DNA of 64,000 nt, taken from contig CAWGXL010000011.1 in the NCBI GenBank assembly GCA_963826535.1, forward strand, positions 64,809 through 128,808. Reading direction: 5' to 3'. A model generated the notes under the pieces. The model ran no database searches and had not been told where the DNA came from. It saw nothing but the letters and a program-made list of their open reading frames with translations. Each line of letters opens with the position of its first letter. Within the stretch, counting starts at the first letter, position 1. Shown piece by piece: positions 1 through 64,000 of the stretch. A program made the position numbers and the translations under genes. This DNA is from an uncultured bacterium. GTDB lineage: Bacteria > Patescibacteriota > Microgenomatia > Levybacterales > UBA12049.

Positions 1-484
1 TCAACAAGAAATTATCGAACAAATTAGTGACCTTTATCAACAAATGGGACGAATTCCTCTTAAAAGAGAATATCATCATGCAAGAGCCGCCCGTGAACGT
101 TTTGGCAGTTGGAACAATGCAATAAAAGCAGCAGGGTACAAACCCAATCCCGTTATGTTTGCTAGAAAGCATATCTCAAATGATGGGCATAAGTGTGATT
201 CATTGGCTGAAAAAATCATTGATGATTGGTTGTATAAGCGAAAAATTAATCATAAAAGGAGTATGGAGTATCCTGGAAATTCATTATTCACTGTAGATTT
301 TGTAGTCGGTGATTATTGGATTGAGTTTTTTGGCTTATCTGGCGAACATAAAAGATATGATGAGTTGTTGAAGGAAAAAATAGAATTGGCAAAACAGTAT
401 CATCTGAAATTAATCCAAATTTATCCGCACCACCTCTTTCCAAAAAACCAACTTGCTCAAATTTTGCCGCCAATTCAAAAATAA
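1..484 (+). CDS. Homing-endonuclease-associated repeat plus restriction-endonuclease-like (DUF559/Vsr-like) domain protein, 5' partial
   Basis: ORF is open from nt 2 with no upstream stop. Motif LGRIPLKREY...RFGSWNNAIKAAGY matches the homing-endonuclease-associated repeat pattern. C-terminal TVDFVV...EFFG...KxxY resembles a PD-(D/E)XK/Vsr-like fold. Confidence 0.45.
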   Translation, partial: QQEIIEQISDLYQQMGRIPLKREYHHARAARERFGSWNNAIKAAGYKPNPVMFARKHISNDGHKCDSLAEKIIDDWLYKRKINHKRSMEYPGNSLFTVDFVVGDYWIEFFGLSGEHKRYDELLKEKIELAKQYHLKLIQIYPHHLFPKNQLAQILPPIQK

Positions 485-919
485 TTGTGAGAGTTCGATT
501 CTCAACACCCCGACAAAAAATAGCTTCTATGTTATTTTATCGATAAAGTTACTTCTTGGCTTTGGACCTTTGATCCCATGTTTCTCACGAAATGAATCAT
601 CGCACATTGGATCCTCTCCTAATAGTGTTTTTAGGCCCGTGATAGGCGTTGTAAAATATCTAACCGCATCACCCACTGGATCAGGTTCTCTCCATTTTGT
701 TTCTTTATTCATATATCTCACCCCCTCTAATTTTATATTCACGATGGATTCTACCATCTTTTTAATAGATCAGCAAATTAAACTAACGGTTGCGTGGGGC
801 ACTTTTTTTTCCTAAATTTCTATTAACAGAACGTTCTCAAGCGCTTGTCTTTCCATAAAGGTTTTACTAAGTCAAAGGCTGTTTGATGTTTTTCCACAAG
901 GATATGTTTGGTTAAATTT

Positions 920-1192
920 TTAATTCCTCTTTTTTCCCGACTGTAAATGTCCCTCAGTCATTGCCAAAAGTTTTCCCATTTCAGCGAGAAATTTTTTAGC
1001 ATGTGATCTGCTCATGCCTATGCGGGCAACAATCCGGACCTGGTTTGTGTTAAATACTTTTTGTCCGATATCAAGCACAATCCCGTCTTCATTGGCGTTC
1101 ATAAAAACATTATCCGTATAGACGATTGGTGTTGTATCTAAATTAATATTTAATCCGACTTGTTGGCCTTGTTTTGGTTTAACTTTGTCCAT
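920..1192 (-). CDS. DUF3467 family small protein
   Basis: 90 aa. Layout (N-terminal K/Q-rich, NINLD...VFxNxxE, central hydrophobic core) is typical of DUF3467 proteins common in CPR genomes. Confidence 0.5.
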   Translation of the reverse strand: MDKVKPKQGQQVGLNINLDTTPIVYTDNVFMNANEDGIVLDIGQKVFNTNQVRIVARIGMSRSHAKKFLAEMGKLLAMTEGHLQSGKKRN

Positions 1193-1348
1193 CCCTTCTC
1201 ACCTCCTTCTACGATTATAATCGAGGCTTTCCTTATTGACAATATTATAAAATTTTTGTTAACCTGAATATATATTGTAATTTTTTAAGCTTTATTTTAG
1301 CTTTAAACGAGGTCGAATATTTCGGGCCACATTATAGTATTTATTTTT

Positions 1349-3169
1349 ATGGTTAAGATAGTTGGTATTGCTCAAAAAGATGACGAAGTTATTCTGTATT
1401 ATTCTTTTCAGAGGGGCGGGATAACATTCTTTAAAGAAGTTTCTAGTAAAGATGGATTTTCGTTTGAGGGAAAATCAAATTATATTATCGTAACCGATGA
1501 AAAGAATAAAGAAGATAAGAATTATAAATGGAAGAATATCAAATCCGTAAAGCAAAAAGAAAACTATTATGTTACTTATACGCTTGAGGGAAAAGCAAGT
1601 ACTGAAGCAAACGTGGCTGTTTCACACGACCTTATCCGCTTTACAAAGATAGGAAAAATATCTGCAATTAAAGGTGAATACGCGGTTGTACCACAAATGA
1701 AGTTTAGAAATAGGTTTGTCTGTTATTTTGGCGAGAAAACAATTCAATTAGCATATTCCGGAGACTTTAAAACATGGAAGCTACAAGAAAAAGTTCTTCT
1801 TGAACCTAGAAACGAATTTTTTGATGACACTAATTTAGAAGTCGGCGGTGTATTTACAGAGCAGAATCATATTCTGTTAATTTACTATGTAAAAAAACGG
1901 GATGGTAATTCTATTCGCTACGAAGTGGGAGCGGCTACTTTTAATAAAAAAAATCCAATGGAATTGTTAGATCGAGCTGACGAGCCTATTTGGCAGATCC
2001 CAGAGCAAATGCATACCAAAAAAATAGAGCCTCTTGGTTGTGTATTATTGAAAGATCAATTGATTTTATACTGGCTATTGGGTGAAGATAATATTTATGC
2101 TGTATCATGTCCGGTTCCATTTAAACAAGCAGGTTTAAAAAATAAAATTTTTGCGACACTTAATCGTTTTAAAAATAACCCCATTATCAAGCCGATTTCG
2201 CATCATCCCTGGGAATCCCGAGCTACTTTTAATACAGCAGCTATTTACGCAGACGGTAAAGTGCATTTTGTTTACCGGGCGCTGGGAGATAGCGACTTAT
2301 CGGTATTAGGCTATGCCAGCAGCAAGGACGGAGTGAATATTGATGAGCGGTCAGACTCGCCGATTTATATTCCCCGGGAACCTTTTGAAACTCCGGGACA
2401 GGGTGTACTGGCAAGTATTGCTGACCATTATGCTTGTGGAGGCGGTTATGGAGGCGTGGAGGATCCAAGAATTACGAAAGTTGATGATAAGTTTTATATG
2501 ACATATGTTGCCTTTGATGGCGCAAACCCTCCGCGGGTGGCGCTAACTTCAATAAAGGTAGATGATTTTCTAGGTAAAAAGTGGGATAAATGGGAACGGC
2601 CGAAGCTTATTTCCGCACCGGGCATGGTGAATAAAAACGCGGTTATTTTTCCTGAGAAAGTAAATGGGAAATATGTGGTATTTCATAGAGTATTTCCTAA
2701 TGTTCTAATTGACTTTGTTGATGATTTGAATTTTGATGATTATCTTAAAGGTCAGTATGTTATCACGCCTCGAAAAGGACATTGGGATAGTAAAAAAATC
2801 GGCGCGGGAGCACCCCCAATAAAAACAAAAGACGGATGGCTATTTATATATCAGGCAGTTGGCCAGCATGACTCAAGTAAATATAAAATAGGAGCTATGT
2901 TACTCGATTCCCAAGACCCGACGAAGGTTCTATATCGCTGTAATAAACCGCTTATTACGCCTGATATGGCCTATGAAAATGACGGGCATAAAGCCGGAGT
3001 TGTATATCCATGCGGAGCAGTTGTGAAGGACAATAATCTCATTGTCTATTATGGAGGAGCAGATACGGTTACATGTGCAGCTTCGGAAAATTTAGATAAA
3101 TTCTTGTATGAATTGAAACATAGTCATGAACCAAAACTCCATCGCGTAAGAAGTCAGTTATTTAATTAA
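1349..3169 (+). CDS. Two-domain glycoside hydrolase family 130 (DUF377) protein, beta-mannoside phosphorylase/hydrolase-like
   Basis: Two tandem GH130 modules, each with GxEDPRIT, YYGGAD and PPIKTKDGWL motifs. 606 aa. Confidence 0.7.
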   Translation: MVKIVGIAQKDDEVILYYSFQRGGITFFKEVSSKDGFSFEGKSNYIIVTDEKNKEDKNYKWKNIKSVKQKENYYVTYTLEGKASTEANVAVSHDLIRFTKIGKISAIKGEYAVVPQMKFRNRFVCYFGEKTIQLAYSGDFKTWKLQEKVLLEPRNEFFDDTNLEVGGVFTEQNHILLIYYVKKRDGNSIRYEVGAATFNKKNPMELLDRADEPIWQIPEQMHTKKIEPLGCVLLKDQLILYWLLGEDNIYAVSCPVPFKQAGLKNKIFATLNRFKNNPIIKPISHHPWESRATFNTAAIYADGKVHFVYRALGDSDLSVLGYASSKDGVNIDERSDSPIYIPREPFETPGQGVLASIADHYACGGGYGGVEDPRITKVDDKFYMTYVAFDGANPPRVALTSIKVDDFLGKKWDKWERPKLISAPGMVNKNAVIFPEKVNGKYVVFHRVFPNVLIDFVDDLNFDDYLKGQYVITPRKGHWDSKKIGAGAPPIKTKDGWLFIYQAVGQHDSSKYKIGAMLLDSQDPTKVLYRCNKPLITPDMAYENDGHKAGVVYPCGAVVKDNNLIVYYGGADTVTCAASENLDKFLYELKHSHEPKLHRVRSQLFN

Positions 3170-3172
3170 GCA

Positions 3173-5107
3173 ATGATACAACTGCAACGTTTTTCCGGAA
3201 ATCCAATATTTTTACCTAATGCTGAGAACTCATGGGAACATGAAGCCACTTTCAATGGCTGTGTTGTTAAAAAGGATAAGACTTATCATATGGTTTACCG
3301 CGCGCTCTCCGAGACCCAAAATTATCAGGGAACCTCTATGAAAGTTTCTTCTATAGGATACGCTCAAAGTCCTGACGGACACAATTTTGGTTCCCGCAAA
3401 CTCCTTTTTTCCCCTACGGAAGAATGGGAAATATATGGTTGTGAAGATCCTAGAATTACCTATTTTGATGGGAATTATTATATCTTTTATACCGCTCTGT
3501 CTGTTTTCCCTTTTACAGCATATGGTATAAAGTTAGGCTTGGCTAAAACTAAAGATTTTAAGACATTCGAAAAACATCCTGTTACTACTTTTAATTCAAA
3601 AGCTATGGGGCTTTTTCCTGAAAAAGTGGGGGGTAAAATGGGGGCATTACTTACAGCACACACTGATCTTCACCCGGCAAAAATCGCATTGGCTCTCTTT
3701 GACCGGGAAGAAGATATGTGGTCGCCATATTTTTGGGAAGATTGGTATGAAAATATTAATGAACACATTATTCATCTCCTGCGTGATCTGCGTGATCAAA
3801 TAGAGCTAGGTGCCCCCCCGATTAAAACAAAAGACGGATGGCTTGTAATTTATTCTTATATTAAAAATTATCTGTCTGAAAATAAAAATTTTGGGATTGA
3901 AGCGGTATTACTGGATGGAGATGATCCGAGAAAAGTTCTTGGCAGAACAGAATATCCCATTTTGATTCCTGAGGCTGAATATGAATTGAAGGGTGAGGTA
4001 TCGAATGTTGTTTTCCCTTCGGGAGCTTTGGTGGAGAATGACACGCTCTCAGTTTATTATGGGGCGGCAGATACAAGGATCTGTGTTGCCACTTGTTCTT
4101 TATCCGTATTACTGGATAGTATACGTCCGGAAAAAAAATCGTTCAGTATAAATTATAATGAACATGAAGGTAAATTAGTTCGCTTTGAAGGTAATCCAAT
4201 TATTAGTCCTGTATTGGAACTGGATTGGCAAGCCAGTGGTACTTTTAATCCGGCGGCAATTTATGAAGACGGGAAAGCACATATTCTCTATCGGGCTCAA
4301 TCAAGAGATGGTACTTCGACTTTTGGCTATGCTTCAAGCCGCGACGGGCTTCATATTGATGAGAATCTAGATTATCCTGTGTATTTCCCGCGTGTTGATT
4401 TTGAAAAAAAACCACATCCTTTTGGCAATTCCGGCTGTGAAGATCCGCGTCTTACTAAGATCGGAAACCGTTATTATGTACTATATACAGCTTATAACGG
4501 TGTTAGTTCGCCACGAGTCGCGCTTTCTTCTATAGGCGTTGATGATTTTTTAGCAAAGCGCTGGAATTGGGATCTGCCAAAACTTATTTCGCTTCAGGGA
4601 GTTGACGACAAAGATGCTTGTGTTGTTGAAGGAAAAACGAAAAATACTTATATTTGGTTTCACCGGTTGGGTGACTCTATTTGGATCGAAATTACAGATC
4701 ACATAAATCTTGATGAGAATAATGCGCTTGCCGGAAGCGTTCTTGTCTATCCCAGACCCGATAAATGGGATAGTCTCAAACTTGGCATTGCGGGGCCACC
4801 ATTTGAGACAAAGGAGGGTTGGTTACTTCTTTATCATGGTGTGTCAAAGGAGGGTTCCGTATATAAAGTCGGTACGTTACTTTTGGACTTGCATAATCCT
4901 ACAAAGGTTCTGGCGAGAATTGATGAGCCTATTTTTGAGCCGGAAATGCCTTATGAGCTTGAAGGGCAAATTCCAAACGTTGTTTTTCCCTGCGGTCAGG
5001 TTATTATTAAAGACATGCTGTATGTTTATTATGGAGGAGGAGATAAAGTTGTTGGTGTAGCGACAAGCCCAGTTGAGAATTTGCTAAAAAAACTTTTGAA
5101 GAGATAA
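3173..5107 (+). CDS. Two-domain glycoside hydrolase family 130 (DUF377) protein, paralog of the upstream gene
   Basis: GCEDPRITYFDGNYYIFYTA, YYGAADT and GAPPIKTKDGWL repeated twice. 3-nt spacing from the upstream paralog implies an operon. Confidence 0.7.
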   Translation: MIQLQRFSGNPIFLPNAENSWEHEATFNGCVVKKDKTYHMVYRALSETQNYQGTSMKVSSIGYAQSPDGHNFGSRKLLFSPTEEWEIYGCEDPRITYFDGNYYIFYTALSVFPFTAYGIKLGLAKTKDFKTFEKHPVTTFNSKAMGLFPEKVGGKMGALLTAHTDLHPAKIALALFDREEDMWSPYFWEDWYENINEHIIHLLRDLRDQIELGAPPIKTKDGWLVIYSYIKNYLSENKNFGIEAVLLDGDDPRKVLGRTEYPILIPEAEYELKGEVSNVVFPSGALVENDTLSVYYGAADTRICVATCSLSVLLDSIRPEKKSFSINYNEHEGKLVRFEGNPIISPVLELDWQASGTFNPAAIYEDGKAHILYRAQSRDGTSTFGYASSRDGLHIDENLDYPVYFPRVDFEKKPHPFGNSGCEDPRLTKIGNRYYVLYTAYNGVSSPRVALSSIGVDDFLAKRWNWDLPKLISLQGVDDKDACVVEGKTKNTYIWFHRLGDSIWIEITDHINLDENNALAGSVLVYPRPDKWDSLKLGIAGPPFETKEGWLLLYHGVSKEGSVYKVGTLLLDLHNPTKVLARIDEPIFEPEMPYELEGQIPNVVFPCGQVIIKDMLYVYYGGGDKVVGVATSPVENLLKKLLKR

Positions 5108-5143
5108 CTATCCCCTTTCGTGTTATAATTTGCAGTTAGAATT

Positions 5144-6055
5144 ATGACATTTCTTGAAAAATATCAACTTCTGAAAAAATCTGTTCCCGTTCAGTCGGTG
5201 ATGATTAGAGAGGGTACAATTGAATGTGAGTATGTGGATTTACTTACTAACAGCAGAAATTGCAACTATTGCTTCGATTCATCTTATCTTATAGATAGTA
5301 TTTATACTTCTGTTGGAGCGTGGAGTAAGAAACTAGTAGATTGTACTTTTGTAACAGAATCGGAAAAGTGTTACAAATGTATTGATTCCAATAAATGTTA
5401 TAACTGTACCTATTTGATGGATTGCAATAGTTGTACAGATTGTCATTTCTCTGCCTTTTTAAACTCGTCCTCTGATTGCTTCGGCTGCGTTAGTCTGACT
5501 CATAAGAAACATTGTCTCTTTAATAAGCAATACACCAAAGAGGGGTATTTTAAAAAATTAAATGAGTTGAAAAAAGAAAGTCCGGAAAAGATATTTGCTC
5601 AAATGCTTGAGTTAAAAAAACAGATACCGCATCCAGCAAGTCAGCAAAAAAATAATGAGAATTGTCCTTATGGTGATTATATATATGATTCAAAAAATAG
5701 TTTCTGGTGTTTTAATAGCTACTCCGTTGAAAATTCTGGCTATACCTTTAGTAGTGTGAACGCAAAGAATTGCTGGGATATATGGTGGTCAGGAAGTGGG
5801 GATAAAAAACTTATTGCAGAGCGATGTTATGAATTAGTTGATTCAGGACGTTCTACTTATGATTGTGCCTTTTTAGCATATTGTTTATTTTGTATGAACT
5901 GCTACTACGGTGCATACCTCAAGAACTGTACAGACTGCTTCGGTTGCGTGGGGTTAACAAATAAAAATACTGCGTTTTAAATAACCAACTAACTAAAGTC
6001 CAGTACGAAAAAGCAGTAAGAGATTTTAAGAGAGAACTTGGGTGGAAATTTTAAG
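5144..6055 (+). pseudogene. Cysteine-rich MTFLEKY-family paralog, frameshifted near the 3' end
   Basis: 278-aa ORF ends at GLTNKNTAF*. The conserved family C-terminus (YCVLNNQLTKVQYEKAVRDFKRELGWKF) continues in the +1 frame to about 6055. This is consistent with a 1-nt deletion relative to paralogs (aataaaaagtactg). Confidence 0.6.
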
Positions 6056-6083
6056 TGTATAAGTTTGAATGAATTAAGTTGGA

Positions 6084-6635
6084 CTAAATAGGATCGTCTT
6101 TTAATCTTAGGAGCCATCCGATAAAAGTTGACAATGGATGGAGAAAGAACCAAATAATAAAAAGTATTAGATATAACTCCATACTTAACCTTATATATAG
6201 AGCAGTAAAGAATATGCCTCCTAGGATATAATCAATTTGATCTGCAGGGAACCATGATTTACCGGAGGGAATTTTCAGTTGTCTTTTTAAAAAGCTTTTG
6301 AGAGCATCTCCGAATAACGCACCAAAAGAAGCCAGAAATCCAAAATAAATCGGATTTATAGTATTGTAATTAACAAAAGATACATCTCTGAAAAATTGAA
6401 AGTTATTATATAAAATCGTTTGTAAATATACTGTCACAATACCCGCCACAATTCCAGCTATAAGACCACGTATTGTTTTATGATCGCCCAATATTCTTCG
6501 TTGACGGAACTTCTTATAGAAATCCATTGGATAAGAAAGCTTTTCCAAAACGGGAATCTTTCTCGCAAGAATAGGGGCCAAGTTTCCGAGTCCGGCCGGA
6601 AGAAAGAACCATAGAACAGAGAGGATGATTTTCAT
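6084..6635 (-). CDS. CdsA/CarS-like CTP-transferase family integral membrane protein (CDP-alcohol/CDP-archaeol synthase-like)
   Basis: 183 aa with 5-6 TM helices. GDHKTIRG motif resembles the KTxEG/KTxRG signature of phosphatidate cytidylyltransferase and DUF46 enzymes. Confidence 0.4.
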   Translation of the reverse strand: MKIILSVLWFFLPAGLGNLAPILARKIPVLEKLSYPMDFYKKFRQRRILGDHKTIRGLIAGIVAGIVTVYLQTILYNNFQFFRDVSFVNYNTINPIYFGFLASFGALFGDALKSFLKRQLKIPSGKSWFPADQIDYILGGIFFTALYIRLSMELYLILFIIWFFLHPLSTFIGWLLRLKDDPI

Positions 6636-6805
6636 AACTTAACTATATACTAAATGAGGTGCATTTTATACCCCTATGCTTTCAATATATAATAAGTATA
6701 ATACCTAACGAAGTCCTGCTAGGCGGCGCGGTATAAATCCTTCTGTGGTTTTATTGATAGATATAGTATAATAAACCCGATAATCTTACTTAGAGTTTTA
6801 AACTT

Positions 6806-7381
6806 ATGAAAAAAGTAATTATTGGAATAATAGGAATAATTCTGTTTCTCTTCGGTATCGTAACTTTTTTTAATATATCCAAGGAAGAATCACAGGCTCT
6901 GTCATTGGATAGCGAAAAGGAAATATTTGCTATGATGGATGAAAATAGCCCTCCTCCTTGTTCCTGGGAAGTGAAACCGCCGGAGCGCGTTATGGCTGAA
7001 GATAAATCCCAAGCAATTGTTATTCAAACAACAAATTCGGAGAAAAAGCAATGCGAATCATTCCTAACACTTCGAGCGCCGGGTTTTGAATTGAGCCCTC
7101 CCAAAGAAGAGCAAGCTATAAAATTACCGGCGAAAGGAAAAGGATCGCTTTCGTGGATTCTTACTCCGCACAGAGCCGGAACATTTGAAATCGCGGTCTC
7201 CGATATTATTAATACAAAGGTTTTAGGGATTACGGTAACTAATATATTTGGACTTACTGCTATTCAGGCGAAATTTTCTTCTATACTCTTCAGCCTCTTT
7301 GGCCCAATGCTGACAGTCCCCTGGTGGTGGGATAAATTGCGCCAAAGAAAACAGAAACAAGAGCTTCAGAAAGATGGATAA
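6806..7381 (+). CDS. Hypothetical membrane-anchored protein
   Basis: N-terminal TM/signal anchor, C-terminal hydrophobic helix with WWW. No recognisable domain. Confidence 0.4.
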   Translation: MKKVIIGIIGIILFLFGIVTFFNISKEESQALSLDSEKEIFAMMDENSPPPCSWEVKPPERVMAEDKSQAIVIQTTNSEKKQCESFLTLRAPGFELSPPKEEQAIKLPAKGKGSLSWILTPHRAGTFEIAVSDIINTKVLGITVTNIFGLTAIQAKFSSILFSLFGPMLTVPWWWDKLRQRKQKQELQKDG

Positions 7382-7397
7382 GAAACAAACAAAAGAA

Positions 7398-7685
7398 TTA
7401 AGCTCCAGCGGGATGGATGTTTTTCCTATTAATTTTCTCCATAATCCACATTCTAATCAATTGCGTTGGCCCCAATCCTTTTTCTTTTGCTTCATTTCTA
7501 ACAACATTAAGAGTTTGGGAATCTAAACGGATATTTATTGTTTCTGATAAGTTTTTAGCAAACCTAACTTTTACGGGCTTACCAGCTTTCCAAGCATTAT
7601 CAAAATTTTCTTCCCAAAACTTTGCTTCTTTTTCTCTGTCTTTAAATATTGATTCATTTGGTACAGACTGTTTTGTTTTTTTCAT
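7398..7685 (-). CDS. brnA: BrnA-like antitoxin (CopG/RHH-like C-terminus)
   Basis: 95 aa. Ends with the GKPVKVRFAKNLSETINIRLDSQTLNVVRNEAKEKGLGPTQLIRMWIMEKI pattern typical of BrnA. 3-nt gap to brnT. Confidence 0.55.
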   Translation of the reverse strand: MKKTKQSVPNESIFKDREKEAKFWEENFDNAWKAGKPVKVRFAKNLSETINIRLDSQTLNVVRNEAKEKGLGPTQLIRMWIMEKINRKNIHPAGA

Positions 7686-7687
7686 CT

Positions 7688-7948
7688 TTACACCTCCTTT
7701 TCAAATGCTGTAATTACGTAATAGATACCTTTATCATAAGGCTTTAAATTTCTGTCCTCAGGCGAAAGTACAATCGCTATCTTCTTACCTCTTTTTGTTT
7801 TCCCAACGACCAAAACTCGCTTTCTATAACTTTCAGTTATTGAATACTTACTGTTGCAAACTCCTTCAACTTCCTCAGGTGAAATATTATGTCCTGCAAG
7901 ATGATTTTTATTCCATTCATCCCACACAAGACCATTCACCACAATCAT
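7688..7948 (-). CDS. brnT: BrnT-like toxin (DUF497) of a type II TA pair; ORF extends to 8101 but the family start is probably the internal Met
   Basis: LVWDEWNKNHLAGHNISPEEVEGV matches the BrnT FEWDxxKNxxNxxKHGISFEEA N-terminal signature. Immediately upstream of and co-oriented with the BrnA-like gene. Confidence 0.55.
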   Translation of the reverse strand: MIVVNGLVWDEWNKNHLAGHNISPEEVEGVCNSKYSITESYRKRVLVVGKTKRGKKIAIVLSPEDRNLKPYDKGIYYVITAFEKEV

Positions 7949-8116
7949 ATTTTTTCTTATTGTAGCATGATGTGGCACAAAGTCAAGAAAATTTACAGAA
8001 TGTTTTCTCAAGATGAGCTTGCAATCGCTCCCATCAGAGTGAGAAAATAAAAGTCTGAAATGATTATTAGAAATTACAAAAATCAATCTGGCAAAAAGCA
8101 ATAAATTTGGGCGATA

Positions 8117-9028
8117 TTAGCTAATGAACGGCTGGTAGAAGGTGTCTATATTTTCTTTACTGTTACGAAGAAATGTCAATTGGTGAGGAAGAATTTCTAC
8201 TTCAAATATCTGAGTACTGATTGCAGGATCTCCATCAATTTGTACAAAAGGCTCTCCTTCGATACGAATATGTTTTGCTTTGAAATGTACTTTACCAAGT
8301 TCAGAGTAAAACGGATGCTTGAATCCTTTAAGCCTCAGATTGGTAAGATACGCGTATTTGGTAGAAAATACTGTGCAATCAAGTAGGCCATCATTGAGTT
8401 TAGCCGCCTGTGCAACCACATAATTTTGTCCAATAATTGGACAATTAGCAATTACAAGTGAAGAGGCGGTTGCGTTGAGACTAACCGTCCGATCAATTGT
8501 AAATTTCATTTCTGTCTCAGGATGCATAAAAAATCCCCTAATCGCTGATAGCAAATATGAACGAAGTCCAATATAACGAAAATTATCGCGGATATGAATT
8601 ATTCTGGCATCATAACCCACACTTATATTGAAGATGCCAATCTCCTTTTGCGGGAGGTTTGTTTTTAAAATATCTATGGTGATAGTATTTGGTTTTTTAG
8701 TTAATACATTTACGGCTTTCTCAATACTTTCAACACCAAGACAATAAGCCAGCGCGTTGCCGTATCCAAATGGCAAAATAGTAAGTAATGGCTTCTGGTG
8801 TAATTTTAATACGGTATTGCAGACAGCATTAATTGTCCCATCTCCGCCGGCGACGGCGATTATTTTTGGCTTATGATCATTTATAATTTTTGTAAAATCA
8901 CTTTCAGCAGTCACTTCAACTGGCGGGCTCGAAATGGATTGGAAACGTTTGGTAAATTTTTGCCATTTATTTTTGGCACGGCCTTCATCGGAATGCGGAT
9001 TGAGAAGATACAAAATATTATCAGACAT
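8117..9028 (-). CDS. Diacylglycerol/lipid kinase catalytic-domain protein (YegS/BmrU-like)
   Basis: KIIAVAGGDGTINAV is the DAGK_cat ATP-binding motif. 303 aa. Confidence 0.65.
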   Translation of the reverse strand: MSDNILYLLNPHSDEGRAKNKWQKFTKRFQSISSPPVEVTAESDFTKIINDHKPKIIAVAGGDGTINAVCNTVLKLHQKPLLTILPFGYGNALAYCLGVESIEKAVNVLTKKPNTITIDILKTNLPQKEIGIFNISVGYDARIIHIRDNFRYIGLRSYLLSAIRGFFMHPETEMKFTIDRTVSLNATASSLVIANCPIIGQNYVVAQAAKLNDGLLDCTVFSTKYAYLTNLRLKGFKHPFYSELGKVHFKAKHIRIEGEPFVQIDGDPAISTQIFEVEILPHQLTFLRNSKENIDTFYQPFIS

Positions 9029-9683
9029 AGTTAAAAAATTTATGTTTTATTCTGTTTATAGCCGGACATAGATATGAAATTGGGGAGGAGTACTGCTTAA
9101 TTAGGTTGCCCTTACTTATTAAACTAACCAGACTTTTCATAGTTGGCATTTCATTTATTAACACATACGAGCTACCCATCGCCATTAGACAATGCGAGTC
9201 ACTTGCTGCAGCTATTGCTTTTTCGTTTTTTTGAGCAAACGCCAATGCTTGTGTTGATTTTCCTCTCCATTTAGACCTAGCGTTGAAGACTTCAACGATA
9301 TCAATTGCCGGAATTATTCTTTTTAAAGTATCTATTTTTAATCCTTGTCGTAAAATTTCAAAAGGATGAGGAATATAAACTGTACCACCCTGATCATGGA
9401 TCAATTTAGCTGTATGTAACGCCGGTAAATTATTTGGAACAGTTTTTTGTAAAAATAATCCGATTATTTCTCCTTCAATTGTTGAGATTTCTTCTCCTAC
9501 TATAATTTTCGGTCCAAGTTCCGCAGCCATCTCAAGCGCAAATTTTGTTTCGTTATGATCTGTTATTGCAATACAATCCAGCTTTTCTTTTTCGAGTAGC
9601 GAGGCATATTGATCACGGGATATCCCGCCGTCCGGCGATAAGATTGAATGGGTATGCAAGTCTACTTTGTACTGTTTACTCAT
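9021..9683 (-). CDS. PHP-domain metal-dependent phosphoesterase
   Basis: N-terminal VDLHTHSILSPDG and DHNE motifs are PHP family histidine/aspartate ligands. Overlaps the lipid kinase gene by 8 nt, suggesting an operon. Confidence 0.6.
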   Translation of the reverse strand: MSKQYKVDLHTHSILSPDGGISRDQYASLLEKEKLDCIAITDHNETKFALEMAAELGPKIIVGEEISTIEGEIIGLFLQKTVPNNLPALHTAKLIHDQGGTVYIPHPFEILRQGLKIDTLKRIIPAIDIVEVFNARSKWRGKSTQALAFAQKNEKAIAAASDSHCLMAMGSSYVLINEMPTMKSLVSLISKGNLIKQYSSPISYLCPAINRIKHKFFNYV

Positions 9684-9762
9684 GTTAAGTTCAATTAAAG
9701 TATACCACCACTTCTGATTTTTTGTCTTTGTAATCTAGATTATATATTTTTATAAATTTCTC

Positions 9763-10905
9763 ATGTATAATGTGTTTATGAAAAGGATATTTCCTTTTTC
9801 TGTAATCTTACTTTTAGTACTTCTTATTTCTTCGGGTTTCTATTCTATTGTTCACGCAGCAGATATTAGAAGCAATAATGATCTCTATATTTTCAATAAG
9901 AGTATTCAGGTTGAGACGCCTGTTACAAATGATTTGGTAGCGGCCGGTGGAGATATTGTAGTTGATAATAATGTTAGCGGAAACATTATGGCTGCAGGCG
10001 GCAATTTGCGGATAAATGGAAATACCGAGGGGAGTGTTAGAGTTGCCGGTGGAAATATTGTTATTGAAGGAAACATTGGACGTGATTTAGTGATTGCCGG
10101 GGGATCTGTAAATATTACAGAAACCGCAACAATCGGAGGAGATCTGCTCTTTACAGGAGGAGAACTTACAATGGAGGGTACTGTAAATGGAAAAGCCATG
10201 ATAAACGGAGGTCAAGCGCGAATCGAAGGAACAGTCAATAAACAAGTAGAAGGAAGTTTAGGTAAGTTAGCCTTGGGGTCTCAATCTGTAATTGGCGGAG
10301 ATCTCCGCTACTCATCCCCCGAAAAAGCGATTATTGAAGAAGGCGCAGTTATTAGAGGCACTCAGCAATATACGCCTGTTGAACGACCTAAAAGTAATGC
10401 TGAACAATTTGGCGGCTTCATATCCGCTTTTTCTTTTTATAAATTGATCACCGATATTATTTTAAGCCTTGCGTTTATTTACTTTTTTGGCGCGTTTCTC
10501 CGGCGTTGTCTCACTAGCATTGGGGTATCACCTTTCAGAAACGCAGCATACGGCTTAGCGTTCCTCATCCTTATACCTTTGGTAAGCGTTTTCCTTTTCA
10601 TCCTTATTTGGTTAGGAATTGCCTCATTCCTCTTTTACATTTTAGTACTTATTATTTCTGTTTTTGTTGCCAAAGTTTTTCTGGGTTGGTTTCTTGTCCG
10701 TTGGTGGTACAGGCGCAGTAAAAAAGAATATGTACTTGACTGGAGAGCCGGGGTTATAGGTCCAATCGCACTCTTTCTTATTATTCTAATTCCGCTTATT
10801 GGATGGTTATTTATCGCGATTTTGTATCTGATAAGTATTGGAGCGGTAATCCGCGAACTTGCAATAGTAGCTCAGACACAACAAATATCCCGCAAAAAGA
10901 AATAG
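9763..10905 (+). CDS. Membrane protein with bactofilin-like beta-helical repeats and a C-terminal polytopic domain
   Basis: Signal/TM at the N-terminus. Repeated AAGG(D/N)IxIxGNxxG units. Four to five C-terminal TM helices. Confidence 0.4.
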   Translation: MYNVFMKRIFPFSVILLLVLLISSGFYSIVHAADIRSNNDLYIFNKSIQVETPVTNDLVAAGGDIVVDNNVSGNIMAAGGNLRINGNTEGSVRVAGGNIVIEGNIGRDLVIAGGSVNITETATIGGDLLFTGGELTMEGTVNGKAMINGGQARIEGTVNKQVEGSLGKLALGSQSVIGGDLRYSSPEKAIIEEGAVIRGTQQYTPVERPKSNAEQFGGFISAFSFYKLITDIILSLAFIYFFGAFLRRCLTSIGVSPFRNAAYGLAFLILIPLVSVFLFILIWLGIASFLFYILVLIISVFVAKVFLGWFLVRWWYRRSKKEYVLDWRAGVIGPIALFLIILIPLIGWLFIAILYLISIGAVIRELAIVAQTQQISRKKK

Positions 10906-10974
10906 TCAGAAGTAAGGCCTTTGTTATAATGGGAGTATAAATAACCTACGTTTCTAAGTAGGTTATTAAAGCTT

Positions 10975-11883
10975 ATGACTTTTCTTGAAAAATATGAACT
11001 CCTTATAAAATCTATTCCGGTTCCAGCTGTGACGATTGGCCCAGATACCATTGATTGTGAATACGTTGATAATACCTATAGAAGTAAAAACTGCCATTAC
11101 TGTATCAACGGATCAGACCTCATAGGAGGTATATATACAAATTTGGGATTGGGGATTAAACTTGTAGATTGTGCTTCAGTGGTAGAGTCAGAAAAATGTT
11201 ATGAGTGTAATGATTGCAATAAGTGCCACAGCTGCACATACCTAATGGATTGTAACAGCTGTACGGATTGCCATTTTTCTGCTTTTTTAAATTCTTGTAC
11301 TGAATGCTTCGGTTGTGTAGCGTTAACTCATAAGAAGTATTGTATTTTCAATAAACAATACACAAAAGAAGAATATCTAAAAATGATAATAGAATTAAAA
11401 AAAGAAAAGCCGGAAAAAAATCTTGAAAAAATGGTTGAATTGAAACACAAGATACCGCATCCGGCAAGTCAACAAATAAATAACGAGAATTGTCCTTACG
11501 GGGACTATATATATAATTCTAATAATTGTTATTGGTGTTTTAATAGTTACTATTGTGAAAATTCCGGCTATAATTACGTGAGCGGTAGGGTGAATAACTG
11601 TTGGGATCTCTTTTTCTCAGGTGGAAACATAATTAAAAAAACTATTTCTGAGCGTTGTTATGAATTTGTGGATTCTGCTAATTGCTACGATTGTGCATTT
11701 TTAAACCTTTGTGAAAGTTGCACAAATTGCGACTATGGTACGTGGCTTTTAAACTGTTCCGATTGCTTTGGTTGTGTTGGGTTAAAAAATAAAAAGTACT
11801 GTGTTTTAAATAATCAGCTTACGAAAGTGCAATATGATAAAACTGTTAGAGAGATTAAGAATGAGCTTGGATGGAAATCTTAG
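10975..11883 (+). CDS. Cysteine-rich MTFLEKY-family protein (period-3 CxxC repeats), intact copy
   Basis: 302 aa. Shares the N-terminus MTFLEKYxLLxKSIPVPA, central CTDCHFSAFLNSCTxCFGCV...HKKYCIFNKQYTKEEY and C-terminus CVLNNQLTK..EIKNELGWK with five other copies in the window. A TGTTATAAT extended -10 sits at 10921. Confidence 0.7.
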   Translation: MTFLEKYELLIKSIPVPAVTIGPDTIDCEYVDNTYRSKNCHYCINGSDLIGGIYTNLGLGIKLVDCASVVESEKCYECNDCNKCHSCTYLMDCNSCTDCHFSAFLNSCTECFGCVALTHKKYCIFNKQYTKEEYLKMIIELKKEKPEKNLEKMVELKHKIPHPASQQINNENCPYGDYIYNSNNCYWCFNSYYCENSGYNYVSGRVNNCWDLFFSGGNIIKKTISERCYEFVDSANCYDCAFLNLCESCTNCDYGTWLLNCSDCFGCVGLKNKKYCVLNNQLTKVQYDKTVREIKNELGWKS

Positions 11884-11911
11884 AGCTTATTACTTTCAGG
11901 TTTAATGGAGA

Positions 11912-14900
11912 TTAATTTACTTTCCCATCCGGCTGCATAGCAGTGCCCCCTCCGCCAAAATTTACAGTCCCATTTACTCCATTAGGTGCTTGATATGGAG
12001 GCTGAATACCAGGCTGGTTATTCATTGGCGGTGGTGGAGGTTGGTTTTGAGGTGTACCATTGGCTGGCTGTGGAACATTATTTTGTACAGGAGAGTAGTT
12101 GCCTTGAACCAGAGGCGGATTTTGCCCAGTACCAGACGGTTCAGGATTTTGCGCCGGTGGATTGTTGGGTTGTGAAGGAGGCTGACCTGACTGTCCGTCG
12201 GTAGGATTTTGCTGTCCCTGGCCAAACGGATAGTTCTGACTTGGGTCTGCGGGATTTGTCTGTGGGTTTACCGGCTGACCTACTTCTCCGGCAGGTGGGT
12301 TTTGCCCGGTACCAGGTGGCACCTGGTTATTTGTTTGCTGCGACGCATCCTGGGGTTGAGCTTGCAATTCAGCGGCGGAAGTATTGTTTGATACGTTGTC
12401 AATTGCATTTAAAATCATGATCGCTGTTTCGTCATTTTGTGTTTTTGCTTGATTGAGCTGCTCGATCAATTGCTGAATTTCTTCACTTGTTACCGCATCT
12501 GTCAAATTAAGCAAAGACGTTGCTAATTTATTACCTTTTTGGCTGGCTTCATCTACTTTGGTATGTAAATTCGTATACAACTCTTTTTCATCAGCATTTT
12601 CCGCGGTGATTGGATTGGCAATAAGAAGTAATGGCACTTTTATTTTCATTATTTCATTTTGCTTGATTGCATCCTGAATTGTGGCCAGTATCTCGGCAGC
12701 CAATGGATCGCCTTGATCTTTGGCCTGTTGTAGTTGGGTTTGTAATTGTTCTATGTCGTCATCAGATGTAATATCTGTAATATTTAAAATTTGTTCCGCG
12801 AGGGGATGATTCTGTTTCCCTGCTTCGCTCAGTTTGTCATAAAGATCTGAGAATTTCCTTTTATTTTCAGGTTCGGCTAAATAAAGCGGGTTGCCGAGTT
12901 GCTTCATGAACTTTTTAAATTTAGTTGTGGGATTGGCTTCTAATGCTTCTTCCGAAGCTTTGCTAATTTCACTATTCATGAGTGCGAGAATGTCGGTTGC
13001 CAGTTCGTTTTCAGTATCTTTCCCTTTGTTCAAATCTTCCATTATTTTTTCAATTGCCGATTGAGGCGAATCGGGTTTTAGTTGAAGAATTGCGGTGGCA
13101 ATCACATTGTTGTTCTGGCTTTCAACTACAACTTTATCATGCAGTTCTTTGAATTTATCGCGGGTAGCTACCGATGCTACTGTTTCCGGATTAACTATTG
13201 ATAAGAGAATTTTCTTTTCCCGCTCGATTGCTTTCAGCTGTTGGGCTATACCCGCTGCCAGGTCGAGTATTTCTTTTGCTAACTCGTCACCTTTCTCTTT
13301 CGCATCATTAAGTTTTTGTCTTATATCGCTAATCTCCTTGTCAGGCGTAGACGCGTTTACGGCAAGAATTGCGGCATAAACCGGATTTGCTCCAGTGCCT
13401 GCTGTGACTGTTTCTTTAGTTGCTTTATCTACTTCTGTGCCTGCTGCGGCAGCTTCTGTTTTTGCTTTATCTGCCTCTGTGGGCGCAGGAGTTACATCTG
13501 CGGTTGCTTTATCTATTCCAGTGCTTGCTGAGTTTGTTGCATTGCTTGCTGCGACAACTTTATCGTGTAATTTCTTGAATATTTCCAGGTCGAATCCAGC
13601 TGTTACATCTTCAGGCTTGGCAATTTTCTGTAAAATTACCTTGAATTCGCTATCGGTTAACAGCGTTACATCGCCTGCTTGTCCACCCTTGTTGAAAATG
13701 AATGCATTGATATTTTCATTATAGTCAATAACGATTGTATCCCCCGGCACGAATTTTTTGGAAATGATGGCGAGTGCGATCGGATTTTCTATGGTTGTTT
13801 GGATAAGACGGCGCAGGGGTCTGGCTCCATAGACAGGATCGTATCCATCTTTGGCTAGTTTAGCAATTGCTTTCTCAGTAATTTGTAAATGGAAGCCTTG
13901 CTCCTTTAATAGCCCGGCAGTCTTGGCGATACCAAGCCGCACTATGCCCGCCATGTGCTCAGGGCGAAGCGGCTTAAATATAACTACCTCATCGAAACGG
14001 TTGAGAAGCTCGGGACGTAAGAACTTAATCAGCTCATCTTTGACGATTTTTTGCAGTTCTGTAAATTGCTTGTTTAATTGTTCAGTTGTTAGTTTGACCT
14101 CTTTACCTTGTTTACTTAGGAATTGCTGGATGATAGCGCTCCCGATATTTGAGGTACATATAACTATAGTATTTTTAAAGGAAATAACATTTCCCTTGTT
14201 GTCTGTTAGTCTACCGTCTTCCAGAAGTTGTAATAGAATATTAAAAACGTCGGGATGAGCTTTTTCAATTTCATCAAACAAAACGATTGAGTATGGCTTC
14301 TTTCTAACCGCTTCTGTCAGTACGCCTCCTTCTTCATATCCAACATAGCCCGGAGGCGCGCCTATAAGCTTGGCAACTTCATGCTTTTCCATAAACTCGG
14401 ACATATCCAGACGAGCCATGGCATCATCGCGCCCGAATAATAATTCGGCTAAGGTTTTGGCAAGTTCAGTTTTTCCTACTCCAGTGGGACCAAGAAAGAC
14501 AAAAGAGGCGGTTGGTCTCTGGCCTGATGCGAGTCCAATTCTTCCACGTCGCACTGCTTCGGAAACCGCTACTACAGCTTCTTCTTGGTCGATAAGTCTC
14601 TGATGAATGCGTTCTTCGAGTTTTAGCAATTTTTCACTCTCGTCTTCAGTCAATTTGGTAATGGGAATTCCTGTCCAAGCGCTGACGACTTTCTCAATAT
14701 CGGCTTTTTTCACATCGCTGTCACCCCGTTTGCCTGTGTCTACCTGCAGTTTAACTTCAGCGCATCCCTCATCAAGCAAATCAATAGATTTATCAGGTAG
14801 AAAACGTTCTCCGATATATTTCTTGGCTAGTTTGATTGATTCTTTGAGCGCGTCATCCGGAATTTTAACACGATGGAATTTTTCATATTTTGTACGCAGC

Positions 14901-16276
14901 ACCTTCATCATTTCGAAGGCATTTTCATCACTTGGTTCTTCAGCGGTTACAGGTTGGAAACGGCGCTCAAATGCTTTATCTTTTTCAAAATGCTTGCGGT
15001 ATTCGGTTGTTGTGGTCGCGCCTATAATTTGCAACTGGCCGCGGGCCAGATATGGCTTTACGATATTGGCCGCGTTCATGCCCTCGCTTTCTCCCGCACC
15101 CATAAGAGAATGAATTTCATCTATAAACAGAATAATTGTTCCATTACTACCTAGGACTTCTGTAATTACCCCTTTGATTCTTTCTTCGAATTCGCCTCTA
15201 TGACTTGCACCAGCGACTAATGATGCAACATCCAGTTGAAAGATTCTTTTATTTAATATATCTTTGGGGACAGCATTAGCAACGATTTTTTGCGCTAACC
15301 CTTCGACTATTGCAGTCTTTCCCACACCTGTCTCGCCAATAATAATCGGATTGTTTTTGGTCCTGCGTAAAAGGATATGGAGGATGCGGTCAATTTCTTT
15401 TTCGCGCCCTGCGACAGGATCAAGTTTGCCTTCGCGGGCTTCAGCCGTTAAGTCAATGGCGTATTTTTCTAAAGTTGATTTCCTACCATAACCGCCGGTA
15501 GTTGATTTTGAAAGTTTATCTACAACTACTTCTTTTTTCAGACCAAGTGTTTGCAAAGTTTGTGCGGTTGAGTAATTAGGACCAAAAAGGACTACCAGAA
15601 TATCTTCCGGTGAAATGAAAGTTGATCCACGCATTTTCGCGTCCCGATAAGCTTGGTCAAAAACCTGCTGGGACACATTACTAAGTACCGGCTGACCTTT
15701 GTATGTTCCGACTCTTTCTTTGGCTTGAATTTCTTTGGAAAGCCTGCCTACATCAACCGCAAGTTCACCCAGTAATTTACTTATTTGTTGATCATATAAC
15801 AATCCAAATAATAACTGGTCAGGTTCAATAGATTGCTGATGGATTCTTCTAGATTCTTCTTGTGCGTGCGTTAATACCAGACTTGCTCTTGGATCCAGAT
15901 GTGAAAGGGCTGACGTATCTACTTTTGCAGAGGTGTTACCAAGGGCCGGATTTGTCTGTCCTTTTGGTAATCCGGCGCCAGGATGTCCTTCCGGAGGAGC
16001 TTGTCCTGCTTGTCCTGGGGGTGGATTCCCTGCACTAACAGGTGCTTGATTTTGTTGAGGACCGGCACCCGGTTGAGGAGGCGGTTGTTGTGCTGAATCT
16101 GGCGGTGGTGGCTGCTGATTATTTTGCTGAGGTTGATTTGACCCCTGTGGCGTATTTGCTTGGGCATCCTGGTTATTATATTGTTGATTTGGATCTTGAG
16201 GCGCCGATTGAACAGGTGGCGCCTGGGCTCCTTGTGCTTCCCCGTCTTTTTTTTGATTGAATAATTTTCCAAACAT
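11912..16276 (-). CDS. ClpA/ClpB-type double-AAA+ unfoldase with Pro/Gln-rich disordered tails and a C-terminal about 90-aa helical-repeat region
   Basis: Clp_N-like domain. D1 has Walker [16 protein letters not shown] and Walker [10 protein letters not shown]2 has [35 protein letters not shown] and GARPLRR sensor-2. The linker between D1 and D2 is too short for a ClpB M-domain. No [IVL]G[FL] ClpP-docking loop is seen after [11 protein letters not shown]. Residues about 900-1290 form repeats homologous to the neighbouring giant protein. N- and C-terminal roughly 125-160 aa are P/Q/N/G-rich. Confidence 0.75.
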
Positions 16277-16306
16277 ATTGGCTATATATTAATTAAATAC
16301 TATTAT

Positions 16307-19300
16307 TTACTTCTTTGCAATCTCTTCTTCTTCAGAAAGCGCTTTTGGTTCTTCTTCTTTTTTTATTCCCACTTCAACTTTTTCCTCTTTTTCATCTCCC
16401 AGCTTCAACACTGAAATTACTGTTTTTGCGGCTTTAAGTTTGACGTTGAGATAATCACTTATTTCCTGATAAGAGAATCCTCCCAAAAGCAGGAAAGGTA
16501 GAATGGTTCCCACTTTCTTGAGTCCATCATTTTTCTTATCTGTCTCAGGTGCGAGTAAAAGTGCGAGGGTTTCTTTTATTTCCTCAATCTCTTTCGTAAT
16601 CCATTCTATCCTTCCTTGTTTGTCGTCATTGAAGCCGAAAGGTACAGGAAGAGTCCGATAATTTTCTTCCCACATCTTTTCGATTTCCGTATAATCTTTT
16701 TGCGTAACGGATTGCAGTTTATTACTTTGGGGTACATCAGTTGCATTAATTTGAGAATGTGGCGAAACAGAATGTTTTGCTGCGGTTAAAATACTATCCG
16801 CAGTCTTGTCGCCTTTTTGACTTTTTTCGATAAGCTTCTGGCGTAGATTTTCTATTTTTTGCCGATCAGCCGGTATTTGGACATTTGTTGGGGTGGCGAG
16901 GTTTGCAAGTATTACATGCTCTTTGTGCATTTCTGTGATTTGAGATTTATCCCTAGCCAGAGACATGGCTTCATAACGGACTATATCTTTCATGGTCGGG
17001 AGCTTTAGTTCAACCATAGCCAGGATTTCATTGGAGACCTCGGGTGTGACAATGTTGGTGGCCGCAAATGAGGGGGTTGATATTTCAACTGAAGGCGCTT
17101 CTATATTGACTGCCATGGTTTGGGCTGCTTCCGCGTGTTTGGTTGCAACAGATACTTTGGTTTCTTCGTCAAGGGAAATGGATTTGAGAACATCTTTGGC
17201 TGCATCTTGTTTGGTTTGTAGATAAGAGACGATTTCGGATTGAGAGAAGCCTCCGACTAAAAGGAAGGGCAGAATGTTGGCTACTTCAGAGAGTCCCTGA
17301 TTTACTTTATCCTGATCAGCAGAGTTTAAGAGATTGGTTAAATTACCAATTTTCTCAATATCATCCTTAATCCATTCAGTTCTTGTTCCGGCCATGCCTT
17401 CAGGGACTTCCATATTATTGTAGTTTTCTGTCCACATTTTCTTGACATCTGCTAATTCTTCGGGGGTGACAGTTTGGATGCGGTTGGTTGAGGGAAGAGA
17501 TATTGCCTGTGGCAAAGCCCCTAAAACAGAAGTAGCTACAGATTCACCTTTAAGTTTTTCTTCTTTTAATTTATCACTTAATTTTTGGATATCTGCGCTG
17601 GTTGTTGATTTGTTCACGCTCAAGAGAGAAGTGGCAAGCTCATTGCCGCTTTGACTGGATTTGGCTATGGAATCATGTAATTTGGTCAGGCGCTCACGAT
17701 CAACCGGCGAGGAGATAGAGGCCGGATTGGCGATTTGTTGCAAAACTTGTCTAACTTTGTTGGTCTGTACAGATTTATTAACTGTTGACATAACAGAGGT
17801 AGCTAGAAGATTTGCGCCCTGCTGGCCTTTGTCAAGTTGTTCTCGGATCTTTTGCAGATCTGCATTTGAGGTACTATCGTTTACAGAAAGAATAGTACTG
17901 GCAAGTTCATTCTTCTTATCTTTTTCCTTAACTAGTATCTCATGTAACTTTGTGAATGCAACACGTTCCGATTCAGAAGTGACTGAAGCCGGATTGACGA
18001 TTTGCAGGAGAACGTTTTTGAAGTCTGATGATTGAGTTGCGCTAAAAGCCGCTTTTTGCATAGCAGAACTGGCTGCATTTAAAACTATATCCGCAGTTGC
18101 GTTGCCTTTTTGGCTTTCTTCGAGGAGTTTTTCCCGGAGCTTATCAAATCTAACTCTTTCTGTACTGACAGTAGCTGACGCAGGGTTGGCAATTCTTTCA
18201 AGTGTTTCGCGAACTTTTTGCACCTCTCCAAGTTGCGATTTGTCTCGGGACATTGACATGGTCTCAAAGCGGGCAATATCACGCATTCTGGGTAATTTCA
18301 ATTCAACCATAGCCAGGATTTCATTGGAGACCTCGGGTGTGACAATGTTGGTGGCCGCAAATGAGGGGGTTGATATTTCAACTGAAGGCGCTTCTATATT
18401 GACTGCCATGGTTTGGGCTGCTTCCGCGTGTTTGGTTGCAACAGATACTTTGGTTTCTTCGTCAAGGGAAATGGATTTGAGAACATCTTTGGCTGCATCT
18501 TGTTTGGTTTGTAGATAAGAGACGATTTCGGATTGAGAGAAGCCTCCGACTAAAAGGAAGGGCAGAATGTTGGCTACTTCAGAGAGTCCCTGATTTACTT
18601 TATCCTGATCAGCAGAGTTTAAGAGATTGGTTAAATTACCAATTTTCTCAATATCATCCTTAATCCATTCAGTTCTTGTTCCGGCCATGCCTTCAGGGAC
18701 TTCCATATTATTGTAGTTTTCTGTCCACATTTTCTTGACATCTGCTAATTCTTCGGGGGTGACAGTTTGGATGCGGTTTAAGGAAGGGACACTGATGCTT
18801 GCCTGCTGGGCGGCTGTTGCAAGTACATCTGCGGCAACCGATTCACCTTTAGTCTTGGCTTCATTTAATTTGTCACTTAATTTTTGGATATCTGCGCTAG
18901 TGGTTGATTTATTTACAGATAACAGCGAGGTCGCAAGTTCATTTCCCTTCTGACTTTCTTTTGTCAGGGCTTCATGCAGTTTAGTCATTTTTTCTTTATT
19001 AATAGCTGTAGCTGTGGCGGGGTTGGCGATTTGTTGGAGAACGTCTTTGACTTTGGTCATGTTTTGTGATTTTTGTAAACTGCTACTAATTGTTGTAAGT
19101 ACTTGTGAAGACATAGCAGAGTCTTTTGATTGCTGGAGTTTTTCGCTGATTTTTTCAAGCTCTGTTTGTGTTGTGATATCTTTTACTTGCAAGATTTGGC
19201 CTGCTAATTGGTTGTTATTCTCTTTACTTTCGTGTGCAAGCATGTCGTGGAGTTTGGTCATCTTTTCACGATCAGATGAATTGGTAGCTGAAGCCGGGTT

Positions 19301-21523
19301 GGCGATTTGCTGGAGTACGCTTTTAACTTTGGTCATGTTTTGTGCTTTCTGCAGGCTACCATTGATTGTAGAAAGCAACTGCGAGGACATGGTAGATTCT
19401 TTTGATTGCTGGAGTTTTTCGCTGATTTTTTCAAGTTCTGCTTGTGAAGTAGTATCTTTTACTTGCAATATAGAGGATGCAAGTTGATTATTATTCTCTT
19501 TACTTTCATGTGCAAGCATGTCGTGGAGTTTGGTCATCTTTTCACGATCAGATGAATTGGTAACTGAAGCCGGGTTGGCGATTTGCTGGAGTACGCTTTT
19601 AATTTGGGTAGCTCTGACTGCATTGCTTACCTGAGAGGCTGCTGAGTTGCCAACTGTGCTCTCTTTTACTAATTGATCCCTTATTTTGTCAAGTTCATTT
19701 GCTGTGGTTTTGTCGTTAACAGAGAGAATTGAGCTGGCTAATTGATTACTCTTTTCTTTACTTTCCTTCGAGAGCATGTCATGGAGTTGAGACATTCTCT
19801 CACGATCTACAACATTTGATGTTTGGGCCGGATTGGCAATTTGTTTTAGTATGTTTCTCAAATGTGAATCTGAGGCTTGAACGTTTCTTTGTGATTGATT
19901 ATTGGCGGCTGAATTTATAGCATTTAAGATAGTTGTCGCTACGAGATTTCCCTGTTGAGCCTCTCTGACTATTCTTTCATTCATATTTGCATATCTTTCA
20001 CGTTCTATCGTTGAGGTAACCGCGACCGGGTTACCAATTTTTTCAAGCATTTCACTCATCTTCATTACTTCTTGTCTTTGGCTTGCGTTATTGGATGAAA
20101 GCGCGGTGTCGTATCTGGCGATATCCCGCATTGTAGGAAGCGGGATACTTGCAAAACTTAAAACTTCGGCATTTATTTGAGCATGTGGAACAGAATATGT
20201 TAGAGCGGTACCAGCTCCCTGAGTTTCTCTAATTATTTCTTTGGCTGCGCCGCCAGGCCTCATAGTAGGAGTGAGTGCAATTGGAATATTCACCGACTTT
20301 TTTGTAAATGGTAAAGTCAAGGCAGTGCCTCCAGGCTGAGATCCGGGCGGATATCCTGTAGGTGAAGATGGCGGAACCATCTTATTGCCTAATAAAGTAA
20401 CAAGGTTTTTCATCATTGCGTTATCACCGGAAAAGTTAGCAGCGTAGTCTAAAAAGATTTGCAATAAAATCCAGGGAAGTAGAATAACGATCCATAACAT
20501 TATTAGCGCAACAACATAAAGCATGAAAGTCTCTGTAAGATTAACACTGTTGGTCGGAGTAACGAACTGCCTGGGTCCTCCAAGGAGAATATTTACAGCG
20601 GTGGGATATATAATTTTAGTCGGGTCTTGAATAGCGGGATTGACGAACTGTAAGGGAATTGCCTGTCTCCACATAAATACTAAACCCTGGAGGAAAATCG
20701 CGAAGAGCGGACCATATAATAGCCAGCGGAAGAATTCTCCAATCCAAATCTTGCCAGTATTGCGAACCGGATAAAATAAAAGCAGGAGTGGGAATACCGG
20801 GGATACTATTATAAAGAACCATAAAATTATTTTTCTAATCAATAATATGCCTACCATAACATAGTACGTAAGCGCGGTTAATTTAGTCAGTAATAATGAA
20901 ATAAAGGCTGATTCAGCGTTATAATCACCAAGCAGGCGTAATCCGACAAAGTCCTGGTAGTTCCAACCTACAAAGAGTAAGTCTTGATTGGATATGCAGT
21001 CAGGGGGACAATTAGTGGTGCCTGAACGTAAGAAGAATCCTTGTATTAGATCGGTGAATTGATATAGAAATTGCAGTATTGCGTATGACAAGGCAATTAA
21101 TATCAGTACAGCAGTAAATCTGGGAATAAAACGCATAATAGTGAGACTTCTTCCTCTAGAAATTATAATTATCATGGAGGTTGCTAAAATAACCAATATT
21201 AGAAGAGGCAAAACAATATAGAGGACTATTGTCCACCAAAATTGTGCCAATGGATTAGCCGCGTTGTCGCAATTACGATCGGCTACCTTGGTTACACAAA
21301 CCCATTGGTAATTTAGCAATGTCCAGTTTAGGACGTAACCTGATCGAGCAGCGTTTTTGCCAATAAAGGTTACTTCAGGGTCTACTACCCATAACCCTGC
21401 GGCGGGGGATGCTGTTTGTTGTTGGGCCGGGGCGGGAGCTTGTGCATTGGTAACTGCTACCGGATAAACCAAGGAAACAAAACAATATATTATTGCAAGA
21501 AAAATGGGCAGAAATTTTTTCAT
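16307..21523 (-). CDS. Giant (1738 aa) polytopic membrane protein with an array of about 92-aa helical repeats; N-terminal region VirB6/TrbL-like in topology
   Basis: Signal peptide, then at least 6 TM helices in the first roughly 400 aa. Then about 10 repeats of QIANPAxxTNSSDREKMTKLHDMLAHESKENNNQLASSIL...KISEKLQQSK. A large module (IQTVTPEELADVKKMW...LPFLLVGGFSQSEIVSYL) is present 3 times, two of them identical at nucleotide level. Confidence 0.7.
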   Translation of the reverse strand: MKKFLPIFLAIIYCFVSLVYPVAVTNAQAPAPAQQQTASPAAGLWVVDPEVTFIGKNAARSGYVLNWTLLNYQWVCVTKVADRNCDNAANPLAQFWWTIVLYIVLPLLILVILATSMIIIISRGRSLTIMRFIPRFTAVLILIALSYAILQFLYQFTDLIQGFFLRSGTTNCPPDCISNQDLLFVGWNYQDFVGLRLLGDYNAESAFISLLLTKLTALTYYVMVGILLIRKIILWFFIIVSPVFPLLLLFYPVRNTGKIWIGEFFRWLLYGPLFAIFLQGLVFMWRQAIPLQFVNPAIQDPTKIIYPTAVNILLGGPRQFVTPTNSVNLTETFMLYVVALIMLWIVILLPWILLQIFLDYAANFSGDNAMMKNLVTLLGNKMVPPSSPTGYPPGSQPGGTALTLPFTKKSVNIPIALTPTMRPGGAAKEIIRETQGAGTALTYSVPHAQINAEVLSFASIPLPTMRDIARYDTALSSNNASQRQEVMKMSEMLEKIGNPVAVTSTIERERYANMNERIVREAQQGNLVATTILNAINSAANNQSQRNVQASDSHLRNILKQIANPAQTSNVVDRERMSQLHDMLSKESKEKSNQLASSILSVNDKTTANELDKIRDQLVKESTVGNSAASQVSNAVRATQIKSVLQQIANPASVTNSSDREKMTKLHDMLAHESKENNNQLASSILQVKDTTSQAELEKISEKLQQSKESTMSSQLLSTINGSLQKAQNMTKVKSVLQQIANPASATNSSDREKMTKLHDMLAHESKENNNQLAGQILQVKDITTQTELEKISEKLQQSKDSAMSSQVLTTISSSLQKSQNMTKVKDVLQQIANPATATAINKEKMTKLHEALTKESQKGNELATSLLSVNKSTTSADIQKLSDKLNEAKTKGESVAADVLATAAQQASISVPSLNRIQTVTPEELADVKKMWTENYNNMEVPEGMAGTRTEWIKDDIEKIGNLTNLLNSADQDKVNQGLSEVANILPFLLVGGFSQSEIVSYLQTKQDAAKDVLKSISLDEETKVSVATKHAEAAQTMAVNIEAPSVEISTPSFAATNIVTPEVSNEILAMVELKLPRMRDIARFETMSMSRDKSQLGEVQKVRETLERIANPASATVSTERVRFDKLREKLLEESQKGNATADIVLNAASSAMQKAAFSATQSSDFKNVLLQIVNPASVTSESERVAFTKLHEILVKEKDKKNELASTILSVNDSTSNADLQKIREQLDKGQQGANLLATSVMSTVNKSVQTNKVRQVLQQIANPASISSPVDRERLTKLHDSIAKSSQSGNELATSLLSVNKSTTSADIQKLSDKLKEEKLKGESVATSVLGALPQAISLPSTNRIQTVTPEELADVKKMWTENYNNMEVPEGMAGTRTEWIKDDIEKIGNLTNLLNSADQDKVNQGLSEVANILPFLLVGGFSQSEIVSYLQTKQDAAKDVLKSISLDEETKVSVATKHAEAAQTMAVNIEAPSVEISTPSFAATNIVTPEVSNEILAMVELKLPTMKDIVRYEAMSLARDKSQITEMHKEHVILANLATPTNVQIPADRQKIENLRQKLIEKSQKGDKTADSILTAAKHSVSPHSQINATDVPQSNKLQSVTQKDYTEIEKMWEENYRTLPVPFGFNDDKQGRIEWITKEIEEIKETLALLLAPETDKKNDGLKKVGTILPFLLLGGFSYQEISDYLNVKLKAAKTVISVLKLGDEKEEKVEVGIKKEEEPKALSEEEEIAKK
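17009..17487. repeat. Perfect about 479-bp direct repeat inside the giant gene, copy 1
   Basis: Region 17009-17487 is identical to 18302-18780 (offset 1293 nt). This was checked line by line. Antisense ORFs 16992..17225 and 18102..18518 translate identically. Confidence 0.85.
18302..18780. repeat. Perfect about 479-bp direct repeat inside the giant gene, copy 2
   Basis: See copy 1. Encodes the duplicated module VTPEELADVKKMWTENYNNMEVPEGMAGTRTEW.... Confidence 0.85.
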
Positions 21524-21529
21524 GTTTTT

Positions 21530-21829
21530 TTACTTAGCAAAACCCGGAATGTTTAAAATGTCGACTGCGAGAAATTGGAAAAAAACAAATCCAAAAATTG
21601 CGAGCAATAAACCGGCGATCGCGCAGACTATATAGCTTTTTCCAACATTGAGCTGGTGTGGTTCTCCGCGGGAAGTTAAGATTGTATATCCGCCCCAAAT
21701 TATCATTATCAATGATAGACCGGCAACAAAACCTATTCCGTAACCGTAAAATTTTTGCACAAATCCGATTGGGTCATTTGGCCAGCAGCCAAAGTCTGTT
21801 TGGATTTCATTTAATGCGCAGGCAGCCAT
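21530..21829 (-). CDS. Small two-helix membrane protein, VirB2/TrbC- or VirB3-like (pilin-like)
   Basis: 99 aa with two hydrophobic helices (GFVAGLSLIMIIWGGY and SYIVCAIAGLLLAIFGFVFF) separated by a short polar loop. 6-nt gap to the giant gene. Confidence 0.4.
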   Translation of the reverse strand: MAACALNEIQTDFGCWPNDPIGFVQKFYGYGIGFVAGLSLIMIIWGGYTILTSRGEPHQLNVGKSYIVCAIAGLLLAIFGFVFFQFLAVDILNIPGFAK

Positions 21830-21927
21830 ATTTTAACAGTAACATAATTAAATTTTAAAAACAACTATGCATTTTAAAGATTGTAATATGTCTATACATT
21901 TTTGTTCAACTGTAAGTAAAAAAAGCA

Positions 21928-22305
21928 TTAAGAATGCACATTATGTGAAAGGAGCTTTTTCACATTATCCACTATATCCTCGGGCGTATTATTTGACTTG
22001 AGAAGAAAGGCTTTTGCCCCCCAATTTTTTAAGAGATCTTCGGCATTGGCGTAAATATTCGTTAATACAAGAATAGGAATTTTATTTAGTACAGGATCAT
22101 TCTTTGCAAGCTTGAGAACATCAAAACCACTTACTCTCGGCATTATGAGGTCAAGAAGGACGACATCAGGCTTAAAAGACTTCATCTTTTTAATTCCATC
22201 CTGACCATCAACTGCTGTTTGAACGTCAAATCCCTCATGCACAAATTTATCACGATACATCTCAAGTAGAATTACATCATCCTCTACCAATAAAATCTTA
22301 TTCAT
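21928..22305 (-). CDS. Stand-alone CheY-like receiver-domain response regulator
   Basis: 125 aa REC domain only (LVEDD, DLIMP phospho-acceptor region). Overlaps the upstream paralog by 8 nt. Confidence 0.7.
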   Translation of the reverse strand: MNKILLVEDDVILLEMYRDKFVHEGFDVQTAVDGQDGIKKMKSFKPDVVLLDLIMPRVSGFDVLKLAKNDPVLNKIPILVLTNIYANAEDLLKNWGAKAFLLKSNNTPEDIVDNVKKLLSHNVHS

Positions 22306-22690
22306 ATTTGTCCTTTTTAGAATTACTTAAAACTTCATTTGCTTTTTTTACCACATCTTCAGGTGTTGTATTGGCTTTGATCAAGCAATAAACCGGGCTA
22401 TACTCCATAATCGCTTCAAGTACTTTCCCATCCACATTTAGATTAGTTAATACCATAATCGGAACAGTTTCGCCCCAACTGTCAGCACGCAACTTCTTCA
22501 TCATTTCCATTCCGTTCAATTTCGGTAAAGCAAGATCCAGTAAGATAATATCCGGTTTACGATCCAGTGCCAGCATTAATCCCTTCTCACCGTCTTCCGC
22601 GTTAACAGGATTAAAGTTGCTAAATTGAAATTTATCCTTATACATGTCAGCCAGCACCTGGTCATCTTCTACTATTAATACACTCTTCAT
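22298..22690 (-). CDS. Stand-alone CheY-like receiver-domain response regulator (paralog)
   Basis: 130 aa REC domain only (IVEDD, DLALP). No output domain. Confidence 0.7.
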   Translation of the reverse strand: MKSVLIVEDDQVLADMYKDKFQFSNFNPVNAEDGEKGLMLALDRKPDIILLDLALPKLNGMEMMKKLRADSWGETVPIMVLTNLNVDGKVLEAIMEYSPVYCLIKANTTPEDVVKKANEVLSNSKKDKYE

Positions 22691-22770
22691 AAAAATAACA
22701 TTAAAATCTTACTCCATTTTATACCACTCCACTTTCAAAATGCAAAATGTATAATATTGTGAAGTCCCGC

Positions 22771-25212
22771 TTAGCGTGGCGATGTGGTATTTCCAGTTTC
22801 CTGAACAAATGCAATTTCGCGTCCATTTTCAAGCTCTGTTTTTGCTTTTTTAGCAGTAGGTGTTTCAGCTTTCGGAAGAATAAAAGTAAACGTGCTTCCG
22901 CGACCTGTACTCGATTTTTCTAGTCGCACATCTCCCCCCATCTTGCGGGCAAGTTCGCGTGAAATGTAAAGTCCCAGTCCGGAACCGGCAGGCCTAGTAG
23001 ATTTATATGTACTTAGTTGGGCAAATTTTCGGAATAATTTGCTTTGATCAGCCGGATCTATTCCTGTACCGGTATCGGTAAAAGCAATATACACAAAGTC
23101 ACGCACGCGGTAATATTTGATAGAAATCTTACCCTTATCGGTAAATTTCAATGCATTACCAAGAAGATTATTAAATATATGCCTTACCCACTCAATATCT
23201 GCCTGAACTAAGACTTCCTGCTTACTTTCAACATTTATAACTACCTCTTTTTGCTGCGCAATTGGTTGCAGCGATTTAGTGACATCGTCCAGCACCGGCC
23301 AAAGAGTGAAATTAGTCAACCGAAATTCAATTCTGCCCGTTTGAAGGCGGGAAACATTTAACAGATCATTTATTAAATGAATTTGACGCTTTGCAGAAAC
23401 AGATATATTCTCAAGCGGTTTCTTAAGCTTAGAATTTACAGGTCCATAATCACCATGAAGGATCATTGAAAGGAATCCGTTAATGGCAGTCATGGGAGTC
23501 CTTAGTTCATGTGATGCCATTGAGATAAATTCATCTTTCATTCGACTAACTTCTTTCTCTTTCGTAATATCATGGAAAACCTCTATTGCTCCAAAAAGTT
23601 TATCTTCGAGAGTAATTGGTGTAACAGTAAAGCGCACAGGGAGTTTTGTTTTATCTTTTTTTACATAGTAATTAGTTTTGGATGTTACAATTTTTTTACG
23701 CTGTGAAAGCACTTTGGTCATAGGCCGCGCGTCAAGGGGCAAAATTTTACCGGTCTCATCCTCCATGGGGATTGTATCTACAAGAAGTTTGCCAACCAGC
23801 TCTTTTTCTTTCCATCCAAGAGTTTCGCAGGCAACTTGGTTGACCATTGTAATCTTCCCGTAATTGTCTGTCGCAATAATTCCATCCCCGATACTTGCAA
23901 GCATTGCCTCATCAGTTGTTGTTTCCTGAAGCATTGTTTCTTCTAAAATCTTGCTTTCTGTTATATCATGAAAGTTAATCACAACCGCGTTGACATCCGG
24001 TTCAAAGAGCAAATTTGTGCCGGTTGCTTCGACCCAAATAGTCTTTTTATCTTTCCGGATACTTTGGTATTCCACCGTTACAACACCCCTTGGTTTAACA
24101 ACCAACTCAGCAAGTTTACCCATAGTCATCTTTCTATTTGCGGCAGCTACAAGATCAAATCCGTTTTTTCCAATTAATTCTTCCGGCGAATAGCCCAAAA
24201 TTCGCTTAACCGACGGGCTTGCAAAGCTTATTTTTGAAGTCGCGTCAATGAGAACAACGCCATCAGAACTGTTTTCAATAAGCGCTTGAAATCGTTGCTC
24301 ATGCGACACCAGAGCTTTTTCACTTTTGCGGATTGCGAGAACTGTTGCGGCAAATGTCAATCCTGTAAGTGAAAAAATACCCAAAAACAGCTGTAATAAG
24401 ATGAGTGATTGATTGATAGTTGGTGCATTTGAAAATGGTCCTTGTCCGCCCAACGTAGCAAATATAGCAATTCCCGCCATAAACAGAGTTGTAACCGTAG
24501 CTCCTTTTTGTCCAAACCAAAACGCAATCCAGACAGCAATCGGAATACTCAAATAAGGATAGGGGAGAATTCCGGTAAAGACAATTACAGCAATTATAAA
24601 AAGAATAATTAGCGTGAGAAAAAAATGAAGCGCTTTTTTAAAATCAAGACGTATCCTCAGAGCACGTCCCCAAACTAAAAGTAACGGAGCCACAACAAGT
24701 GCTCCTCCCATATCTCCGAGCCACCATGTTGTCCACACCGACCAAAATTCACTCCAGCTCGCGAGCCCGCCAATAATAAGCGTTACAACACCTATATCAG
24801 CGCTCACCATCGTACTTAGCATTGCTCCAAAAAAAGTAAACTTAAATATATTTGAAACACTATCAAAAGCATGGAGGCCATTGGCAAGTTTATTTACTAA
24901 ATATGCACCAACTACGCCTTCCAAGCTGTTTCCCAGCGCAATTCCAAGAGAAGTTGCTATAGTCCCAGCTGTAGTAAAATTGACAAAAAAAGCGCCCAGA
25001 AAAATTGCAGGGACAACCCGGTTTCCAAAAAGAAGAATTGATGCCAGTGCGATGCCTGTCGGCGCCCAAATTGCTGTCGCACTTGGATTTACAGAAGCAA
25101 GTGACAGGCCTAATTTGCCCGCGGCTATATATGCTAATGCAATAATGATATTAAGAAGGATTATCTTAATCAAAGTGAGTGGCCAAAATTTGTGATGGAT
25201 CTTTTCTATCAT
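22771..25212 (-). CDS. Sensor histidine kinase with N-terminal polytopic (MASE1-like) membrane domain, two PAS domains, HisKA and HATPase_c
   Basis: About 8 TM helices, then PAS-like segments (SDGVVLID..., GDGIIATDNYGKITMVNQ). H-box FISMASHELRTPM. G-boxes GTGIDPAD and GSGLGLYISRELA. Confidence 0.8.
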   Translation of the reverse strand: MIEKIHHKFWPLTLIKIILLNIIIALAYIAAGKLGLSLASVNPSATAIWAPTGIALASILLFGNRVVPAIFLGAFFVNFTTAGTIATSLGIALGNSLEGVVGAYLVNKLANGLHAFDSVSNIFKFTFFGAMLSTMVSADIGVVTLIIGGLASWSEFWSVWTTWWLGDMGGALVVAPLLLVWGRALRIRLDFKKALHFFLTLIILFIIAVIVFTGILPYPYLSIPIAVWIAFWFGQKGATVTTLFMAGIAIFATLGGQGPFSNAPTINQSLILLQLFLGIFSLTGLTFAATVLAIRKSEKALVSHEQRFQALIENSSDGVVLIDATSKISFASPSVKRILGYSPEELIGKNGFDLVAAANRKMTMGKLAELVVKPRGVVTVEYQSIRKDKKTIWVEATGTNLLFEPDVNAVVINFHDITESKILEETMLQETTTDEAMLASIGDGIIATDNYGKITMVNQVACETLGWKEKELVGKLLVDTIPMEDETGKILPLDARPMTKVLSQRKKIVTSKTNYYVKKDKTKLPVRFTVTPITLEDKLFGAIEVFHDITKEKEVSRMKDEFISMASHELRTPMTAINGFLSMILHGDYGPVNSKLKKPLENISVSAKRQIHLINDLLNVSRLQTGRIEFRLTNFTLWPVLDDVTKSLQPIAQQKEVVINVESKQEVLVQADIEWVRHIFNNLLGNALKFTDKGKISIKYYRVRDFVYIAFTDTGTGIDPADQSKLFRKFAQLSTYKSTRPAGSGLGLYISRELARKMGGDVRLEKSSTGRGSTFTFILPKAETPTAKKAKTELENGREIAFVQETGNTTSPR

Positions 25213-25320
25213 GGTGCAGTAATTTAACTATAGTAAAATAATGTCATAAAAAGCAATTTATTTTTGTGAATATTTACTAATTTAGTAACTATTTATTTCT
25301 TTAATATGTCAATTCGGGTA

Positions 25321-25349
25321 TTGACGGGTAGAATAAAATATTGTATTAT
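25321..25349 (+). promoter_or_regulatory. Sigma70-like promoter upstream of tuf (TTGACG-N17-TATTAT)
   Basis: Sequence ttgacgggtagaataaaatattgtattat lies 54 nt upstream of the tuf start. This is pattern-based only. Confidence 0.4.
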
Positions 25350-25402
25350 ACAATTATTCTCATAGAAGGAATGAGATTTCTTTTTTTTGTAAAAACTAAT
25401 TT

Positions 25403-26581
25403 ATGGCAGTATTTAAGAGAGACAAGCCACATGTAAATATTGGAACTATCGGTCATGTAGATCACGGAAAAACAACGTTAACTGCTGCAATCACTACCGT
25501 CCTTTCAAAAAAAGGATTTGCTCAGGCTAAAAAATACGAGGATATTGATAATGCCCCTGAGGAAAAGGCGCGTGGAGTCACGATTAACATTTCTCACATG
25601 GAATATGAGACCGAGAAGCGTCACTATGCTCATATTGATGCTCCGGGACACGCTGATTATATTAAGAACATGATCACAGGCGCCGCTCAAATGGATGGCG
25701 CGATACTTGTTGTCTCAGCTCCCGACGGACCTATGCCGCAAACCCGGGAACATATTTTATTAGCTTATCAAGTAGGAGTTCCTTCAATTGTTGTTTTTCT
25801 CAACAAAACCGATATGGTTCAAGACGCGGAACTTCTTGAACTTGTTGAAATGGAAGTGCGCGAACTACTAACCAAGTATCACTTCCCAGGTGACAAAACT
25901 CCAATAATCCGAGGGTCAGCCCTCAAAGCTCTTGAAGGAGATGCAGAAGCCGAAAAACAAATCCTGGAACTTATGAAGACAGTAGACGAATATATCCCAA
26001 CGCCGGTAAGACCATTGGACAAGCCGTTACTTATGCCGGTTGAAGATGTCTTTTCTATAAAGGGACGCGGAACTGTAGTTACCGGAAGAATTGAAAGAGG
26101 GCTTGTCAAAGTCAATGATACTGTAGAGATCGTCGGAATCCGCGATACCAAACCAACAGTAGTAACCGGAGTTGAGATGTTTAAGAAGCAACTTAATGAT
26201 GGACAGGCAGGCGACAATGTAGGTCTTCTACTTCGAGGACTCGAAAAAGATGATGTTGAACGCGGGCAAGTTGTTGCTAAACCCGGATCCATTACACCGC
26301 ACACTGAATTTGAAGCTGAAGCTTATGTGCTTACGAAAGAAGAAGGCGGGCGTCACACACCATTCTTTACCGGTTATCGTCCACAATTTTATATTCGCAC
26401 AACAGATGTGACCGGAAACGTTGCTCTTCCACAAGGTGTTGAGATGGTTATGCCGGGAGACAGTACAAAGATGACAGTGAAGCTAATTGTACCCGTCGCT
26501 TTAGAAGAAGGACAAAGATATGCAATCCGCGAAGGTGGAAGAACAGTTGGAGCAGGAGTTATAACCAAGATAATTAAATAA
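25403..26581 (+). CDS. tuf: Elongation factor Tu
   Basis: [23 protein letters not shown]1 motif, DAPGH and NKTD motifs. 392 aa. Confidence 0.95.
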
Positions 26582-26629
26582 ATAGTACTTTAACAGTCTG
26601 TTTGTCCTGATTAAATCGGGTTTGGATAT

Positions 26630-26938
26630 ATGCCAAAAGGAAGAATTAGAGTTAGATTAAAAAGCTATGATGCACGCGTGCTTGACGTATGTTGTCAGCA
26701 AATTCTAGACTCAGTTATAAGAACAGGCGCGAAAGTAGTAGGACCTGTCCCCCTTCCGACAGACAGAAGTGTTTATGCAGTCAACAAATCGCCTTTTATT
26801 GACAAGGACGCAAGAGATCATTTCGAGATCCGTGTCCATAAACGTTTGGTAGATATTATATCTCCAACAGACAAAACAATTGACAGTTTAACAAATTTGC
26901 AATTACCAGCCGGTGTCGATGTGGAGCTGAAAATGTGA
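26630..26938 (+). CDS. rpsJ: 30S ribosomal protein S10
   Basis: IRVRLKSYDARVLD...GPVPLPT S10 signature. Confidence 0.9.
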   Translation: MPKGRIRVRLKSYDARVLDVCCQQILDSVIRTGAKVVGPVPLPTDRSVYAVNKSPFIDKDARDHFEIRVHKRLVDIISPTDKTIDSLTNLQLPAGVDVELKM

Positions 26939-27018
26939 TGCCCAAACAATCATTAATGCAATTCATGATTTTGATGATGTAGAGCCTAATTAGGGAGTGC
27001 GGAGAGCATATATTTTAC

Positions 27019-27046
27019 GCAAGATAGCCTAAGGCTATCTTTTTTT
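27019..27046 (+). terminator. Intrinsic-terminator-like hairpin plus T8 between rpsJ and rplC
   Basis: Sequence agatagcc-taa-ggctatct is followed by tttttttt, ending 7 nt before the rplC start. It could act as an attenuator. Confidence 0.45.
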
Positions 27047-27052
27047 TGTCTT

Positions 27053-27925
27053 ATGATTCAAACACTATTTGGAGAGAAAATTGAGCAAACACAAATGTTT
27101 TTGGTTGACGGAACACGTATTCCTGTTACGGTAATCGCTGTGCCGGACAATACTATTGTACAAGTAAAGACTCAGGAGAAAGATAAATATACCGCTGTTC
27201 AAATTGGCGTAGGCAAAAAGAAAAAACCAAGTAAGCCTGCGCTCGGACATGCAAAAAAAGCCGGCTTGGATTTTGCGCCTTATGTAATTAAGGAAATAAA
27301 AATTAATCAAGAAGATTCCTCAGCTCAGATCAAAGCGGATTCAGCTGATCCCGATTTAATCGGGACAGATGGGGAAAGTTCATCAAAAGTGGGGGGGTAT
27401 TTAAAAATTGAAGAAGTTTTCAAACCCGGCGATATTGTTGATGTAACAGGAACATCCAAAGGCAAAGGTTTTGCAGGAGTGGTAAAAAGACATGGTTTTA
27501 AAGGCGGGCCTAAAACACACGGGCAGTCAGACCGAGAGCGCGCACCAGGTTCAATCGGCCAAACAACCACACCGGGAAGAGTTTATAGAGGAAAGCGTAT
27601 GGCCGGTCGTATGGGTCACGAAGTAGTGACTGTTAAAAATCTGAAAGTTGTCAGCGTTGACGAAGTCAATAAAAAACTGTATGTTGCCGGGCTTATACCC
27701 GGCGTAAAAAATTCTATCGTCTTTATCACCCGCAAAGGAGAAAGCAAAAAAATCGTTCCATTATATAAAGAGGAACCAAAAGAGGTGCCTAAAGAAAAAG
27801 AAGCCCTTAATCCAGTTCCCGATAGTGCCGAAACAACAGAGCCAAAAGCGGTCGAGGTAAAATCTGAGGAAAAGAAAAAAAACAAAGTAATAAAAGCAGA
27901 TAAGAAGGAGGGAGAGGAAAAATAG
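27053..27925 (+). CDS. rplC: 50S ribosomal protein L3 with internal insertion and K/E-rich C-terminal extension
   Basis: GTSKGKGFAGVVKRHGFKGGPKTHGQS L3 core. Extra segment ADSADPDLIGTDGESSSK and roughly 70-aa lysine/glutamate-rich tail. Confidence 0.9.
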   Translation: MIQTLFGEKIEQTQMFLVDGTRIPVTVIAVPDNTIVQVKTQEKDKYTAVQIGVGKKKKPSKPALGHAKKAGLDFAPYVIKEIKINQEDSSAQIKADSADPDLIGTDGESSSKVGGYLKIEEVFKPGDIVDVTGTSKGKGFAGVVKRHGFKGGPKTHGQSDRERAPGSIGQTTTPGRVYRGKRMAGRMGHEVVTVKNLKVVSVDEVNKKLYVAGLIPGVKNSIVFITRKGESKKIVPLYKEEPKEVPKEKEALNPVPDSAETTEPKAVEVKSEEKKKNKVIKADKKEGEEK

Positions 27926-27985
27926 CTATTAGCTGTCGGCTATCAGCTGTCTGATAGCTATAAGCTGAATGCTTTAAGCTAAATT
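27924..27985 (+). repeat. Structured intergenic repeat in the r-protein cluster, copy 1 (before rplD)
   Basis: Contains agctattagctgtcggctatcag-ctgt-ctgatagc, a hairpin with stem GCTATCAG/CTGATAGC. Confidence 0.5.
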
Positions 27986-28777
27986 ATGGTTAGAATAAAA
28001 AAAACAGAAGAAAAAGTAAAAAAAAGCGTAACTGTGTCAGGCAAAACAAGGGTAACTAAACCTAAAAAGGCAACTATTGTTGCAAAATCAGTAGAAGGGA
28101 TAAAAAAATCAAATAAGCTGATGGCAGAAGTCTTTGATTTGGATGGCAAAATAGTAGAAAAAATTTCGCTTCCGGAGGAAATTTTCGGAGTCAAAATAAA
28201 TAAGGTGTTAATCGCACAGGCAGTAAGAGTTTATCGCGCTAATCAAAGGCAGGGTAACGCCTCAACCAAGACTCGCGGTGAAGTCCAGGGGTCAACACGG
28301 AAAATTTACCGCCAAAAAGGAACCGGCAGGGCTAGGCATGGATCAATACGCGCTCCAATTTTTGTGCATGGCGGAATTGTCGGCGGTCCCAAGCCCCGCG
28401 ATTACAGTTTGCATCTACCACAAAAAATGAAAAGGGCAGCGCTATTCTCTGCTCTGACTGATAAATTCGGCAAAGGAGAAATTAAGTTTCTGCAAGGATT
28501 TGAGAAGATCGAACCGAAAACTAAAAAGTTTATAAATGCTATGGACAAATTAGGTTTAAACGGAAAGAGGAAGAAAATTCTTATTATCACAGGTGCAGAA
28601 ATTGAAAATCTAAAAAGAGGTGCAAGGAACGTTGAAGGAGTAAGCATAACTGCAGCTATTAGATTAAATACATATGATATACTCAGCCATTGGCAAGTAC
28701 TATTTATGAAAGATGCGATAGTGGAATTAAAAAATCGTTTCTTAGATAAAGCGAAAATAGAGAGTAAAAAAATATGA
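27986..28777 (+). CDS. rplD: 50S ribosomal protein L4 with N-terminal K-rich extension
   Basis: [44 protein letters not shown]4 signature. Confidence 0.9.
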
Positions 28778-29109
28778 ACAATCAGCAAGTTATTATTAGT
28801 CCAATTATTACTGAAAAGGCAATGAAGGCAACTGAAGGTGGAAAATATAGCTTCATAGTTGCAATTAAAGCTTCAAAATCAGATATAAAATTAGCTGTAG
28901 CAAGTATGTTTAAAGTAAGCGTTATAAATGTACAAACCAGCATCGTCAAAGGCAGGCAAAAAAGAAATGGCAGCCGGAGGATTGAAACTACTGAGCCGCA
29001 ATGGAAAAAAGCGATTGTTAAACTAAAAAAGGGAGAAAAAATAGGTATCTTTGAACCAGGAGGCGGGGACGAAGAAAAAGAGAAGAAAGACAAGAAAAAG
29101 AAGAAATAA
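28774..29109 (+). CDS. rplW: 50S ribosomal protein L23 with K/E-rich C-terminal tail
   Basis: IISPIITEKAMK...KYSFIV L23 pattern. 4-nt overlap with rplD. Confidence 0.85.
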   Translation: MNNQQVIISPIITEKAMKATEGGKYSFIVAIKASKSDIKLAVASMFKVSVINVQTSIVKGRQKRNGSRRIETTEPQWKKAIVKLKKGEKIGIFEPGGGDEEKEKKDKKKKK

Positions 29110-29137
29110 CGAGTTTTTAAAAAAATGATATAATGCT

Positions 29138-29887
29138 ATGAAACTAAAAATAATTCGAAAAAAACATGGAGGTCGTGATGCGCAAGGTAAAGTAGCAGTA
29201 AGGCATCAAGGAGGAGAGCACAAGCGATTTATCCGCAATATAGATTTTAAGCGTAACAAATTCAATATTGTCGGCAGGATTGAATCGATAGAATATGATC
29301 CAAATCGAACTTGCGACATAGCTCTTGTGCATTATGTTGACGGTGATAAGCGATATATTCTCGCGCCAGAGGGATTAAAGATAAATGATTCTATTCTTGC
29401 CGGGAAAGAAGTTGAGCCGAAAATCGGCAATGCCCTTCCTCTAGCCCAAATGCCTATTGGAACAATTGTTCATAATATTGAACTAACACCGGGAAGAGGC
29501 GGACAAATGGCCCGAAGCGCAGGTACGGCTGCGTCAGTCACGGCCCGGGAGAATGGGTTTGCCCATATCAAACTACCTTCAGGGGAATTACGAAGAATCA
29601 GAGAGGAAGCTCTTGCAACAGTCGGCCAATTAGGCAACGTTGAATGGAAAAACGAAAGTCTTGGTAAAGCCGGACGTTCCAGGAATATGGGTATTCGCCC
29701 GACAGTAAGAGGTGTCGCGCAAAATCCCCGCTCGCATCCGCATGGAGGAGGAGAAGGTCGTAGCGGAATCGGTATGCCCTCTCCTAAAACCTTTGCAGGA
29801 AGAAAAGCAGTAGGCAAAACACGCAAAAGGAATAAGCATTCGAATAAATATATTTTACAAAGAAGAAACAGCAAAAGAGATAAATAA
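29138..29887 (+). CDS. rplB: 50S ribosomal protein L2 (appears to lack the canonical N-terminal about 35 residues)
   Basis: VRHQGGEHKRFIRNIDFKRNK...YDPNRTCDIALV and GRSGIGMPSPKT L2 motifs. An in-frame stop 12 nt upstream precludes a longer N-terminus. Confidence 0.85.
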   Translation: MKLKIIRKKHGGRDAQGKVAVRHQGGEHKRFIRNIDFKRNKFNIVGRIESIEYDPNRTCDIALVHYVDGDKRYILAPEGLKINDSILAGKEVEPKIGNALPLAQMPIGTIVHNIELTPGRGGQMARSAGTAASVTARENGFAHIKLPSGELRRIREEALATVGQLGNVEWKNESLGKAGRSRNMGIRPTVRGVAQNPRSHPHGGGEGRSGIGMPSPKTFAGRKAVGKTRKRNKHSNKYILQRRNSKRDK

Positions 29888-29893
29888 TAAAAT

Positions 29894-30178
29894 ATGTCAA
29901 GAAGCAGTAAAAAAGGACCATACATTGACCCAAGAATATTAAAAAAAGTCCTGAAGCAAAAAGAAACGGGCAATAACGATCCAATTAAAACCTGGTCACG
30001 ACCATGTCAAATTCCACCAGAATTTGTAGGTCATACGTTCCACGTGCATAACGGGAAGAATTTTATTAAAGTCTTTGTACTTGAAAACATGGTAGGTTAT
30101 AGGCTTGGAGAATTTGCGCCTACCCGGATATTCAGAGGTCACGGAAAAGTAGTAGCAAGAGAAATTAGTAAAACTTAA
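29894..30178 (+). CDS. rpsS: 30S ribosomal protein S19
   Basis: [15 protein letters not shown]...[17 protein letters not shown]. Confidence 0.9.
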
Positions 30179-30191
30179 TAAAAAATATTAT

Positions 30192-30644
30192 ATGGAAATC
30201 AGAGCAGTTGCCAAATCAGTCAGAATGAGCCCAAGAAAAATCCGACTAGTCGCGGATATGGTTAGGAATCTCTCAATTGATAATGCCTTACTCGCGTTGC
30301 AGGCAACGCCAAAAAGAGCCGCACTACCGCTTGCAAAAACGCTCAAAAGCGCGGTTGCAAATGCAGTAAACAATGCCGGACTCGATAAAAATGGCCTGAT
30401 AATTGAAAGCATAAATATCACGGAAGGCAGCAGTCTTAAACGCTTCTGGCCATCCACAAGAGGAAGAATTCATCCGTATAAAAAGAGAAGTAGTAACATT
30501 AGAATTGTCTTAAAAGCAAAAGAAATAAAAGCAACGCCAAAAAAGAAAGAGGAGAAAAAAGGTAAAGAAGCTAAAAATCCGCCAGCTGGCCCCGATTTAA
30601 TCGGGACGGGCGGAGAAAAAGTGAGTAAGAAAGGGAAAAAATAA
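30192..30644 (+). CDS. rplV: 50S ribosomal protein L22 with about 45-aa K-rich C-terminal extension
   Basis: AVAKSVRMSPRKIRLVADMVRN L22 start. Extension contains PAGPDLIGTGGEK. Confidence 0.85.
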   Translation: MEIRAVAKSVRMSPRKIRLVADMVRNLSIDNALLALQATPKRAALPLAKTLKSAVANAVNNAGLDKNGLIIESINITEGSSLKRFWPSTRGRIHPYKKRSSNIRIVLKAKEIKATPKKKEEKKGKEAKNPPAGPDLIGTGGEKVSKKGKK

Positions 30645-31294
30645 TGGGGCAGAAAGTTAATCCACATATTATAAGAATAGGAACTGTTTACAACTGGGAC
30701 AGTCGCTGGTTTGATGAAAAGCGATATAAAGAAACTGTGTTAGAAGATTACCAGATTCGGAAAAATTTAATGGAGAGACTAAAGATCGCCGGAATAGCCA
30801 AAACAGAAATTGAGCGGTCAATCAATAGTTTACGAATAATAGTTTATGTTTCACGCCCGGGTATTGTAATTGGGCGAGCCGGTACGGGTCTTGAAGATCT
30901 GAAAAAATTTATTACACAACTATTCCGGAAAATTCGAAATGGCAAAAATCTGCCTAAGCTTGATATCCGGGTAGAGCCGGTTAAGGAGCCAAACCTTGAT
31001 GCATATTTAGTAGCAACTAATGTTGCGGATCAGCTCTTGAGACGTCTTCCTTTCAAAAGAATACTGGCAACCACAGCAGATAAAGTAATGACCGCCCGCG
31101 CAAAAGGGGTAAAAATCGTACTTTCCGGTCGTATAGGAGGATCAGAAATAGGCAGACGCGAAAAAATTCATATTGGTACAGTACCACTTTCAACAATCCG
31201 GGAAGATATCAGTTACGCCCAGGTTCCTGCGTTAACCAAAAAGGGCTATATTGGGGTAAAAGTATGGATAAATAGAGCACAAGAGAAAAAATAG
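30644..31294 (+). CDS. rpsC: 30S ribosomal protein S3
   Basis: MGQKVNPHIIRIGTVYNWDSRWF KH-domain start. Confidence 0.9.
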   Translation: MGQKVNPHIIRIGTVYNWDSRWFDEKRYKETVLEDYQIRKNLMERLKIAGIAKTEIERSINSLRIIVYVSRPGIVIGRAGTGLEDLKKFITQLFRKIRNGKNLPKLDIRVEPVKEPNLDAYLVATNVADQLLRRLPFKRILATTADKVMTARAKGVKIVLSGRIGGSEIGRREKIHIGTVPLSTIREDISYAQVPALTKKGYIGVKVWINRAQEKK

Positions 31295-31360
31295 CTGTCA
31301 GCTATTAGCTATCAGCTTTTAGATGTATGATAGCAGAAAACTGAAAGCGAAAAGCTAACT
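31292..31360 (+). repeat. Structured intergenic repeat in the r-protein cluster, copy 2 (before rplP)
   Basis: Sequence tagctgtcagctattagctatcagcttttagatgtatgatagcagaaa is near-identical to copy 3. Confidence 0.55.
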
Positions 31361-31361
31361 T

Positions 31362-31769
31362 ATGTTAGAGCCAAGAAAACAAAAATATAGAAAGCAGATG
31401 CGAGATAACATGAAGGGGCGGGCAACCCGCGGGTTAAGTTTGGCATTCGGCGAATTTGGTTTATCCACCCAAGATATGGGATGGATCTCAAGTAAACAAA
31501 TTGAGGCTGCTCGCCGTGCTATAGCGCACTATACACAAAGAGGAGGAAGAATCTGGATTAGAATTTTTCCTGATAAGCCAATCAGTAAAAAGCCGCCGGA
31601 GGTAAGAATGGGTGGCGGAAAAGGAGACTTACACGAATTTGTCGCACCGGTCAAACCCGGAAGAATGCTTTTTGAAATGAGCGGAGTGACACTGGAGATT
31701 GCGAAAGAGGCATTAAGATTGGCCTCTCATAAATTACCGGTTAAAACAAAATTTGTAGTAAAAGAATAA
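31362..31769 (+). CDS. rplP: 50S ribosomal protein L16
   Basis: [25 protein letters not shown]16 start. Confidence 0.9.
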
Positions 31770-31821
31770 CATACAACTGGAGTCCTGACTAAGTCGGGAT
31801 GATAAGGAAAATAAAAATAAT

Positions 31822-32031
31822 ATGAAAGCGAAAGATAAAAAAGAATTACACGGAAGAACGGAAAACGAATTATTAAAAATGGTTAAAGACGGGGAAGAGA
31901 TCTTATTGACGTACAGACTCGACAAAGTGCAGAATAAATTGAAAAATACGCGCGATTTGTTTAATACACGCAAAAAAATTGCTATTTTGCGCACAATTTT
32001 AAGAGAAAAGGAGTTGATCAAAAATGTCTAA
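31822..32031 (+). CDS. rpmC: 50S ribosomal protein L29
   Basis: 69-aa helical protein at the conserved position between rplP and rpsQ. Confidence 0.7.
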   Translation: MKAKDKKELHGRTENELLKMVKDGEEILLTYRLDKVQNKLKNTRDLFNTRKKIAILRTILREKELIKNV

Positions 32032-32341
32032 AATATTGCAAGGAAAAGTTATATCTAATAAAATGAAAGGGACTGCGGTTGTCGAAGTATCCCGAATTTT
32101 TCCTCATCCGTTGTATAAAAAACTTCTAAAAAGAAGCAAAAAATATAAAGTTGATACCAAGGGCGAGAAACTGGAAGTTGGCAAAATAGTGAAAATAATC
32201 GAAACCAGGCCAATTGCCAAAGACAAACACTTTGCGATTTATACAAACGCAAAGAAACCTGTTGTGTCAGCAACAAAAGAAAAAACAACTAAGAGTTTGT
32301 TTGAAAAGCCAAAAAAGTTGTTATCTCGACCGAAGCGATAG
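32024..32341 (+). CDS. rpsQ: 30S ribosomal protein S17
   Basis: KVISNKMKGTAVVEV...KYKVD...ETRPI S17 pattern. Confidence 0.85.
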   Translation: MSKILQGKVISNKMKGTAVVEVSRIFPHPLYKKLLKRSKKYKVDTKGEKLEVGKIVKIIETRPIAKDKHFAIYTNAKKPVVSATKEKTTKSLFEKPKKLLSRPKR

Positions 32342-32453
32342 CGTAGTGGAGAGATCTCACCCCACAAAGTTGCTAGGTGGTATGAGATTCACCCAAAGGG
32401 TACTATCCACTTTGTGGTGTCGCCTAGACTCCTGTTGGTCGCTCGGAATGACA
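32342..32453. repeat. MITE-like palindromic element, copy 1 (truncated left end), family with GTCATT...AATGAC termini
   Basis: Region 32342-32453 is a near reverse-complement match to 46229-46341 (shared cgtagtggagRgatctca and ggtcgctcgRaatgaca blocks). It starts at the rpsQ stop codon. Confidence 0.55.
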
Positions 32454-32493
32454 AATTTTAAACAGACTCTAAGATAAAAAAGGAGAAAAAAGT

Positions 32494-32868
32494 ATGATAC
32501 AAATGCGAACGATTCTTACCGCAGCAGATAATAGCGGGGCAAAACAACTAACAGTTATCCATGTTTTCGGTGGCTCGAAGAGAAGATTTGGACACATTGG
32601 AGACATTGTTAATGTTGTGGTTAAAACAGCCATGCCGCATGGCCAGGTAAAAGATGGTGAGATATGCAAGGCTGTTGTAGTCCGAACCAGAAAAGAATAT
32701 CGCCGGTCTGACGGATCATACATTAGATTTTCAAATAATGCGGCAGTAATTATCGATAATGCCAAAGACAAAAATCCTAAAGGCACGCGTATTTTTGGTC
32801 CGATTGCCCGTGAAGTCCGTGAAGCTGGGTTTGCCAAAATTGCCAGTATGGCAACGGAGGTAGTGTAG
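32494..32868 (+). CDS. rplN: 50S ribosomal protein L14
   Basis: [17 protein letters not shown]...[11 protein letters not shown]14 signature. Confidence 0.9.
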
Positions 32869-32914
32869 ATGAGGGTAAAAGGTAAAGGGTTAAGGGTAAA
32901 GAAAAATAAACAGT

Positions 32915-33232
32915 ATGAAACTCAAAAAAGGTGACGAAGTAAAAATAACAATTGGAAAAGATGCCGGTAAAACCGGAAAGATCGAAAAAGTATTTACCAA
33001 AGAACAAAAAGTGCTTGTCTCAGGTGCGAACCAGTATAAAAGGCATGTGAAGGCGCGCGTTCCGGGCAAAAAGTCGGAAATTATAACAATTACTAAACCT
33101 TTACCCGTAGGCAATGTTGCGCTCATTTGTCAAAAATGCAAGCAACTAACCAGAGTTGGATACAAATTTATTAAAGATGATAAAATAAGAATTTGTAGAA
33201 AATGTAACGAGGAAATAAGTGAGAAAAAGTGA
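32915..33232 (+). CDS. rplX: 50S ribosomal protein L24 (KOW) with C-terminal CxxC...CxxC zinc-ribbon-like tail
   Basis: KKGDEVKITIGKDAGKTGKI KOW motif. C-terminal CQKC...CRKC. Confidence 0.8.
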   Translation: MKLKKGDEVKITIGKDAGKTGKIEKVFTKEQKVLVSGANQYKRHVKARVPGKKSEIITITKPLPVGNVALICQKCKQLTRVGYKFIKDDKIRICRKCNEEISEKK

Positions 33233-33816
33233 CATATATGGAAAGCAAAACTTTACAAGAACAATTTAAAACAACGATAGCCAAGAAATTGCAGGAGAAG
33301 CTGAAAATGAAAAACTTACTGGCTCTACCGCATATGACTAAAATAGTTGTCAATATCGGAGTAAAAGATGCTGTCGTAGACAAGAAAAATATTGAACGGA
33401 TGGAAAAGGCACTATCCTTAATTACAGGCCAAAAACCAAAAATCACTAAAGCCAAAAAGGCTATTGCTACTTTTAAGCTACGCCAAGGCGATCCGATCGG
33501 TCTGGTCGTTACAATTCGCGGTAAAAGAATGTATGCATTTTTTGAAAAAATTGTTAAAATTGTACTTCCCCGCATGAGAGATTTTCGCGGCATCAATAGA
33601 AAAAGTTTTGACGGACATGGAAATTATACTCTTGGGCTGCATGAATATTCGGTTTTTCCGGAGATTGATCCGGCTAGCGTAGATAGGTTACAAGGACTGG
33701 AAATTATATTTGTTACAACCGCGCCAGACAATAATACAGGCATTATATTACTTGAAGCAATGGGGATGCCATTCGCAAAAGAACTCGCACAGCGAAAAGC
33801 TGGAGATATGGTATAA
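33229..33816 (+). CDS. rplE: 50S ribosomal protein L5
   Basis: Conserved position. NRKSFDGHGNYTLGLHEYSVFPEI L5 motif. Confidence 0.85.
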   Translation: MTYMESKTLQEQFKTTIAKKLQEKLKMKNLLALPHMTKIVVNIGVKDAVVDKKNIERMEKALSLITGQKPKITKAKKAIATFKLRQGDPIGLVVTIRGKRMYAFFEKIVKIVLPRMRDFRGINRKSFDGHGNYTLGLHEYSVFPEIDPASVDRLQGLEIIFVTTAPDNNTGIILLEAMGMPFAKELAQRKAGDMV

Positions 33817-33983
33817 TTCCAAAGCTGATAAAAATATGACATTAAATTCGAATATCGAAGCACGAAATTCGAAACAAATTCAAATGTTCAAAATACAAAT
33901 GACAAAAACGTTTTGAATTTGAAAATTAGAATTTTGAAAATTGTTTAGGATTTCGATATTCGGATTTCGGATTTATTTAGGAT

Positions 33984-34169
33984 ATGGCTAAATTATCAAA
34001 CATTGTAAAATTTAAAAGAAAACAAAAATTTGCGGTCCGCATGATGAGCCGCTGTGGTATTTGCGGGAGAAACCGTGCGTATATGCGTAGGTTCGGTTTA
34101 TGCAGAATTTGTTTTCGCGAAAGAGCAATGAAGGGCGAATTGCCCGGAGTACTTAAAGCAAGTTGGTAA
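33984..34169 (+). CDS. rpsZ: 30S ribosomal protein S14 type Z (zinc-binding)
   Basis: 61 aa with [23 protein letters not shown] zinc-ribbon S14 signature. Confidence 0.9.
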
Positions 34170-34215
34170 GCCCGGTTAAACTCCGATTAAATTGGAGAAT
34201 TCGGGATAAAAATAT

Positions 34216-34608
34216 ATGATGAATTATACGACAGGAGATTTTATTATACAGTTGAAAAATGCATCCCGAGCTAGAATTAGAGAGGTATATATGCCCTTTT
34301 CCAATACCAAAAAAGCTATCGGGAAAGTATTAATAAAAGAAAGATTTCTAGAAGAAGTTAAAGAGGAAGAAATTGAAGGGAAAAAAGTATTATATGTAAA
34401 ACTTCGATATCAGGCAAGGCGCCCAGTATTAACTGACGTTGCTATAGTTTCCAAGCCATCTCTGCGGGTATATGTTGGCGCAAATGAAATAGTTAAGTAT
34501 CAAAGAGGGGCACAAACAGCCATCCTATCAACTAATAACGGTATAATGACCGGAAAGGAGGCCTTAAAAAAAGGGGTCGGTGGCGAACTCCTCTTTAAGA
34601 TTTGGTAG
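34216..34608 (+). CDS. rpsH: 30S ribosomal protein S8
   Basis: TGDFIIQLKNA...ILSTNNGIMTGKEA S8 pattern. Confidence 0.85.
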   Translation: MMNYTTGDFIIQLKNASRARIREVYMPFSNTKKAIGKVLIKERFLEEVKEEEIEGKKVLYVKLRYQARRPVLTDVAIVSKPSLRVYVGANEIVKYQRGAQTAILSTNNGIMTGKEALKKGVGGELLFKIW

Positions 34609-34612
34609 TAAT

Positions 34613-35164
34613 ATGTCAAAAATAGGAAAAGCGTCAATTGAAATAAAAAGCGGTATAACAACATCAATACAAGGAAGTATCGTAAAAATAGCAGGCCCAA
34701 AAGGGCAATTTGAATATCATGTTCCAGTTGGATTTGAAATTGTTATAAATGAGGGGAAAATACAGGTATTGCCAAAAGGGAAAACGGATAAAAATAGCAG
34801 CGCGATGTATGGATTAGTAAGAGCAAGTATTGCTAATATGGTAAAAGGCGTAGAAAAAGAATTCGAAAAAAAACTTGAACTATCCGGAGTTGGCTACAAA
34901 GCGCAAATGCAGGGACAAGATTTGATGCTCTCGCTTGGCTTCGCGCGTCCTGTGAATTACAAATCCAAGCCCGGTATAAAAATTGCAGTTGTTGATAACG
35001 TTGTTGTTATTACGGGAATAGATAAGTCGCTGGTTGGTGAGGCTGCGGCAAAAATCCGCGCAATCAAACCGCCTGAGCCATATAAAGGAAAAGGGATTAA
35101 ATATAAAGGCGAAAAAATAAGAAGAAAAGCTGGAAAAGCTGCCAAAGCAGTCGGAACTAAATGA
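34613..35164 (+). CDS. rplF: 50S ribosomal protein L6 (start placed at the ATG after the rpsH stop; the longer ORF from 34580 overlaps rpsH)
   Basis: MSKIGKASIEI...two-domain L6 pattern. Confidence 0.8.
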   Translation: MSKIGKASIEIKSGITTSIQGSIVKIAGPKGQFEYHVPVGFEIVINEGKIQVLPKGKTDKNSSAMYGLVRASIANMVKGVEKEFEKKLELSGVGYKAQMQGQDLMLSLGFARPVNYKSKPGIKIAVVDNVVVITGIDKSLVGEAAAKIRAIKPPEPYKGKGIKYKGEKIRRKAGKAAKAVGTK

Positions 35165-35243
35165 GACGAAGACGCAAGACTTAAGATGTAAGGCTTAAGG
35201 TTTGCGAACATATATCGTATATCGTAAGTCTAAAGTCATAAAT

Positions 35244-35573
35244 ATGAGCAGAATAAAAAGAGAAAAAAGAATAAGAAAGAAGATTGAACATGTCTCGAAT
35301 AGGCCAAGGTTGAGCGTTTTCAGGTCCAACAAATATGTGTATGCGCAAATCGTCGACAAATTTGGCAAAACTCTTTTGGGTCTGACGGAAAAAAGCTTAG
35401 AAAAAAAAGGGGCAACCAGAATTGAAAACGCAAAAGAATTAGGGAAAGCTATTGCGAAAATCGCGCTTGATAAAAAAATTAAAGAAGTCGTCTTTGACAA
35501 GGGTAGATTTGCATATCACGGAAAAGTCAAGGCCGTGGCTGAAGGAGCAAGAGAAGGAGGATTACAGTTTTAA
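35244..35573 (+). CDS. rplR: 50S ribosomal protein L18
   Basis: RKKIEHVSNRPRLSVFRSNKYVYAQIVD L18 signature. Start chosen at MSRIKREK. Confidence 0.85.
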   Translation: MSRIKREKRIRKKIEHVSNRPRLSVFRSNKYVYAQIVDKFGKTLLGLTEKSLEKKGATRIENAKELGKAIAKIALDKKIKEVVFDKGRFAYHGKVKAVAEGAREGGLQF

Positions 35574-35579
35574 AAGACT

Positions 35580-36068
35580 ATGAATTATAACAGACGAGAC
35601 CAAGCGCAATCAGAATACGAAGAACAAATTGTGGAAATCAACCGGGTCTCCAAAAAAACCAAGGGGGGTAATAAAATCGGCTTTTCCGCTTTAGCTGTTG
35701 TCGGAGACAAGAAAGGCAAAGTAGGCGTGGGACTCGGAAAAGCGCCTGATGTCTCGGCCGCGATTAAAAAAGGGATCAGCCGGGCAAAAAAGCACTTAAT
35801 TGAAGTACCGCTAACCCGCGGAACAATTCCTTTTAGAATAGATATCAAACTCGGTGCAGCTAAGATTATGCTCAAGCCGGCGCCTCCCGGGAGTGGTATT
35901 ATTGCAGGAGGCGCAGTGAGAAGCGTTGTTGCAGCAGCGGGAATTCAAAATATCTCAACTAAAGTTCTTGGTACAACCAATCCCGCCAGCAATGTAGCGG
36001 CGACTATAGAAGCCCTGAAGAGATTAAGTGACCTGGCTCAACGGGATATAGCGCGAAGAAAGTTATGA
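35580..36068 (+). CDS. rpsE: 30S ribosomal protein S5
   Basis: VSKKTKGGNKIGFSALAVVGDKKGKVGVGLGKA S5 motif. Confidence 0.9.
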   Translation: MNYNRRDQAQSEYEEQIVEINRVSKKTKGGNKIGFSALAVVGDKKGKVGVGLGKAPDVSAAIKKGISRAKKHLIEVPLTRGTIPFRIDIKLGAAKIMLKPAPPGSGIIAGGAVRSVVAAAGIQNISTKVLGTTNPASNVAATIEALKRLSDLAQRDIARRKL

Positions 36069-36514
36069 ATTTAACTGATCTAACCAAAATAACAGCTAAA
36101 AGTAAAAAAAGAGTCGGCCGTGGGCATGGTAGTGGCCGAGGTAAAACATCCGGCAGAGGCACAAAGGGTCAACTTGCAAGGAATAATCCGAAGCTTGATT
36201 TTGACGGCGACGGAACTCCTTTAATTAGAAAACTTCCCTTCCTGCGTGGAAAAGGAAGAAATAATTCATTACAACAAAAACCATTAATTATCAATATCGA
36301 CAGCCTCAATATATTTTCTGAAGGAGCAGTTGTAGACATCGAAGCTCTTGTCAAGCACAGGTTGGTTCGTCTCAATGAAGCAAAAGAATATGGAGTAAAA
36401 ATTTTAGGAGACGGGGAAATCCAAAAATCTTTAACTATAAAACTACCCATCTCCAAAAACGCTGCCAAAAAAATTGAAGTAGCAGGAGGCAAAATCGAAT
36501 TGTTACATGAATAA
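36065..36514 (+). CDS. rplO: 50S ribosomal protein L15 (no L30 gene between rpsE and rplO)
   Basis: [23 protein letters not shown]15 motif. 4-nt overlap with rpsE. Confidence 0.9.
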
Positions 36515-37799
36515 ATTTCTCGATATCCTGAAAAACAGCTTTAAATCGCCGGAAATTCGTAAAAAGATCTTATTTACTCTTTTCATCCTTTTCATAGTCA
36601 GAATTTTCGCGCATATCCCAGTTGCCGGTGTAAATCTGGAAGCCCTCAAAAATTTATTTGACAGCAATCAATTTCTCAGTTTGCTTAATATTTTTTCAGG
36701 AGGCACACTGGCAAATTTTTCAATTATAGGTCTTGGGCTCAATCCATATATTAACGCTTCGATTATAATTCAATTACTAACCATGGTTTTCCCAAAGCTC
36801 GAAGAACTCTCGAAAGAAGGAGACTCGGGAAGAAGAAAGATTAATCAATATACTAGATTTTTGACAATTCCCTTAGCTGTGCTCCAGGGCATCGGCATGT
36901 ATGCACTCCTTAATAGCCAAGGAATTATAGGCGCTCTTAGTCCGGTGGCGTTTATCTCATTTGTAGCAATCATGACTTCCGGTACAGTTTTTCTAGTCTG
37001 GCTGGGTGAACTAATTACTGAACGCGGAATTGGCAACGGAATTTCGCTCTTAATTGCGGCGGGTATCTTAGGCGGGATTCCGGTTATAATCGGACAAACA
37101 CTTACAACTGCTACAGCTGAAACCGCAGCGAACACTTTGATACTTATCGCATTATCCCTAGTCGTTATCGCAGGTATTATAGTTGTCAATGAAGCAACGC
37201 GACAAATTACTGTCTTTTACGCCAAACGTGTACGGGGAAACAAAACGTATGGCGGACAGACCACGCATTTGCCCCTTCGCCTCAATCAGGCAGGCGTTAT
37301 TCCGATCATTTTCGCGGTTTCAATAGTTCTACTACCGGCCTTGCTGGCGAATTTCCTGCGTACTTCAAATAATCAAATTCTACGCAGCATATCAGAGAAT
37401 GTTAATATCTGGTTTGATCCAAGCGGCGTTATATACAATGTTTTTTACTTCCTGCTTGTTGTTGGTTTTACTTATTTCTACACGGCAATTATTTTCAACC
37501 CAAAAAAAATTGCCGAAGAAATCCAAAAGTATGGCGGCTTTATTCCGGGAATCAGGCCAGGGAAGCCTACCTCCGTATACCTTAATTACATTCTAGTCAG
37601 AATTACACTGGTTGGTGCAAGCTTTTTGGGAATTATTGCCATCATGCCATCCTTTGCCGGTACAGCAACCGGTATTCAGACATTATTCCTCGGAGGCACA
37701 GGAGTTCTTATCGTGGTAAGTGTCATCCTTGAGACTTTCAAATCCATTGAAGCCAGTTTAGTCATGAGAAACTATGAATCATTTTTACAAACTAAATAA
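36507..37799 (+). CDS. secY: Preprotein translocase subunit SecY
   Basis: 430 aa with 10 TMs. Conserved operon position after rplO. Confidence 0.9.
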
Positions 37800-37863
37800 C
37801 ATTTAAAAGACCTCACCCTACCCTCTCCTATGAGGAGAGGGAAAATGAGGATGGAATAATTAT

Positions 37864-38421
37864 ATGAAGTTAATTTTACTGGGTATACAGGGAGCGGGCA
37901 AATCAACACAAGGAAACCTGCTCAAGAAAAAATTCAACATTCATTACCTTTCAACGGGTCACATCTTCCGTGATCTAGCCAAAGAGCATACTATTATTGG
38001 AAGAAGAATAAAAGAAACCATGAACGCGGGCTATCTTATACCTGACAAGCAAACTTTGAAAATAGTCTCCGAGTATTTAAGCCGCCCTGAATATCAAAAA
38101 GGCTATATTATGGATGGATTCCCTAGAACTGTCAAACAAGCCGAGAGTTTCGAAAACGGTATTGATAAGGTAATTTATCTTAAGGTTTCAGATCCTGAAG
38201 CACTATGGCGGCTCTCCTTCCGTAACCATGATGACGGTAGGCAAGACGAAACGCTTGCTGCAATTCGCAAACGGATTATGTTATATCATAAATATACTGA
38301 CCCGGTGCTGGATTTCTACAGAAAGCATAGGAAGCTTGTAGAAATTGACGGGGAACAAAAGATAATAGATATTCACAGGGAAATCCTCGACAAACTAGGA
38401 ATAAAAAACCATAAAAAATAA
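37864..38421 (+). CDS. adk: Adenylate kinase (short form without zinc lid)
   Basis: GIQGAGKSTQ P-loop, YIMDGFPRTVKQAE NMP-binding motif. Confidence 0.85.
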   Translation: MKLILLGIQGAGKSTQGNLLKKKFNIHYLSTGHIFRDLAKEHTIIGRRIKETMNAGYLIPDKQTLKIVSEYLSRPEYQKGYIMDGFPRTVKQAESFENGIDKVIYLKVSDPEALWRLSFRNHDDGRQDETLAAIRKRIMLYHKYTDPVLDFYRKHRKLVEIDGEQKIIDIHREILDKLGIKNHKK

Positions 38422-38428
38422 ATCCTCT

Positions 38429-38983
38429 ATGAAATATATTATTGCGCTTGTCGGAATGCCAGGATCCGGAAAAAGCGAAGCGGCGGCTTACCTGCAAAAG
38501 AAAGATATACCATTTATAAGGTTCGGAGACTTAACAGATGCAACTATTAAGGAGATGGGCCTGCCGCTTACTCCCGAAAACGAACAGATTGCAAGAGAAA
38601 AATTAAGAAAAGAATTTGGCATGGATATATATGCCATAAAAGCAAATCCTAAAATACAACCTTTATTAGAAATCCATCCGGTTATAGGGTTAGATGGGTT
38701 ATATTCCTGGGAGGAATATGTTTATTTAATTAAGCGTTTTCCACAACTGATAATTCTACATATTTTTGCGCAACCTAAGATACGATATGAACGCCTGTCA
38801 AAAAGAACTATCAGACCGCTTACCCTCGACCAAGCCCGAGCAAGAGATATTGCTGAAATTAATAAATTACACAAAGCCGGGCCAATTGCAATTGCCGATT
38901 ATATGATTGAAAATAATAGCGAGGACCTTAATATATTATACGGTAAGCTTGATAACCTACTCGCCCGTTTAGAAATAAAATAA
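38429..38983 (+). CDS. UPF0200/AAA_17-like P-loop nucleotide kinase
   Basis: IALVGMPGSGKSEAAAYL P-loop. Overall similarity in layout to archaeal-type adenylate/dephospho-CoA kinase-like UPF0200 proteins. Confidence 0.45.
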   Translation: MKYIIALVGMPGSGKSEAAAYLQKKDIPFIRFGDLTDATIKEMGLPLTPENEQIAREKLRKEFGMDIYAIKANPKIQPLLEIHPVIGLDGLYSWEEYVYLIKRFPQLIILHIFAQPKIRYERLSKRTIRPLTLDQARARDIAEINKLHKAGPIAIADYMIENNSEDLNILYGKLDNLLARLEIK

Positions 38984-39005
38984 CTTTAAGATATGCAAAA
39001 TAATT

Positions 39006-39116
39006 TGTCATTCCCCTGGACAGGGGAATCCAGAAGATATAAATAACTCTTCCTTATAAAGGTTAAATAGAAAAACTTATTTTTACCTACTGGATTCCCG
39101 CGTTCGCGGGAATGAC
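39006..39116. repeat. MITE-like palindromic element with termini tgtcattccc / gggaatgac and internal hairpins
   Basis: Terminal inverted repeats at 39006-39015 and 39108-39116. Internal hairpins attcccctg-gac-aggggaat and attcccgcg-ttc-gcgggaat. Intergenic between the kinase gene and map. Confidence 0.55.
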
Positions 39117-39135
39117 GTTGGTCTGCTTTAGACGA

Positions 39136-39930
39136 GTAAATCTTATGATTCATATTAAGTCAGCGGAGGAAATTAAAATAATGATAGCCGGAGGACGTAT
39201 CTTAAGTGATGTTCTTTTTGAGGTTTTGGATGCAGTACGTCCTGGCATCAAGGAAATAGAAATAGACCGGCTGGCTGAAAAATTGATCCGCGAAAAAGGT
39301 GGAGAACCGGGCTTTATGCGCGTCAAGGGTTACCGTCATACGACCTGCATGTCCACCAATGATATTATCGTTCATGGTATTCCGGGTAATTATATATTTA
39401 AAGAAGGTGATGTGGTGGGAATTGACTGTGGCGTCTACTATCAGGGTTTCCATTCGGATATGTCTGAAAGTATAAGTATCAAAAACGGTAAACCTCATTA
39501 TTATACAGGCCGAGAAACAGGTGGTACGGAGATTGATAAATTTCTAACAATTGGTAAAAAAGCATTAAACGAAGCGATCAAGGTCGCCATCCCCGGAAAT
39601 CGCGTAGGGGCAATCTCAAAGACTATCCAAGATATTGTTGAAATAAAAGCAGGATACTCAATCGTAAGAAGTTTAATTGGCCATGGAGTAGGACGAGAAT
39701 TACACGAAGAACCTGAAGTACCCGGCTACCTATTAGGGGATATCAAACATACTCCACCTCTTCAAGAAGGGATGACGATCGCTGTCGAAATTATTTATAA
39801 TATGGGCACACCGGAAGTTGTAATTGACAAAGATGGCTGGACAATTCGTACCAAAGATGGCAAATTGGCAGGTCTCTTTGAAAGATCTATCGCGATAACT
39901 AAAAATAGCCCGCTAATTTTGACAAAATAA
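39136..39930 (+). CDS. map: Methionine aminopeptidase type I
   Basis: MIHIKSAEEIKIM...metal ligands in GIDCG, HGVGRELHEEP and EI(I)YN blocks. Confidence 0.85.
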   Translation, partial: VNLMIHIKSAEEIKIMIAGGRILSDVLFEVLDAVRPGIKEIEIDRLAEKLIREKGGEPGFMRVKGYRHTTCMSTNDIIVHGIPGNYIFKEGDVVGIDCGVYYQGFHSDMSESISIKNGKPHYYTGRETGGTEIDKFLTIGKKALNEAIKVAIPGNRVGAISKTIQDIVEIKAGYSIVRSLIGHGVGRELHEEPEVPGYLLGDIKHTPPLQEGMTIAVEIIYNMGTPEVVIDKDGWTIRTKDGKLAGLFERSIAITKNSPLILTK

Positions 39931-39985
39931 ACTACATCTAAATATTTCGGTTGCCCTATGGAGCGTAGTTTGATATAATGTTTGG

Positions 39986-40207
39986 ATGGCTCACCAAGGC
40001 TCATTCGAAAAAGATGGGGTTGTAAAGGAGGCTTTGCCAAATACATTATTTCGGGTTGAGCTTGAAGATGGGACAATTGTTCTTTGTCATCTATCAGGCA
40101 AAATGAGAATGAATTTTATAAAAATTTTACCGGGAGACAAGGTGCGGATTGAAATGACACCATACGACCCGAATAGAGGCAGGATAATACTGCGCTACAA
40201 TAGGTAG
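39986..40207 (+). CDS. infA: Translation initiation factor IF-1
   Basis: S1-like [31 protein letters not shown]...RIILRY. Confidence 0.85.
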
Positions 40208-40222
40208 ATAGGAAATAAACTT

Positions 40223-40396
40223 ATGAAAGTACAAGCAAGTGTAAAAAAAAGGTGCATGAAATGTAAGATAATCAGACGCAAAGGGGTTGTACGCGTCACG
40301 TGTGAGAATCCCAGACACAAACAGAGACAAGGGTGAAGAAAGTTTAAAGTGCAAAGTGCAAAATTCAAAGTTACATAAGGAAATTTTTTATAATTA
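40223..40396 (+). CDS. rpmJ: 50S ribosomal protein L36 with atypical extended C-terminus (possible 1-nt indel)
   Basis: [32 protein letters not shown] matches L36. The canonical ...HKQRQG* ending is replaced by ...[26 protein letters not shown]. An extra A in cacaacag would restore HKQRQG-stop. Confidence 0.6.
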
Positions 40397-40442
40397 ATCC
40401 CTTAACTTTAAACTTTGCGATTTGAGAATTTAGTTTTTATTT

Positions 40443-40856
40443 ATGAGAATTGCAGGAGTTAATATACCGGACGAAAAAAGAATTGAAATTTCGCTAGCTT
40501 ACATTTACGGTATTGGACGAAGTAATGCCAAGGGCGTGTTAGAAAAGTCCAAAATTGATGGCGGAAAACCCACAAAGACATTGACAGAAGAAGAAATAAA
40601 ACGGCTCACAGGGGTGTTGGACAAATATAAAATCGAGGGAGATTTGAGAACTGAAATAGCAGGTAATATTCGCAGATTAAAAGAAACTGGTGCATACCGC
40701 GGAATAAGGCATACGCGTAATCTTCCTTCCCGCGGCCAAAGGACACGTTCCAATGCGCGTACCAAAAGAGGCAAGAGAGTGACTATTGGCGCAATCAAGA
40801 AAGAGATAATGGCAAAGACCACGGCAGCACAAGGCGCAAAGCAGCCGGGAAAGTAA
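40443..40856 (+). CDS. rpsM: 30S ribosomal protein S13
   Basis: MRIAGVNIPDEKRIEISLAYIYGIG S13 start. Confidence 0.9.
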   Translation: MRIAGVNIPDEKRIEISLAYIYGIGRSNAKGVLEKSKIDGGKPTKTLTEEEIKRLTGVLDKYKIEGDLRTEIAGNIRRLKETGAYRGIRHTRNLPSRGQRTRSNARTKRGKRVTIGAIKKEIMAKTTAAQGAKQPGK

Positions 40857-40859
40857 CAT

Positions 40860-41273
40860 ATGGCAGAAAAAGAGACAAAGAAAACTACTAAAACCAGGCA
40901 CAAGCCGAAAGCAGTGAAGAACCGTTACACACAGCATGGAAGAATCTATATTACTTCAACTTTTAATAATACCTTAATCACTGTCACAAATGACAAAGGC
41001 GATACACTAGGCTGGAGTTCATCAGGTCATCGTGGTTTTAAAGGCACTCGTAAATCAACACCCTATGCAGCGTCCCTGAGTGTTGAAGATGTTACCAAAA
41101 GACTCATTGAAAAAGGACTTAAGACTGTGGATGTCTATGTCAAAGGCCCGGGTAGTGGTCGGGATTCATCACTTCGGGCAATTAAAACATCAGGATTATC
41201 AATTGTATCTATTGCGGACATTACGCCAATACCACACAATGGACCAAGGGCGAAAAAGAAGAGTAGAGTGTAA
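40860..41273 (+). CDS. rpsK: 30S ribosomal protein S11
   Basis: GRIYITSTFNNTLITVTNDKGDTLGWSSSG S11 motif. Confidence 0.9.
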   Translation: MAEKETKKTTKTRHKPKAVKNRYTQHGRIYITSTFNNTLITVTNDKGDTLGWSSSGHRGFKGTRKSTPYAASLSVEDVTKRLIEKGLKTVDVYVKGPGSGRDSSLRAIKTSGLSIVSIADITPIPHNGPRAKKKSRV

Positions 41274-41278
41274 AAATG

Positions 41279-41346
41279 TAGCTGTCAGCTATTGGCTATC
41301 AGCTTTTAGATGTCTGATAGCAGAAAGCTTACAACAGAGAGCTAAA
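41279..41346 (+). repeat. Structured intergenic repeat in the r-protein cluster, copy 3 (before rpsD)
   Basis: Sequence tagctgtcagctattggctatcagcttttagatgtctgatagcagaaa has the same palindrome tagctg-t-cagcta and hairpin gctatcag...ctgatagc. Confidence 0.55.
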
Positions 41347-41348
41347 TT

Positions 41349-41951
41349 ATGGCAAGATATAGAGGACCAAAACATAAACTAGCAAGGCGCGCCGGAGTAA
41401 ATTTGTTAGAAAAGACATCGGCAAGCTTGATGCGCAGGCTCAATACGCCACCGGGTCTGCATGGCAAAAAAAGGAAAAGGAGACTTTCCGAATTCGGACA
41501 ACAATTAAAGGAAAAACAGAAAGCAAAGTCCGTGTATGGATTGCTAGAAAAGCAATTTAAGAAATTGCTCCAACACGTATCCAAACAAAAAGGAGATACA
41601 GAGGAACTACTCTTATCGCTTCTTGAACGAAGACTTGATAATATTGTGTATAGACTTGGTTTTGCCAAATCCAGATTTATGGCCCGCCAGTTAGTAACTC
41701 ATGGGCACATCATACTAAATAACAAAAAAATGACGATCCCCTCTTATGAATTGAAAGCAGGTGATGTAGTGTCGCTAGGTGCCAAAATGCAAAAAAATGC
41801 GCTGGTTATTAAAACAATAGATGAAATGAAAGATACGATCGCGTTTCTTGAAAGACAAGGGGGAGCGGGTAAATTAGTCAGGATGCCAACACCTGACGAT
41901 ATTAAGCCTCCTTTTAATACAAGACAAATTATTGAATATTATTCCAGATAA
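41349..41951 (+). CDS. rpsD: 30S ribosomal protein S4
   Basis: MARYRGPKHKLARR start and S4-domain RLDNIVYRLGFAKSR. Confidence 0.9.
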   Translation: MARYRGPKHKLARRAGVNLLEKTSASLMRRLNTPPGLHGKKRKRRLSEFGQQLKEKQKAKSVYGLLEKQFKKLLQHVSKQKGDTEELLLSLLERRLDNIVYRLGFAKSRFMARQLVTHGHIILNNKKMTIPSYELKAGDVVSLGAKMQKNALVIKTIDEMKDTIAFLERQGGAGKLVRMPTPDDIKPPFNTRQIIEYYSR

Positions 41952-41972
41952 TGATACAATCATACACATAAT

Positions 41973-42905
41973 ATGGATGACTTTAATTTTAAAGTAAAAG
42001 AAGTAACTATTTCTCCTGATTACGGAGAGTTTGCTATTGAACCATTGGAGCCGGGTTACGGACATACAATGGGAAATGCGCTTCGCCGCGTCTTATACAC
42101 TTCTATTCCGGGTGCGGCAATAACAACGGTTCGCATTAACGGTGTAAAACATAAATTTTCAACCCACAAAGGCCTTAAGGAAAATATTGTTGACTTGCTA
42201 CTTAATCTGAAAGAGGTGACTTTTCGTCTTAGTGAAAACAAACCAAGCGCGACAATCAAGCTTTCTGTCAAAGAGTCAAAGAAAATTACCGCAAATGATC
42301 TGGAAGTAACCGATGGTGTTGAAGTAATTAATAAAGATCAATATATTGGCTCCTTATCCGGAAATAACGTAAAGCTGGATGTAGAAATGACTATTGAAAA
42401 AGGTTTCGGCTATTCTCTGGCAGAAGAAAGAAAAGCGGATGCTTTAGGTGTTATTACAACCGACTCGGTCTTCTCGCCTGTTAAACGTGTTAATTACAAT
42501 GTAGTTGCTACCCGGGTCGGAAGACAAACTAATCTTGACAAGCTTATACTCAAGATTTGGACCAATGGAACAATTGCTCCTGGCGAAGCGCTCAATCAAG
42601 CTTCCAAAATTTTAGCTTCCTACTTCCTGCAGATTTACGAACCAAAAGGTGAGGAGGGAACAGTTGTTGAAAATAAAACTCAGACTCTCAAATTTCCAGA
42701 AGGAGTACTTAAAATGACTATAGATGAACTTGACCTTCCGACCCGTATTTATAATAGTCTGCGCAATGGTGGAATAGAGACTATAGAACAGTTAATTAAC
42801 ACTCCCCGAAAAGATCTAATTTCTATGCGCAATATGGGCGGTAAATCAATCTCCACTATTAAAGAGAAACTTGTGGAAAGAGGCATCGACTTGGCAAACG
42901 CATAA
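41973..42905 (+). CDS. rpoA: DNA-directed RNA polymerase alpha subunit
   Basis: NTD GYGHTMGNALRRVL and CTD LDLPTRIYNSLRNGGIETIEQL motifs. Confidence 0.9.
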   Translation: MDDFNFKVKEVTISPDYGEFAIEPLEPGYGHTMGNALRRVLYTSIPGAAITTVRINGVKHKFSTHKGLKENIVDLLLNLKEVTFRLSENKPSATIKLSVKESKKITANDLEVTDGVEVINKDQYIGSLSGNNVKLDVEMTIEKGFGYSLAEERKADALGVITTDSVFSPVKRVNYNVVATRVGRQTNLDKLILKIWTNGTIAPGEALNQASKILASYFLQIYEPKGEEGTVVENKTQTLKFPEGVLKMTIDELDLPTRIYNSLRNGGIETIEQLINTPRKDLISMRNMGGKSISTIKEKLVERGIDLANA

Positions 42906-42919
42906 TCCCCCCTTAATTT

Positions 42920-43360
42920 ATGAGAAAAAATGTTTTTGGAAGACAACTGAAAAGAGATTCAAATGAGCGAAAAGCGCTTTTTAAAAACTTGCTAAGCTCA
43001 TTAGTGCTGCATGAAAGTATTACAACATCACATGCCAAAGCAAAAGCGATCAAGCCTAGTGCCGACAAACTCATTACCTATACAAAAAAAGGTGGCCTTC
43101 ACGCCTATCGAATGCTTGAACCGGAATTATCAACTGAGGCGGTCAAAAAGCTATTAAATACAATTGCGCCAAGATTTACAAACCGACATGGAGGTTATAC
43201 GAGAATTATCAAAGTAGGGAATAGACTCAAAGATAATTCCAGTGAGGTTATTCTTGAATGGACAGAAAAAGGCATAAATCCAAAGACGGCAAACCTAGAA
43301 TCAGCAAGTGAGAATCCCCAAAAAACCGCTAAGAAAGAAACGAAGGTAAAGAAAAAATGA
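42920..43360 (+). CDS. rplQ: 50S ribosomal protein L17
   Basis: GRQLKRDSNERKALFKNLLSSLVLHESITTS L17 pattern. Confidence 0.85.
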   Translation: MRKNVFGRQLKRDSNERKALFKNLLSSLVLHESITTSHAKAKAIKPSADKLITYTKKGGLHAYRMLEPELSTEAVKKLLNTIAPRFTNRHGGYTRIIKVGNRLKDNSSEVILEWTEKGINPKTANLESASENPQKTAKKETKVKKK

Positions 43361-43794
43361 ACAGAGTAGCAACACAACCAACAAAAGCAAATCAAATAAA
43401 AAGAGAATGGCATTTAGTTGATGTCAAAAATGAAACGCTTGGTAGAATTTCGACCAAGATTGCACTAATGCTTATGGGCAAAAGCAAGCCCTACTTTGTC
43501 CGCAATCTTGACTGCGGTGATTATGTCGTTGTCCTCAATTCCAAAGCTGTCCGGCTCACCGGCAAAAAAGAAGAAAATAAGGCATATAAGCGTCACTCCG
43601 GCTATCCCGGTGGTTTCAGATCTGAGACAGTGCGTGAATTACGTGACCGCAGGCCTGAAGATATAATTAAAAAAAGCGTAAAAGGGATGTTGCCGGATAA
43701 TCGTCTCAAAGACAAAATGTTAGCCAGATTATTTGTTTTTCCCGGAGAAGAACACACTTATAAAGATAAATTAAAAATTCAAAGCACCAAATAA
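43357..43794 (+). CDS. rplM: 50S ribosomal protein L13
   Basis: REWHLVDVKNETLGRISTKIALMLMGK L13 start. 4-nt overlap with rplQ. Confidence 0.9.
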   Translation: MNRVATQPTKANQIKREWHLVDVKNETLGRISTKIALMLMGKSKPYFVRNLDCGDYVVVLNSKAVRLTGKKEENKAYKRHSGYPGGFRSETVRELRDRRPEDIIKKSVKGMLPDNRLKDKMLARLFVFPGEEHTYKDKLKIQSTK

Positions 43795-43898
43795 CAAATA
43801 ATATCAAAATTCAAATAATTAAATCCAAAACATGTTTTGATATTTGAATTTAAATATTTGTATTTATTTGGAATTTGTAATTTATATAATACAACTAT

Positions 43899-44381
43899 AT
43901 GGTAGATACAGAACAAAAGACAACGAGTACAAAGAAACCTCTTAAGAGGGAGTTTGTCTCTGCAACCGGCAAACGCAAAGAAGCGGTCGCTCGTGTGCGG
44001 TTATATCAATTTGTCAAAGAAAGCCTTACATGGGCAAACGTACCTGTTAAAAAGGGTGAAATGTTAGTAAATCAAAAACCGATTGCAGAATATTTTCCAA
44101 GCACAGCTGAACAGCATCGGTATACAGAACCACTGCGTATTACTAACGCACATCAAAATAATTACGCCTTTACGATCAAAGTCGTAGGCGGCGGGCATGC
44201 AGGACAACTTGATGCGGTAATTGCGGGGATTTCTAATGTGCTACAAAAACTTGATCCTGAAAAATACCGCCCGATTTTAAAGAAAAAAGGGTTTCTTACC
44301 CGCGACGCGCGGATCAGACAGCGCCGAAACATAGGCACCGGGGGTAAGGCACGGCGTCAGAAACAGTCTCCAAAACGGTAA
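43899..44381 (+). CDS. rpsI: 30S ribosomal protein S9 with N-terminal extension
   Basis: C-terminal GGGHAGQ...RRNIGTGGKARRQKQSPKR S9 signature. Confidence 0.85.
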   Translation: MVDTEQKTTSTKKPLKREFVSATGKRKEAVARVRLYQFVKESLTWANVPVKKGEMLVNQKPIAEYFPSTAEQHRYTEPLRITNAHQNNYAFTIKVVGGGHAGQLDAVIAGISNVLQKLDPEKYRPILKKKGFLTRDARIRQRRNIGTGGKARRQKQSPKR

Positions 44382-44390
44382 AGAATAGCC

Positions 44391-46205
44391 ATGGCTTCTA
44401 CAAAAGCAATTAAAGCAGGATACTCTGCAAAACTCGACGGCAAGGCTGCTTATATTCGCAATTATCTTTCAGATAGTAGTTTAAATAAAATAAAAGTTTT
44501 GCGAACTCATCAAGGGATTGCTGATTTTTGTTACAAAAATAGCTCCACTTTCAAGAAAGATTTTTTAAGCCGTATTGGAGTAAAAAAATTAAAAACTTAC
44601 CGCAGCCATGTTGATAAAAAGGAACTCGAAGATTTTATAATGCGATTATCCCAGTTCGATGGCGAGTGCGTTTTCCTGCTAAAAGATACTTTTGATTTAC
44701 TCAATTCTTATCAAGAAAAAACAGGTAAGGGTTCCGGCATTTTGGTAAATAGAAACTTTCTTTGCAGAAGAGAAGAGGATTATTTTTCGTTGATTGAGAT
44801 TATCTATAAATCCCTAGCTCAATCAGTTAACATAAATGATTTTTCAGAAAAATATTTTGCTCTATTCCATCAATTACTACAAAAAAACCCACATTTTCTA
44901 GATAAAGCAAAAAAGCTCTTTGAGTACGTATTAGCCCACACGAGCAAGCAAAAGATTATTTTTGTTGACATGGGATTTCAGTTTACCTTCTCACTTTTCT
45001 GTGTTGCAGCAAGCAGGTATTTCGGTAATGGGAAAATATGCACTGATTTTTATAGTTTTTCGACTTATACCTGGTTACAAGAGTTTTTTAAAAATAAATA
45101 TTTTTCCGCAAAGAGTGAGGTTGTTTTAGAATTAGAACTTGAAGCAATTGAGAATTTTCAAAACTCTTTACAGAACAAGGCATCCGGGGCAATGGTTGGA
45201 TTTGCAATTGGCGATGCCCTTGGTTTTCCGGTCGCAGGAATTGATAAAAGAGATATTTTAAAATTCGTTAAAGGAGAAATTGGCTCGTTTTTAGAAAATA
45301 AAAAGCACCCATTTTTTAATAATCTAAAGAAAGGGCAGTACACGGATAATACTAAATTATTGATGATTTCTGCAAAGCATCTAATTAAAAATGGTGATTT
45401 TGTGATTGAAAAATATCAGAATAATTTAGCAAACTGGGGTAAAAAAATTTTGCGCAATCCTCACACTGAAAGGTGGGCAGGGCCTACAGCGATAAAAGCT
45501 GTTAAAAATTTGATCGACGGAAAAAGTTATCTTGATTCCGGCTCAACTACAACCGAATCATGTTCTGCAACGTATCGAGTAATTCCTTTGGGCATTTTCA
45601 ATCATCCTTTTGCAAAGAATGGAATTGATAAGCTAAAAAATTCTGCTGAAATTTCGGCTATGATTACTCATAATTCCGAAATTTCTAAGACAGGAGCAGC
45701 AATAACAGCTTTTATTATTGGAGATTTGATGTGCGGCATAATTCCTGAAAAAGCGGTTAATGCTTCCCTATTGGAAGTTGGCGAGACGGGTAAAAATAAA
45801 CTCTTGATTGAGAAAATACGGCAAGCTGTAGATTTCAGTAAAACTAAAGGGGTTGAATTTGGCAGAAATGAATTCGGAACAGGATCCCCTATTTATCAAA
45901 CACTACCGCTTGCTATTTTCTGTTTTCTTAAATTTCAGAATGATTTTGAAAAAGCAGTTATTGCAGCGGCAAATTCATTTCGGGACGATTCGCTAGAGGA
46001 GAAAAAGCGATTGCAAAAATATTCCTGGGAGGAACAATTGCAGAATGCAAAAGGTGGAAATACAGATGGTATAGCCGGTTTGACGGGCGCTTTTGTTGGC
46101 GCACATCTTGGTGTCAGTAAAATACCAAGAAAATTTTTGGGTATCGAAGACGAAAAAATGCTCGAGACACTTGGCAAGAAACTATTGTACATTAAGATAA
46201 TCTGA
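44391..46205 (+). CDS. Two-part protein: unknown N-terminal about 250 aa plus C-terminal ADP-ribosylglycohydrolase (ARH/DraG-like) domain
   Basis: GFAIGDALGFPVAG and YTDNTKLLMIS match the ARH family GDALG and TDDT metal-site motifs. Starts 10 nt after rpsI. Confidence 0.55.
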   Translation: MASTKAIKAGYSAKLDGKAAYIRNYLSDSSLNKIKVLRTHQGIADFCYKNSSTFKKDFLSRIGVKKLKTYRSHVDKKELEDFIMRLSQFDGECVFLLKDTFDLLNSYQEKTGKGSGILVNRNFLCRREEDYFSLIEIIYKSLAQSVNINDFSEKYFALFHQLLQKNPHFLDKAKKLFEYVLAHTSKQKIIFVDMGFQFTFSLFCVAASRYFGNGKICTDFYSFSTYTWLQEFFKNKYFSAKSEVVLELELEAIENFQNSLQNKASGAMVGFAIGDALGFPVAGIDKRDILKFVKGEIGSFLENKKHPFFNNLKKGQYTDNTKLLMISAKHLIKNGDFVIEKYQNNLANWGKKILRNPHTERWAGPTAIKAVKNLIDGKSYLDSGSTTTESCSATYRVIPLGIFNHPFAKNGIDKLKNSAEISAMITHNSEISKTGAAITAFIIGDLMCGIIPEKAVNASLLEVGETGKNKLLIEKIRQAVDFSKTKGVEFGRNEFGTGSPIYQTLPLAIFCFLKFQNDFEKAVIAAANSFRDDSLEEKKRLQKYSWEEQLQNAKGGNTDGIAGLTGAFVGAHLGVSKIPRKFLGIEDEKMLETLGKKLLYIKII

Positions 46206-46228
46206 AAAGGCCCTATTATGCATCAATT

Positions 46229-46341
46229 GTCATTTCGAGCGACCAAAGGGAGTCGAGAAATCTCATCGTACATGCAAAATCAAATTCTGTCTTTTCGGTC
46301 TAATCAGTGGTATGAGATCCCTCCACTACGGTCGGGATGAC
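46229..46341. repeat. MITE-like palindromic element, full copy (tgtcatttcgagcgacc ... ggtcgggatgaca)
   Basis: Imperfect terminal inverted repeats. Reverse-complement match to 32342-32453. Confidence 0.55.
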
Positions 46342-46350
46342 AAAAGGAGA

Positions 46351-47256
46351 CTATTCCACCCACCCTAATTCTATTTTGATCTCTTTTACAGACTTTTCAT
46401 ATTGGTCTTTGGTCAACTGATTGTTTAAGATACAATATTTTTTATTTTTTAATCCCACACAACCGAAGCAGTCGGAGCAATTTTTAAGATACGCGCCATA
46501 GTGGCAATTTGTACAACTAAAAGAAAAACTTAGAAAGACACAATTATAGCAACAGTCTGTCCATACATGTTCATAGCATTGCTCTGAAATTTTTTTTGAT
46601 TCTGTGTCCCCTCCGGCAAAATACATATCCCAACAGTTTTTCATCATGCCAGCTTGATAACTATAACCGGAGTTTTCAGCGTAATAAACCGCAAAGCACC
46701 AATAACAATTTTTTGAATCATAGATATAATTTCCATATATACAATTCTCGCTATTGAACTGCTGGTTTGCCGGATGCGGTATCTTTTCTTTTAATTCAAG
46801 CAGTTGAGCAAGGATCTTTTCCGGTTTTTCTTTCTTTAATTCTTCTAACTTTTTCAGATATTCCTCTTTCGTATATTGTTTGTTGAAAATACAATATTTT
46901 TTATGAGTAAGACCAACGCAACCGAAGCAGTCAGTACAAGAGTTTAAAAAGGCAGAGTAATGGCAATCTGTACAATTATTACATTCGATAAGGTATGTGC
47001 AACTATGAGATTTTGTACATTCAATACTTTGAAAACACTTCTCCGATTCAAAAACGGACGTACAATCTACGAGGCTCGTACCCATACTACGATTCGCATA
47101 AATACTGTCATAAAGTCTGTATGAATCAAAGCAGTAATAACTGTTCTTACTAATATCGACCATATCTACATATTCACAAGCAACATTATCTCTAATCATT
47201 ACAGCCGGCACGGGAACAGATTTTTTTAGGAGCGCATATTTTTCAAGGAAGGTCAT
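46351..47256 (-). CDS. Cysteine-rich MTFLEKY-family protein (array position A)
   Basis: 301 aa. Family N- and C-termini. 3' end and upstream region are nucleotide-identical to paralogs. Confidence 0.7.
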   Translation of the reverse strand: MTFLEKYALLKKSVPVPAVMIRDNVACEYVDMVDISKNSYYCFDSYRLYDSIYANRSMGTSLVDCTSVFESEKCFQSIECTKSHSCTYLIECNNCTDCHYSAFLNSCTDCFGCVGLTHKKYCIFNKQYTKEEYLKKLEELKKEKPEKILAQLLELKEKIPHPANQQFNSENCIYGNYIYDSKNCYWCFAVYYAENSGYSYQAGMMKNCWDMYFAGGDTESKKISEQCYEHVWTDCCYNCVFLSFSFSCTNCHYGAYLKNCSDCFGCVGLKNKKYCILNNQLTKDQYEKSVKEIKIELGWVE

Positions 47257-47288
47257 TGATCGATATTATAGCAGTAATTTATTGTTGA

Positions 47289-48197
47289 TTATATTTTCCA
47301 CCCTAATTCTATTTTGATCTCTTTTACAGACTTTTCGTATTGTTCTTTGGTTAGCTGATTATTTAAAATACAATATTTTTTTTTGGAGAGTCCTACGCAT
47401 CCGAAGCAGTCGGTGGAGTTCCTAAGATCTGCGCTATAGTAGCAATGCGTGCAATACTCAGAATTGTTTAAATACGCACATTCATAATTAGCATCAGAAT
47501 CAGTAATTTCATAACAGCGTTCAGAAAAAATTCTTTTGTTTACATCTCCTCCGTTATAAAAGCCATCCCAGCAGTTTTTCAACAGTCCTCCTATTGTTAA
47601 ATAACCAGAATTTTCACTTTCGTAACTGTTAAAGCACCAATAGCAGTTTTTTGAATCATACATGTAATTTCCATATAGGCAATTTTCACTATTGAACTGC
47701 TGGCTTGCTGGATGGGGGATTTTTTGTTTTAAATCAAACATTTTCTTGAGTAAGTTATCATGCTTCTCTTTTTTCAATTCATCAACCTTTTTCAGATATT
47801 CCTCTTTAGAGTACTGCTTATTAAAAATGCAATATTTTTTGTGTGTTAAGCCAATACAGCCGAAGCAATTTGTGCAATTGTTTAAATAAGCCGATAAATG
47901 ACAATCAGTAGAATTGTTTGAATCAAAAATATAAGTGCAGCTATGGCATTTAGTTGAGTCAACTGACTCGTAGCATTTTTCTGATTCCATTTGTACAAAA
48001 GTACAATCTACAAGTTTATTCCCCCAGCAATAGTAACAATATATACTATCTACGAGCAAATAACAGCCGATGCTATAATAGCAATTTTTACTGCTATAAC
48101 AATAATCTACGTAGTGACAATCAATTGAATGGGTACCAATTGCAGCCGGGACAGGAATTGATTTTTTAAGGAGTTGGTATTTTTCAATGAATGTCAT
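47289..48197 (-). CDS. Cysteine-rich MTFLEKY-family protein (array position B)
   Basis: 302 aa. Shares the upstream block ttaagaagtatgccttatttaaac with copy B'. Confidence 0.7.
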   Translation of the reverse strand: MTFIEKYQLLKKSIPVPAAIGTHSIDCHYVDYCYSSKNCYYSIGCYLLVDSIYCYYCWGNKLVDCTFVQMESEKCYESVDSTKCHSCTYIFDSNNSTDCHLSAYLNNCTNCFGCIGLTHKKYCIFNKQYSKEEYLKKVDELKKEKHDNLLKKMFDLKQKIPHPASQQFNSENCLYGNYMYDSKNCYWCFNSYESENSGYLTIGGLLKNCWDGFYNGGDVNKRIFSERCYEITDSDANYECAYLNNSEYCTHCYYSADLRNSTDCFGCVGLSKKKYCILNNQLTKEQYEKSVKEIKIELGWKI

Positions 48198-48345
48198 AAT
48201 TCAGTTAAGAAGTATGCCTTATTTAAACATACAAGTTGGGTATTTACAAGCAAAAATAATAAGTGCATGAAAGTTTTGCTTGACTAGAGTTTAGGATGGG
48301 TAAAAACTTTGTAGTTTATTATAAATTACTAATTATTTGCAATAA

Positions 48346-49258
48346 TTAATATTTCCACCCAAGCTCTTTTTTTATAATTTTTACTGCTTTTTCGTATTGT
48401 TCTTTTGTAAGCTGATTATTCAAAATACAGTATTTTTTATTCTTAAGTCCCACACAGCCGAAGCAGTCTGTGCAGTTTGTAAGATCTGCGCTATGGTAAC
48501 AATTCGTGTTATTCTCAGAATTATATAAATAGGCGCATTCATAATTACATCTGGATTCAGTCAATTCATAACATCGCTCTGACTTTGTTTTGGTACCAGG
48601 AATCCCACCAGAGCGAAACATATCCCAACATTTTATTGCACTAGCAATAACAAATATATAGCCGGAATCTTCGCTATAAAATGCGCTAAAACTCCAAAAA
48701 CAATTTTTGGAGTCATATAAATAATTCCCATAAGGAGAATTTTCAGTGTTGGACTGCTGGCTTGCGGGATGTGGGATTTGTTTTTTTAATTCATTCATTC
48801 GCTCAAGAATTTTTTCCGGCTTTTCTTTTTTTAATTCAGAAAGTTTTTTAAAATACTCATCTTTTTTATATTGTTTATTAAATATGCAATACTTCTTGTG
48901 GCTTAGAGCAACACAACCAAAGCAATCTGTGCATGAGTTTAATAAAGCGGAAAAATGACAGTCTGTACTGTTATTGCATTCTATAAGATATGTAGAGCTA
49001 TAGCACTTTGTACATGCAACACATTCATAGCAGTTTTCAGACTCATACAAATATGAGCATTCAACAAGATTATTACTGGCGGCACAGAAATAAGTATAAA
49101 TACAGTACTCGAAGAGTGCTCCCGTCAAAACAGTAATAGCAATTTTTACTTCTGTATGTACCGTCTACATATTCACTGTCAACGGTATACGGACCAATCG
49201 ACACAGATTGAACGGGGATGGATTTTTTTAGGAGTTGGTATTTTTCAAGAAAGGTCAT
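48346..49258 (-). pseudogene. Cysteine-rich MTFLEKY-family paralog (array position A'), frameshifted near the 5' end
   Basis: Family N-terminus MTFLEKYQLLKKSIPVQSV lies in ORF 49073..49258. The remainder lies in ORF 48346..49128 in another frame. Confidence 0.6.
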
Positions 49259-49290
49259 AGATCGATATTATAGCAGTAATTTATTGATGA

Positions 49291-50199
49291 TTATATTTTC
49301 CACCCTAATTCTTTTTTTATTTCTTTTACAGATTTTTCATATTGTTCTTTGGTTAACTGATTATTTAATATACAATATTTTTTTTTGGAGAGTCCTACGC
49401 AACCAAAACAGTCTGTGCAGTTTCTGAGATCGGCGCTGTAATTACAATTCGTGTTATATTCGGAATTGTTTAAATACGCACATTCATAATTAGCATCTGA
49501 ATCAATACATTCATAACAGCGCTCAGAGAAAATTTTCTTGTTCCAATCGCCTCCACAATAAAAGAGTTCCCAACTATTTTTCATTAAGCCGCTCATGCTA
49601 AAATATCCGGAATTTTCACACTCATAACTATTAAATGCCCAGTAACAATTTTTTGAATCATAAATATAATTTCCATAAAGACAGTTCTCAGTGTTGAATT
49701 GTTGGCTTGCTGGATGCGGTATACTTTTCTTCAATTCAAACATTCTCTTGAGTAGTATTTCAGGATTTTCTTTTTTTAACTCTCGGACCCTTTTAACATA
49801 CTCTTCTTTACTGTACTGTTTATTAAAGATGCAGTATTTTTTGTGTGTCAGCGCAACACAACCGAAGCAATCTGTACATTTGTTTAAATATGCCGAGAAA
49901 TGACAATCAGTAGAATTGTTTGAATCAAAAATATAAGTGCAGCTATGGCATTTAGTTGAGTCAACTGACTCGTAGCATTTTTCTGATTTCACCTGTACAT
50001 AAGTACAATCTACAAGTTTATTTCCCCAGCAATAGTACGAATATAAACCATCTACTTGTAAAAAACAGCCAATACTATAATGACAATTTTTACTACTGTA
50101 GCAATAATCCACATAGTCACAATCAACCGAATGAGAACCTATATAAGCCGGCACAGGAATGGATTTTTTTAGGAGTTGGTATTTTTCAAGGAAGGTCAT
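49291..50199 (-). CDS. Cysteine-rich MTFLEKY-family protein (array position B')
   Basis: 302 aa. Highly similar to 47289..48197, including the flanking non-coding sequence. Confidence 0.7.
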   Translation of the reverse strand: MTFLEKYQLLKKSIPVPAYIGSHSVDCDYVDYCYSSKNCHYSIGCFLQVDGLYSYYCWGNKLVDCTYVQVKSEKCYESVDSTKCHSCTYIFDSNNSTDCHFSAYLNKCTDCFGCVALTHKKYCIFNKQYSKEEYVKRVRELKKENPEILLKRMFELKKSIPHPASQQFNTENCLYGNYIYDSKNCYWAFNSYECENSGYFSMSGLMKNSWELFYCGGDWNKKIFSERCYECIDSDANYECAYLNNSEYNTNCNYSADLRNCTDCFGCVGLSKKKYCILNNQLTKEQYEKSVKEIKKELGWKI

Positions 50200-50290
50200 A
50201 TTTTGATTAAGAAGTATGCCTTATTTAAACACACAAGGCGGGTATTTACAAGCAAAAATTAAATAACTACTCACTTAGTAACCAAAAATT

Positions 50291-50383
50291 GTCATTGCGA
50301 GGAGCACCCCGCTGAGCGGGGGCGACGAAGCAATCTCCATTAACAATGGGATTGCCGCGCTCTCCCGATTTAATCGGGATCGC
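50291..50383. repeat. MITE-like palindromic element (gtcattgcgag ... ctcgcaatgac) containing the cccgatttaatcggg hairpin
   Basis: 11-nt perfect terminal inverted repeats. Internal hairpins cccgctgagcggg and cccgatttaatcggg. Lies 69 nt upstream of metG. Confidence 0.55.
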
Positions 50384-50451
50384 TCGCAATGACATCCAGT
50401 GAGCAGGTAGAATATGAAACCTTGTGTATCTAGCTTCAGTCTGATAAAATT

Positions 50452-51906
50452 TTGCAAATGGCCAAGTTTTATATTACCAATGCTATCCCCTACGTAAACG
50501 CTCGTCCTCATATCGGTCATGCGCTGGAATTTGTGCAGTCGGATTGTTTGGCACGCTATCATTCGTTGCTGGGGGATGAAGTTATGCTTTTATGCGGGGG
50601 CGACGAGAATGCTTTAAAAAATGTCCAGGCAGCTGAAAAAGCGGGAAAACCTATTCAGGAATTTGTCGATACTAATACGAAAGTTTTTTTAGATTTATCC
50701 AAAAAACTCCATGTGCAATTTGATGCCTGGCAAAAAGGCAGTGATATGAAACACCACGCCGCAAGTCAGGACTTGTGGGAACTCTGTGCAAAGAGCGGAG
50801 ATATTTATAAAAAATCCTATAAAGGGTTGTATTGTGTGGGCTGTGAGGCATTTTATACGGAAAGTGAGTTAGATGAGAATGGGGAATGCTTTGAACATCC
50901 CGGAAAAAAGCTTGAAATTGTTGAAGAGGAAAATTATTTTTTCCGGCTCTCAAAATATGAAAGCCAGATCCGCGGTTTAATTGAAACAGATAAATTAAAA
51001 ATAGTGCCATTAGCTCATAAAAATGAAGTTCTAGCTTTCTTAAAAAGAGGGCTGCAAGACTTTAGCATCTCCCGAAGTGATGAGCGAGCTAAAAATTGGG
51101 GAGTGCCTGTTCCCGGAGATAACTCGCAAAGAATGTATGTTTGGTTTGATGCATTGAATATATATATGAGCGGGATAGGTTTTCCAAGTGATGAAAAAAC
51201 TTATAAAAAATGGTGGCCTGCCGATGTCCATGTGATCGGAAAAGGAATTATCCGATTCCATGCCTTATATTGGCCGGGAATTTTACTTTCGGCAAAACTG
51301 GCTTTGCCCAAATCACTTTTTGTGCATGAATACTTTACAGTAAATGGACAAAAGATGTCCAAAACGCTTGGGAATGTAATTGATCCTTTCGAACTAATAC
51401 GGAAATATGGGGCCGAATCATTAAGATATTATTTTCTCGCGAAATTTTCACCTTTTTCCGATGGGGATTTTTCAGAAGAGAAATTTATTGATGTATATAA
51501 TGCTGATTTAGCAAATGGACTGGGGAATCTGATTGCCCGCGTAGCTAAATTGTGCGAAACTATTGATTACCAACAAATGGGTTCGGAAAGTCGCGTAAGC
51601 GAACATGTAATTGAGGACAGCGAATATACCAAAGCATTACAAGAATTCAAGTTTAATGAAGCGGTTAGCTCAGTATGGAGAAAAATTACGGCACTTGATC
51701 AATACATAAATCAAGAAAAACCTTGGGACTTAATAAAAACAAATAGTCAGAAATTGCCGACAATACTAGCACACTGCGTCGATCAAATACAAGAAATTAG
51801 TCTACTTCTAAAACCTTTTATGCCCCAAACATCGGAAAAGATTCTGGAGCAATTCAAGGGGCCGAAAATAGTTGCCCAGAAACCTCTGTTTCCAAGAATA
51901 AAATGA
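50452..51906 (+). CDS. metG: Methionyl-tRNA synthetase (short form, no C-terminal tRNA-binding domain)
   Basis: NAIPYVNARPHIGHALE (HIGH region), zinc knuckle CVGCEAF...C, KMSKTLGN. Confidence 0.9.
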   Translation: MQMAKFYITNAIPYVNARPHIGHALEFVQSDCLARYHSLLGDEVMLLCGGDENALKNVQAAEKAGKPIQEFVDTNTKVFLDLSKKLHVQFDAWQKGSDMKHHAASQDLWELCAKSGDIYKKSYKGLYCVGCEAFYTESELDENGECFEHPGKKLEIVEEENYFFRLSKYESQIRGLIETDKLKIVPLAHKNEVLAFLKRGLQDFSISRSDERAKNWGVPVPGDNSQRMYVWFDALNIYMSGIGFPSDEKTYKKWWPADVHVIGKGIIRFHALYWPGILLSAKLALPKSLFVHEYFTVNGQKMSKTLGNVIDPFELIRKYGAESLRYYFLAKFSPFSDGDFSEEKFIDVYNADLANGLGNLIARVAKLCETIDYQQMGSESRVSEHVIEDSEYTKALQEFKFNEAVSSVWRKITALDQYINQEKPWDLIKTNSQKLPTILAHCVDQIQEISLLLKPFMPQTSEKILEQFKGPKIVAQKPLFPRIK

Positions 51907-52763
51907 TCGATGCGCACTGCCATCTCAATTTCCACTCATTTGAAAAAGATTACGACGAGGTAGTCAAGAATGCTATTGCTGCAGGCGTCACAAAAATAAT
52001 TAATGCAGGCACTCAAATAAGCTCAAGCAAATGGGCTGTTGATTTGGCAGAAAAGTATGAAAATTTATATGCGGTGGCCGGTGTTCACCCGCATCACGCG
52101 GATAAAATCCCCCCAACCCCCTTTACTAAAGGGGGCAAGAGGGATTTGGGGGCTGCCGAAGGTAATTGGTTGGAAGACCTTGAGAATATTGCCAGACACC
52201 CAAAGGTTGTTGGAATTGGTGAATGCGGACTGGATTATTTTAACTATCAATCAAACGGGATCGTTGAACCAAGAATACAAAAAAAAATATTTATTGATCA
52301 TTTAGAACTTGCCCATAAATTAAAACTTCCTTTGCAAATTCATAGTAGGGATGAGAGTGCAAGACAGGATATTTTAGAAATACTTAAATACCATTATGAT
52401 TTGCTGCAACCTGTGCCTGGGATGTTCCATTGTATGGCTGGGTCAATAGATTCGTTAAAAAGAGTACTTGAATTAGGATTTTATGTGGGTTTTGATGGCA
52501 ATATTACATATAAAGGAATACCATCCGGTGAACCGGAGCCGTTAGTAAAGTTAGTAGAATACGCACCACTTGACCGAATAGTAATTGAAACAGACAGCCC
52601 TTATCTCCCACCTATTCAATATAGAGGCCAAAGAAATGAGCCTAAATATGCTATAATAACAGGAGAATTCGTTGCTAAAGTCAAAGGTGTTCCATTTGAA
52701 AAAGTAGTGGAGCAAACAGACAAGAACGTATATACTGTCTTTAGTAAGTTAAAAACATTATGA
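51903..52763 (+). CDS. tatD: TatD-family metal-dependent hydrolase with an internal about 13-aa insertion
   Basis: MIDAHCHLN, GVHPHHA and GECGLDY TatD motifs. Extra segment IPPTPFTKGGKRD is encoded by a GC-rich hairpin. Confidence 0.8.
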   Translation: MIDAHCHLNFHSFEKDYDEVVKNAIAAGVTKIINAGTQISSSKWAVDLAEKYENLYAVAGVHPHHADKIPPTPFTKGGKRDLGAAEGNWLEDLENIARHPKVVGIGECGLDYFNYQSNGIVEPRIQKKIFIDHLELAHKLKLPLQIHSRDESARQDILEILKYHYDLLQPVPGMFHCMAGSIDSLKRVLELGFYVGFDGNITYKGIPSGEPEPLVKLVEYAPLDRIVIETDSPYLPPIQYRGQRNEPKYAIITGEFVAKVKGVPFEKVVEQTDKNVYTVFSKLKTL

Positions 52764-54253
52764 CTTCCTTTTTTTCAAAAATATTCCAGCGGTATCCGAT
52801 AAAAACACGGCGTTCATTGGAATTATTGCCTGGGTTTTTGGTTTGGACCGTTATATTATTTCCTATTTGGGGATCATTTCTAATTCCGACAACTGTTGCC
52901 TATTTTATTCTCTTTTTCGATATCTTCTTCTTCTATAAATCATTTTCCCTGAGCATAACAGCCTCAATTGCATCCAAAAAAATAAGAGAGACAGAAAAAC
53001 AAAACTGGTTTGAAAAAGTTAAACAACTCCCAAATGAGAATCAGGTCCACCACGTTTTGGTAATTCCCAACTATAAGGAGAAGACGGAAAAAATCCGGAC
53101 AACATTACAAGCATTAGCCCGACAATCATATCCAGCAACGCGTCTACATGTTGTTCTTGCAATGGAATTGCGGGAAAAAGAAGCACATGCCCGAGCGGCT
53201 ATACTTATTAAAGAATACAAACACGTCTTTGGCAGTATTTTTGCGACTTATCATCCGGATTTACCCATGGAAGTAAAAGGCAAATCATCCAACGAGGCAT
53301 TTGCCGGCAGAGCTGCTTATCATGAGCTTTTCGAAAAGGGGCATTTAGATATTAATTATGCAACTGTATCCTCGGTTGATGCTGATTCAATTTTTGATAA
53401 AGAATTTTTTGCTCATTTGGCGTATAAATTTCTAACTGACAACAAACGATATAACAAATTCTGGCAATCAGCAACTGTATACCACAATAATGTGTGGCAA
53501 GTACCTGCTCCTACGCGAATTATTTCTTTTTTTGGGAGCCTATGGCGTACAGCGTTATTAGTCCAAGGAGACAGGCTTATTCCCAATTCTACCTATTCGC
53601 TTTCATTTAAATTGCTTAAAGAAATAGACTTCTGGGATGTAGATGTTATTCCGGAAGATTACCGCATATTCTTTAAAGCTTTTTTCCGGATGAAGGGCCA
53701 GATTTGGGTTGAACCAATTTTTCTCAAAACTTCCATGGACACGGCGCAGTCTGTAGGGTATATAAACAGTTTAAGGAATAAATATGATCAGGAACGAAGA
53801 TGGGCATGGGGCGTATCGGATGACCCATTATTTATTCAATGGTGGCTGACTGTCCCCGGCTTACCGTTCGTGAGAAAAACTCTGCTCCTATACCATGTTC
53901 TACTCGACCATATTCTCTGGCCGACTAATTGGTTCATAGTAACTATTGCAGCCAATATCATGGCTCTGTTAAATCCTGTATTTTCAAGGACATCGCTCGG
54001 ATATTACTTGCCGCAGTTAGCAGGGGTTCTTTTAAATACATGCCTGATAGCTCTGGTTGTAATGTTGTATATTGATTATAAGAACCGGCCGGAAAATGCT
54101 AAGTTACCACTCAGGCGCAAATTGTTATTTCCGCTCGAATTTCTGCTCATGCCGGTTGTGGGTTTTTTCCTGTCAGCTCTACCAGCTCTAATATCTCATA
54201 CCCAACTTATGCTCGGAAAAAGGATGGAATATAAAGTGACTGAAAAAGTGTAA
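52760..54253 (+). CDS. Integral-membrane processive family-2 glycosyltransferase (cellulose/chitin-synthase-like)
   Basis: VDADS (DxD) and QERRWAWG (QxxRW) motifs, flanked by N- and C-terminal TM helices. Confidence 0.6.
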   Translation: MTSFFSKIFQRYPIKTRRSLELLPGFLVWTVILFPIWGSFLIPTTVAYFILFFDIFFFYKSFSLSITASIASKKIRETEKQNWFEKVKQLPNENQVHHVLVIPNYKEKTEKIRTTLQALARQSYPATRLHVVLAMELREKEAHARAAILIKEYKHVFGSIFATYHPDLPMEVKGKSSNEAFAGRAAYHELFEKGHLDINYATVSSVDADSIFDKEFFAHLAYKFLTDNKRYNKFWQSATVYHNNVWQVPAPTRIISFFGSLWRTALLVQGDRLIPNSTYSLSFKLLKEIDFWDVDVIPEDYRIFFKAFFRMKGQIWVEPIFLKTSMDTAQSVGYINSLRNKYDQERRWAWGVSDDPLFIQWWLTVPGLPFVRKTLLLYHVLLDHILWPTNWFIVTIAANIMALLNPVFSRTSLGYYLPQLAGVLLNTCLIALVVMLYIDYKNRPENAKLPLRRKLLFPLEFLLMPVVGFFLSALPALISHTQLMLGKRMEYKVTEKV

Positions 54254-54469
54254 GCTTCTTTGTTTTGGAAATTGCGTTATAGTTATTTATGATACTAACT
54301 CTCCTTTTGGCAGTGGAGCCCAGGCTGTAGTAGTCTTTCCTCAAAACTGATTTTACTATTTACTTTATGACCTCGACCAAATCGCCCAATCCATCCGCTA
54401 CACCCCCTGAAAACTAGTAATTATATACTTCTTACTTTTTTATATTTGTTTTGGTAAAATACACGAGCT

Positions 54470-55393
54470 ATGGCTATATATAAACAATCTGGAAATAAGC
54501 TAATTTTGATTAAAGAAAAGAAAATTGATTTAGAAAAAACAATACAAAATCTTGTCGAAGAAAATTTAGAAGAGCTTTTTAATTTAAGTTTTGTATCAAC
54601 TGAATTTCCTCTTAACAATTTAAGAATTGATACCTTGGCATTTGACGAAGAGCTTAAGTCTTTTGTAATTATTGAATATAAGAAAGATAGAAGTATAAGT
54701 ATTATTGACCAAGGATACGCCTATTTAGCCATCCTTCTCAATAATAAAGCGGATTTCGTATTAGAATATAACGAGAGATGTAAAAAAAATTTAAGAAAAG
54801 ACGATATCGACTGGTCCCAATCAAAAGCTATATTCATCGCATCGTCCTTTACCACTTATCAGCAAGAAGCTATTGGCTTTCAGAATTTACCTATAGAACT
54901 GTGGGAAGCAAAGAAATATGATAGTGATTTGGTAACGTTAAATCAAATAAAGGCCTCAGAAAAAAGCGCAAGTATAAAAACTATTGCGAAAAACCAAGAT
55001 GTTGAAAGAGTATCTAGGGAAATAAAACAATATTCTATAGAAGATCACGTAAAACCGACATGGAATAAAGCTAGGGAATTATTTAACATTTTTTCCCAGC
55101 GAGTTCTAGAGCTTGATCCCCGTTTTGAAATGCATCCAGTAAAATATTACATCGGGTTTAATATTGAAAACAAGGTAGTATTTAATGTAAAAATTAGATC
55201 ATCAAAACTACTTCTTGAACTGTACAGAGTGAAGCCAGAAGATTTGAAAGACCCGGAAAAAAGAACAAGATATAGAAAAAATAGTTTTGAATACTACAAC
55301 AAACACGTAACGCAGTTTGATATTGATAACGAAGATGATATTGATTATGCAGTATCGTTAGTGAAGCAAGTTTACAAGAAATTTATAGAGTAA
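54470..55393 (+). CDS. PD-(D/E)XK nuclease-superfamily protein, function unknown
   Basis: IDTLAFDEELKSFVIIEYKKD conforms to the D...(D/E)xK core. Confidence 0.4.
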   Translation: MAIYKQSGNKLILIKEKKIDLEKTIQNLVEENLEELFNLSFVSTEFPLNNLRIDTLAFDEELKSFVIIEYKKDRSISIIDQGYAYLAILLNNKADFVLEYNERCKKNLRKDDIDWSQSKAIFIASSFTTYQQEAIGFQNLPIELWEAKKYDSDLVTLNQIKASEKSASIKTIAKNQDVERVSREIKQYSIEDHVKPTWNKARELFNIFSQRVLELDPRFEMHPVKYYIGFNIENKVVFNVKIRSSKLLLELYRVKPEDLKDPEKRTRYRKNSFEYYNKHVTQFDIDNEDDIDYAVSLVKQVYKKFIE

Positions 55394-55503
55394 AAAAATT
55401 AAGAACAATATTTCACTTTAAAGGTTCGGTGTCAAGCCGATACATCCGGAGCCGCAATTAGGGTGACAATCACAATGAAGAAAAAACTTATCAATCAAAA
55501 AGT

Positions 55504-56013
55504 ATGAGTAGAACAACGGAACAAGAAATAGATGAAATAAAACTTGCGCTTGAAGGGTTAGAGGACACACATCCTGATTACATGCCTCCTGAATTGAAAG
55601 AGATTCAGACGAGAGTGCTAGCCGTACACGCTCATCTGGAAAACACTCTTGAGACTAGGATCCTTCTTCAACTCAAAAAAGAAGTGCCCAACCTGGATGA
55701 TAAAACAAGACATGCAATCGCCTGGTCAATCCGACCTGTACTTGAATCACTCTAATATAAAGGAAAACTAGAAATCGTGAAAAACTATAAAGATGGCGCG
55801 ATTGAAAACTCACTCTCAAAAGTAAACAAGTATAGAATCGAGTTTGCACACCCACGCGGTATGGAACTTCGTAACAAGTACAACGCCGCAACCTCACAGG
55901 GTTTAGAGAATATAAGGAACGTCTATCGGTGTTTATTACAAGCATATCGAGAGATGGACAATTACTTTATCAAAATTGATGGCGTGCCGAAGATGAAGGA
56001 AAAACAATCATGA
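55504..56013 (+). pseudogene. HEPN-like small protein gene interrupted by a single in-frame TAA (ORFs 55504..55755 and 55777..56013 share one frame)
   Basis: The two ORFs share one frame and are separated only by the TAA at 55756-55758. The downstream part contains RIEFAH, an Rx4H HEPN-like motif. Confidence 0.4.
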
Positions 56014-56164
56014 TTGCAGATCTTTTCAAAGGATTTGATGAGTGAATTTACCAGCTTCGTGTAAATTAACTTCGCGCATTTTCTTTATGGAAATTCTTTA
56101 AGTTTTATTTGCAAACTTTTACATAAATTTGCCAAATTGAGGTTAGAATTGTTATAATCAGCTT

Positions 56165-56365
56165 ATGAAACAGAATAAAATAAATTTTGCAGAACTGCTT
56201 AAAAACTATAAAACAGGATGGGTTGGGATTTCATCGGATTTCAACTCTGTTGTCCTTAGCGGGAAAACACTTAAAGATGTCATGAATAAAGCTAAAAAAA
56301 TAAAAGGAAAAATCTATTTTTTCCCCGCCGGGCAATCTTATTCTGATTTTATAGGACAAAAATAG
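56165..56365 (+). CDS. Small protein, putative antitoxin-like partner of the downstream aspartyl protease
   Basis: 66 aa. Stop is 1 nt before the downstream start. No recognisable catalytic motif. Confidence 0.3.
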   Translation: MKQNKINFAELLKNYKTGWVGISSDFNSVVLSGKTLKDVMNKAKKIKGKIYFFPAGQSYSDFIGQK

Positions 56366-56366
56366 A

Positions 56367-56777
56367 ATGAGGTTCAAATATAGTCAGCTTCCTTCAGTAA
56401 AAAGCAAAGTAGTTCTAGCTCCTATCGTACCAATAACTTTTAAACACAAGGATAATGAATTTTCGACCTTCGCCCTAGTTGATTCAGGTGCTTCCAGCGC
56501 AATGATCTCAACAGTTATCGCAGAAGTTTTAGGAATCGATTGGGACAAAATCCCAACAGAAGTTGGTTTTACTCCTAGTGGACAATTTAGATTTCACACG
56601 GCAAAAAATATTGAGGCAGAGATAAACGGAAATAAATTTTCAATTAACCTCAGCATTGCAGAGGGAATATCTCCTTATCAGTGCATTTTTGGCCAAAAAG
56701 ATATATTTCAAAAAGCGAAAATCATCTTCGAAGCATATAATCAGGAATTCGAAATAATATTCAGAGATTATAATTAA
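56367..56777 (+). CDS. Retropepsin-like (clan AA) aspartic protease
   Basis: ALVDSGAS matches the D(S/T)GA active-site motif. 136 aa single-domain. Confidence 0.55.
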   Translation: MRFKYSQLPSVKSKVVLAPIVPITFKHKDNEFSTFALVDSGASSAMISTVIAEVLGIDWDKIPTEVGFTPSGQFRFHTAKNIEAEINGNKFSINLSIAEGISPYQCIFGQKDIFQKAKIIFEAYNQEFEIIFRDYN

Positions 56778-56801
56778 CCCTATAGACACTTTTAAATCAA
56801 T

Positions 56802-57116
56802 GTGAAAAGCATCCATAAAGAGAGAAAACAAAATAACATCCAAATACCCATAGACGACTTGAAATTTATTTTAGGTAAAGAATGGGAGGAATTCGAGAAT
56901 AAAATAACTACGCACTGTTATTGTGGACGCTGTAAATCAGATTATGTTTCTACAATAACAAACTACACAGTCACCTTTAATGACCTTAATGACATAGTCC
57001 TAAAAGGGTTCTGCAAAAGATGTAATTCTCCCATCGGCAGGTACGTCGAAACTGGTGAAGTCAAAAAATATATAAATTCAATTAAAGAATTAAGAAATAG
57101 ATATACAAAAAATTGA
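56802..57116 (+). CDS. Zinc-ribbon hypothetical protein
   Basis: HCYCGRC...CKRCNSP four-Cys arrangement. Confidence 0.3.
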   Translation: MKSIHKERKQNNIQIPIDDLKFILGKEWEEFENKITTHCYCGRCKSDYVSTITNYTVTFNDLNDIVLKGFCKRCNSPIGRYVETGEVKKYINSIKELRNRYTKN

Positions 57117-57174
57117 TCGGGATTTATAATCTTTACGAGTTGGCAGAGTAGAGATAAAAATCGTGGAGGTAAGG

Positions 57175-57579
57175 CTAATAGGTTTTCTCAAACACTTTCG
57201 TTCCCTTTTTTATCTTTATAATTTTGTCAGTTGTGACTTTTAGTAAAGAATTAGAAACCATATTTTCACTTATCTCATTCAATAACTTAGCGCAGACGTT
57301 GTTAACTCGAATTGGGGTTGACGAACTTACAGATATGACTATAACACCAGGATGGTTTGTTAAGTTTGCCTCATTATAATAAATAAAATCGCGATCTAGC
57401 GTTATAAGAACTTTTTTTAGCTTCTTGCTTACGGCAAGATGTATTTGATCTCTCTTATTAATTTGTTTCTTATCATATGCGTGGATTATGGAATAGCCTA
57501 ATGATTTTAAGTAAGTAACGCTTGGGACTGGAAAACATTCGTCTGCATAAAACTGAATACGAAGTTTTCTAGAGGGCAT
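57175..57579 (-). CDS. DUF5615 (PIN-like/Mut7-C) toxin-like protein; probable start at MPSRK internal to the longer ORF
   Basis: IQFYADECFP and LDRDFIYY motifs. Classic DUF433-DUF5615 pairing with short overlap. Confidence 0.5.
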   Translation of the reverse strand: MPSRKLRIQFYADECFPVPSVTYLKSLGYSIIHAYDKKQINKRDQIHLAVSKKLKKVLITLDRDFIYYNEANLTNHPGVIVISVSSSTPIRVNNVCAKLLNEISENMVSNSLLKVTTDKIIKIKKGTKVFEKTY

Positions 57580-57769
57580 AAGAAGAAGCAAAATCCCTCT
57601 TCTTAATTTCATCTATAGCAGATTCTATATCTTTTCTTTTCAACCACGGATAAGATGCCAAAAAATCGCTTATTCCATAACCTTCTTTGATGTAATCAAG
57701 TAGATATTTAATTGGGACTTTACTTCCTCGAATTACGTCATTATTTTCTTTAATTGCGGTAGTTTTCAT
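57569..57769 (-). CDS. DUF433 antitoxin-like protein
   Basis: IRGSKVPIKYLLDYIKEGYGISDFLASYPWLKRKDIESAIDE fits the DUF433 pattern. Sits upstream of its DUF5615 partner. Confidence 0.55.
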   Translation of the reverse strand: MKTTAIKENNDVIRGSKVPIKYLLDYIKEGYGISDFLASYPWLKRKDIESAIDEIKKRDFASSYAL

Positions 57770-58086
57770 AATAAATCCTCTTATCCGACCCTATATCTTA
57801 TCCAAATGTACGCTTGGAACGAGCACGCAAAGGCGCCAATTCGGATATAGGGTCTTTGTAAGGTAATTATAGATTATCTATGTAAATATATCAATATATA
57901 TCAAGAATACTAAATTAATCAAAGTGGCTCAAAATTCTATGTCTCAATATTATAATCCGGATCGCAAATTAAATCCCTCCCAACTTCCCTTTAGAAAAGG
58001 CAGAGGAAGGATTGCAAGTTCCTTAAGCCTTGATTGTTTTCTGAATCGGTAGAAGCTATAATAAATTTGATTGATTATAAGTCTGA

Positions 58087-59589
58087 ATGAATACCCTACA
58101 AAAAATCGAGAAAAGGAAAGAAACCTGGTTTCTTCTTTTAATAGTTTTTATTTTTTTTCTGTTACAACTACCGTCCCTGATTGAGCCACTCTGGTATGGT
58201 GATGAAGGAATATATGAAGTTGTCGCAATGGCCTTGAATAACGACAGACAATTGTACAGCCAAATATGGGACAACAAGCCTCCTTTGCTATATATTATTT
58301 ATGCTGCCGCTCACGCAGATCAATTTACCGTCCGGTTTCTTTCACTATTAATCGGCGCTGTATCCGTAATTCCTTTTTATTACCTCTCGAAAAATCTTTT
58401 TCGTGTGCCAAAAATAAACAGTATTACAACAGCCGTTTATGTGCTTTTTATTGCGACACCATTTCTCGAAGGTAACGTCGCCAATGCTGAAAACTTCATG
58501 CTTTTACCGATCATAGCATCTGCGTTTTTGGTTTATAAAGTTTCAGAAATTCAAGTATCTAATCATAAACGTATATCAGCAAACTTAATTCTTAATACTA
58601 AAGATTCCATAATTTTTATTGCGGGTCTTCTACTTGGAATAGCCTTTTTGTTAAAAACAGTTGCAATATTTGATTTTGCGGCGTTTTTTCTTTTTATAAG
58701 TTTTATTAAACCATTCAATAAACAATTAATAAGAATCCTTGGAATTTATACTCTTGGACTACTATTGCCGATTCTGGTAACAGTTGGCTTTTTTGCAGCA
58801 CAGGGTAATCTTGCAGATTTTATTCAAGCAACTTTTTTTGGCAATATTGACTATGTCAGTTATGCGAATATTTTAATAATACCGCAGGGGTTTTTAATCG
58901 TAAAATTACTTATATTGTTTGTTGCGGTAATGCTAATTTATAAGAGAAGAAAATTACTTCCTCACTCTGTCATTTTTATATTTCTCTGGTTTTTATTTTC
59001 ATTATTTAACTTAATTTTTTCCGGAAGAATATGGACACATTATCTGCTTATAATAGCCCCATGTGCAGTATTAATGCTGGGCTTATTATATTACGAAAAA
59101 GCTAAAAAATTAAAAAATGTTGCGTTTGGGCTTTTACTTCTTCTGATCTTTATATCGATTGCGCATTTCAGAATAAATATAGAGACAATAACAAATACGG
59201 CAATGTATTATCAAAACTTCGTGTTTTTTATTGCCGATAAAAAGAGTACAGTCGCCTACCAAGACTACTTTGACAAAAGTGTATCCCGTGATTATGAAAT
59301 TGCGCAATTCATAGCAAATAAAACCGAACCCGAAGACACAATATTTATCTGGGGAAATAATCCGCAAATCTATGTGTTGTCTAACAAATTGCCTCCGGGT
59401 AAGTATACGGTCGAGTACCATATAAACCAAAACCCTAAACACATTGCAGAAACTGCCGAAGATATCAGAAGAACCAAGCCAAAATACGTAATTATTTTAC
59501 CGGAAATGAACAATTTTCCATTTACAATAAGGGAATATACAAATAAATATAGCTTAAAAGGTACCGATATTTATGAAAGGACTCTTTAA
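58087..59589 (+). CDS. GT-C fold glycosyltransferase (ArnT/PMT-like, GT39/GT83)
   Basis: At least 11 TM helices. N-terminal loop PLWYGDEGIYEVVAMAL (DE motif) typical of polyprenyl-phosphate-sugar-dependent GT-C enzymes. Confidence 0.55.
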   Translation: MNTLQKIEKRKETWFLLLIVFIFFLLQLPSLIEPLWYGDEGIYEVVAMALNNDRQLYSQIWDNKPPLLYIIYAAAHADQFTVRFLSLLIGAVSVIPFYYLSKNLFRVPKINSITTAVYVLFIATPFLEGNVANAENFMLLPIIASAFLVYKVSEIQVSNHKRISANLILNTKDSIIFIAGLLLGIAFLLKTVAIFDFAAFFLFISFIKPFNKQLIRILGIYTLGLLLPILVTVGFFAAQGNLADFIQATFFGNIDYVSYANILIIPQGFLIVKLLILFVAVMLIYKRRKLLPHSVIFIFLWFLFSLFNLIFSGRIWTHYLLIIAPCAVLMLGLLYYEKAKKLKNVAFGLLLLLIFISIAHFRINIETITNTAMYYQNFVFFIADKKSTVAYQDYFDKSVSRDYEIAQFIANKTEPEDTIFIWGNNPQIYVLSNKLPPGKYTVEYHINQNPKHIAETAEDIRRTKPKYVIILPEMNNFPFTIREYTNKYSLKGTDIYERTL

Positions 59590-59926
59590 AAAGATAAATG
59601 CCGACAAGATCATTAGATTAGCTACTTTTTTTTCTTTTGGCTTTCAAATATTTCATCTAGTCTACTTAGTTATTACCTATCCATACTTGCCACCATTCTT
59701 ACCTCTATTTAATCAAATGCCCTGGGGCGAAGAGCGCCTTGGGACAAAAATTGAAATCTTTCTTCCATTTTTAATAACGATATCATTTTTTTCACTTAAT
59801 CTATTTCTAACGCTTCGAATTCATGAAAAAATGCCGCTATTAGCACGTATTCTAAGTATTATTGGTTTACTTATCGCTATTCTAAGTTTTATTTTTATAA
59901 TACGTACAATTCAGTTAGTAATATAA
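59573..59926 (+). CDS. Small polytopic membrane protein
   Basis: 117 aa with 3-4 TM helices. Overlaps the GT-C gene end. Confidence 0.3.
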   Translation: MKGLFKKINADKIIRLATFFSFGFQIFHLVYLVITYPYLPPFLPLFNQMPWGEERLGTKIEIFLPFLITISFFSLNLFLTLRIHEKMPLLARILSIIGLLIAILSFIFIIRTIQLVI

Positions 59927-59928
59927 AT

Positions 59929-61023
59929 ATGACTCTTTTTCCTTCACTTGTTTTAGTTCCTTTCCTTCTGGCATTTATTATAACTGCCTGTCTTACGCCT
60001 TTAGCCATTAAGTACATGAAAAAATTCGGTATGATAGATCATCCAAAAGTGCATAAACATCCGGCAATTGTTCATACTAAGCCAACCCCGCGCGGCGGCG
60101 GAATTCCTCTTTTTTGCGGAGCGTTAATTACCGGATTATTAGTTCTACCGATTACAAAAATTACGGTGAGCATCTTTTTTGCAGCGCTACTTGCGCTGGT
60201 AATTGGTATCATCGATGACAAATTAAATGCAAAGTCAAAAGATGTATCGCCTTATCTGCGCTTTCTTGTCAACATATTAACTGCAATTATTGTTGTCGGT
60301 AGCGGGGTTAGCATCAAGTTTATAACAAATCCATTCGGAGGAATATTTCAGTTAGACGTAATAAATATTCCACTGCTTATATTACCATTTTCAATATTGT
60401 TATCTGATCTTGTTTCAATTATTTGGTTAATTTGGATCATGAATATGCTGAATTGGAGTAAGGGAATTGACGGACAAATGCCGGGTATAGTTGCAATTTC
60501 CGCAATTGTAATTGGAATTCTTAGCTTAAGATTTATTCCCTCAGGAGATCTTGCTTTGCTAGATGTGAAATTATCATTTATCATCGCGGGCTGCGCTGTA
60601 GGTTTTTTGATTTTTAATTTCTATCCTGCAAAAATATTTCCGGGCTATGGTGCGACTGCGTTATATCTACTCCTGGGAGTTGTTTCAATTCTTTCCGGCG
60701 CCAAACTTGCGACAGCAATTCTAGTGATGGGTGTTCCTACAGTAGATGCGCTTTTTACAATTGGCAGGAGGATCTATCAAAGACAACACCCCTTTAAAGG
60801 AGACAATAAGCATTTACATCACATTCTTTTGCGCCTAGGTTACAGCCAACGGCAAATAGCCTTGTTTTATTGGGTCATCTCTGCTATATTGGGTATAATT
60901 TCTTTAACATTGCAGAGTCCCAGCAAAGTATTTGCTATTATAATGTTATTAGTAATAACAATAGGTGCACTTTTTTTCCTGCACGTTATTGCCAAAAATG
61001 ATACCGATAAAATTACTTCGTGA
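59929..61023 (+). CDS. Polyprenyl-phosphate N-acetylhexosamine-1-phosphate transferase (WecA/MraY family)
   Basis: About 10 TM helices. DDKLNA...NMLNWSKGIDG and IFPGYGAT blocks resemble the MraY/WecA DDxxD and NxxNxxDGIDG motifs. Confidence 0.6.
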   Translation: MTLFPSLVLVPFLLAFIITACLTPLAIKYMKKFGMIDHPKVHKHPAIVHTKPTPRGGGIPLFCGALITGLLVLPITKITVSIFFAALLALVIGIIDDKLNAKSKDVSPYLRFLVNILTAIIVVGSGVSIKFITNPFGGIFQLDVINIPLLILPFSILLSDLVSIIWLIWIMNMLNWSKGIDGQMPGIVAISAIVIGILSLRFIPSGDLALLDVKLSFIIAGCAVGFLIFNFYPAKIFPGYGATALYLLLGVVSILSGAKLATAILVMGVPTVDALFTIGRRIYQRQHPFKGDNKHLHHILLRLGYSQRQIALFYWVISAILGIISLTLQSPSKVFAIIMLLVITIGALFFLHVIAKNDTDKITS

Positions 61024-61936
61024 TTATCTGAGGCTCTTACGTCCGCGACAATGGACGAAAAATCTTGCTATTTTTGCAGCTATTACATTCAGCGGCAATC
61101 TCTTCAATTTCCAGATAATTGATAAAGTGTTTTATGGTTTTATTATATTCTGCTGTCTTTCTTCGGCGATATATATTATTAATGACATTTTTGATATCAA
61201 AAAAGATAAGCTGCATCCATTTAAGAAATACCGTCCCCTAGCCCAAGGTGATATTCCGCTCATGTCTGCGGGGATTTTAGCATTTCTTTTAGGAATGTTT
61301 TCCTTAATTGGCAGCTATATGGTATCCCCGGCCTTTTTTGTAATTACTTTTTGCTATTTAATGCTCCAACTTTCTTACACTACAATTTTTAAACATCTTA
61401 TGATTCTGGATATTCTAGTGCTCGCTGGAGGGTATATTTTACGTGTTTATGCGGGTGAAATTGTGAGCGGTTCACATATCTCAGCTTGGCTACTTTTGAC
61501 AACGATTTCATTATCACTCTTTCTGGTCATAGGGAAAAGAAAATCGGAATTAACGTTGCTCAGTTCTTATACAGGTTCCCAGGTTACTGCCACACGCAAA
61601 ACACTTTCACATTATTCTGAAAATTTACTTGACGTGTATGCCTCAATTTTTGCAACTTCAACATTCATCTCATATGCGCTATTTACTTTTTTAGAGTACC
61701 CCAAAGGGCCTCCATTATTCGATGAAATACTGCCGGTGTATGTAAATGAATATCTGCAAAAAAAATGGCTGATGCTAACTATCATTCCGGTAGTATATGG
61801 TCTTATGCGTTATTTGCAGGATATTTACGAGAAACATGAAGGCGAAAGTCCTGAAAGAGTTATTTTTTCCGATAAGCAACTCCTAACAGCCCTAATTATC
61901 TGGACAGTATTAGTTATAGCAATAATTTATTCGTAA
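60998..61936 (+). CDS. UbiA-family prenyl/phosphoribosyl transferase (decaprenyl-phosphate phosphoribosyltransferase-like)
   Basis: NDIFDIKKDKLHPFKKYRPLAQG matches the UbiA NDxxDxxxD motif and RPLxxG. Overlaps the upstream gene. Confidence 0.55.
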   Translation: MIPIKLLRDYLRLLRPRQWTKNLAIFAAITFSGNLFNFQIIDKVFYGFIIFCCLSSAIYIINDIFDIKKDKLHPFKKYRPLAQGDIPLMSAGILAFLLGMFSLIGSYMVSPAFFVITFCYLMLQLSYTTIFKHLMILDILVLAGGYILRVYAGEIVSGSHISAWLLLTTISLSLFLVIGKRKSELTLLSSYTGSQVTATRKTLSHYSENLLDVYASIFATSTFISYALFTFLEYPKGPPLFDEILPVYVNEYLQKKWLMLTIIPVVYGLMRYLQDIYEKHEGESPERVIFSDKQLLTALIIWTVLVIAIIYS

Positions 61937-61989
61937 AAAGTTTAATCTACTATTGACAAGATGTACATAATATGCCATTATAACGATAT

Positions 61990-62280
61990 ATGAATACCAT
62001 TAGACTATCCGCTACCGCAGCGAGAAATAAATTTTTTCAACTTTTAGACCAGGTAGCTCAGGGCGCGGAAGTGGTTATTGAAAAAGACAAGAAAGAGGTC
62101 GCGGTGCTCTCTCCAAGAAAGACAAAAACCGACTGGGAGGGGTTAAGAAAAGCCTCTGCGGCAGCGCATGGTATTTTTAAAGATTACAGTATTGAAGAAA
62201 TTGCTCCTTTAAGAAAAAAAAGTGCTTGGAAAAGATTTGGAGAATGGGACAAAGGACTTTATCTTTCTAAAAAGAAATGA
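61990..62280 (+). CDS. Phd/YefM-family antitoxin
   Basis: N-terminal SATAARNKFFQLLDQVAQGAEVVIEK pattern. 4-nt overlap with the PIN gene. Confidence 0.6.
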   Translation: MNTIRLSATAARNKFFQLLDQVAQGAEVVIEKDKKEVAVLSPRKTKTDWEGLRKASAAAHGIFKDYSIEEIAPLRKKSAWKRFGEWDKGLYLSKKK

Positions 62281-62660
62281 AAATAGTTCTTGATACCAGC
62301 ATTTTGATTGATAATCTTAGAGGTGGAAAACTGTGGAACAAACTCCTTGATAGAACTGAAGAACAAGATGCGAAGCTTTATATCCCCACAATCGTCATTT
62401 ACGAGTTATATGCAGGCAAGAGCACAAGAAATACTAAGATAAGGAATCTTATTACGAGTCTGATAAAAAATTTTAGGAGAATAGAACTAACTGAAGAAAT
62501 TGCCAAACGCAGCGGAGAAATGCACAGAGACCTGGGAATGCGGTTTGGACCTCAAGATTATATTATTGCCTCTTCAGCAATAGAATTAAATGCAACTCTG
62601 GTGACTCTTAATAAAAAACATTTTAAACAAATTCCCAATCTTACATTATATCCATTGTAA
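62277..62660 (+). CDS. vapC: PIN-domain VapC-like toxin
   Basis: MKIVLDTSILID start with acidic PIN residues. 127 aa. Confidence 0.6.
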   Translation: MKIVLDTSILIDNLRGGKLWNKLLDRTEEQDAKLYIPTIVIYELYAGKSTRNTKIRNLITSLIKNFRRIELTEEIAKRSGEMHRDLGMRFGPQDYIIASSAIELNATLVTLNKKHFKQIPNLTLYPL

Positions 62661-62667
62661 TTTATTC

Positions 62668-63144
62668 ATGAAACCAAAGTTATACTTAATGTGCGGACTT
62701 CCAGGTTCAGGAAAAACAAAATTTGCAAGAAATTTTAATGAGGAGAAAAGCGGGATTGTTTTTTCAAGTGATGAATGGTTGATAAAAATGTTTGGTCGCA
62801 ATTTTCCACCTGCACAATTCAAAGATAAACAAACTCAAGCACGGGAAGCTATTGATAAACAAGCAGAAAAGACTATTAAACAAGGTAAAGATGTAATACT
62901 TGACTTTGGATTTTGGAAAAGGGAGGATAGAAAAAAATATATTGAAAAAGGAAAATCGTGGGGAGCTGAAGTTGTAATATATTATTTCACCAAGGATTTT
63001 AATATTCTGCTTGAAAGGCTAATGAGACGAGGAGAAAATTTACCTAATGATGCATTAGTGGTAAGCGAAGAAATGCTCCTTAAATTTTCAGAAGAATTTG
63101 AACCACCCGGTGAATCGGAAACCGAAATTGTCATAATTAGTTGA
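62668..63144 (+). CDS. P-loop kinase (AAA_33/zeta-toxin-like)
   Basis: LMCGLPGSGKTKFA Walker A. 158 aa. Confidence 0.45.
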   Translation: MKPKLYLMCGLPGSGKTKFARNFNEEKSGIVFSSDEWLIKMFGRNFPPAQFKDKQTQAREAIDKQAEKTIKQGKDVILDFGFWKREDRKKYIEKGKSWGAEVVIYYFTKDFNILLERLMRRGENLPNDALVVSEEMLLKFSEEFEPPGESETEIVIIS

Positions 63145-63224
63145 ATATCAACTTGCTACTACTTCCCCTCCGCATCTATTGCCCTTGCCATAGCGCGGAT
63201 GGAAATAGTACAATTAGCCTACGA

Positions 63225-64000
63225 ATGAAGAAAATATTGATTACAGGGGGTACGGGATTTCTTGGGGTTCATTTGGCCAGACGGTTGTTAAAAGATAATC
63301 ATATTGTAACACTTTTTGACTTAGCAGACTTGGATGCGGAGGATCTTAAGGGTAAAGTTAACGTCATAAAAGGCGATATCCGCAATAAAACAGCTATTGA
63401 TAAAGCAATAAAAAAGCATGAATACGTAGTGCACGCAGCGGCAGCTTTGCCGATTCAGGTTACTAAAAAAAGTATTTTTAGCGTGAATATCGACGGGACG
63501 CGCAATGTTTTAGAAGCATGCCTGCACCATAAAGTAAAAAGGGTTATTTTTATTTCCTCAACGGCGGTTTATGGCGTACCCAAACACTTACCCGAAGAAG
63601 AAACGAGTCCACTCGATCCAATTGGATATTATGGAGAGTCAAAAATAGCAGGTGAAAAACTTTGTCAAGAATATGGAGAAAAGGGATTATCAATAAATAT
63701 TTTCCGGCCCAAAACTTTTTTGGGCACTGAGCGTTTGGGAGTATTTGAGTTGTGGTTTGAAGCAATTTACAATAATAGAAGAGTATATATTTTAGGAAAA
63801 GGCCACAATAAATATCAACTCTTGGCTGTAAGCGATGTGGTTGACGCGATTGAAAAAGCGCTCTTCACAAAAGTAAGCGGAGAAATTTTTAATATCGGAG
63901 CCGGCGAATTCGGAACCTGGCGGGAAGATTTAGGCTCAGTTATTTCCCATGATAAATCCAGTTCAAAAATTACCTCTCTTCCAACGCTTCCTGCGCAATT
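63225..64000 (+). CDS. NAD-dependent epimerase/dehydratase (SDR family), 3' partial at window end
   Basis: ILITGGTGFLGVHLARRLL Rossmann GxxGxxG. YGESK catalytic Tyr-Lys. The ORF runs off the window. Confidence 0.7.
   Translation, partial: MKKILITGGTGFLGVHLARRLLKDNHIVTLFDLADLDAEDLKGKVNVIKGDIRNKTAIDKAIKKHEYVVHAAAALPIQVTKKSIFSVNIDGTRNVLEACLHHKVKRVIFISSTAVYGVPKHLPEEETSPLDPIGYYGESKIAGEKLCQEYGEKGLSINIFRPKTFLGTERLGVFELWFEAIYNNRRVYILGKGHNKYQLLAVSDVVDAIEKALFTKVSGEIFNIGAGEFGTWREDLGSVISHDKSSSKITSLPTLPAQ

Follow-up and report, generated by a model that had tools for sequence, protein, structure and literature searches.

A conserved Levybacteria gene trio encoding a VirB2-type protein, a giant VirB6-like repeat protein and an atypical Hsp100

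A six-gene locus and its conserved trio

The window, a 64,000-nt stretch of DNA from an uncultured bacterium, derives from a member of the Levybacteria, in the candidate phyla radiation, with a tiny genome. Six minus-strand ORFs were confirmed at positions 11912-25212:

11912-16276, minus strand: Clp1, an Hsp100/Clp protein of 1454 aa
16307-21523, minus strand: giant VirB6/TrbL-like protein, 1738 aa
21530-21829, minus strand: VirB2/T4SS-pilin-like protein, 99 aa
21928-22305, minus strand: receiver-only (REC) protein, 125 aa (PF00072)
22298-22690, minus strand: receiver-only (REC) protein, 130 aa (PF00072)
22771-25212, minus strand: sensor histidine kinase (HK), 813 aa (Pfam: MASE1, two PAS, HisKA and HATPase_c)

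A sequence-only reading of this locus had described six co-oriented genes, and its coordinates are correct, as are its figures for the overlap of the REC genes (8 nt), the gap between the pilin and giant genes (6 nt) and that between the giant and Clp1 genes (30 nt). Gaps that it did not mention separate REC from the 99-aa gene (98 nt) and HK from REC (80 nt). The Pfam domain calls likewise bear out its MASE1/PAS histidine kinase and two output-less receivers, which are paralogous (35% identity). No VirB4- or VirD4-like protein was found among the larger ORFs of the window outside the ribosomal operon, as had also been reported.

Do the six genes form one regulated unit, as had been proposed? 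A single operon, its secretion-like module controlled by the MASE1 kinase and two CheY-like proteins, would fit the common strand, the gaps of at most 98 nt and the lack of terminator-like sites in the gaps among the six genes. However, the first 86 related loci (L001-L086) contain no HK, MASE1 or REC homologue. In the closest relative, L007 (84% identity), which also lacks HK and REC, opposite-strand genes lie upstream of the pilin gene, and most related loci carry hrcA-grpE-dnaK-dnaJ upstream of the trio instead of HK-REC-REC. Promoter-like hexamers also occur in the 98 nt ahead of the pilin gene, although the scan overall was not above chance. We therefore consider a six-gene operon unlikely. 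By their distribution, HK-REC-REC are genome-specific upstream neighbors that lie outside the conserved module, and they may regulate the trio in the window genome, where they occupy the usual position of the HrcA/CIRCE-controlled dnaK operon.

The conserved unit consists of three of the six genes, those for the 99-aa pilin-like, 1738-aa VirB6-like and 1454-aa Hsp100/Clp proteins. Among 72 related loci with enough flanking sequence, mostly from Levybacteria species representatives, Clp1 is encoded on the same strand no more than two genes downstream of the VirB6-like gene in 67, and is its immediate neighbor in 61 (median gap 50 nt). The median gap from the pilin gene to the next gene is 3 nt (65 loci). 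When loci were instead picked by Clp similarity, the pilin gene and a large VirB6-like gene preceded Clp1 in all three. The trio is kept despite differing upstream context in the window, L007, L016, L088 and L089, and is present in another gene order in a Daviesbacteria locus (L006). Thus, of the HK-REC-REC-pilin-giant-AAA+ order put forward for a synteny check, the last three genes are conserved across Levybacteria and in one Daviesbacteria relative (Microgenomatia, Patescibacteria), but HK and REC are not. Since dnaJ lies ahead of the pilin gene at some loci and after Clp1 at others, the trio moves as a block. Nearly all loci belong to a single class, so that some of this synteny could reflect gene order handed down by descent and not selection.

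Two membrane proteins related to type IV secretion components

The 99-aa protein has two hydrophobic helices by hydropathy and a conserved N-terminal Cys pair (C4 and C15), and lacks a cleavable leader. Its matches to PF18895 T4SS_pilin (16.4 bits, E 0.0097) and to the NCBIfam Mbov_0395 pilin-like model (E 3e-4) fall under the gathering score and cutoff, respectively, but 24 of 25 family members match PF18895 (best E 2e-7). Of the VirB2/VirB3 likeness originally suggested, the VirB2 part stands; a VirB3-like identity is unsupported.

The giant protein can be divided as follows:

20369-21523, minus strand: signal peptide (aa 1-29) and VirB6/TrbL-like polytopic domain, aa 1-385 (homologues with PF04610 or PF19590, AlphaFold, Foldseek, loop charges)
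16769-20062, minus strand: repeat tail, aa ~488-1585 (regular-expression and repeat HMM searches, DNA-level tandem period)
18344-18823, minus strand: D domain copy 1, aa ~901-1060 (tblastn to homologue C-termini, nearly all loci)
17051-17506, minus strand: D domain copy 2, aa ~1340-1491 (comparison with copy 1)
16334-16735, minus strand: D domain copy 3, aa ~1597-1730 (terminal module)

Of 26 proteins related to the N-terminal domain, 10 match PF04610 (TrbL/VirB6; best E 8e-7), and the AlphaFold model of this domain (pLDDT 82, pTM 0.76) contains five long helices. When the model was compared with the PDB using Foldseek, the top seven matches were all R388 TrwI/VirB6 (best probability 1.0, TM-score 0.51), which is the best and sole consistent fold match. 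Neither window protein passes a curated Pfam threshold alone, and the giant's VirB6-like family is too divergent for Pfam detection from a single sequence; the T4SS kinship of both proteins rests on matches by their relatives and on the fold.

TrwI/VirB6 of R388 forms a pentameric platform that recruits and assembles the VirB2 pilin (PMC9259494; PDB 7o3v, 8rt9). The two systems share long hydrophobic helix bundles and a two-helix pilin encoded alongside. Identity to TrwI is only 13-17% (TM-score ~0.5), neighbors of the VirB5, VirB8 or VirB4 type are absent from the window, and the giant protein carries an appended tail of 1350 aa. Also unlike the setting of TrwI, the envelope of this organism has a single membrane (PMC12102498).

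The VirB6/TrbL-like topology proposed earlier is upheld by family and fold, whereas the count of at least six transmembrane helices is less secure, as AlphaFold places five hydrophobic helices after the signal peptide and hydropathy six. Residues 203-249 and 251-288 are modeled by AlphaFold as a single helical hairpin. Net charges of successive loops alternate across the family (-1.6, +3.4, -2.3, +4.2, -0.3, +3.3), which fits an N-terminus outside and a C-terminus inside, and segments 230-231 and 254-266 are both net positive family-wide, which fits five transmembrane helices and a cytoplasmic C-terminus. The predicted topology is thus N-terminus outside, five transmembrane helices and C-terminus in the cytoplasm.

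The helical-repeat tail seen in the sequence-only reading resolves into a helical repeat of ~92 aa ('..LQQIANP..R..TKLHD...N.LA..IL..'), present nine times, and a helical D domain of ~150 aa, interspersed in three copies. The DNA shows a tandem period of 276 nt and duplications of 1293-nt modules. D copies 1 and 2 share a 163-aa core that is identical in protein, with six silent nucleotide differences. Copy 3 is the counterpart of the lone module in homologues of ~700-850 aa, and the D domain is the helical domain conserved at the C-terminus in the VirB6-like family. All Levybacteria VirB6-like homologues have the ~92-aa repeat, in 1-14 copies, and the number of D domains varies from one to three across species.

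On which side of the membrane does the tail lie? Hydropathy by itself permits a signal peptide and six segments, an arrangement with the C-terminus outside the cell. The tail could then be a surface fiber or adhesin on a VirB6-like anchor, acting in contact between epibiont and host, with the repeats of Clp1 (below) serving an unrelated cytoplasmic role such as self-association or regulation. Strongly variable copy number, both of repeats and of D domains, is typical of surface proteins, and the extended VirB6 paralogues of Rickettsiales, such as Anaplasma phagocytophilum VirB6-4, have huge repeat-rich C-termini and reach 4,322 aa (PMC7648143). Like the giant protein, these join a membrane domain to a very long extension that contains repeats and differs in size from one strain or species to the next; however, neither the repeats nor the lineages are related, a full rvh T4SS is encoded alongside the Rickettsiales proteins, and their repeats are not shared by an Hsp100 partner. 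Against an extracellular tail, the same repeat occurs on Clp1, which has no signal peptide or transmembrane segment by hydropathy, and both the modeled hairpin and the net positive segments 230-231 and 254-266 favor five helices. Moreover, the 1374-residue tail is free of Cys, whereas conserved Cys pairs are found in the predicted outside loops and at the pilin N-terminus. We regard an extracellular tail as improbable; the tail is probably cytoplasmic, judging from the predicted topology and from the company that its repeat keeps.

An atypical Hsp100 that shares the repeat

At 1454 aa, Clp1 is far larger than a normal protein of this type (~850 aa), the surplus consisting of two low-complexity tails and a repeat extension of ~440 aa:

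15932-16276, minus strand: N-terminal tail, aa 1-115, Q/P/G/A/N-rich low complexity (Q 21%, P 21%)
13697-15931, minus strand: class-I Hsp100 core, aa 116-860, with Clp_N, D1, D2 and D2-small (Pfam, NCBIfam, PDB alignment, motif survey)
12377-13648, minus strand: repeat extension, aa ~877-1300, three to five ~92-aa repeats (blastp, repeat HMM)
11912-12286, minus strand: C-terminal tail, aa 1331-1454, P/Q/N/G-rich (composition)

Pfam and NCBIfam identify Clp_N, AAA, AAA_lid_9, AAA_2 and ClpB_D2-small, an N-D1-D2 order shared with ClpA, ClpB and ClpC. The core reaches 864 bits with the ClpB model and 694 bits with the ClpA model, all scores lying below the equivalog cutoffs, and source annotations name Clp1 proteins ClpC. 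Both rings retain intact Walker A and B motifs. Clp1 differs from all three in its 12-residue D1 pore loop, where Tyr is replaced by His, and in ~600 extra residues. Unlike ClpB and ClpC, it has no M-domain: the alignment to E. coli ClpB covers 6-~407 and then resumes at 527-851, and the PDK...WTGIP spacing is 40 aa. Unlike ClpA and ClpC, it lacks the ClpP-docking loop, since [ILVM]G[FL] motifs occur elsewhere in the sequence but not in the D2 loop. Alignment and motif search thus agree with the atypical Clp, lacking both elements, that had been described. The Clp1 proteins called in related loci are all without M-domain and IGF-type loop, with intact Walker motifs and D1 Tyr replaced by His (Arg in a few), and relatives also have a low-complexity N-terminal tail.

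The C-terminus of Clp1 is related to the giant protein (blastp: 31% identity over 436 aa, E 1e-54), and the repeat HMM finds five matches there, a commonality that the sequence-only reading had missed. Among 1262 neighborhood proteins, matches to this HMM are confined to VirB6-like proteins and Clp1. A search of 1.84 billion representative proteins returned 124 matches, of which 121 were examined: 102 are VirB6-like, two are Clp and 17 are short fragments, making the repeat exclusive to the VirB6-like and Clp types. Of 78 Clp repeat units, 77 are closest to a Clp unit from another genome. The Clp units are orthologous by position across ~24 species (up to 76% identity), which indicates one acquisition, maintained since, and by this comparison the repeat in Clp1 is vertically inherited. 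Together, synteny, the search from the Clp side and the exclusive repeat strongly support the link between the giant and AAA+ proteins that had been suggested. Two observations count against a partnership: Clp1 is without the repeat in most Levybacteria, and some VirB6-like tails reach 14 repeats where the Clp has none.

It is also possible, though somewhat unlikely, that Clp1 is the general stress Hsp100 of Microgenomatia and ends a heat-shock supra-operon, with the pilin/VirB6-like pair as a passenger and the repeat a recombination by-product of adjacent genes that plays no role in coupling. The typical order in relatives is hrcA-grpE-dnaK-(dnaJ)-pilin-VirB6like-Clp1-...-Clp2; at ~44 loci a co-oriented dnaJ or dnaK precedes the pilin gene (median gap 58 nt), and CIRCE lies upstream of hrcA at 33 loci and within the called hrcA start at another seven. 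With the block behind a CIRCE-controlled hrcA-grpE-dnaK operon, Clp1 could be the heat-shock Hsp100 of this lineage. The ClpC annotations are in keeping with such a role, as is the loss of the M-domain in every Clp1 examined, beyond the repeat-bearing clade. However, the trio remains intact without the dnaK operon at the five loci with differing upstream context, dnaJ is found on either side of it, and the window contains no CIRCE. The M-domain that Clp1 lacks is the element by which ClpB/Hsp104 cooperates with DnaK. Finally, conservation of the Clp repeat units follows their position, and they are not homogenized with the adjacent gene, which argues for selection.

A candidate membrane platform and its putative dedicated unfoldase

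The reading that we prefer, and to which we give about an even chance, is that the trio encodes a T4SS-derived VirB2/VirB6 membrane platform with a probably cytoplasmic tail and a dedicated unfoldase, Clp1. The 99-aa protein and the N-terminal domain of the giant protein would form a membrane assembly of pilin and platform, from which the long, Cys-free, helical tail with its repeats and D domains would most probably extend into the cytoplasm. Lacking M-domain and ClpP loop, Clp1 would be neither a ClpB-type disaggregase nor a protease partner; it may instead work alone, as a threading motor reserved for this assembly. Its task could be one of three: extraction or unfolding of pilin, unfolding of cargo, or disassembly and recycling of the platform. 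In the clade of the window, Clp1 might additionally be tethered or targeted through its three to five C-terminal copies of the tail's repeat. The cytoplasmic placement of the tail, its physical contact with Clp1 and the identity of the substrate are inferred parts of this mechanism.

There is precedent for an Hsp100 devoted to one machine. ClpV/TssH of type VI secretion recycles a component of its secretion machine and, like Clp1, is a class-I double-ring Hsp100 encoded in a secretion-related cluster and not coupled to ClpP. However, there are no T6SS genes at the locus, Clp1 is closer in sequence to ClpB and ClpC (the NCBIfam TssH model gives 650 bits where its cutoff is 885), and its repeat extension and low-complexity tails have no counterpart in ClpV. 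In Plasmodium PTEX, a ClpB-type unfoldase (HSP101) is coupled to a membrane channel (EXP2) and threads proteins through it (PDB 6e10, 6e11). HSP101 is among the PDB chains related in sequence to Clp1, but PTEX is a eukaryotic complex with an unrelated pore protein, and its HSP101 keeps the M-domain; the resemblance may be read as functional analogy only.

How might such a platform relate to known systems of these bacteria? The T4SS of Patescibacteria comprises a VirB4 clade nested in MPF_FATA, arrays of VirB2-like PF18895 pilins, VirB6 and VirB3/PrgI; pilin arrays are especially abundant in Microgenomatia, where VirB6 homologues are described as 'scarce' (PMC12102498). The trio resembles this system in having a chromosomal VirB2-like pilin gene beside a gene for a VirB6-like polytopic protein, with no relaxase, and differs in that the VirB6-like gene does not adjoin virB4 and is coupled to an Hsp100; the text of that survey contains no occurrence of Clp or AAA+ proteins. 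As VirB4 is reported from ~80% of Patescibacteria assemblies, with a location close to dnaA in classes that include Microgenomatia (PMC12102498), the pilin/VirB6-like pair may work with a canonical ATPase encoded elsewhere. The repeat common to a membrane protein and an ATPase points to a previously undescribed partnership.

Layout of the locus and its sensor genes

The locus consists of six consecutive minus-strand open reading frames, at exactly the coordinates assigned by the sequence-only reading:

11912-16276, minus strand, Clp1, a Hsp100/Clp ATPase of 1454 aa
16307-21523, minus strand, giant VirB6-like protein of 1738 aa
21530-21829, minus strand, pilin-like protein of 99 aa
21928-22305, minus strand, receiver-only protein (REC)
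22298-22690, minus strand, receiver-only protein (REC)
22771-25212, minus strand, sensor kinase (HK)

The spacings quoted in that reading are also correct (an 8-nt overlap between the REC genes, 6 nt between the 99-aa and giant genes and 30 nt between the giant and Clp1 genes), and the other two intervals measure 98 nt, between REC and the 99-aa gene, and 80 nt, between HK and REC. The six-gene block is flanked divergently by EF-Tu and a ribosomal-protein operon. Predicted promoters and terminators were not above expectation from shuffled sequence (38 versus 30.7 ± 4.6 and 18 versus 14.0 ± 3.5, respectively), and such a scan cannot define operon structure.

Pfam and NCBIfam searches confirmed that the kinase has the architecture MASE1-PAS-PAS-HisKA-HATPase_c, that the two REC proteins contain a receiver only and that the AAA+ protein is a double-ring Hsp100. 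As expected of a two-component system, the kinase combines a HisKA H-box (SHELRTP, read from the sequence) with HATPase_c, and both REC proteins display the acidic pocket DD...D52...T...K. The proposal that these three genes belong to one unit with their neighbors is not supported, since homologs of HK, MASE1 or REC (E ≤ 1e-5) occur in none of the first 86 related loci (L001-L086). Of the proposed order HK-REC-REC-pilin-giant-AAA+, only the last three genes are conserved. By this comparison of sequences, the conserved unit is a trio composed of a pilin, a VirB6-like platform and Clp1.

Other features of the window were noted. Upstream of the locus are two tandem GH130 mannooligosaccharide-phosphorylase-like genes and a gene for a CarS-like protein (CDP-archaeol synthase family). 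Six paralogous Cys-rich proteins (~260-302 aa, 56-83% identical, with CxxC-type motifs) that gave no match in Pfam are scattered in the window, one of them encoded convergently just downstream of Clp1:

1349-5107, plus strand, two GH130-like genes
6084-6635, minus strand, CarS-like protein
5144-5980, plus strand, Cys-rich paralog
10975-11883, plus strand, Cys-rich paralog
46351-47256, minus strand, Cys-rich paralog
47289-48197, minus strand, Cys-rich paralog
48346-49128, minus strand, Cys-rich paralog
49291-50199, minus strand, Cys-rich paralog

We also considered a mobile element, for which tRNA genes or an integrase would be evidence. The window contains no tRNA genes, and vertical conservation argues against a recent island.

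Conservation of the trio and its heat-shock context

Scanning species-representative genomes with an alignment of the N-terminal domain of the giant protein yielded 80 loci, mostly from Levybacteria where the record title names the lineage; many titles are unrelated or generic. Titles within L007-L086 include "uncultured Gammaproteobacteria," "Acidiferrales" and "Lysobacterales" despite a Levybacteria-type locus and therefore look like placeholder or erroneous taxonomy. After clustering of 1262 neighborhood proteins, the typical gene order is hrcA-grpE-dnaK-(dnaJ)-pilin-VirB6-like-Clp1-(secreted protease)-(dnaJ)-small TM protein-Clp2, where Clp2 is a second Clp paralog.

Of the 72 loci with enough flanking sequence, 67 have a co-oriented Clp1 within two genes after the VirB6-like gene, and in 61 the two genes are immediate neighbors (median gap 50 nt); the pilin and VirB6-like genes are separated by a median of 3 nt (65 loci). 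In the reverse direction, three of three Clp1 homologs picked by Clp similarity alone are preceded by a pilin gene and a large VirB6-like gene. Loci L002/L003, L004, L039, L041 and L087 are exceptions to the trio order, and in a locus from Daviesbacteria (L006) Clp comes first, followed by a pilin array and the VirB6-like gene.

If the trio usually follows heat-shock genes, is Clp1 simply the general heat-shock Hsp100 of the lineage, encoded at the end of the dnaK cluster? This is the main rival to a function tied to the pilin and VirB6-like proteins, and the short same-strand gaps from dnaJ/dnaK to the pilin gene keep it plausible. In most Levybacteria, the block is downstream of a heat-shock operon bearing a CIRCE-like operator (TTAGCACTC-N9-GAGTGCTAA, allowing up to 3 mismatches), which precedes hrcA in 33 loci and in a further 7 falls within the called hrcA gene, close to its start. 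Among the relatives, the operator was found at hrcA only and never ahead of the pilin, VirB6-like or Clp genes. The position of dnaJ varies between ahead of the pilin gene and behind Clp1, so the three genes behave as one block, which is kept despite different upstream genes in the window and in L007, L016, L088 and L089.

The window contains neither a CIRCE element nor the dnaK operon. The MetRS, TatD and GT2-like genes, in most relatives the neighbors of the hrcA-dnaK cluster, are found at 50452-54253 (plus strand), ~25 kb from the trio, which indicates that a rearrangement parted the trio from the heat-shock operon.

The window lacks Clp2, which many Levybacteria have 3-6 kb downstream of Clp1. 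Clp2 is ~800 aa long and 35-39% identical to Clp1, with N-terminal TM segments in place of Clp_N; the Walker A of its D1 is degenerate (GxxGxGKE), D2 is intact, and its gene is preceded by that for a conserved membrane protein of 108-125 aa. Secreted S8 subtilase or SdrD_B-like proteins, which share a C-terminal Cys motif (C..DP.C.SGQKNLQ.C.L.C), are often encoded between Clp1 and Clp2. In a nanopore-derived relative (L001), the VirB6-like and Clp genes are each broken into two overlapping ORFs exactly at the start of the tail, probably by frameshifts in the assembly and not by true splitting of the genes. Examples in related loci are:

L008, 17948-20741, Clp2
L005, 9344-12087, Clp2
L090, 11952-14321, Clp2
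L091, 11805-14498, Clp2
L042, 14984-16777, secreted protein between Clp1 and Clp2
L063, 16210-18093, secreted protein between Clp1 and Clp2
L040, 15529-17811, secreted protein between Clp1 and Clp2
L001, 11109-13865 and 16812-18224, split VirB6-like and Clp genes

A VirB2-type pilin-like protein and a VirB6-like protein

Patescibacteria depend on host cells, and in the single system tested their T4SS-like genes are reported to be essential for epibiotic growth (PMC12102498). In a 2025 survey of Patescibacteria T4SSs, VirB2-like arrays were abundant in Microgenomatia and VirB6 was "scarce or absent," which the authors put down to divergence; virB4 was located near dnaA, and Clp or AAA+ proteins are not mentioned (PMC12102498).

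The 99-aa protein, described as VirB2/VirB3-like in the sequence-only reading, is best read as VirB2-type; we found no support for VirB3. The window protein itself scores 16.4 bits against PF18895 (cutoff 26.6), and 24 of 25 relatives match this family at E ≤ 0.1 (best E 2e-7). Its hydrophobic segments (residues ~27-53 and ~60-97) are joined by the loop TSRGEPHQLNVGKS, giving the two-helix hydrophobic hairpin with a short, positively charged loop that characterizes VirB2. The N terminus contains a conserved Cys pair and no cleavable leader, as the conserved Cys lies 3 residues after the start of the ORF, which has an in-frame stop 2 codons upstream; some relatives have leader-like extensions. 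A sequence search of the PDB with the pilin profile returned only membrane-helix noise, mostly GPCRs.

As a single sequence, the giant protein matched nothing in Pfam (E ≤ 1) or NCBIfam. Its N-terminal 385 aa retrieved 83 homologs in Microgenomates, several with precomputed PF04610 or PF19590 assignments, and 10 of 26 family members scanned individually matched PF04610 (TrbL/VirB6; best E 8e-7). An AlphaFold model of the N-terminal domain (pLDDT 82, pTM 0.76) contains five long helices, and its top seven Foldseek matches in the PDB are all R388 TrwI/VirB6 (probability up to 1.0, TM ~0.5 and up to 0.54, with modest E values of 0.05-0.3); there was no other credible fold match in the PDB. The VirB6/TrbL-like character proposed for this N terminus is supported by its fold, together with the profile matches of its relatives. 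The giant resembles VirB6 in being polytopic, with at least about five long hydrophobic helices, in its fold and in having a VirB2-type pilin gene directly upstream. VirB6 would be expected to be encoded together with VirB4 and other T4SS subunits; the scanned ORFs of the window and the called genes of related loci yielded no VirB4/VirD4-type match.

Hydropathy alone gives six segments after the signal peptide of the giant; in the AlphaFold model, residues 203-249 and 251-288 form one long helical hairpin. Classical VirB6 topology has the N terminus outside, five TM helices and the C terminus inside. The net charges of the loops in 26 family members fit this arrangement, since they alternate (-1.6, +3.4, -2.3, +4.2, -0.3, +3.3) and residues 230-231 and 254-266 are both positive across the family. 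Cys pairs fall on the predicted outside loops, and the 1374-residue tail has no Cys. The tail is thus predicted, with fair but not high confidence, to be cytoplasmic.

The tail is built of 9 copies of a ~92-aa repeat and three ~150-aa "D" domains, and the D domain is the conserved C terminus throughout the VirB6-like family. The terminal repeat+D module is confidently predicted to adopt an all-helical fold (pLDDT 89), for which we found no convincing structural relative. Two 163-aa D segments (aa 916-1078 and 1347-1509) are 100% identical in protein sequence and differ at 6 silent positions in 489 nt of DNA, a pattern that indicates recent duplication or conversion without amino-acid change. 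Giant VirB6 paralogs with repeat-rich C termini have been described in Anaplasma (PMC7648143).

Clp1, a shared repeat and a possible motor

Clp1 is a class I Hsp100, with two AAA+ modules and intact Walker A/B pairs in both. The coiled-coil M-domain inserted in D1 of ClpB is required for DnaK coupling, and ClpA and ClpC use a D2 loop, [ILV]G[FL], to feed ClpP. Both elements had been reported missing from the window protein, and both are. Its core aligns to residues 6-~407 of E. coli ClpB and resumes at 527-851, skipping ~410-526, and thus lacks the M-domain; the shorter M-domain of ClpC is missing as well, judging by the alignment offset to ClpC, and PDK and WTGIP are 40 aa apart (40-42 aa in nearly all Clp1 proteins scored). 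The D2 loop contains no [ILV]G[FL] tripeptide, and motif matches (LGL and IGL) occur elsewhere only. The D2 pore-loop Tyr is kept (GAPPGYVG), and in the D1 pore loop His replaces the usual Tyr. Loss of the M-domain and ClpP loop, intact Walker motifs and the D1 His are common to every Clp1 called in related loci, a few having Arg for His.

Scores against the NCBIfam equivalogs ClpB, ClpA and TssH are all under their cutoffs (864 versus 1232 for ClpB, TIGR03346; 650 versus 885 bits for TssH, TIGR03345). The window and the related loci show no T6SS genes either, and Clp1 does not qualify as ClpV/TssH. The sequence-only reading had missed that the 1454-aa protein has Q/P-rich low-complexity tails at both ends and that its ~440-aa C-terminal extension is homologous to the tail of the giant (31% identity over 436 aa, E 1e-54).

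Among the 1262 neighborhood proteins, an HMM of the repeat matches VirB6-like proteins and Clp1 only. In VirB6-like proteins it is present in 1-14 copies, across all Levybacteria; Clp1 proteins with the repeat (2-5 copies) are confined to the clade closest to the window, ~24 species. As a word-indexed homolog search with the Clp extension gave one match and a saturated candidate list, we instead relied on a profile search that was exhaustive over 1.84 billion representative proteins. Of its 124 matches, the 121 examined comprise 102 VirB6-like proteins, 2 Clp proteins and 17 short fragments, with no third architecture among them.

Of 78 Clp repeat units, 77 are closest to a Clp unit from a different genome (up to 76% identity); each of the three Clp units of the window has as its closest relative the unit in the equivalent position. 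This rules out ongoing gene conversion between giant and Clp genes as the source of the repeats and, at the level of sequence, indicates a single ancestral acquisition followed by maintenance. Strict co-expansion was also rejected: in several species the tail carries 6-14 repeats and Clp none, so repeat numbers are not strictly coupled.

The synteny and the exclusivity of the repeat are strong and surprising observations, and the components are T4SS-derived and Hsp100-derived. Together with the reverse search from Clp1, they uphold the proposed link between the giant and AAA+ proteins; of the original reading as a whole, this link and the kinship to T4SSs stand, and the kinase and receivers drop out.

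What might Clp1 do? With ATPase motifs intact and the DnaK- and ClpP-coupling elements lost, the simplest mechanistic reading is that Clp1 would be a stand-alone threading motor acting on the membrane assembly. Its task could be to extract or unfold the pilin, to unfold cargo or to disassemble the platform. In R388, VirB6 uses its first TM helix to recruit VirB2 and serves as the base from which the pilus grows (PMC9259494). In the clade of the window, Clp1 could be targeted through its copy of the tail's own repeat. We infer both the docking and the nature of the substrate, and a housekeeping role of Clp1 may apply instead. The full version would make Clp1 a cytoplasmic motor dedicated to a minimal VirB2/VirB6-derived machine: its hexamer would dock on the cytoplasmic repeat tail, in the clade of the window by like-with-like repeat contacts, and would thread pilin or cargo into or out of the membrane assembly. 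We consider this conceivable and on balance unlikely.

Dedicated Hsp100s are known, namely ClpV in the T6SS and HSP101 in the Plasmodium PTEX, and their likeness to Clp1 is one of analogy only. If Clp1 is such a motor, it would parallel, in bacteria, the HSP101-EXP2 or ClpV principle, as an Hsp100 doing work usual for VirB4 or VirD4. Our literature search found no report of coupling between a VirB6-like protein and an Hsp100, of family-wide M-domain loss with a D1 His or of an exclusively shared repeat.

This locus supplies the VirB6-like family that had been missing from Microgenomatia, a highly divergent one. Its genes are nearly always accompanied by that for a ClpP-independent Hsp100 without an M-domain, in most cases within the dnaK heat-shock cluster, and in one clade the family shares with that Hsp100 an otherwise unique repeat. 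If the coupling is physical, it would represent a novel means of powering or recycling an envelope machine derived from a T4SS and, among bacteria, a rare case of an Hsp100 dedicated to a membrane complex, with the repeat, the D domain and the D1 His pore loop as testable targets.

Follow-up and report, generated by a model that had tools for sequence, protein, structure and literature searches.

The window, a stretch of 64,000 nucleotides, carries on its minus strand three neighbouring genes, first a pilin-like one, then a VirB6-like one and finally that of a Clp, which in this genome have histidine kinase and response regulator genes upstream of them. The pilin candidate is separated from the next gene by 6 bp, and the latter from the Clp gene by 30 bp; the two large open reading frames lie exactly where a sequence-only reading of this DNA had placed them. 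The first two genes comprise the following features.

21530..21829, minus strand: candidate VirB2-like pilin, 99 aa, two hydrophobic helices
16307..21523, minus strand: giant protein, extended VirB6/TrbL-like membrane protein, 1738 aa
20414..21523, minus strand: giant protein, signal peptide and polytopic membrane domain, residues 1–370
18800..20056, minus strand: giant protein, repeat units g1 (half) and g2–g5, residues 490–908 (HMM 49–96 bits)
18434..18787, minus strand: giant protein, module B copy 1, residues 913–1030 (AF2 pLDDT ~90)
17501..18211, minus strand: giant protein, repeat units g6 (half), g7 and g8, residues 1105–1341
17141..17494, minus strand: giant protein, module B copy 2, residues 1344–1461
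16673..16918, minus strand: giant protein, repeat unit g9 (half), residues 1536–1617
16382..16732, minus strand: giant protein, module B copy 3, residues 1598–1714

After its membrane domain the giant protein has three cassettes, made up of motif A, repeat units and module B. Module B is a conserved helical domain which has no Pfam family and is missing from the Clp protein. Its second copy lies inside a recent internal duplication (925 nt, 83 % identity), and units g3 and g4 are 85 % identical.

The membrane domain has 244 homologues, and those whose source is named belong to Levybacteria/Patescibacteria. The TrbL family of Pfam (PF04610) is matched by 34 of 61 close family members (best E 2.2e-07), but the window protein itself gives no match to it at E <= 0.01, and the family profile matches none of the PDB sequences. 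AF2 models the membrane domain (pLDDT ~90) with five long helices (residues 91–367) after the signal peptide. In a Foldseek search, TrwI/VirB6 of R388 (8rt9_F) comes first by probability (0.92, with E 0.27 and a target TM-score of 0.46); this chain and 8rtd_L (probability 0.87) are the sole high-probability matches, and their E-values are not significant. In extended VirB6 proteins, such as those of Rickettsiales, at least five hydrophobic helices precede large hydrophilic domains, whose role is an open question (PMC12857230); the giant protein fits this definition, with five helices in the AF2 model and then about 1300 hydrophilic residues. Sequence and model together suggest that it belongs to an "extended" VirB6/TrbL-like family, the named members of which come from Candidatus Levyibacteriota (CPR/Patescibacteria). 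The five helices of the model imply that its C-terminus is cytoplasmic, whereas plain hydropathy permits six membrane segments, in which case the C-terminus would be outside. We tentatively prefer the five-helix topology.

The pilin candidate matches the T4SS_pilin family (PF18895) with E 0.0097 and 16.4 bits, below the cut-off of 26.6, and its homologues are likewise weak matches. It is the sole T4SS-like neighbour of the giant gene in the window, whose scanned ORFs include no VirB4- or VirD4-like domain. The T4SS of Patescibacteria (VirB4, VirB3/PrgI, VirB6 and arrays of VirB2-like pilins) occurs in the same superphylum and has VirB2-like and VirB6-like parts in common with the triad of the window, which, however, lies apart from virB4. 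Levybacteria assemblies have been scored VirB4-positive (PMC12102498, Table S1), while VirB6 homologues were described as "scarce" in Microgenomatia and no Clp or other AAA+ partner is mentioned (PMC12102498). The giant family gives a hint as to where Microgenomatia may have their "missing" VirB6.

The third gene codes for a Clp-type ATPase, whose features are as follows.

11912..16276, minus strand: Clp-type class-I Hsp100 AAA+ ATPase, 1454 aa, two ATPase rings
15887..16276, minus strand: Clp, N-terminal low-complexity region, Q/N/P/G-rich, residues 1–130 (Q+N+P+G = 58 %)
13667..15886, minus strand: Clp core (N-domain, D1 and D2), residues 131–870 (E. coli ClpB, E 1.6e-201)
13475..13642, minus strand: Clp repeat unit 1, first half, residues 879–934 (HMM match of 20–44 bits)
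13394..13474, minus strand: Clp, 27-aa A/T/K/E-rich insert splitting unit 1, residues 935–961
13247..13393, minus strand: Clp repeat unit 1, second half, residues 962–1010 (HMM profile positions 35–79 matched)
12965..13216, minus strand: Clp repeat unit 2, residues 1021–1104 (56.6 bits with the HMM built from giant-protein units only)
12665..12916, minus strand: Clp repeat unit 3, residues 1121–1204 (48.8 bits)
12389..12640, minus strand: Clp repeat unit 4, residues 1213–1296 (53.4 bits)
11915..12388, minus strand: Clp, C-terminal low-complexity tail, P/Q/N/G-rich (Q+N+P+G = 66 %)

The protein has the domains that define a class-I Hsp100/Clp ATPase: Clp_N, AAA (311–423), AAA_lid_9, AAA_2 (587–764, E 7e-70) and ClpB_D2-small, with Walker A and B motifs intact in both rings (GETGVGKT and ILFIDEIH in the first, GPTGVGKT and an 11-residue Walker B stretch in the second). 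The N-domain, the two AAA+ rings, the Walker motifs, the 13-residue D2 pore loop, which is intact, and D2-small are common to ClpB/Hsp104 and ClpA/ClpC. On the contrary, the 12-residue D1 pore loop with His in place of Tyr, the Q/P-rich tails at both ends and the C-terminal array of four units (about 420 aa) set the window protein apart from all of these. The match to ClpC has E 1e-200, but the protein scores under every NCBIfam equivalog cut-off. It is not a ClpB disaggregase, since TIGR03346 gives 863.9 bits, in two stretches, against a cut-off of 1232.1, and the alignment with E. coli ClpB skips from about residue 410 to 527, so that no M-domain was found. Nor is it ClpA or ClpC: TIGR02639 (ClpA) gives 693.7 bits against a cut-off of 993, and no IG[FL]/VGF ClpP-docking loop was found in the corresponding 18-residue region of D2, as judged by eye from the ClpB alignment. 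ClpV/TssH was also rejected (TIGR03345, 650 bits against 884.95; no T6SS genes among the scanned ORFs of the window). Because the M-domain and the ClpP loop are both missing, the term "Clp-type ATPase" used at first is right as far as a class-I Hsp100 is meant, but the protein cannot be classed as a canonical ClpB or as ClpA/ClpC. Judged from its sequence, it is a free-standing two-ring Hsp100 unfoldase.

An exact-sequence look-up of this protein in the databases returned no record, and the second Clp-like paralogue that is found in 47 of 85 related loci is missing from the window. The N-terminal low-complexity region has a counterpart in every aligned family member; the C-terminal tail, which has a short conserved "G..MQP" motif close to its end, is also found in the repeat-less Clps of other Levybacteria.

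The repeat array lies between the core and this tail. It had been described as four to five units at 12406–13576; the array is there and its location was right, but it extends slightly more widely (12389–13642) and consists of four units of about 84 aa, each made of two half-units of about 42 aa, with unit 1 split by the insert. The two peptides quoted in the sequence-only reading are residues 1220–1278 (unit 4) and 1027–1065 (unit 2). The insert has an AF2 pLDDT below 50 and is missing from the L001 orthologue, whose four units are all uninterrupted. The units themselves are modelled as well-folded helical bundles (AF2 pLDDT ~90). The repeat has neither a Pfam family nor a solved structural relative; a Sel1/TPR-like repeat, an idea that came from the motif "QKGNxLAxxxL", was rejected, as it found no match in Pfam and none by fold.

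The proposal that the Clp and the giant protein carry the same repeat was examined with a profile HMM built from eight giant-protein units only. This profile gives five matches in the window Clp (56.6, 53.4, 48.8, 20.1 and 16.8 bits) and none in any other ORF of the window in six frames. Charged residues and Q abound in both regions, which are helical, so that a purely compositional resemblance (a K/E/Q/L-rich helical bias), or else an artefact of frame or assembly, has to be considered. However, Clp residues 870–1300 score 193.7 bits (best domain 58.9), whereas 2000 residue shuffles of the same region reach at most 8.6 bits (best domain 13.1) and the reversed sequence scores -4.4. These controls show that the similarity is not compositional, and the core positions, which a mere bias would leave unconserved, are conserved: L4, I7, N9-P10, L25-H26, G-N 36-37, L-A 39-40 and I-L 43-44 are common to both proteins, as is a second conserved half "KG[DN]xLAxxIL". 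A further 21 genomes, assembled independently, carry this fusion, which argues against an artefact, and we consider that the chance of either explanation being right is negligible.

When 1.84 billion representatives were searched exhaustively with a profile, the repeat turned up in the VirB6-like family and one Clp subfamily and nowhere else, which bears out the view that such sharing is unusual. Among the 134 newly returned matches, 84 carry the membrane domain and module B, and 30, which are fragments, carry module B alone. The Clp matches in this search are P0140, P0141 and about eight C-terminal Clp fragments.

The information content per column, compared between 77 Clp units and 158 VirB6-like units, is correlated (r = 0.76). 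Equal conservation in both sets is what a common binding function would produce, and it may be that the module binds neither itself nor the neighbouring protein but a third component (such as a secretion substrate or effector, the pilin, or a nucleic acid), so that both proteins recruit one client, the unfoldase first and the membrane protein after it. The number of units in the VirB6-like proteins, 1 to 20, is typical of binding arrays that work by avidity, and the repeat numbers of the two proteins are independent, as such a role would allow. On the other hand, no candidate gene for the ligand co-varies with the repeat in the examined loci, and the conserved NP, KGN and LAxxIL resemble helix-packing or turn residues, whose conservation may be merely structural. 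We regard this explanation as rather unlikely, but as one that deserves to be kept in mind.

The history of the array in the Clp can be followed across genomes. In a neighbor-joining tree of 726 core columns, which has no support values, the 22 Clps with repeats form a single clade that contains no repeat-less Clp; 47 of the 69 Clps of the tree have no repeat. Repeat-bearing Clps have 2 to 5 units, and the lower counts are found on basal branches. For each of the 77 full-length Clp units the best match (43–96 %) is a unit of the Clp of another genome, the one at the same position wherever the unit counts agree: unit 2 of the window, for instance, is orthologous to unit 2 of other genomes, and unit 3 is 77 % identical to unit 3 of L008. 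Identities are 29–49 % between Clp units and any VirB6-like unit, and 18–47 % between Clp units and the VirB6-like units of the same genome. The top value between the Clp and the giant protein in the window (unit 4 against g5, 46–47 %) has no support at the DNA level, where no similarity between the two genes was found (blastn, best E 2.8). The ratios dN/dS are 0.036–0.082 in the repeats and 0.015–0.035 in the core, values that are approximate because dS is saturated.

These comparisons show that the Clp gene of a single clade's ancestor received a full unit between D2-small and the low-complexity tail. The inserted unit is closest to the last VirB6-like unit before module B. The positional orthology, the lack of DNA similarity and the low dN/dS suggest one ancient capture followed by vertical inheritance rather than ongoing exchange. 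The sequences thus point to a single ancient capture from the neighbouring VirB6-like gene, and then to purifying selection. The exchange of repeat cassettes between the two genes suggested earlier, or gene conversion, is contradicted by the blastn result and by the identity matrices.

The order pilin-like, VirB6-like, Clp is conserved. A Clp gene lies directly downstream of the VirB6-like gene in 73 of 85 related loci; among the remaining 12, ten stop at a contig edge and two have no Clp despite sufficient room, so that the two genes are neighbours in 73 of the 75 loci that are informative. In 79 of the 85 loci the gene immediately preceding the VirB6-like one codes for a homologue of the pilin candidate, and the median gap between ORFs is 40 bp. 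Such neighbours distinguish the giant protein from other extended VirB6 proteins: it is not encoded beside virB4, and the gene conserved beside it codes for a Clp ATPase, a neighbour that we have not found reported for an extended VirB6 in the literature searched. Our literature searches found no link between Clp and VirB6, or between Levybacteria and ClpB, and the pilin-like/VirB6-like/Clp system appears to be undescribed so far.

In genomics, the fusion of domains is a classic sign of two proteins acting together. The gene pair, conserved throughout the phylum, and the single fusion, once made and then kept under purifying selection, strongly suggest, at the level of sequence, a functional link between the Clp and the VirB6-like protein, and their co-assembly is a reasonable reading of the same data. 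The two features do not go hand in hand in every genome, however: in L020, L030 and L038, VirB6-like proteins with 12–17 units are encoded beside a repeat-less Clp. The number of VirB6-like units and the presence of the repeat in the Clp vary independently, which indicates that the repeat is dispensable for the job of the gene pair.

One may also imagine that a general unfoldase acquired a piece of the adjacent gene by illegitimate recombination and kept it as a generic spacer or oligomerization tail. Adjacent genes are the likeliest donors of such insertions, and the repeat is absent from the majority of the Levybacteria Clps of the tree. In most Levybacteria the cluster lies downstream of hrcA-grpE-dnaK-dnaJ, and so close to the dnaK operon the Clp might serve as a general stress chaperone and owe its place merely to inherited synteny. 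This neutral explanation seems improbable to us, since the repeats evolve under constraint (dN/dS 0.04–0.08), keep their positional orthology over 22 species-level genomes with unit counts from 2 to 5, and have the conserved positions of the donor family, and since the adjacency of the two genes, with gaps of about 40 bp, is nearly constant in the informative loci.

Our reading is that the captured module tethers the Clp to the cytoplasmic array of the VirB6-like protein, or to a partner common to both, and we consider its chances to be evenly balanced. The module would act in the cytoplasm: as it is carried by a soluble ATPase it should be cytoplasmic, and the repeat array of the VirB6-like protein should then be cytoplasmic as well, as in the canonical topology of VirB6. 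It would hang off the D2 (exit) face of the Clp hexamer, and the tether could consist either in the packing of module against module or in the binding of both to one element, such as module B. The unfoldase may then supply the VirB6-like translocon with unfolded polypeptide, or else extract clients such as pilin from it. In Levybacteria whose Clp has no repeat, weaker or different contacts may do the same job. The fusion points to a specific pair of domains for binding tests.

A stronger version of this reading is a hitherto unrecognized membrane machine of Levybacteria driven by an AAA+ motor, in which a ClpP-independent Hsp100 without M-domain, docked on the VirB6-like array, powers export or the dynamics of a VirB2-like pilus; we propose it only tentatively and think it somewhat doubtful. 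ATPases with comparable roles are known. ClpV/TssH is a ClpP-independent member of the ClpB family dedicated to a secretion machine, and its specificity comes from an accessory domain. The window protein is like ClpV in being a Clp-family ATPase encoded with a membrane-associated apparatus, but its accessory element is C-terminal and copied from the partner, whereas that of ClpV is a modified N-domain. In the PTEX complex of Plasmodium, the HSP101 hexamer docks by its D2 face on the EXP2 pore, through which it threads unfolded protein. The HSP101 chains 6e10 and 6e11 are sequence relatives of the window Clp (E ~1e-141), and PTEX is a functional analogue of the mechanism proposed here, in which we infer docking for Levybacteria. 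It differs in being eukaryotic, in having unrelated pore and adaptor proteins, and in that no repeat is common to motor and pore.

If the machine reading is true, it would be a bacterial counterpart to PTEX, and the repeat fusion would be a "Rosetta stone" that exposes the contact and tells for the first time what the hydrophilic domains of extended VirB6 proteins do. T4SS substrates traverse the membrane unfolded, and what unfolds them beforehand is an open question (PMC12857230). Docking of the Clp would be a new power source for a secretion or pilus machine in CPR bacteria. Should docking prove false, the locus would still offer a clean and datable case of domain capture between adjacent genes.

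The repeats of the VirB6-like protein might instead be what the Clp grips and unfolds, perhaps in order to remodel the membrane protein or extract it; the copies in the Clp itself would then be a pseudo-substrate that inhibits the enzyme or competes. The D2 pore loop of the Clp, a threading motor, is intact, and both genes are co-transcribed, judging by their position. Nevertheless, the units are predicted to be folded, unlike degron-like disordered tags, the disordered Q/P-rich tails found throughout the family are better candidates for engagement, and repeat-less Clps are encoded beside highly repeated VirB6-like proteins. We know of no Hsp100 that carries copies of its own substrate, and we consider such a role very improbable; no evidence was found for the "substrate-like" repeat or the "templated recognition" evoked in the sequence-only reading.

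Last, we note that homologues of the Clp repeat region sought by word index came down to one protein, P0001, and that the family became visible through the exhaustive profile search. P0001 could be taken for a separate repeat protein of 445 aa. It is in fact the 3' part of a Clp gene that is interrupted by a one-base homopolymer indel, and the VirB6-like gene of L001 is broken likewise by an indel. The suffix "np1212" in the name of the P0001 contig suggests a nanopore assembly.

The Clp-type ATPase and the giant membrane protein of the window are encoded on the same strand by genes that are separated by 30 bp, the giant gene being upstream and itself preceded by a pilin-like gene:

11912-16276 (-), Clp-type ATPase, 1454 aa
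16307-21523 (-), giant membrane protein, 1738 aa
21530-21829 (-), pilin-like ORF, 99 aa, two hydrophobic helices, 6 bp upstream of the giant gene

An HMM built from eight repeat units of the giant protein only finds five matches in the C-terminus of the Clp (56.6, 53.4, 48.8, 20.1 and 16.8 bits) and matches no other ORF in the six frames of the window. Residues 870-1300 of the Clp score 193.7 bits against this profile, whereas 2000 residue shuffles of that region give 8.6 bits at most, and reversing the sequence gives -4.4. The similarity that the sequence-only reading had pointed out is therefore homology, and a helical K/E/Q/L bias is ruled out as its source. The same reading counted four to five units in the Clp; there are four, the first of them being split in two by an insert:

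Residues 879-934 and 962-1010, unit U1, broken by a 27-aa low-complexity insert
Residues 1021-1104, unit U2
Residues 1121-1204, unit U3
Residues 1213-1296, unit U4

A unit is about 84 aa long and divides into two halves of about 42 aa, each with a helix, then a KG[ND] turn, then a second helix, "LAxxIL". Neither Pfam nor NCBIfam has a family for this repeat.

Its sequence makes the window Clp a class-I Hsp100: Pfam recognizes the N-domain of Clp proteins, two AAA+ rings, whose Walker motifs are intact, and a D2-small domain, and the solved structure that matches the protein best is E. coli ClpB (E 1.6e-201). By their defining features, ClpB, ClpA/ClpC and TssH each leave it outside. It has no M-domain (residues ~410-527 of ClpB are skipped in the alignment), the alignment shows no IG[FL]/VGF ClpP-docking loop, and the protein scores below every NCBIfam equivalog cut-off, including those of ClpB, ClpA and TssH. 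The D2 pore loop is intact, its tyrosine being kept. The D1 pore-loop tyrosine of ClpB (AGAKYRGEFEER) is replaced by histidine in the window Clp and in all Levybacteria Clps of the alignment:

About 15160-15195 (-), D1 pore loop of the window Clp, residues ~361-372

Both ends of the protein are low-complexity regions rich in Q, N, P and G. Close to the end of the C-terminal one is a short conserved motif, which the window Clp (residues ~1440-1454) shares with the Clp proteins of the related locus L001 and P0214, P0221, P0222 and P0230. In the window it reads "G..MQP", and one subclade extends it to "MQP..AYNYSGIP.S.RP..Y.SPQ.RQEE.E"; it may be a docking peptide.

The first 370 residues of the giant protein comprise a signal peptide and a polytopic membrane domain. 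This domain has 244 homologues, typically of 700-750 aa, and those whose source is named come from Candidatus Levybacteria or Patescibacteria; the assignment to Levyibacteriota is based on such named records, many MAG records having placeholder organism names. PF04610 (TrbL/VirB6 in Pfam) matches 34 of 61 family members and does not match the window giant itself. The AF2 model of the membrane domain (108 sequences, pLDDT ~90) has TrwI/VirB6 of the R388 T4SS as its only high-probability PDB matches (prob 0.92 and 0.87), with a target TM-score of ~0.46 and E-values that are not significant. Sequence and fold make the giant protein a borderline member of VirB6, at the level of the family only. 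The family consensus consists of the membrane domain, a P-rich linker, motif A (LSIPKMRDIARYE), half a repeat unit, the helical module B, which is conserved, and an acidic tail, while the window giant has three cassettes of the motif A/repeat/module B type, with nine units in total. It fits the published description of "extended VirB6" proteins, for whose hydrophilic domains no role is known (PMC12857230). The giant gene also contains a recent segmental duplication of 925 nt at 83 % identity (gene nt 2537-3452 and 3836-4745), which spans a repeat unit, module B and motif A, the two copies of module B being nearly identical as protein. The third and fourth units are in tandem and 85 % identical.

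We examined 85 VirB6-like loci, from 80 species representatives of a genome collection, from metagenome assemblies and from the window. A pilin-like gene lies directly upstream of the VirB6-like gene in 79 of them and a Clp of the window type directly downstream in 73, with a median ORF gap of 40 bp. Ten of the 12 loci that lack the Clp are cut off by the end of the contig. The other two, L037 and L069, have sufficient flank: their VirB6-like genes, of four units each, are not preceded by a pilin-like gene, and the 10 kb downstream contain no Clp; these genes may be second copies. The pilin-like ORF of the window matches T4SS_pilin below threshold (E 0.0097). In many loci of the repeat-bearing clade, an ORF of 400-480 aa that lies ~5 kb upstream on the opposite strand is likewise matched by the pilin-like query and may code for a larger protein with a VirB2-like domain:

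L013 4125-5405 (-), L017 2142-3578 (-), L021 3052-4422 (-) and similar, 400-480 aa ORFs matching the pilin-like query

In many genomes, hrcA-grpE-dnaK-dnaJ precedes the triad, and in 47 loci the Clp gene is followed by a second, Clp-like paralogue (about 800 aa), which may also belong to this system. In the one inspected, that of L002, the N-terminus contains hydrophobic segments and the D1 Walker A is degenerate (GDPGSGRES):

L002 19150-21531, second Clp-like paralogue
L008 22094-24529, second Clp-like paralogue

The window has neither of these. Directly upstream of its triad, on the same strand, are the genes of two single-domain response regulators and a MASE1-PAS-PAS histidine kinase:

21928-22305 (-), response regulator
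22298-22690 (-), response regulator
22771-25212 (-), MASE1-PAS-PAS histidine kinase

The regulation of the triad may differ in this genome, since hrcA-grpE-dnaK-dnaJ holds that position in other Levybacteria. The window contains no VirB4 or VirD4 gene; VirB4 was scored positive in Levybacteria assemblies (PMC12102498 Table S1), in a study that reports VirB6 homologues as scarce in Microgenomatia and does not mention Clp (PMC12102498). We found no paper that ties a Clp ATPase to VirB6 or describes the triad.

A profile of 12 window units, searched against all 1.84 billion cluster representatives (E <= 1e-3), returned 139 proteins, 134 of them new. The VirB6-like membrane domain and module B are present in 84 of the 134 (up to 2790 aa and 20 units), 30 are module-B-bearing fragments, and two are Clp proteins, P0140 (1444 aa, four units, 62 % identity to the window Clp) and the fragment P0141. 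About eight further matches are C-terminal pieces of Clps of this type.

Most Clps at the triad position have no repeat, the D2-small domain leading directly into the low-complexity tail; 22 have two to five units. An NJ tree computed from 726 Clp-core columns, without support values, places these 22 in one clade that includes no repeat-less member, with two or three units on the basal branches and four in the crown. All 77 full-length Clp units have their best match in the Clp of another genome (43-96 % identical), at the same position where unit counts agree. Their best identity to any VirB6-like unit is 29-49 %, and to those of the same genome 18-47 %; the nearest VirB6-like unit is usually the last full one before module B. 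The exchange of cassettes between the two genes, suggested earlier, is not ongoing: the window genes have no DNA similarity (best E 2.8), and the Clp units are closest to those of other genomes' Clps. The VirB6-like array expands independently of the Clp: in L020, L030 and L038, 12-17 VirB6-like units stand beside a repeat-less Clp. The picture is that of a neighbouring Clp gene that probably captured one VirB6-like unit anciently, amplified it locally and then passed it on vertically under constraint. In close genome pairs, dN/dS is 0.036-0.082 for the Clp repeats and 0.015-0.035 for the core, values that are approximate, dS being saturated. The conserved positions of the Clp units agree with those of the VirB6-like units (r = 0.76). 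We consider it rather improbable that the units accreted neutrally onto a housekeeping chaperone.

The repeat module would have to work in the cytoplasm, because it is carried by a soluble ATPase that has no signal peptide. This agrees with the five-helix, C-terminus-in VirB6 topology that the AF2 model suggests; plain hydropathy would also permit six segments. Hsp100 hexamers have their C-termini at the D2 exit face, to which ClpP binds in the case of ClpA/ClpC and by which HSP101 contacts the PTEX pore. The C-terminal Clp array, derived from the membrane partner, would thus be in a good position to tether the unfoldase, by its exit face, to the cytoplasmic domain of the VirB6-like protein, or to a common partner, and the membrane complex may then receive a polypeptide from the Clp or have one pulled out by it. 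We give this docking model, which is based on gene context, domain architecture and predicted structures, about an even chance. That both repeats share a third ligand is a less probable explanation, and that they serve as substrate or decoy a very improbable one. If docking holds, the window Clp would resemble ClpV and PTEX-HSP101 as an Hsp100 dedicated to a membrane machine.

In L001, a related ENA contig, the Clp and VirB6-like genes are each broken by a single-base homopolymer indel (A5, G5), most likely a nanopore assembly error, and gene callers list the pieces as separate proteins, including P0001:

L001 9960-9966 and 4243-4250, homopolymer indels

The window also contains six paralogous genes for a Cys-rich, internally duplicated protein of ~300 aa (mutual identity 56-83 %), for which Pfam has no family; one is convergent with the Clp gene, immediately downstream:

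5144-5980 (+), 10975-11883 (+), 46351-47256 (-), 47289-48197 (-), 48346-49128 (-) and 49291-50199 (-), Cys-rich paralogues

Last, we note two tandem GH130 (mannooligosaccharide phosphorylase-type) genes at 1349-5107 (+), and at 6084-6635 (-) a CDP-archaeol synthase-like (CarS) gene, which is unusual in a bacterium.

Follow-up and report, generated by a model that had tools for sequence, protein, structure and literature searches.

The Clp ATPase gene in the window (the whole 64-kb stretch of DNA analysed here) raises the question of why an unfoldase should carry long tracts rich in Pro, Gln and Asn at both of its ends. In a preliminary description these tracts were regarded as prion-like tails. 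They are indeed low-complexity, disordered and rich in Q/N/P/G, but a prion-like nature in the yeast or amyloid sense is unsupported, because their proline content is high and prion-promoting residues are few. The best reading of these low-complexity ends is that of tethers that carry conserved peptides at their tips, and not that of prion domains. The gene and the parts of its product are as follows:

11912..16276, minus strand: gene of the tailed class-I Clp/Hsp100 ATPase, a continuous ORF of 1454 aa with Pfam and PDB matches.
16247..16276, minus strand: N-terminal decapeptide (aa 1-10) of the MFGxΦFNQKK type, conserved across the family.
15902..16246, minus strand: N-terminal disordered P/Q/N/G/A-rich linker (aa 11-125), according to composition, ortholog identity and charge-hydropathy.
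13697..15901, minus strand: ATPase body of Clp_N, D1 and D2 (aa 126-860), according to Pfam, PDB matches and the family alignment.
12377..13696, minus strand: all-α repeat domain (aa 861-1300) of four to five 'IANP' units of ~88 aa, according to blastp against the neighbouring protein, a repeat HMM and AF2.
13397..13534, minus strand: low-complexity insert rich in Ala, Thr and Lys within repeat unit 1 (aa 915-960), in this genome only.
11915..12376, minus strand: C-terminal disordered P/Q/N/G-rich tail (aa 1301-1454), according to composition, AF2 pLDDT, ortholog identity and charge-hydropathy.
12212..12235, minus strand: island NYPFGQGQ in the C tail (aa 1348-1355), seen in many orthologs and as YPFGxxQ in a 79-sequence consensus.
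11921..11965, minus strand: C-terminal 15-residue peptide (aa 1438-1452), one of several endings conserved clade by clade.

Residues 1-125 (19% Q, 19% P, 13% A, 11% G and 10% N) and 1290-1454 (21% P, 16% Q, 16% N, 12% G and 7% A) each consist to about 72% of these five amino acids. The tails at both ends of the ATPase are thus real, and both protein strings quoted in the preliminary description were located (aa 54-79 and 1371-1402), but its phrase 'almost entirely' slightly overstates the bias. The C-terminal ~165 aa that it singled out do contain a low-complexity tail, but the whole C-terminal addition to the Clp body measures ~595 aa and includes a folded helical repeat domain (residues 861-1300) that had gone unmentioned. 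Both tails fall on the disordered side of a charge-hydropathy plot, and the AF2 pLDDT of the C tail is below 50, beside a repeat domain above 90. As had been stated, such tails are rare on bacterial Clp ATPases; typical ClpB, ClpC and ClpA proteins lack them. They are nevertheless kept within this family, with counterparts in more than 100 orthologs. Both linkers occur in all 111 full-length members (65-91% core identity), with ~16% proline and low charge, and their lengths vary from 38 to 165 aa at the N-terminus (median 98) and from 43 to 255 aa at the C-terminus (median 128). Among the 27 closest orthologs, the N linker is only 28% identical with 21% gaps and the C linker 21% identical with 32% gaps, compared with 86% identity in the ATPase body. 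Composition varies as well: the family median of Q+N is ~20%, with the query in the top ~10%, many members have tails rich in S/T/A, and one related locus (L005) has 6% proline in the N linker versus 22% in the query. The reading frame is kept through the many indels in the tails of the window gene and 13 orthologs. These observations confirm that the tails are real, conserved and fast-evolving disordered linkers.

Both linkers border on short peptides that evolve differently. The N-terminus MFGxΦFNQKK is nearly invariant: M[FL]Gx[LIFM]F.. was found in ~110 of 120 homologs, including short forms of ~890 aa with only 69% core identity, and every fetched genome locus that holds the Clp gene has the motif, there only in the Clp gene. 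The 27 closest orthologs are 84% identical in this motif, versus 28% in the adjoining linker. Within the C tail, the island has the general form NYPFGxGQ. The C-terminus reads VN[YF]GGGGTAMQ[PA]DG[KR] in the closest clade and NGAAMQP..AYNYSGIP.S.RP.NY[VI]APQ..QEE[IV]E or GMSALNE[IV]L...ESDGE.I[ST] in other clades, so that it is perhaps not a single motif. In the closest orthologs, the identity of the last 14 residues is 0.43, versus 0.15-0.30 along the C linker. Either end therefore combines a hypervariable linker with a conserved short peptide (0.84 vs 0.28 at the N-terminus, 0.43 vs 0.21 for the C linker overall). As the end peptides are conserved beyond the linkers, the linkers must remain in frame and translated. 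The succession of conserved motif, variable linker and conserved core is typical of a linker plus short motif, and the conserved terminal peptides point toward a role in tethering or docking. Membrane targeting by the N-terminal motif stays a guess, because its hydrophobic moment is low, as is that of a MinE control, and the test is thus uninformative.

In their source records the orthologs are named 'ClpC'. The domain composition (Clp_N; AAA, 3e-22; AAA_lid_9; AAA_2, 7e-70; ClpB_D2-small, 1.4e-23) is that of a class-I Clp/Hsp100 protein, with two AAA+ modules, Walker A/B motifs visible in the sequence, and a D2-small domain. The best PDB sequence match is ClpB (E=1.8e-201), that of ClpC is comparable (6em8, E=3.8e-201), and ClpA is a weaker match (1e-139). 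An M-domain is absent: residues ~415-527 of the E. coli ClpB chain are left out of its alignment with the query, and D1 and D2 are linked by only ~9 residues (DTGKRGDSD), as in the 79-sequence consensus. In its absence of an M-domain the protein agrees with ClpA, but the IGL-type ClpP-docking tripeptide of ClpA is missing. No tripeptide of the form [ILVMF]G[FLM] was found in the D2 loop of any of 72 parsed family members, and the FAGFGG of S. aureus ClpC aligns to an 11-residue stretch of the query that lacks one. The D2 pore loop is canonical (GAPPGYVGY, 119 of 120 members). In the D1 pore loop, GASHRGEFE, a His replaces the Tyr in 117 of 120, so the canonical Hsp100 pattern of an aromatic residue in both loops, with K-Y-R in D1 and G-Y-V-G in D2, does not apply. 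The lack of an M-domain and of a ClpP loop, together with the altered pore loop, shows that the 'ClpC' annotation conceals a distinct Hsp100 subclass. The protein is a lineage-specific Hsp100 and, since M-domain and ClpP-docking loop are both absent, it probably acts as a stand-alone unfoldase or extractor, neither paired with a protease nor coupled to DnaK in the manner of ClpB.

The repeat domain links this ATPase to the adjacent VirB6-like protein, whose gene forms an apparent operon with those of the ATPase and of a pilin-like protein:

16307..21523, minus strand: VirB6/TrbL-like polytopic membrane protein of 1738 aa, 30 nt upstream of the Clp gene, with nine 'IANP' units in its C-terminal region.
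21530..21829, minus strand: VirB2-like pilin-type protein of 99 aa with two TM helices, whose gene opens the apparent operon and lies 6 nt ahead of the VirB6-like one.

The repeat domain of the Clp is 31% identical over 436 aa to the adjacent VirB6-like protein (blastp, E=3e-56), and the repeat HMM places its units at aa 882, 963, 1024, 1124 and 1216. AF2 models aa 871-910 and 961-1300 with pLDDT >90, and no PDB fold matches the domain with E <0.5. The repeat appears to be private to this system. Among 1.84 billion (1.84e9) representatives it has 136 matches, of which at least 87 carry a VirB6-like N-domain, and the remaining ones (about 40 were read) resemble Clp extensions or fragments; an occurrence in other protein families was therefore rejected. 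Long forms of the Clp contain two to five copies, whereas the short forms have none, though their neighbours do. Recent gene conversion between Clp and neighbour is unlikely, because the repeats are 53% identical among the closest Clp orthologs but only ~31% identical to those of their own neighbour. Together with the repeat-less short forms, this suggests an old, one-way acquisition.

The assignment of the neighbours draws on several weak matches. The VirB6-like protein of the window has no Pfam hit itself, and its homologs (47-66% identical) reach 23-26 bits with PF04610 TrbL, whose cut-off is 25.9. In a Foldseek search with its AF2 model, TrwI/VirB6 of R388 takes all of the top eight places, at probabilities of 0.33-0.99 (at least 0.85 for the top five), but these hits are weak by other scores (E 0.03 to 2, TM-scores 0.35-0.49). 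Its predicted topology is probably N-out and C-in with cytoplasmic repeats; this five-TM reading comes from one AF2 model and the positive-inside rule, and a count of six TM helices would place the repeats extracellularly. The pilin-like protein has two hydrophobic helices, is 61-63% identical to its orthologs and matches PF18895 T4SS_pilin below the cut-off (E=0.0097, 16.4 bits versus 26.6); the orthologs in two related loci (L001 and L003) have weak precomputed hits to the same family. The order pilin-like, VirB6-like, tailed Clp was found in all 19 Levybacteria-type loci with enough sequence, and the same order of pilin-like, VirB6-like and Clp genes also in the related loci L001-L003. VirB4 and VirD4 domains turned up neither in the scanned ORFs of the window nor, for L001-L003, among the genes called over ±10 kb, so that in this range the VirB2-like and VirB6-like components are not joined by the VirB4 of a complete T4SS. 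No paper was found in the literature that ties a Clp ATPase to VirB2/VirB6 in Patescibacteria or describes such tails. The Clp, the VirB2-like pilin and the VirB6-like protein are an undescribed three-gene module.

With a probability of roughly 0.55, we read the tails as disordered tethers by which a dedicated unfoldase, held at the VirB6-like platform, presents docking peptides. The polar, proline-rich linkers would hold the short terminal peptides on flexible leashes away from the ATPase ring, and a hexamer would show six N-terminal and six C-terminal tethers. Most probably, repeat domain and tethered peptides would recruit and retain the unfoldase at the VirB6-like platform or the membrane; the clients on which it exerts its pull there would be of the pilin type, or else other membrane or secretion proteins. 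We infer that the end peptides are docking motifs, and we likewise infer their partners and the client of the Clp. The AF2 model shows no docking of the C-terminal peptide on the repeat domain of the same protein, which counts against this reading. Alternatively, the Clp could simply be a general heat-shock disaggregase whose adjacency to the VirB6-like gene is historical, because the cluster often follows hrcA-grpE-dnaK-dnaJ. In related genomes (L001-L003) the module often lies just downstream of these genes. The genes that precede it in the window are not dnaKJ; they encode a MASE1/PAS histidine kinase and two response regulators, and no CIRCE heat-shock operator was found upstream of it with up to three mismatches. 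Promoter and terminator scans gave counts no different from those in shuffled sequence and are uninformative. The tether reading may be taken further. It is conceivable, if tentative, that Levybacteria-type Patescibacteria possess an undescribed minimal envelope machine. It would consist of a VirB2-like pilin, a VirB6-like platform with its extension, and a dedicated, ClpP-independent Hsp100 unfoldase that lacks an M-domain and has a His in its D1 pore loop, physically coupled to the platform via the shared repeat and peptide-tipped tethers, and in this machine the Hsp100 ring would pull instead of or alongside VirB4. Such a pull would serve to extract, insert or recycle pilin subunits, or else to unfold cargo at a channel derived from a T4SS.

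Different explanations of the tails have to be weighed against docking tethers. It seems unlikely that they are neutral low-complexity expansions, produced by slippage or compositional drift, which are tolerated at the termini and merely fill space. The very fast turnover of tail sequence, length and composition fits this explanation, and the wide variation in composition among close relatives, as in L005, would also be expected from neutral drift. The same gene moreover contains a genome-specific insert of 46 aa that stems from a 42-nt tandem duplication, which indicates that such expansions arise readily in it. At the DNA level the insert falls on a tandem repeat of 42 nt at 13395-13481; it has an AF2 pLDDT <50 within aa 933-961 and faces gaps in the 27 closest orthologs (100% over aa 931-960, 63% over aa 901-930). 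However, mere filling of space does not agree with linkers that are retained in all 111 full-length members and are nowhere shorter than 38 aa (N) or 43 aa (C), nor with the conservation of the peptides that lie past them. The other proteins of the window also contain no comparable tracts. The fraction of Q+N+P+G rises to 0.80 in 40-aa segments of the Clp tails and does not exceed 0.42 in any other ORF of the window, so a proteome-wide low-complexity bias or drift was rejected.

Less probable still is the proposal that the tails are prion-like or phase-separating domains through which ATPase molecules would assemble with one another into amyloid-like or liquid condensates such as stress foci. 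Q and N make up 29-33% of both tails, a Q/N-rich composition, and the closest clade is consistently Q/N/P-rich. Charge is low, the composition is of the low-complexity disordered type, and hexamers would render the tails multivalent. By the criteria applied here (PMC3930707), however, a prion-like domain (PrLD) should be poor in proline and charge and contain sufficient prion-promoting hydrophobic and aromatic residues, and the tails do not conform to this. Proline accounts for 19-23% of their residues, and proline plus charged residues for 26-30%, compared with ~9% in the Sup35 prion domain. The prion-promoting residues F/I/V/Y/M/W contribute 3-11% (20% in Sup35), and the longest run free of proline and charge spans 7-17 residues (24 in Sup35). 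An approximate PAPA-type score peaks at -0.27 in the N tail and -0.10 in the C tail, but at +0.10 in Sup35. Homotypic 'stickers' are few as well, because each tail has only one to five aromatic residues and no Arg. Finally, the Q/N-richness of this clade is not conserved in the family, given the median of ~20%, the common S/T/A-rich tails and the strongly different L005; conservation lies in the end peptides and not in the composition as a whole.

The tails might also be self-directed regulators, namely pseudo-substrates or 'slippery' tracts that engage or escape the protein's own pore or N-domain and so gate its activity without an M-domain. Some other control would be expected where the repressing or regulatory M-domain of ClpB/ClpC is missing. 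AAA+ pore loops grip Gly/Pro/Ala/Gln-rich tracts poorly, and the exchange of Tyr for His in the D1 pore loop would also be in line with such gating. This explanation is nonetheless quite improbable: AF2 gave no intramolecular docking of the C tail, and both the conservation of the end peptides and the repeat shared with the neighbour would stay unexplained. Virtually no weight can be given to an artefactual origin of the tails, whether by an error of frame, by an ORF extended too far or by misassembly, although spurious ORFs can arise from low-complexity DNA and a 117-aa alternative-frame ORF overlaps at 15919-16272, because in the window and 13 orthologs the tails contain no stops in the annotated frame but 25-126 in the other two, the start ATG with its conserved motif lies 5 codons downstream of an in-frame stop with no internal Met ahead of the Clp_N domain, and the architecture recurs in more than 100 independent assemblies; the frame error considered in the preliminary description is thereby rejected.

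The Patescibacteria (CPR) account for much of bacterial diversity. They are epibionts whose genomes are very small, so any multi-kilobase module that is retained in them is probably important. Surveys of their T4SS genes found VirB2-like pilins to be abundant and VirB6 'scarce' in Microgenomatia and mention no Clp partner (PMC12102498). If the coupling of Clp and VirB6-like platform is true, it would be a new way to power or service a T4SS-derived structure, and a bacterial case of an AAA+ unfoldase recruited by long disordered leashes. If it is not, the result still corrects the attractive but weakly founded view of a bacterial prion-like chaperone.

Among known systems, ClpB/Hsp104 shares with the tailed Clp the two AAA+ rings, the Clp_N domain and the lack of a ClpP-docking tripeptide, and the location of the Clp genes of related genomes just downstream of hrcA-grpE-dnaK-dnaJ is a further likeness. 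Its ~120-aa coiled-coil M-domain, which couples to Hsp70, is absent here, however, and its D1 pore-loop Tyr is a His; in return, the tailed Clp has disordered tails of 125 and 154 aa, a 440-aa private repeat domain and a fixed synteny with the VirB2-like and VirB6-like genes. The C-terminal DDLD motif of Hsp104 is a docking site for the TPR domains of Sti1 and Cpr7 (PMC5480384), and the end peptides of the tailed Clp would resemble it in docking a partner by a C-terminal peptide. ClpC shows a comparable sequence similarity and has lent its name to the orthologs, and ClpA also lacks an M-domain. In contrast to the tailed Clp, both carry a helix-loop-helix with an (I/L/V)-G-(F/L) ClpP-docking tripeptide, and ClpC has a short M-domain that binds MecA and forms the resting state. 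ClpV of type VI secretion is likewise a ClpB-family ATPase without ClpP coupling; it serves a single envelope-spanning apparatus and is encoded beside the structural genes of that apparatus, and the tailed Clp may be dedicated in a comparable way. Yet T6SS genes are absent here and the neighbours are of the T4SS type (VirB2-like and VirB6-like), and ClpV recognises its client via the N-domain and has neither disordered tails nor shared repeats.

The VirB6-like protein is similar to extended VirB6 proteins, such as the N-domain of F-plasmid TraG and the large VirB6 paralogs of Rickettsiales, in joining a polytopic VirB6/TrbL-like N-domain to a very large C-terminal extension. It differs in that its extension consists of repeats confined to this patescibacterial module and the adjacent Clp, with no VirB4/VirD4 nearby (64-kb window and ±10 kb of three loci). 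With the prion domains of the yeast type (Sup35 N) and with bacterial PrLDs, for instance that of Clostridium botulinum Rho, the tails have in common that they are low-complexity, Q/N-enriched (~30%), charge-poor and disordered. The tails, however, contain ~4-5 times more proline and 2-7 times fewer aromatic or hydrophobic residues, have no long inhibitor-free segment, and do not keep their Q/N enrichment across orthologs. A likeness to partner-docking tails is found in FtsZ, with its disordered C-terminal linker and conserved C-terminal peptide, and in the EEVD tails of Hsp70/Hsp90. As in the tailed Clp, a hypervariable linker of variable length ends there in a short conserved peptide, and one Clp clade has an acidic ending (...QEE[IV]E-COOH). 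These proteins are unrelated to the Clp, which has the arrangement at both termini.

The tailed Clp, a class-I Clp/Hsp100 ATPase, and the genes upstream of it are arranged as follows.

11912..16276, minus strand: tailed Clp, a single continuous ORF of 1454 aa
15900-16276 (aa 1-125): N tail, as delimited in the preliminary description
aa 138-185: Clp_N (Pfam)
aa 311-423: AAA (Pfam)
aa 449-518: AAA_lid_9 (Pfam)
aa 587-764: AAA_2 (Pfam)
aa 770-850: ClpB_D2-small (Pfam)
11912-12406 (aa 1291-1454): C tail, as delimited in the preliminary description
16307..21523, minus strand: VirB6-like gene, 1738 aa, directly upstream of the tailed Clp gene
21530..21829, minus strand: pilin-like ORF, 99 aa, two hydrophobic helices, 6 nt upstream of the VirB6-like gene
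21928-25212, minus strand: two response regulators, each a stand-alone receiver domain, and an 813-aa histidine kinase (MASE1-PAS-PAS-HisKA-HATPase), directly upstream of the module

The P/Q/N-rich tails reported on both ends of the protein are confirmed by composition, reading frame and orthologs, and both strings quoted from them occur in it. The N tail contains Q 19%, P 19%, A 13%, G 11% and N 10%, the C tail P 21%, Q 16%, N 16%, G 12% and A 7%, and Q+N+P+G reaches 0.80 in 40-residue windows. All remaining ORFs of 100 aa or more in the window stay at or below 0.42, so this low complexity belongs to the tailed Clp gene rather than to the proteome. The frame in which the tails are read is secure, and a frame error is not their origin: in the window and 13 orthologs the annotated frame holds no stop in either tail, the other two frames hold 25-126, and an in-frame stop lies 5 codons ahead of the start codon. 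A charge-hydropathy plot places both tails on its disordered side. When aa 861-1454 were modelled with AlphaFold2 from 79 sequences, pLDDT was <50 for aa 1301-1454 and >90 for the preceding all-α domain.

The tails are retained across the family. Searching 5.8 billion proteins gave >100 clusters whose ATPase core is 65-91% identical, and the named members are Patescibacteria, Levybacteria or Levyibacteriota. Long forms (1200-1660 aa) carry an N extension of ~75-180 aa and a C extension of ~320-780 aa; in short forms, which are ~890-950 aa long and 68-71% identical in the core, the N tail is still ~60 aa and the C tail ~100-150 aa. For 111 full-length members, the median length is 98 aa for the N linker (range 38-165) and 128 aa for the C tail (43-255). 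The family median composition of the linkers (P 16%, Q+N ~20%, S+T 16-19%, A 11-12%, charged 8-10%) indicates that the common trait is a disordered linker that is polar, rich in proline and low in charge. For P, Q+N and G the window protein is among the top ~10% of these members, and the strong Q/N flavour is confined to its clade.

Identity to the window protein by region, among its 27 closest orthologs
aa 1-10: 0.84
N linker: 0.28 (gaps 21%)
ATPase core: 0.86
aa 861-1289: 0.53
C linker: 0.21 (gaps 32%)
last 14 residues: 0.43

One main rival explanation regards the tails as neutral low-complexity expansion, which is supported by their very fast turnover and by a genome-specific 46-aa insert made by a 42-nt tandem duplication. 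The ends of the protein are conserved, however fast the linkers change. About 110 of 120 homologs share an almost unchanged N-terminal decapeptide, MFG[KNST][LIF]FNQKK. It reads MLGNLF[NST]Q[KR]K in short forms and occurs only at the start of the tailed Clp gene in every fetched locus holding that gene. Within the C tail NYPFGxGQ is a conserved island, and the tail ends in VN[YF][11 protein letters not shown][KR] in the clade of the window protein, in NGAAMQP.NAYNYSGIP.S.RP.NY[VI]APQ..QEE[IV]E in a second clade, and in GMSALNE[IV]L.R......ESDGE.I[ST] in a third. This pattern is that of a disordered tether bearing a short linear motif, and the evidence supports a role of the tails as flexible, fast-evolving leashes that present conserved end peptides.

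According to a second main rival, the tails would drive prion or condensate formation. The tails had been called prion-like, a reading that is only partly supported: the low-complexity, Q/N-rich composition stands, but proline and charge are too high and promoting residues too few in comparison with Sup35. Prion formation is strongly favoured by F, I, V, Y, M and W and disfavoured by prolines and charged residues; the Sup35 prion domain contains 20.2% of the favourable residues, and its longest inhibitor-free stretch comprises residues 4-27 (PMC3930707). In the tails, promoting residues make up 3-11%, proline plus charged residues 26-30% (versus about 9% in Sup35), and the longest inhibitor-free runs span 7-17 residues. 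An approximate PAPA-type score peaks at -0.27 in the N tail, -0.10 in the C tail and +0.10 in Sup35. The tails are thus only superficially prion-like. Each has just 1-5 aromatic residues and no Arg, and this paucity of stickers argues against strong homotypic phase separation, although a hexamer with twelve tails might conceivably still phase-separate.

Whereas the preliminary description captured the tails, it missed the atypical ATPase, the all-α domain and the repeat shared with the neighbouring protein. In alignments to ClpB and ClpC structures the M-domain is absent from the tailed Clp; ~9 residues (DTGKRGDSD) stand in place of ClpB residues ~415-527, and the 79-sequence consensus shows the same absence. 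The ClpP-docking loop of ClpC, FAGFGG, aligns to '[11 protein letters not shown]', and an (I/L/V/M/F)-G-(F/L/M) tripeptide is missing from this loop in all 72 family members parsed. In 117 of 120 members the D1 pore loop, GASHRGEFE (aa 355-363), has His where ClpA/B/C have the canonical Tyr; the D2 loop GAPPGYVGY is canonical. The ATPase is thus atypical, and the evidence supports a lineage-specific Hsp100 unfoldase that is probably ClpP-independent and DnaK-uncoupled. Under a third main rival the tails would self-regulate in place of the missing M-domain.

The all-α domain (440 aa, aa 861-1300) lies between D2-small and the C tail and consists of four to five ~88-aa units, the IANP repeats, with the signature IANP...R.K...LHD.L..ES..GN.LA..IL. 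It has no significant match in the PDB (best Foldseek E 0.5, generic helical bundles) but is homologous to nine repeat units of the VirB6-like protein (blastp E=3e-56, 31% identity, 436 aa). When 1.84 billion cluster representatives were searched with a profile of the repeat, only 136 proteins matched at E≤0.001. The N-terminal membrane domain of the VirB6-like protein is present in at least 87, and the remainder look like Clp extensions or fragments of Clp or VirB6-like contexts; the repeat is therefore private to the pair. Repeat unit 1 of the window Clp includes a genome-specific Ala/Thr/Lys-rich insert (aa 915-960) underlain by a 42-nt tandem repeat (2.1 copies, 13395-13481), and aa 931-960 are missing in 27/27 closest orthologs. 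The VirB6-like gene contains a 276-nt tandem DNA repeat (19008-19607; 2.2 copies, 85% match). Its repeat region is organized as three super-repeats, each LPxMRDIARYE plus IANP units plus VTPEE..MWxENY..LPFLLxGGFS, and two nearly identical ~180-aa segments indicate a recent internal duplication.

The N-terminal ~390 aa of the VirB6-like protein are polytopic. Homologs 47-66% identical score 23-26 bits on PF04610 TrbL/VirB6 (cut-off 25.9), and one carries the source annotation 'type IV secretion system protein'. The AlphaFold2 model, at a mean pLDDT of 75, shows a helix resembling a signal peptide and then five long helices. When the PDB was searched with it by Foldseek, each of the eight best hits was a TrwI/VirB6 chain from the R388 T4SS (probability 0.33-0.99, top five >=0.85; E 0.03 to 2.3; target TM-score 0.35-0.49). 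Each signal is weak, but together they consistently point to a divergent VirB6-like protein. By simple hydropathy, six membrane segments follow the signal peptide, which would leave the C-terminus outside the cell; the model, with aa 200-249 as a single 50-residue helix, gives five. The five-segment topology fits the positive-inside rule in all larger loops and would place the repeat region in the cytoplasm. This is the side on which the homologous repeats of the ATPase must lie, as the tailed Clp has no signal. The pilin-like ORF matches PF18895 T4SS_pilin below threshold (E=0.0097), and its orthologs elsewhere have weak precomputed matches to the same family. In a survey of Patescibacterial T4SS, which does not mention Clp, VirB2-like pilins are abundant and often away from virB4, and VirB6 is 'scarce' in Microgenomatia, 'suggesting extreme sequence divergence' (PMC12102498). 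No VirB4/VirD4 was found in the window or within ±10 kb of the related loci L001-L003.

Pilin-like, VirB6-like and tailed Clp genes stand in this order, separated by tens of nt, in the window and also in L001 (1.6-Mb chromosome), L002 (1.08-Mb contig, short-form Clp) and L003 (886-kb contig). Of 22 loci retrieved with the pilin-like protein, 19 were long enough to judge the order, and all 19 species-representative loci have it. VirB6-like proteins in these loci contain 1-11 repeat units and Clps 0-5; short-form Clps have none, though their VirB6-like neighbours do, so the most likely origin of the Clp repeats is an ancient acquisition from the neighbouring gene family. The trio in L001-L003 lies downstream of hrcA-grpE-dnaK-dnaJ or dnaJ. 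In the window, it instead follows the response regulators and the MASE1/PAS histidine kinase, at the position of dnaK-dnaJ in related genomes, and no CIRCE element occurs upstream of the trio. Related genomes also encode, 0.4-5 kb downstream of the tailed Clp, a second two-ring Clp ATPase of ~802 aa without Clp_N, 36-40% identical to the tailed Clp core (L001 14779-17187, L002 13171-15588, L003 19370-21781; also L010, L020, L023, L024), which is absent from the window. Module-bearing MAG records titled 'uncultured Gammaproteobacteria bacterium', 'Candidatus Acidiferrales' or 'Sulfotelmatobacter' (L005, L011, L013, L016-L018) look like mislabelled Patescibacterial bins.

The window further contains six paralogs of a ~300-aa Cys-rich protein (56-83% aa identity) with the common motif PHPASQQxNNENCPYGDYIY, at 5144-5980(+), 10975-11883(+), 46351-47256(-), 47289-48197(-), 48346-49128(-) and 49291-50199(-). 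One is convergent with the tailed Clp gene, 28 nt apart, and the two copies scanned have no Pfam match. The only Rfam match is a DUF3800-IX RNA (RF02968; 57783-57854(-), 39.2 bits versus a gathering score of 36.8), and no tRNA genes occur in the 64 kb.

The evidence thus supports a tailed Clp that is genetically locked to the VirB2-like/VirB6-like pair, with a private domain common to the ATPase and the VirB6-like protein. We infer that the repeat domain and the tethered peptides would bring the hexamer to the membrane or to the cytoplasmic part of the VirB6-like platform, and that the hexamer may pull there on pilin-type or other clients. In the AlphaFold2 model the C-terminal peptide is not docked on the protein's own repeat domain, and a hydrophobic-moment test of the N-terminal motif as a membrane-targeting element was uninformative. 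More than the tails as such, their context is of interest: these peptide-tipped disordered tethers belong to a distinct subclass of Hsp100, whose gene sits with those of T4SS-derived membrane proteins in a module that is conserved and so far undescribed. Our literature search found no paper on this module or these tails. Established examples of the same pattern are FtsZ, with its C-terminal linker and C-terminal peptide, and Hsp70/Hsp90 with their EEVD tails, which the tails of this Clp resemble. A further parallel is Hsp104, whose DDLD tail binds to TPR domains in Sti1 and Cpr7 (PMC5480384).
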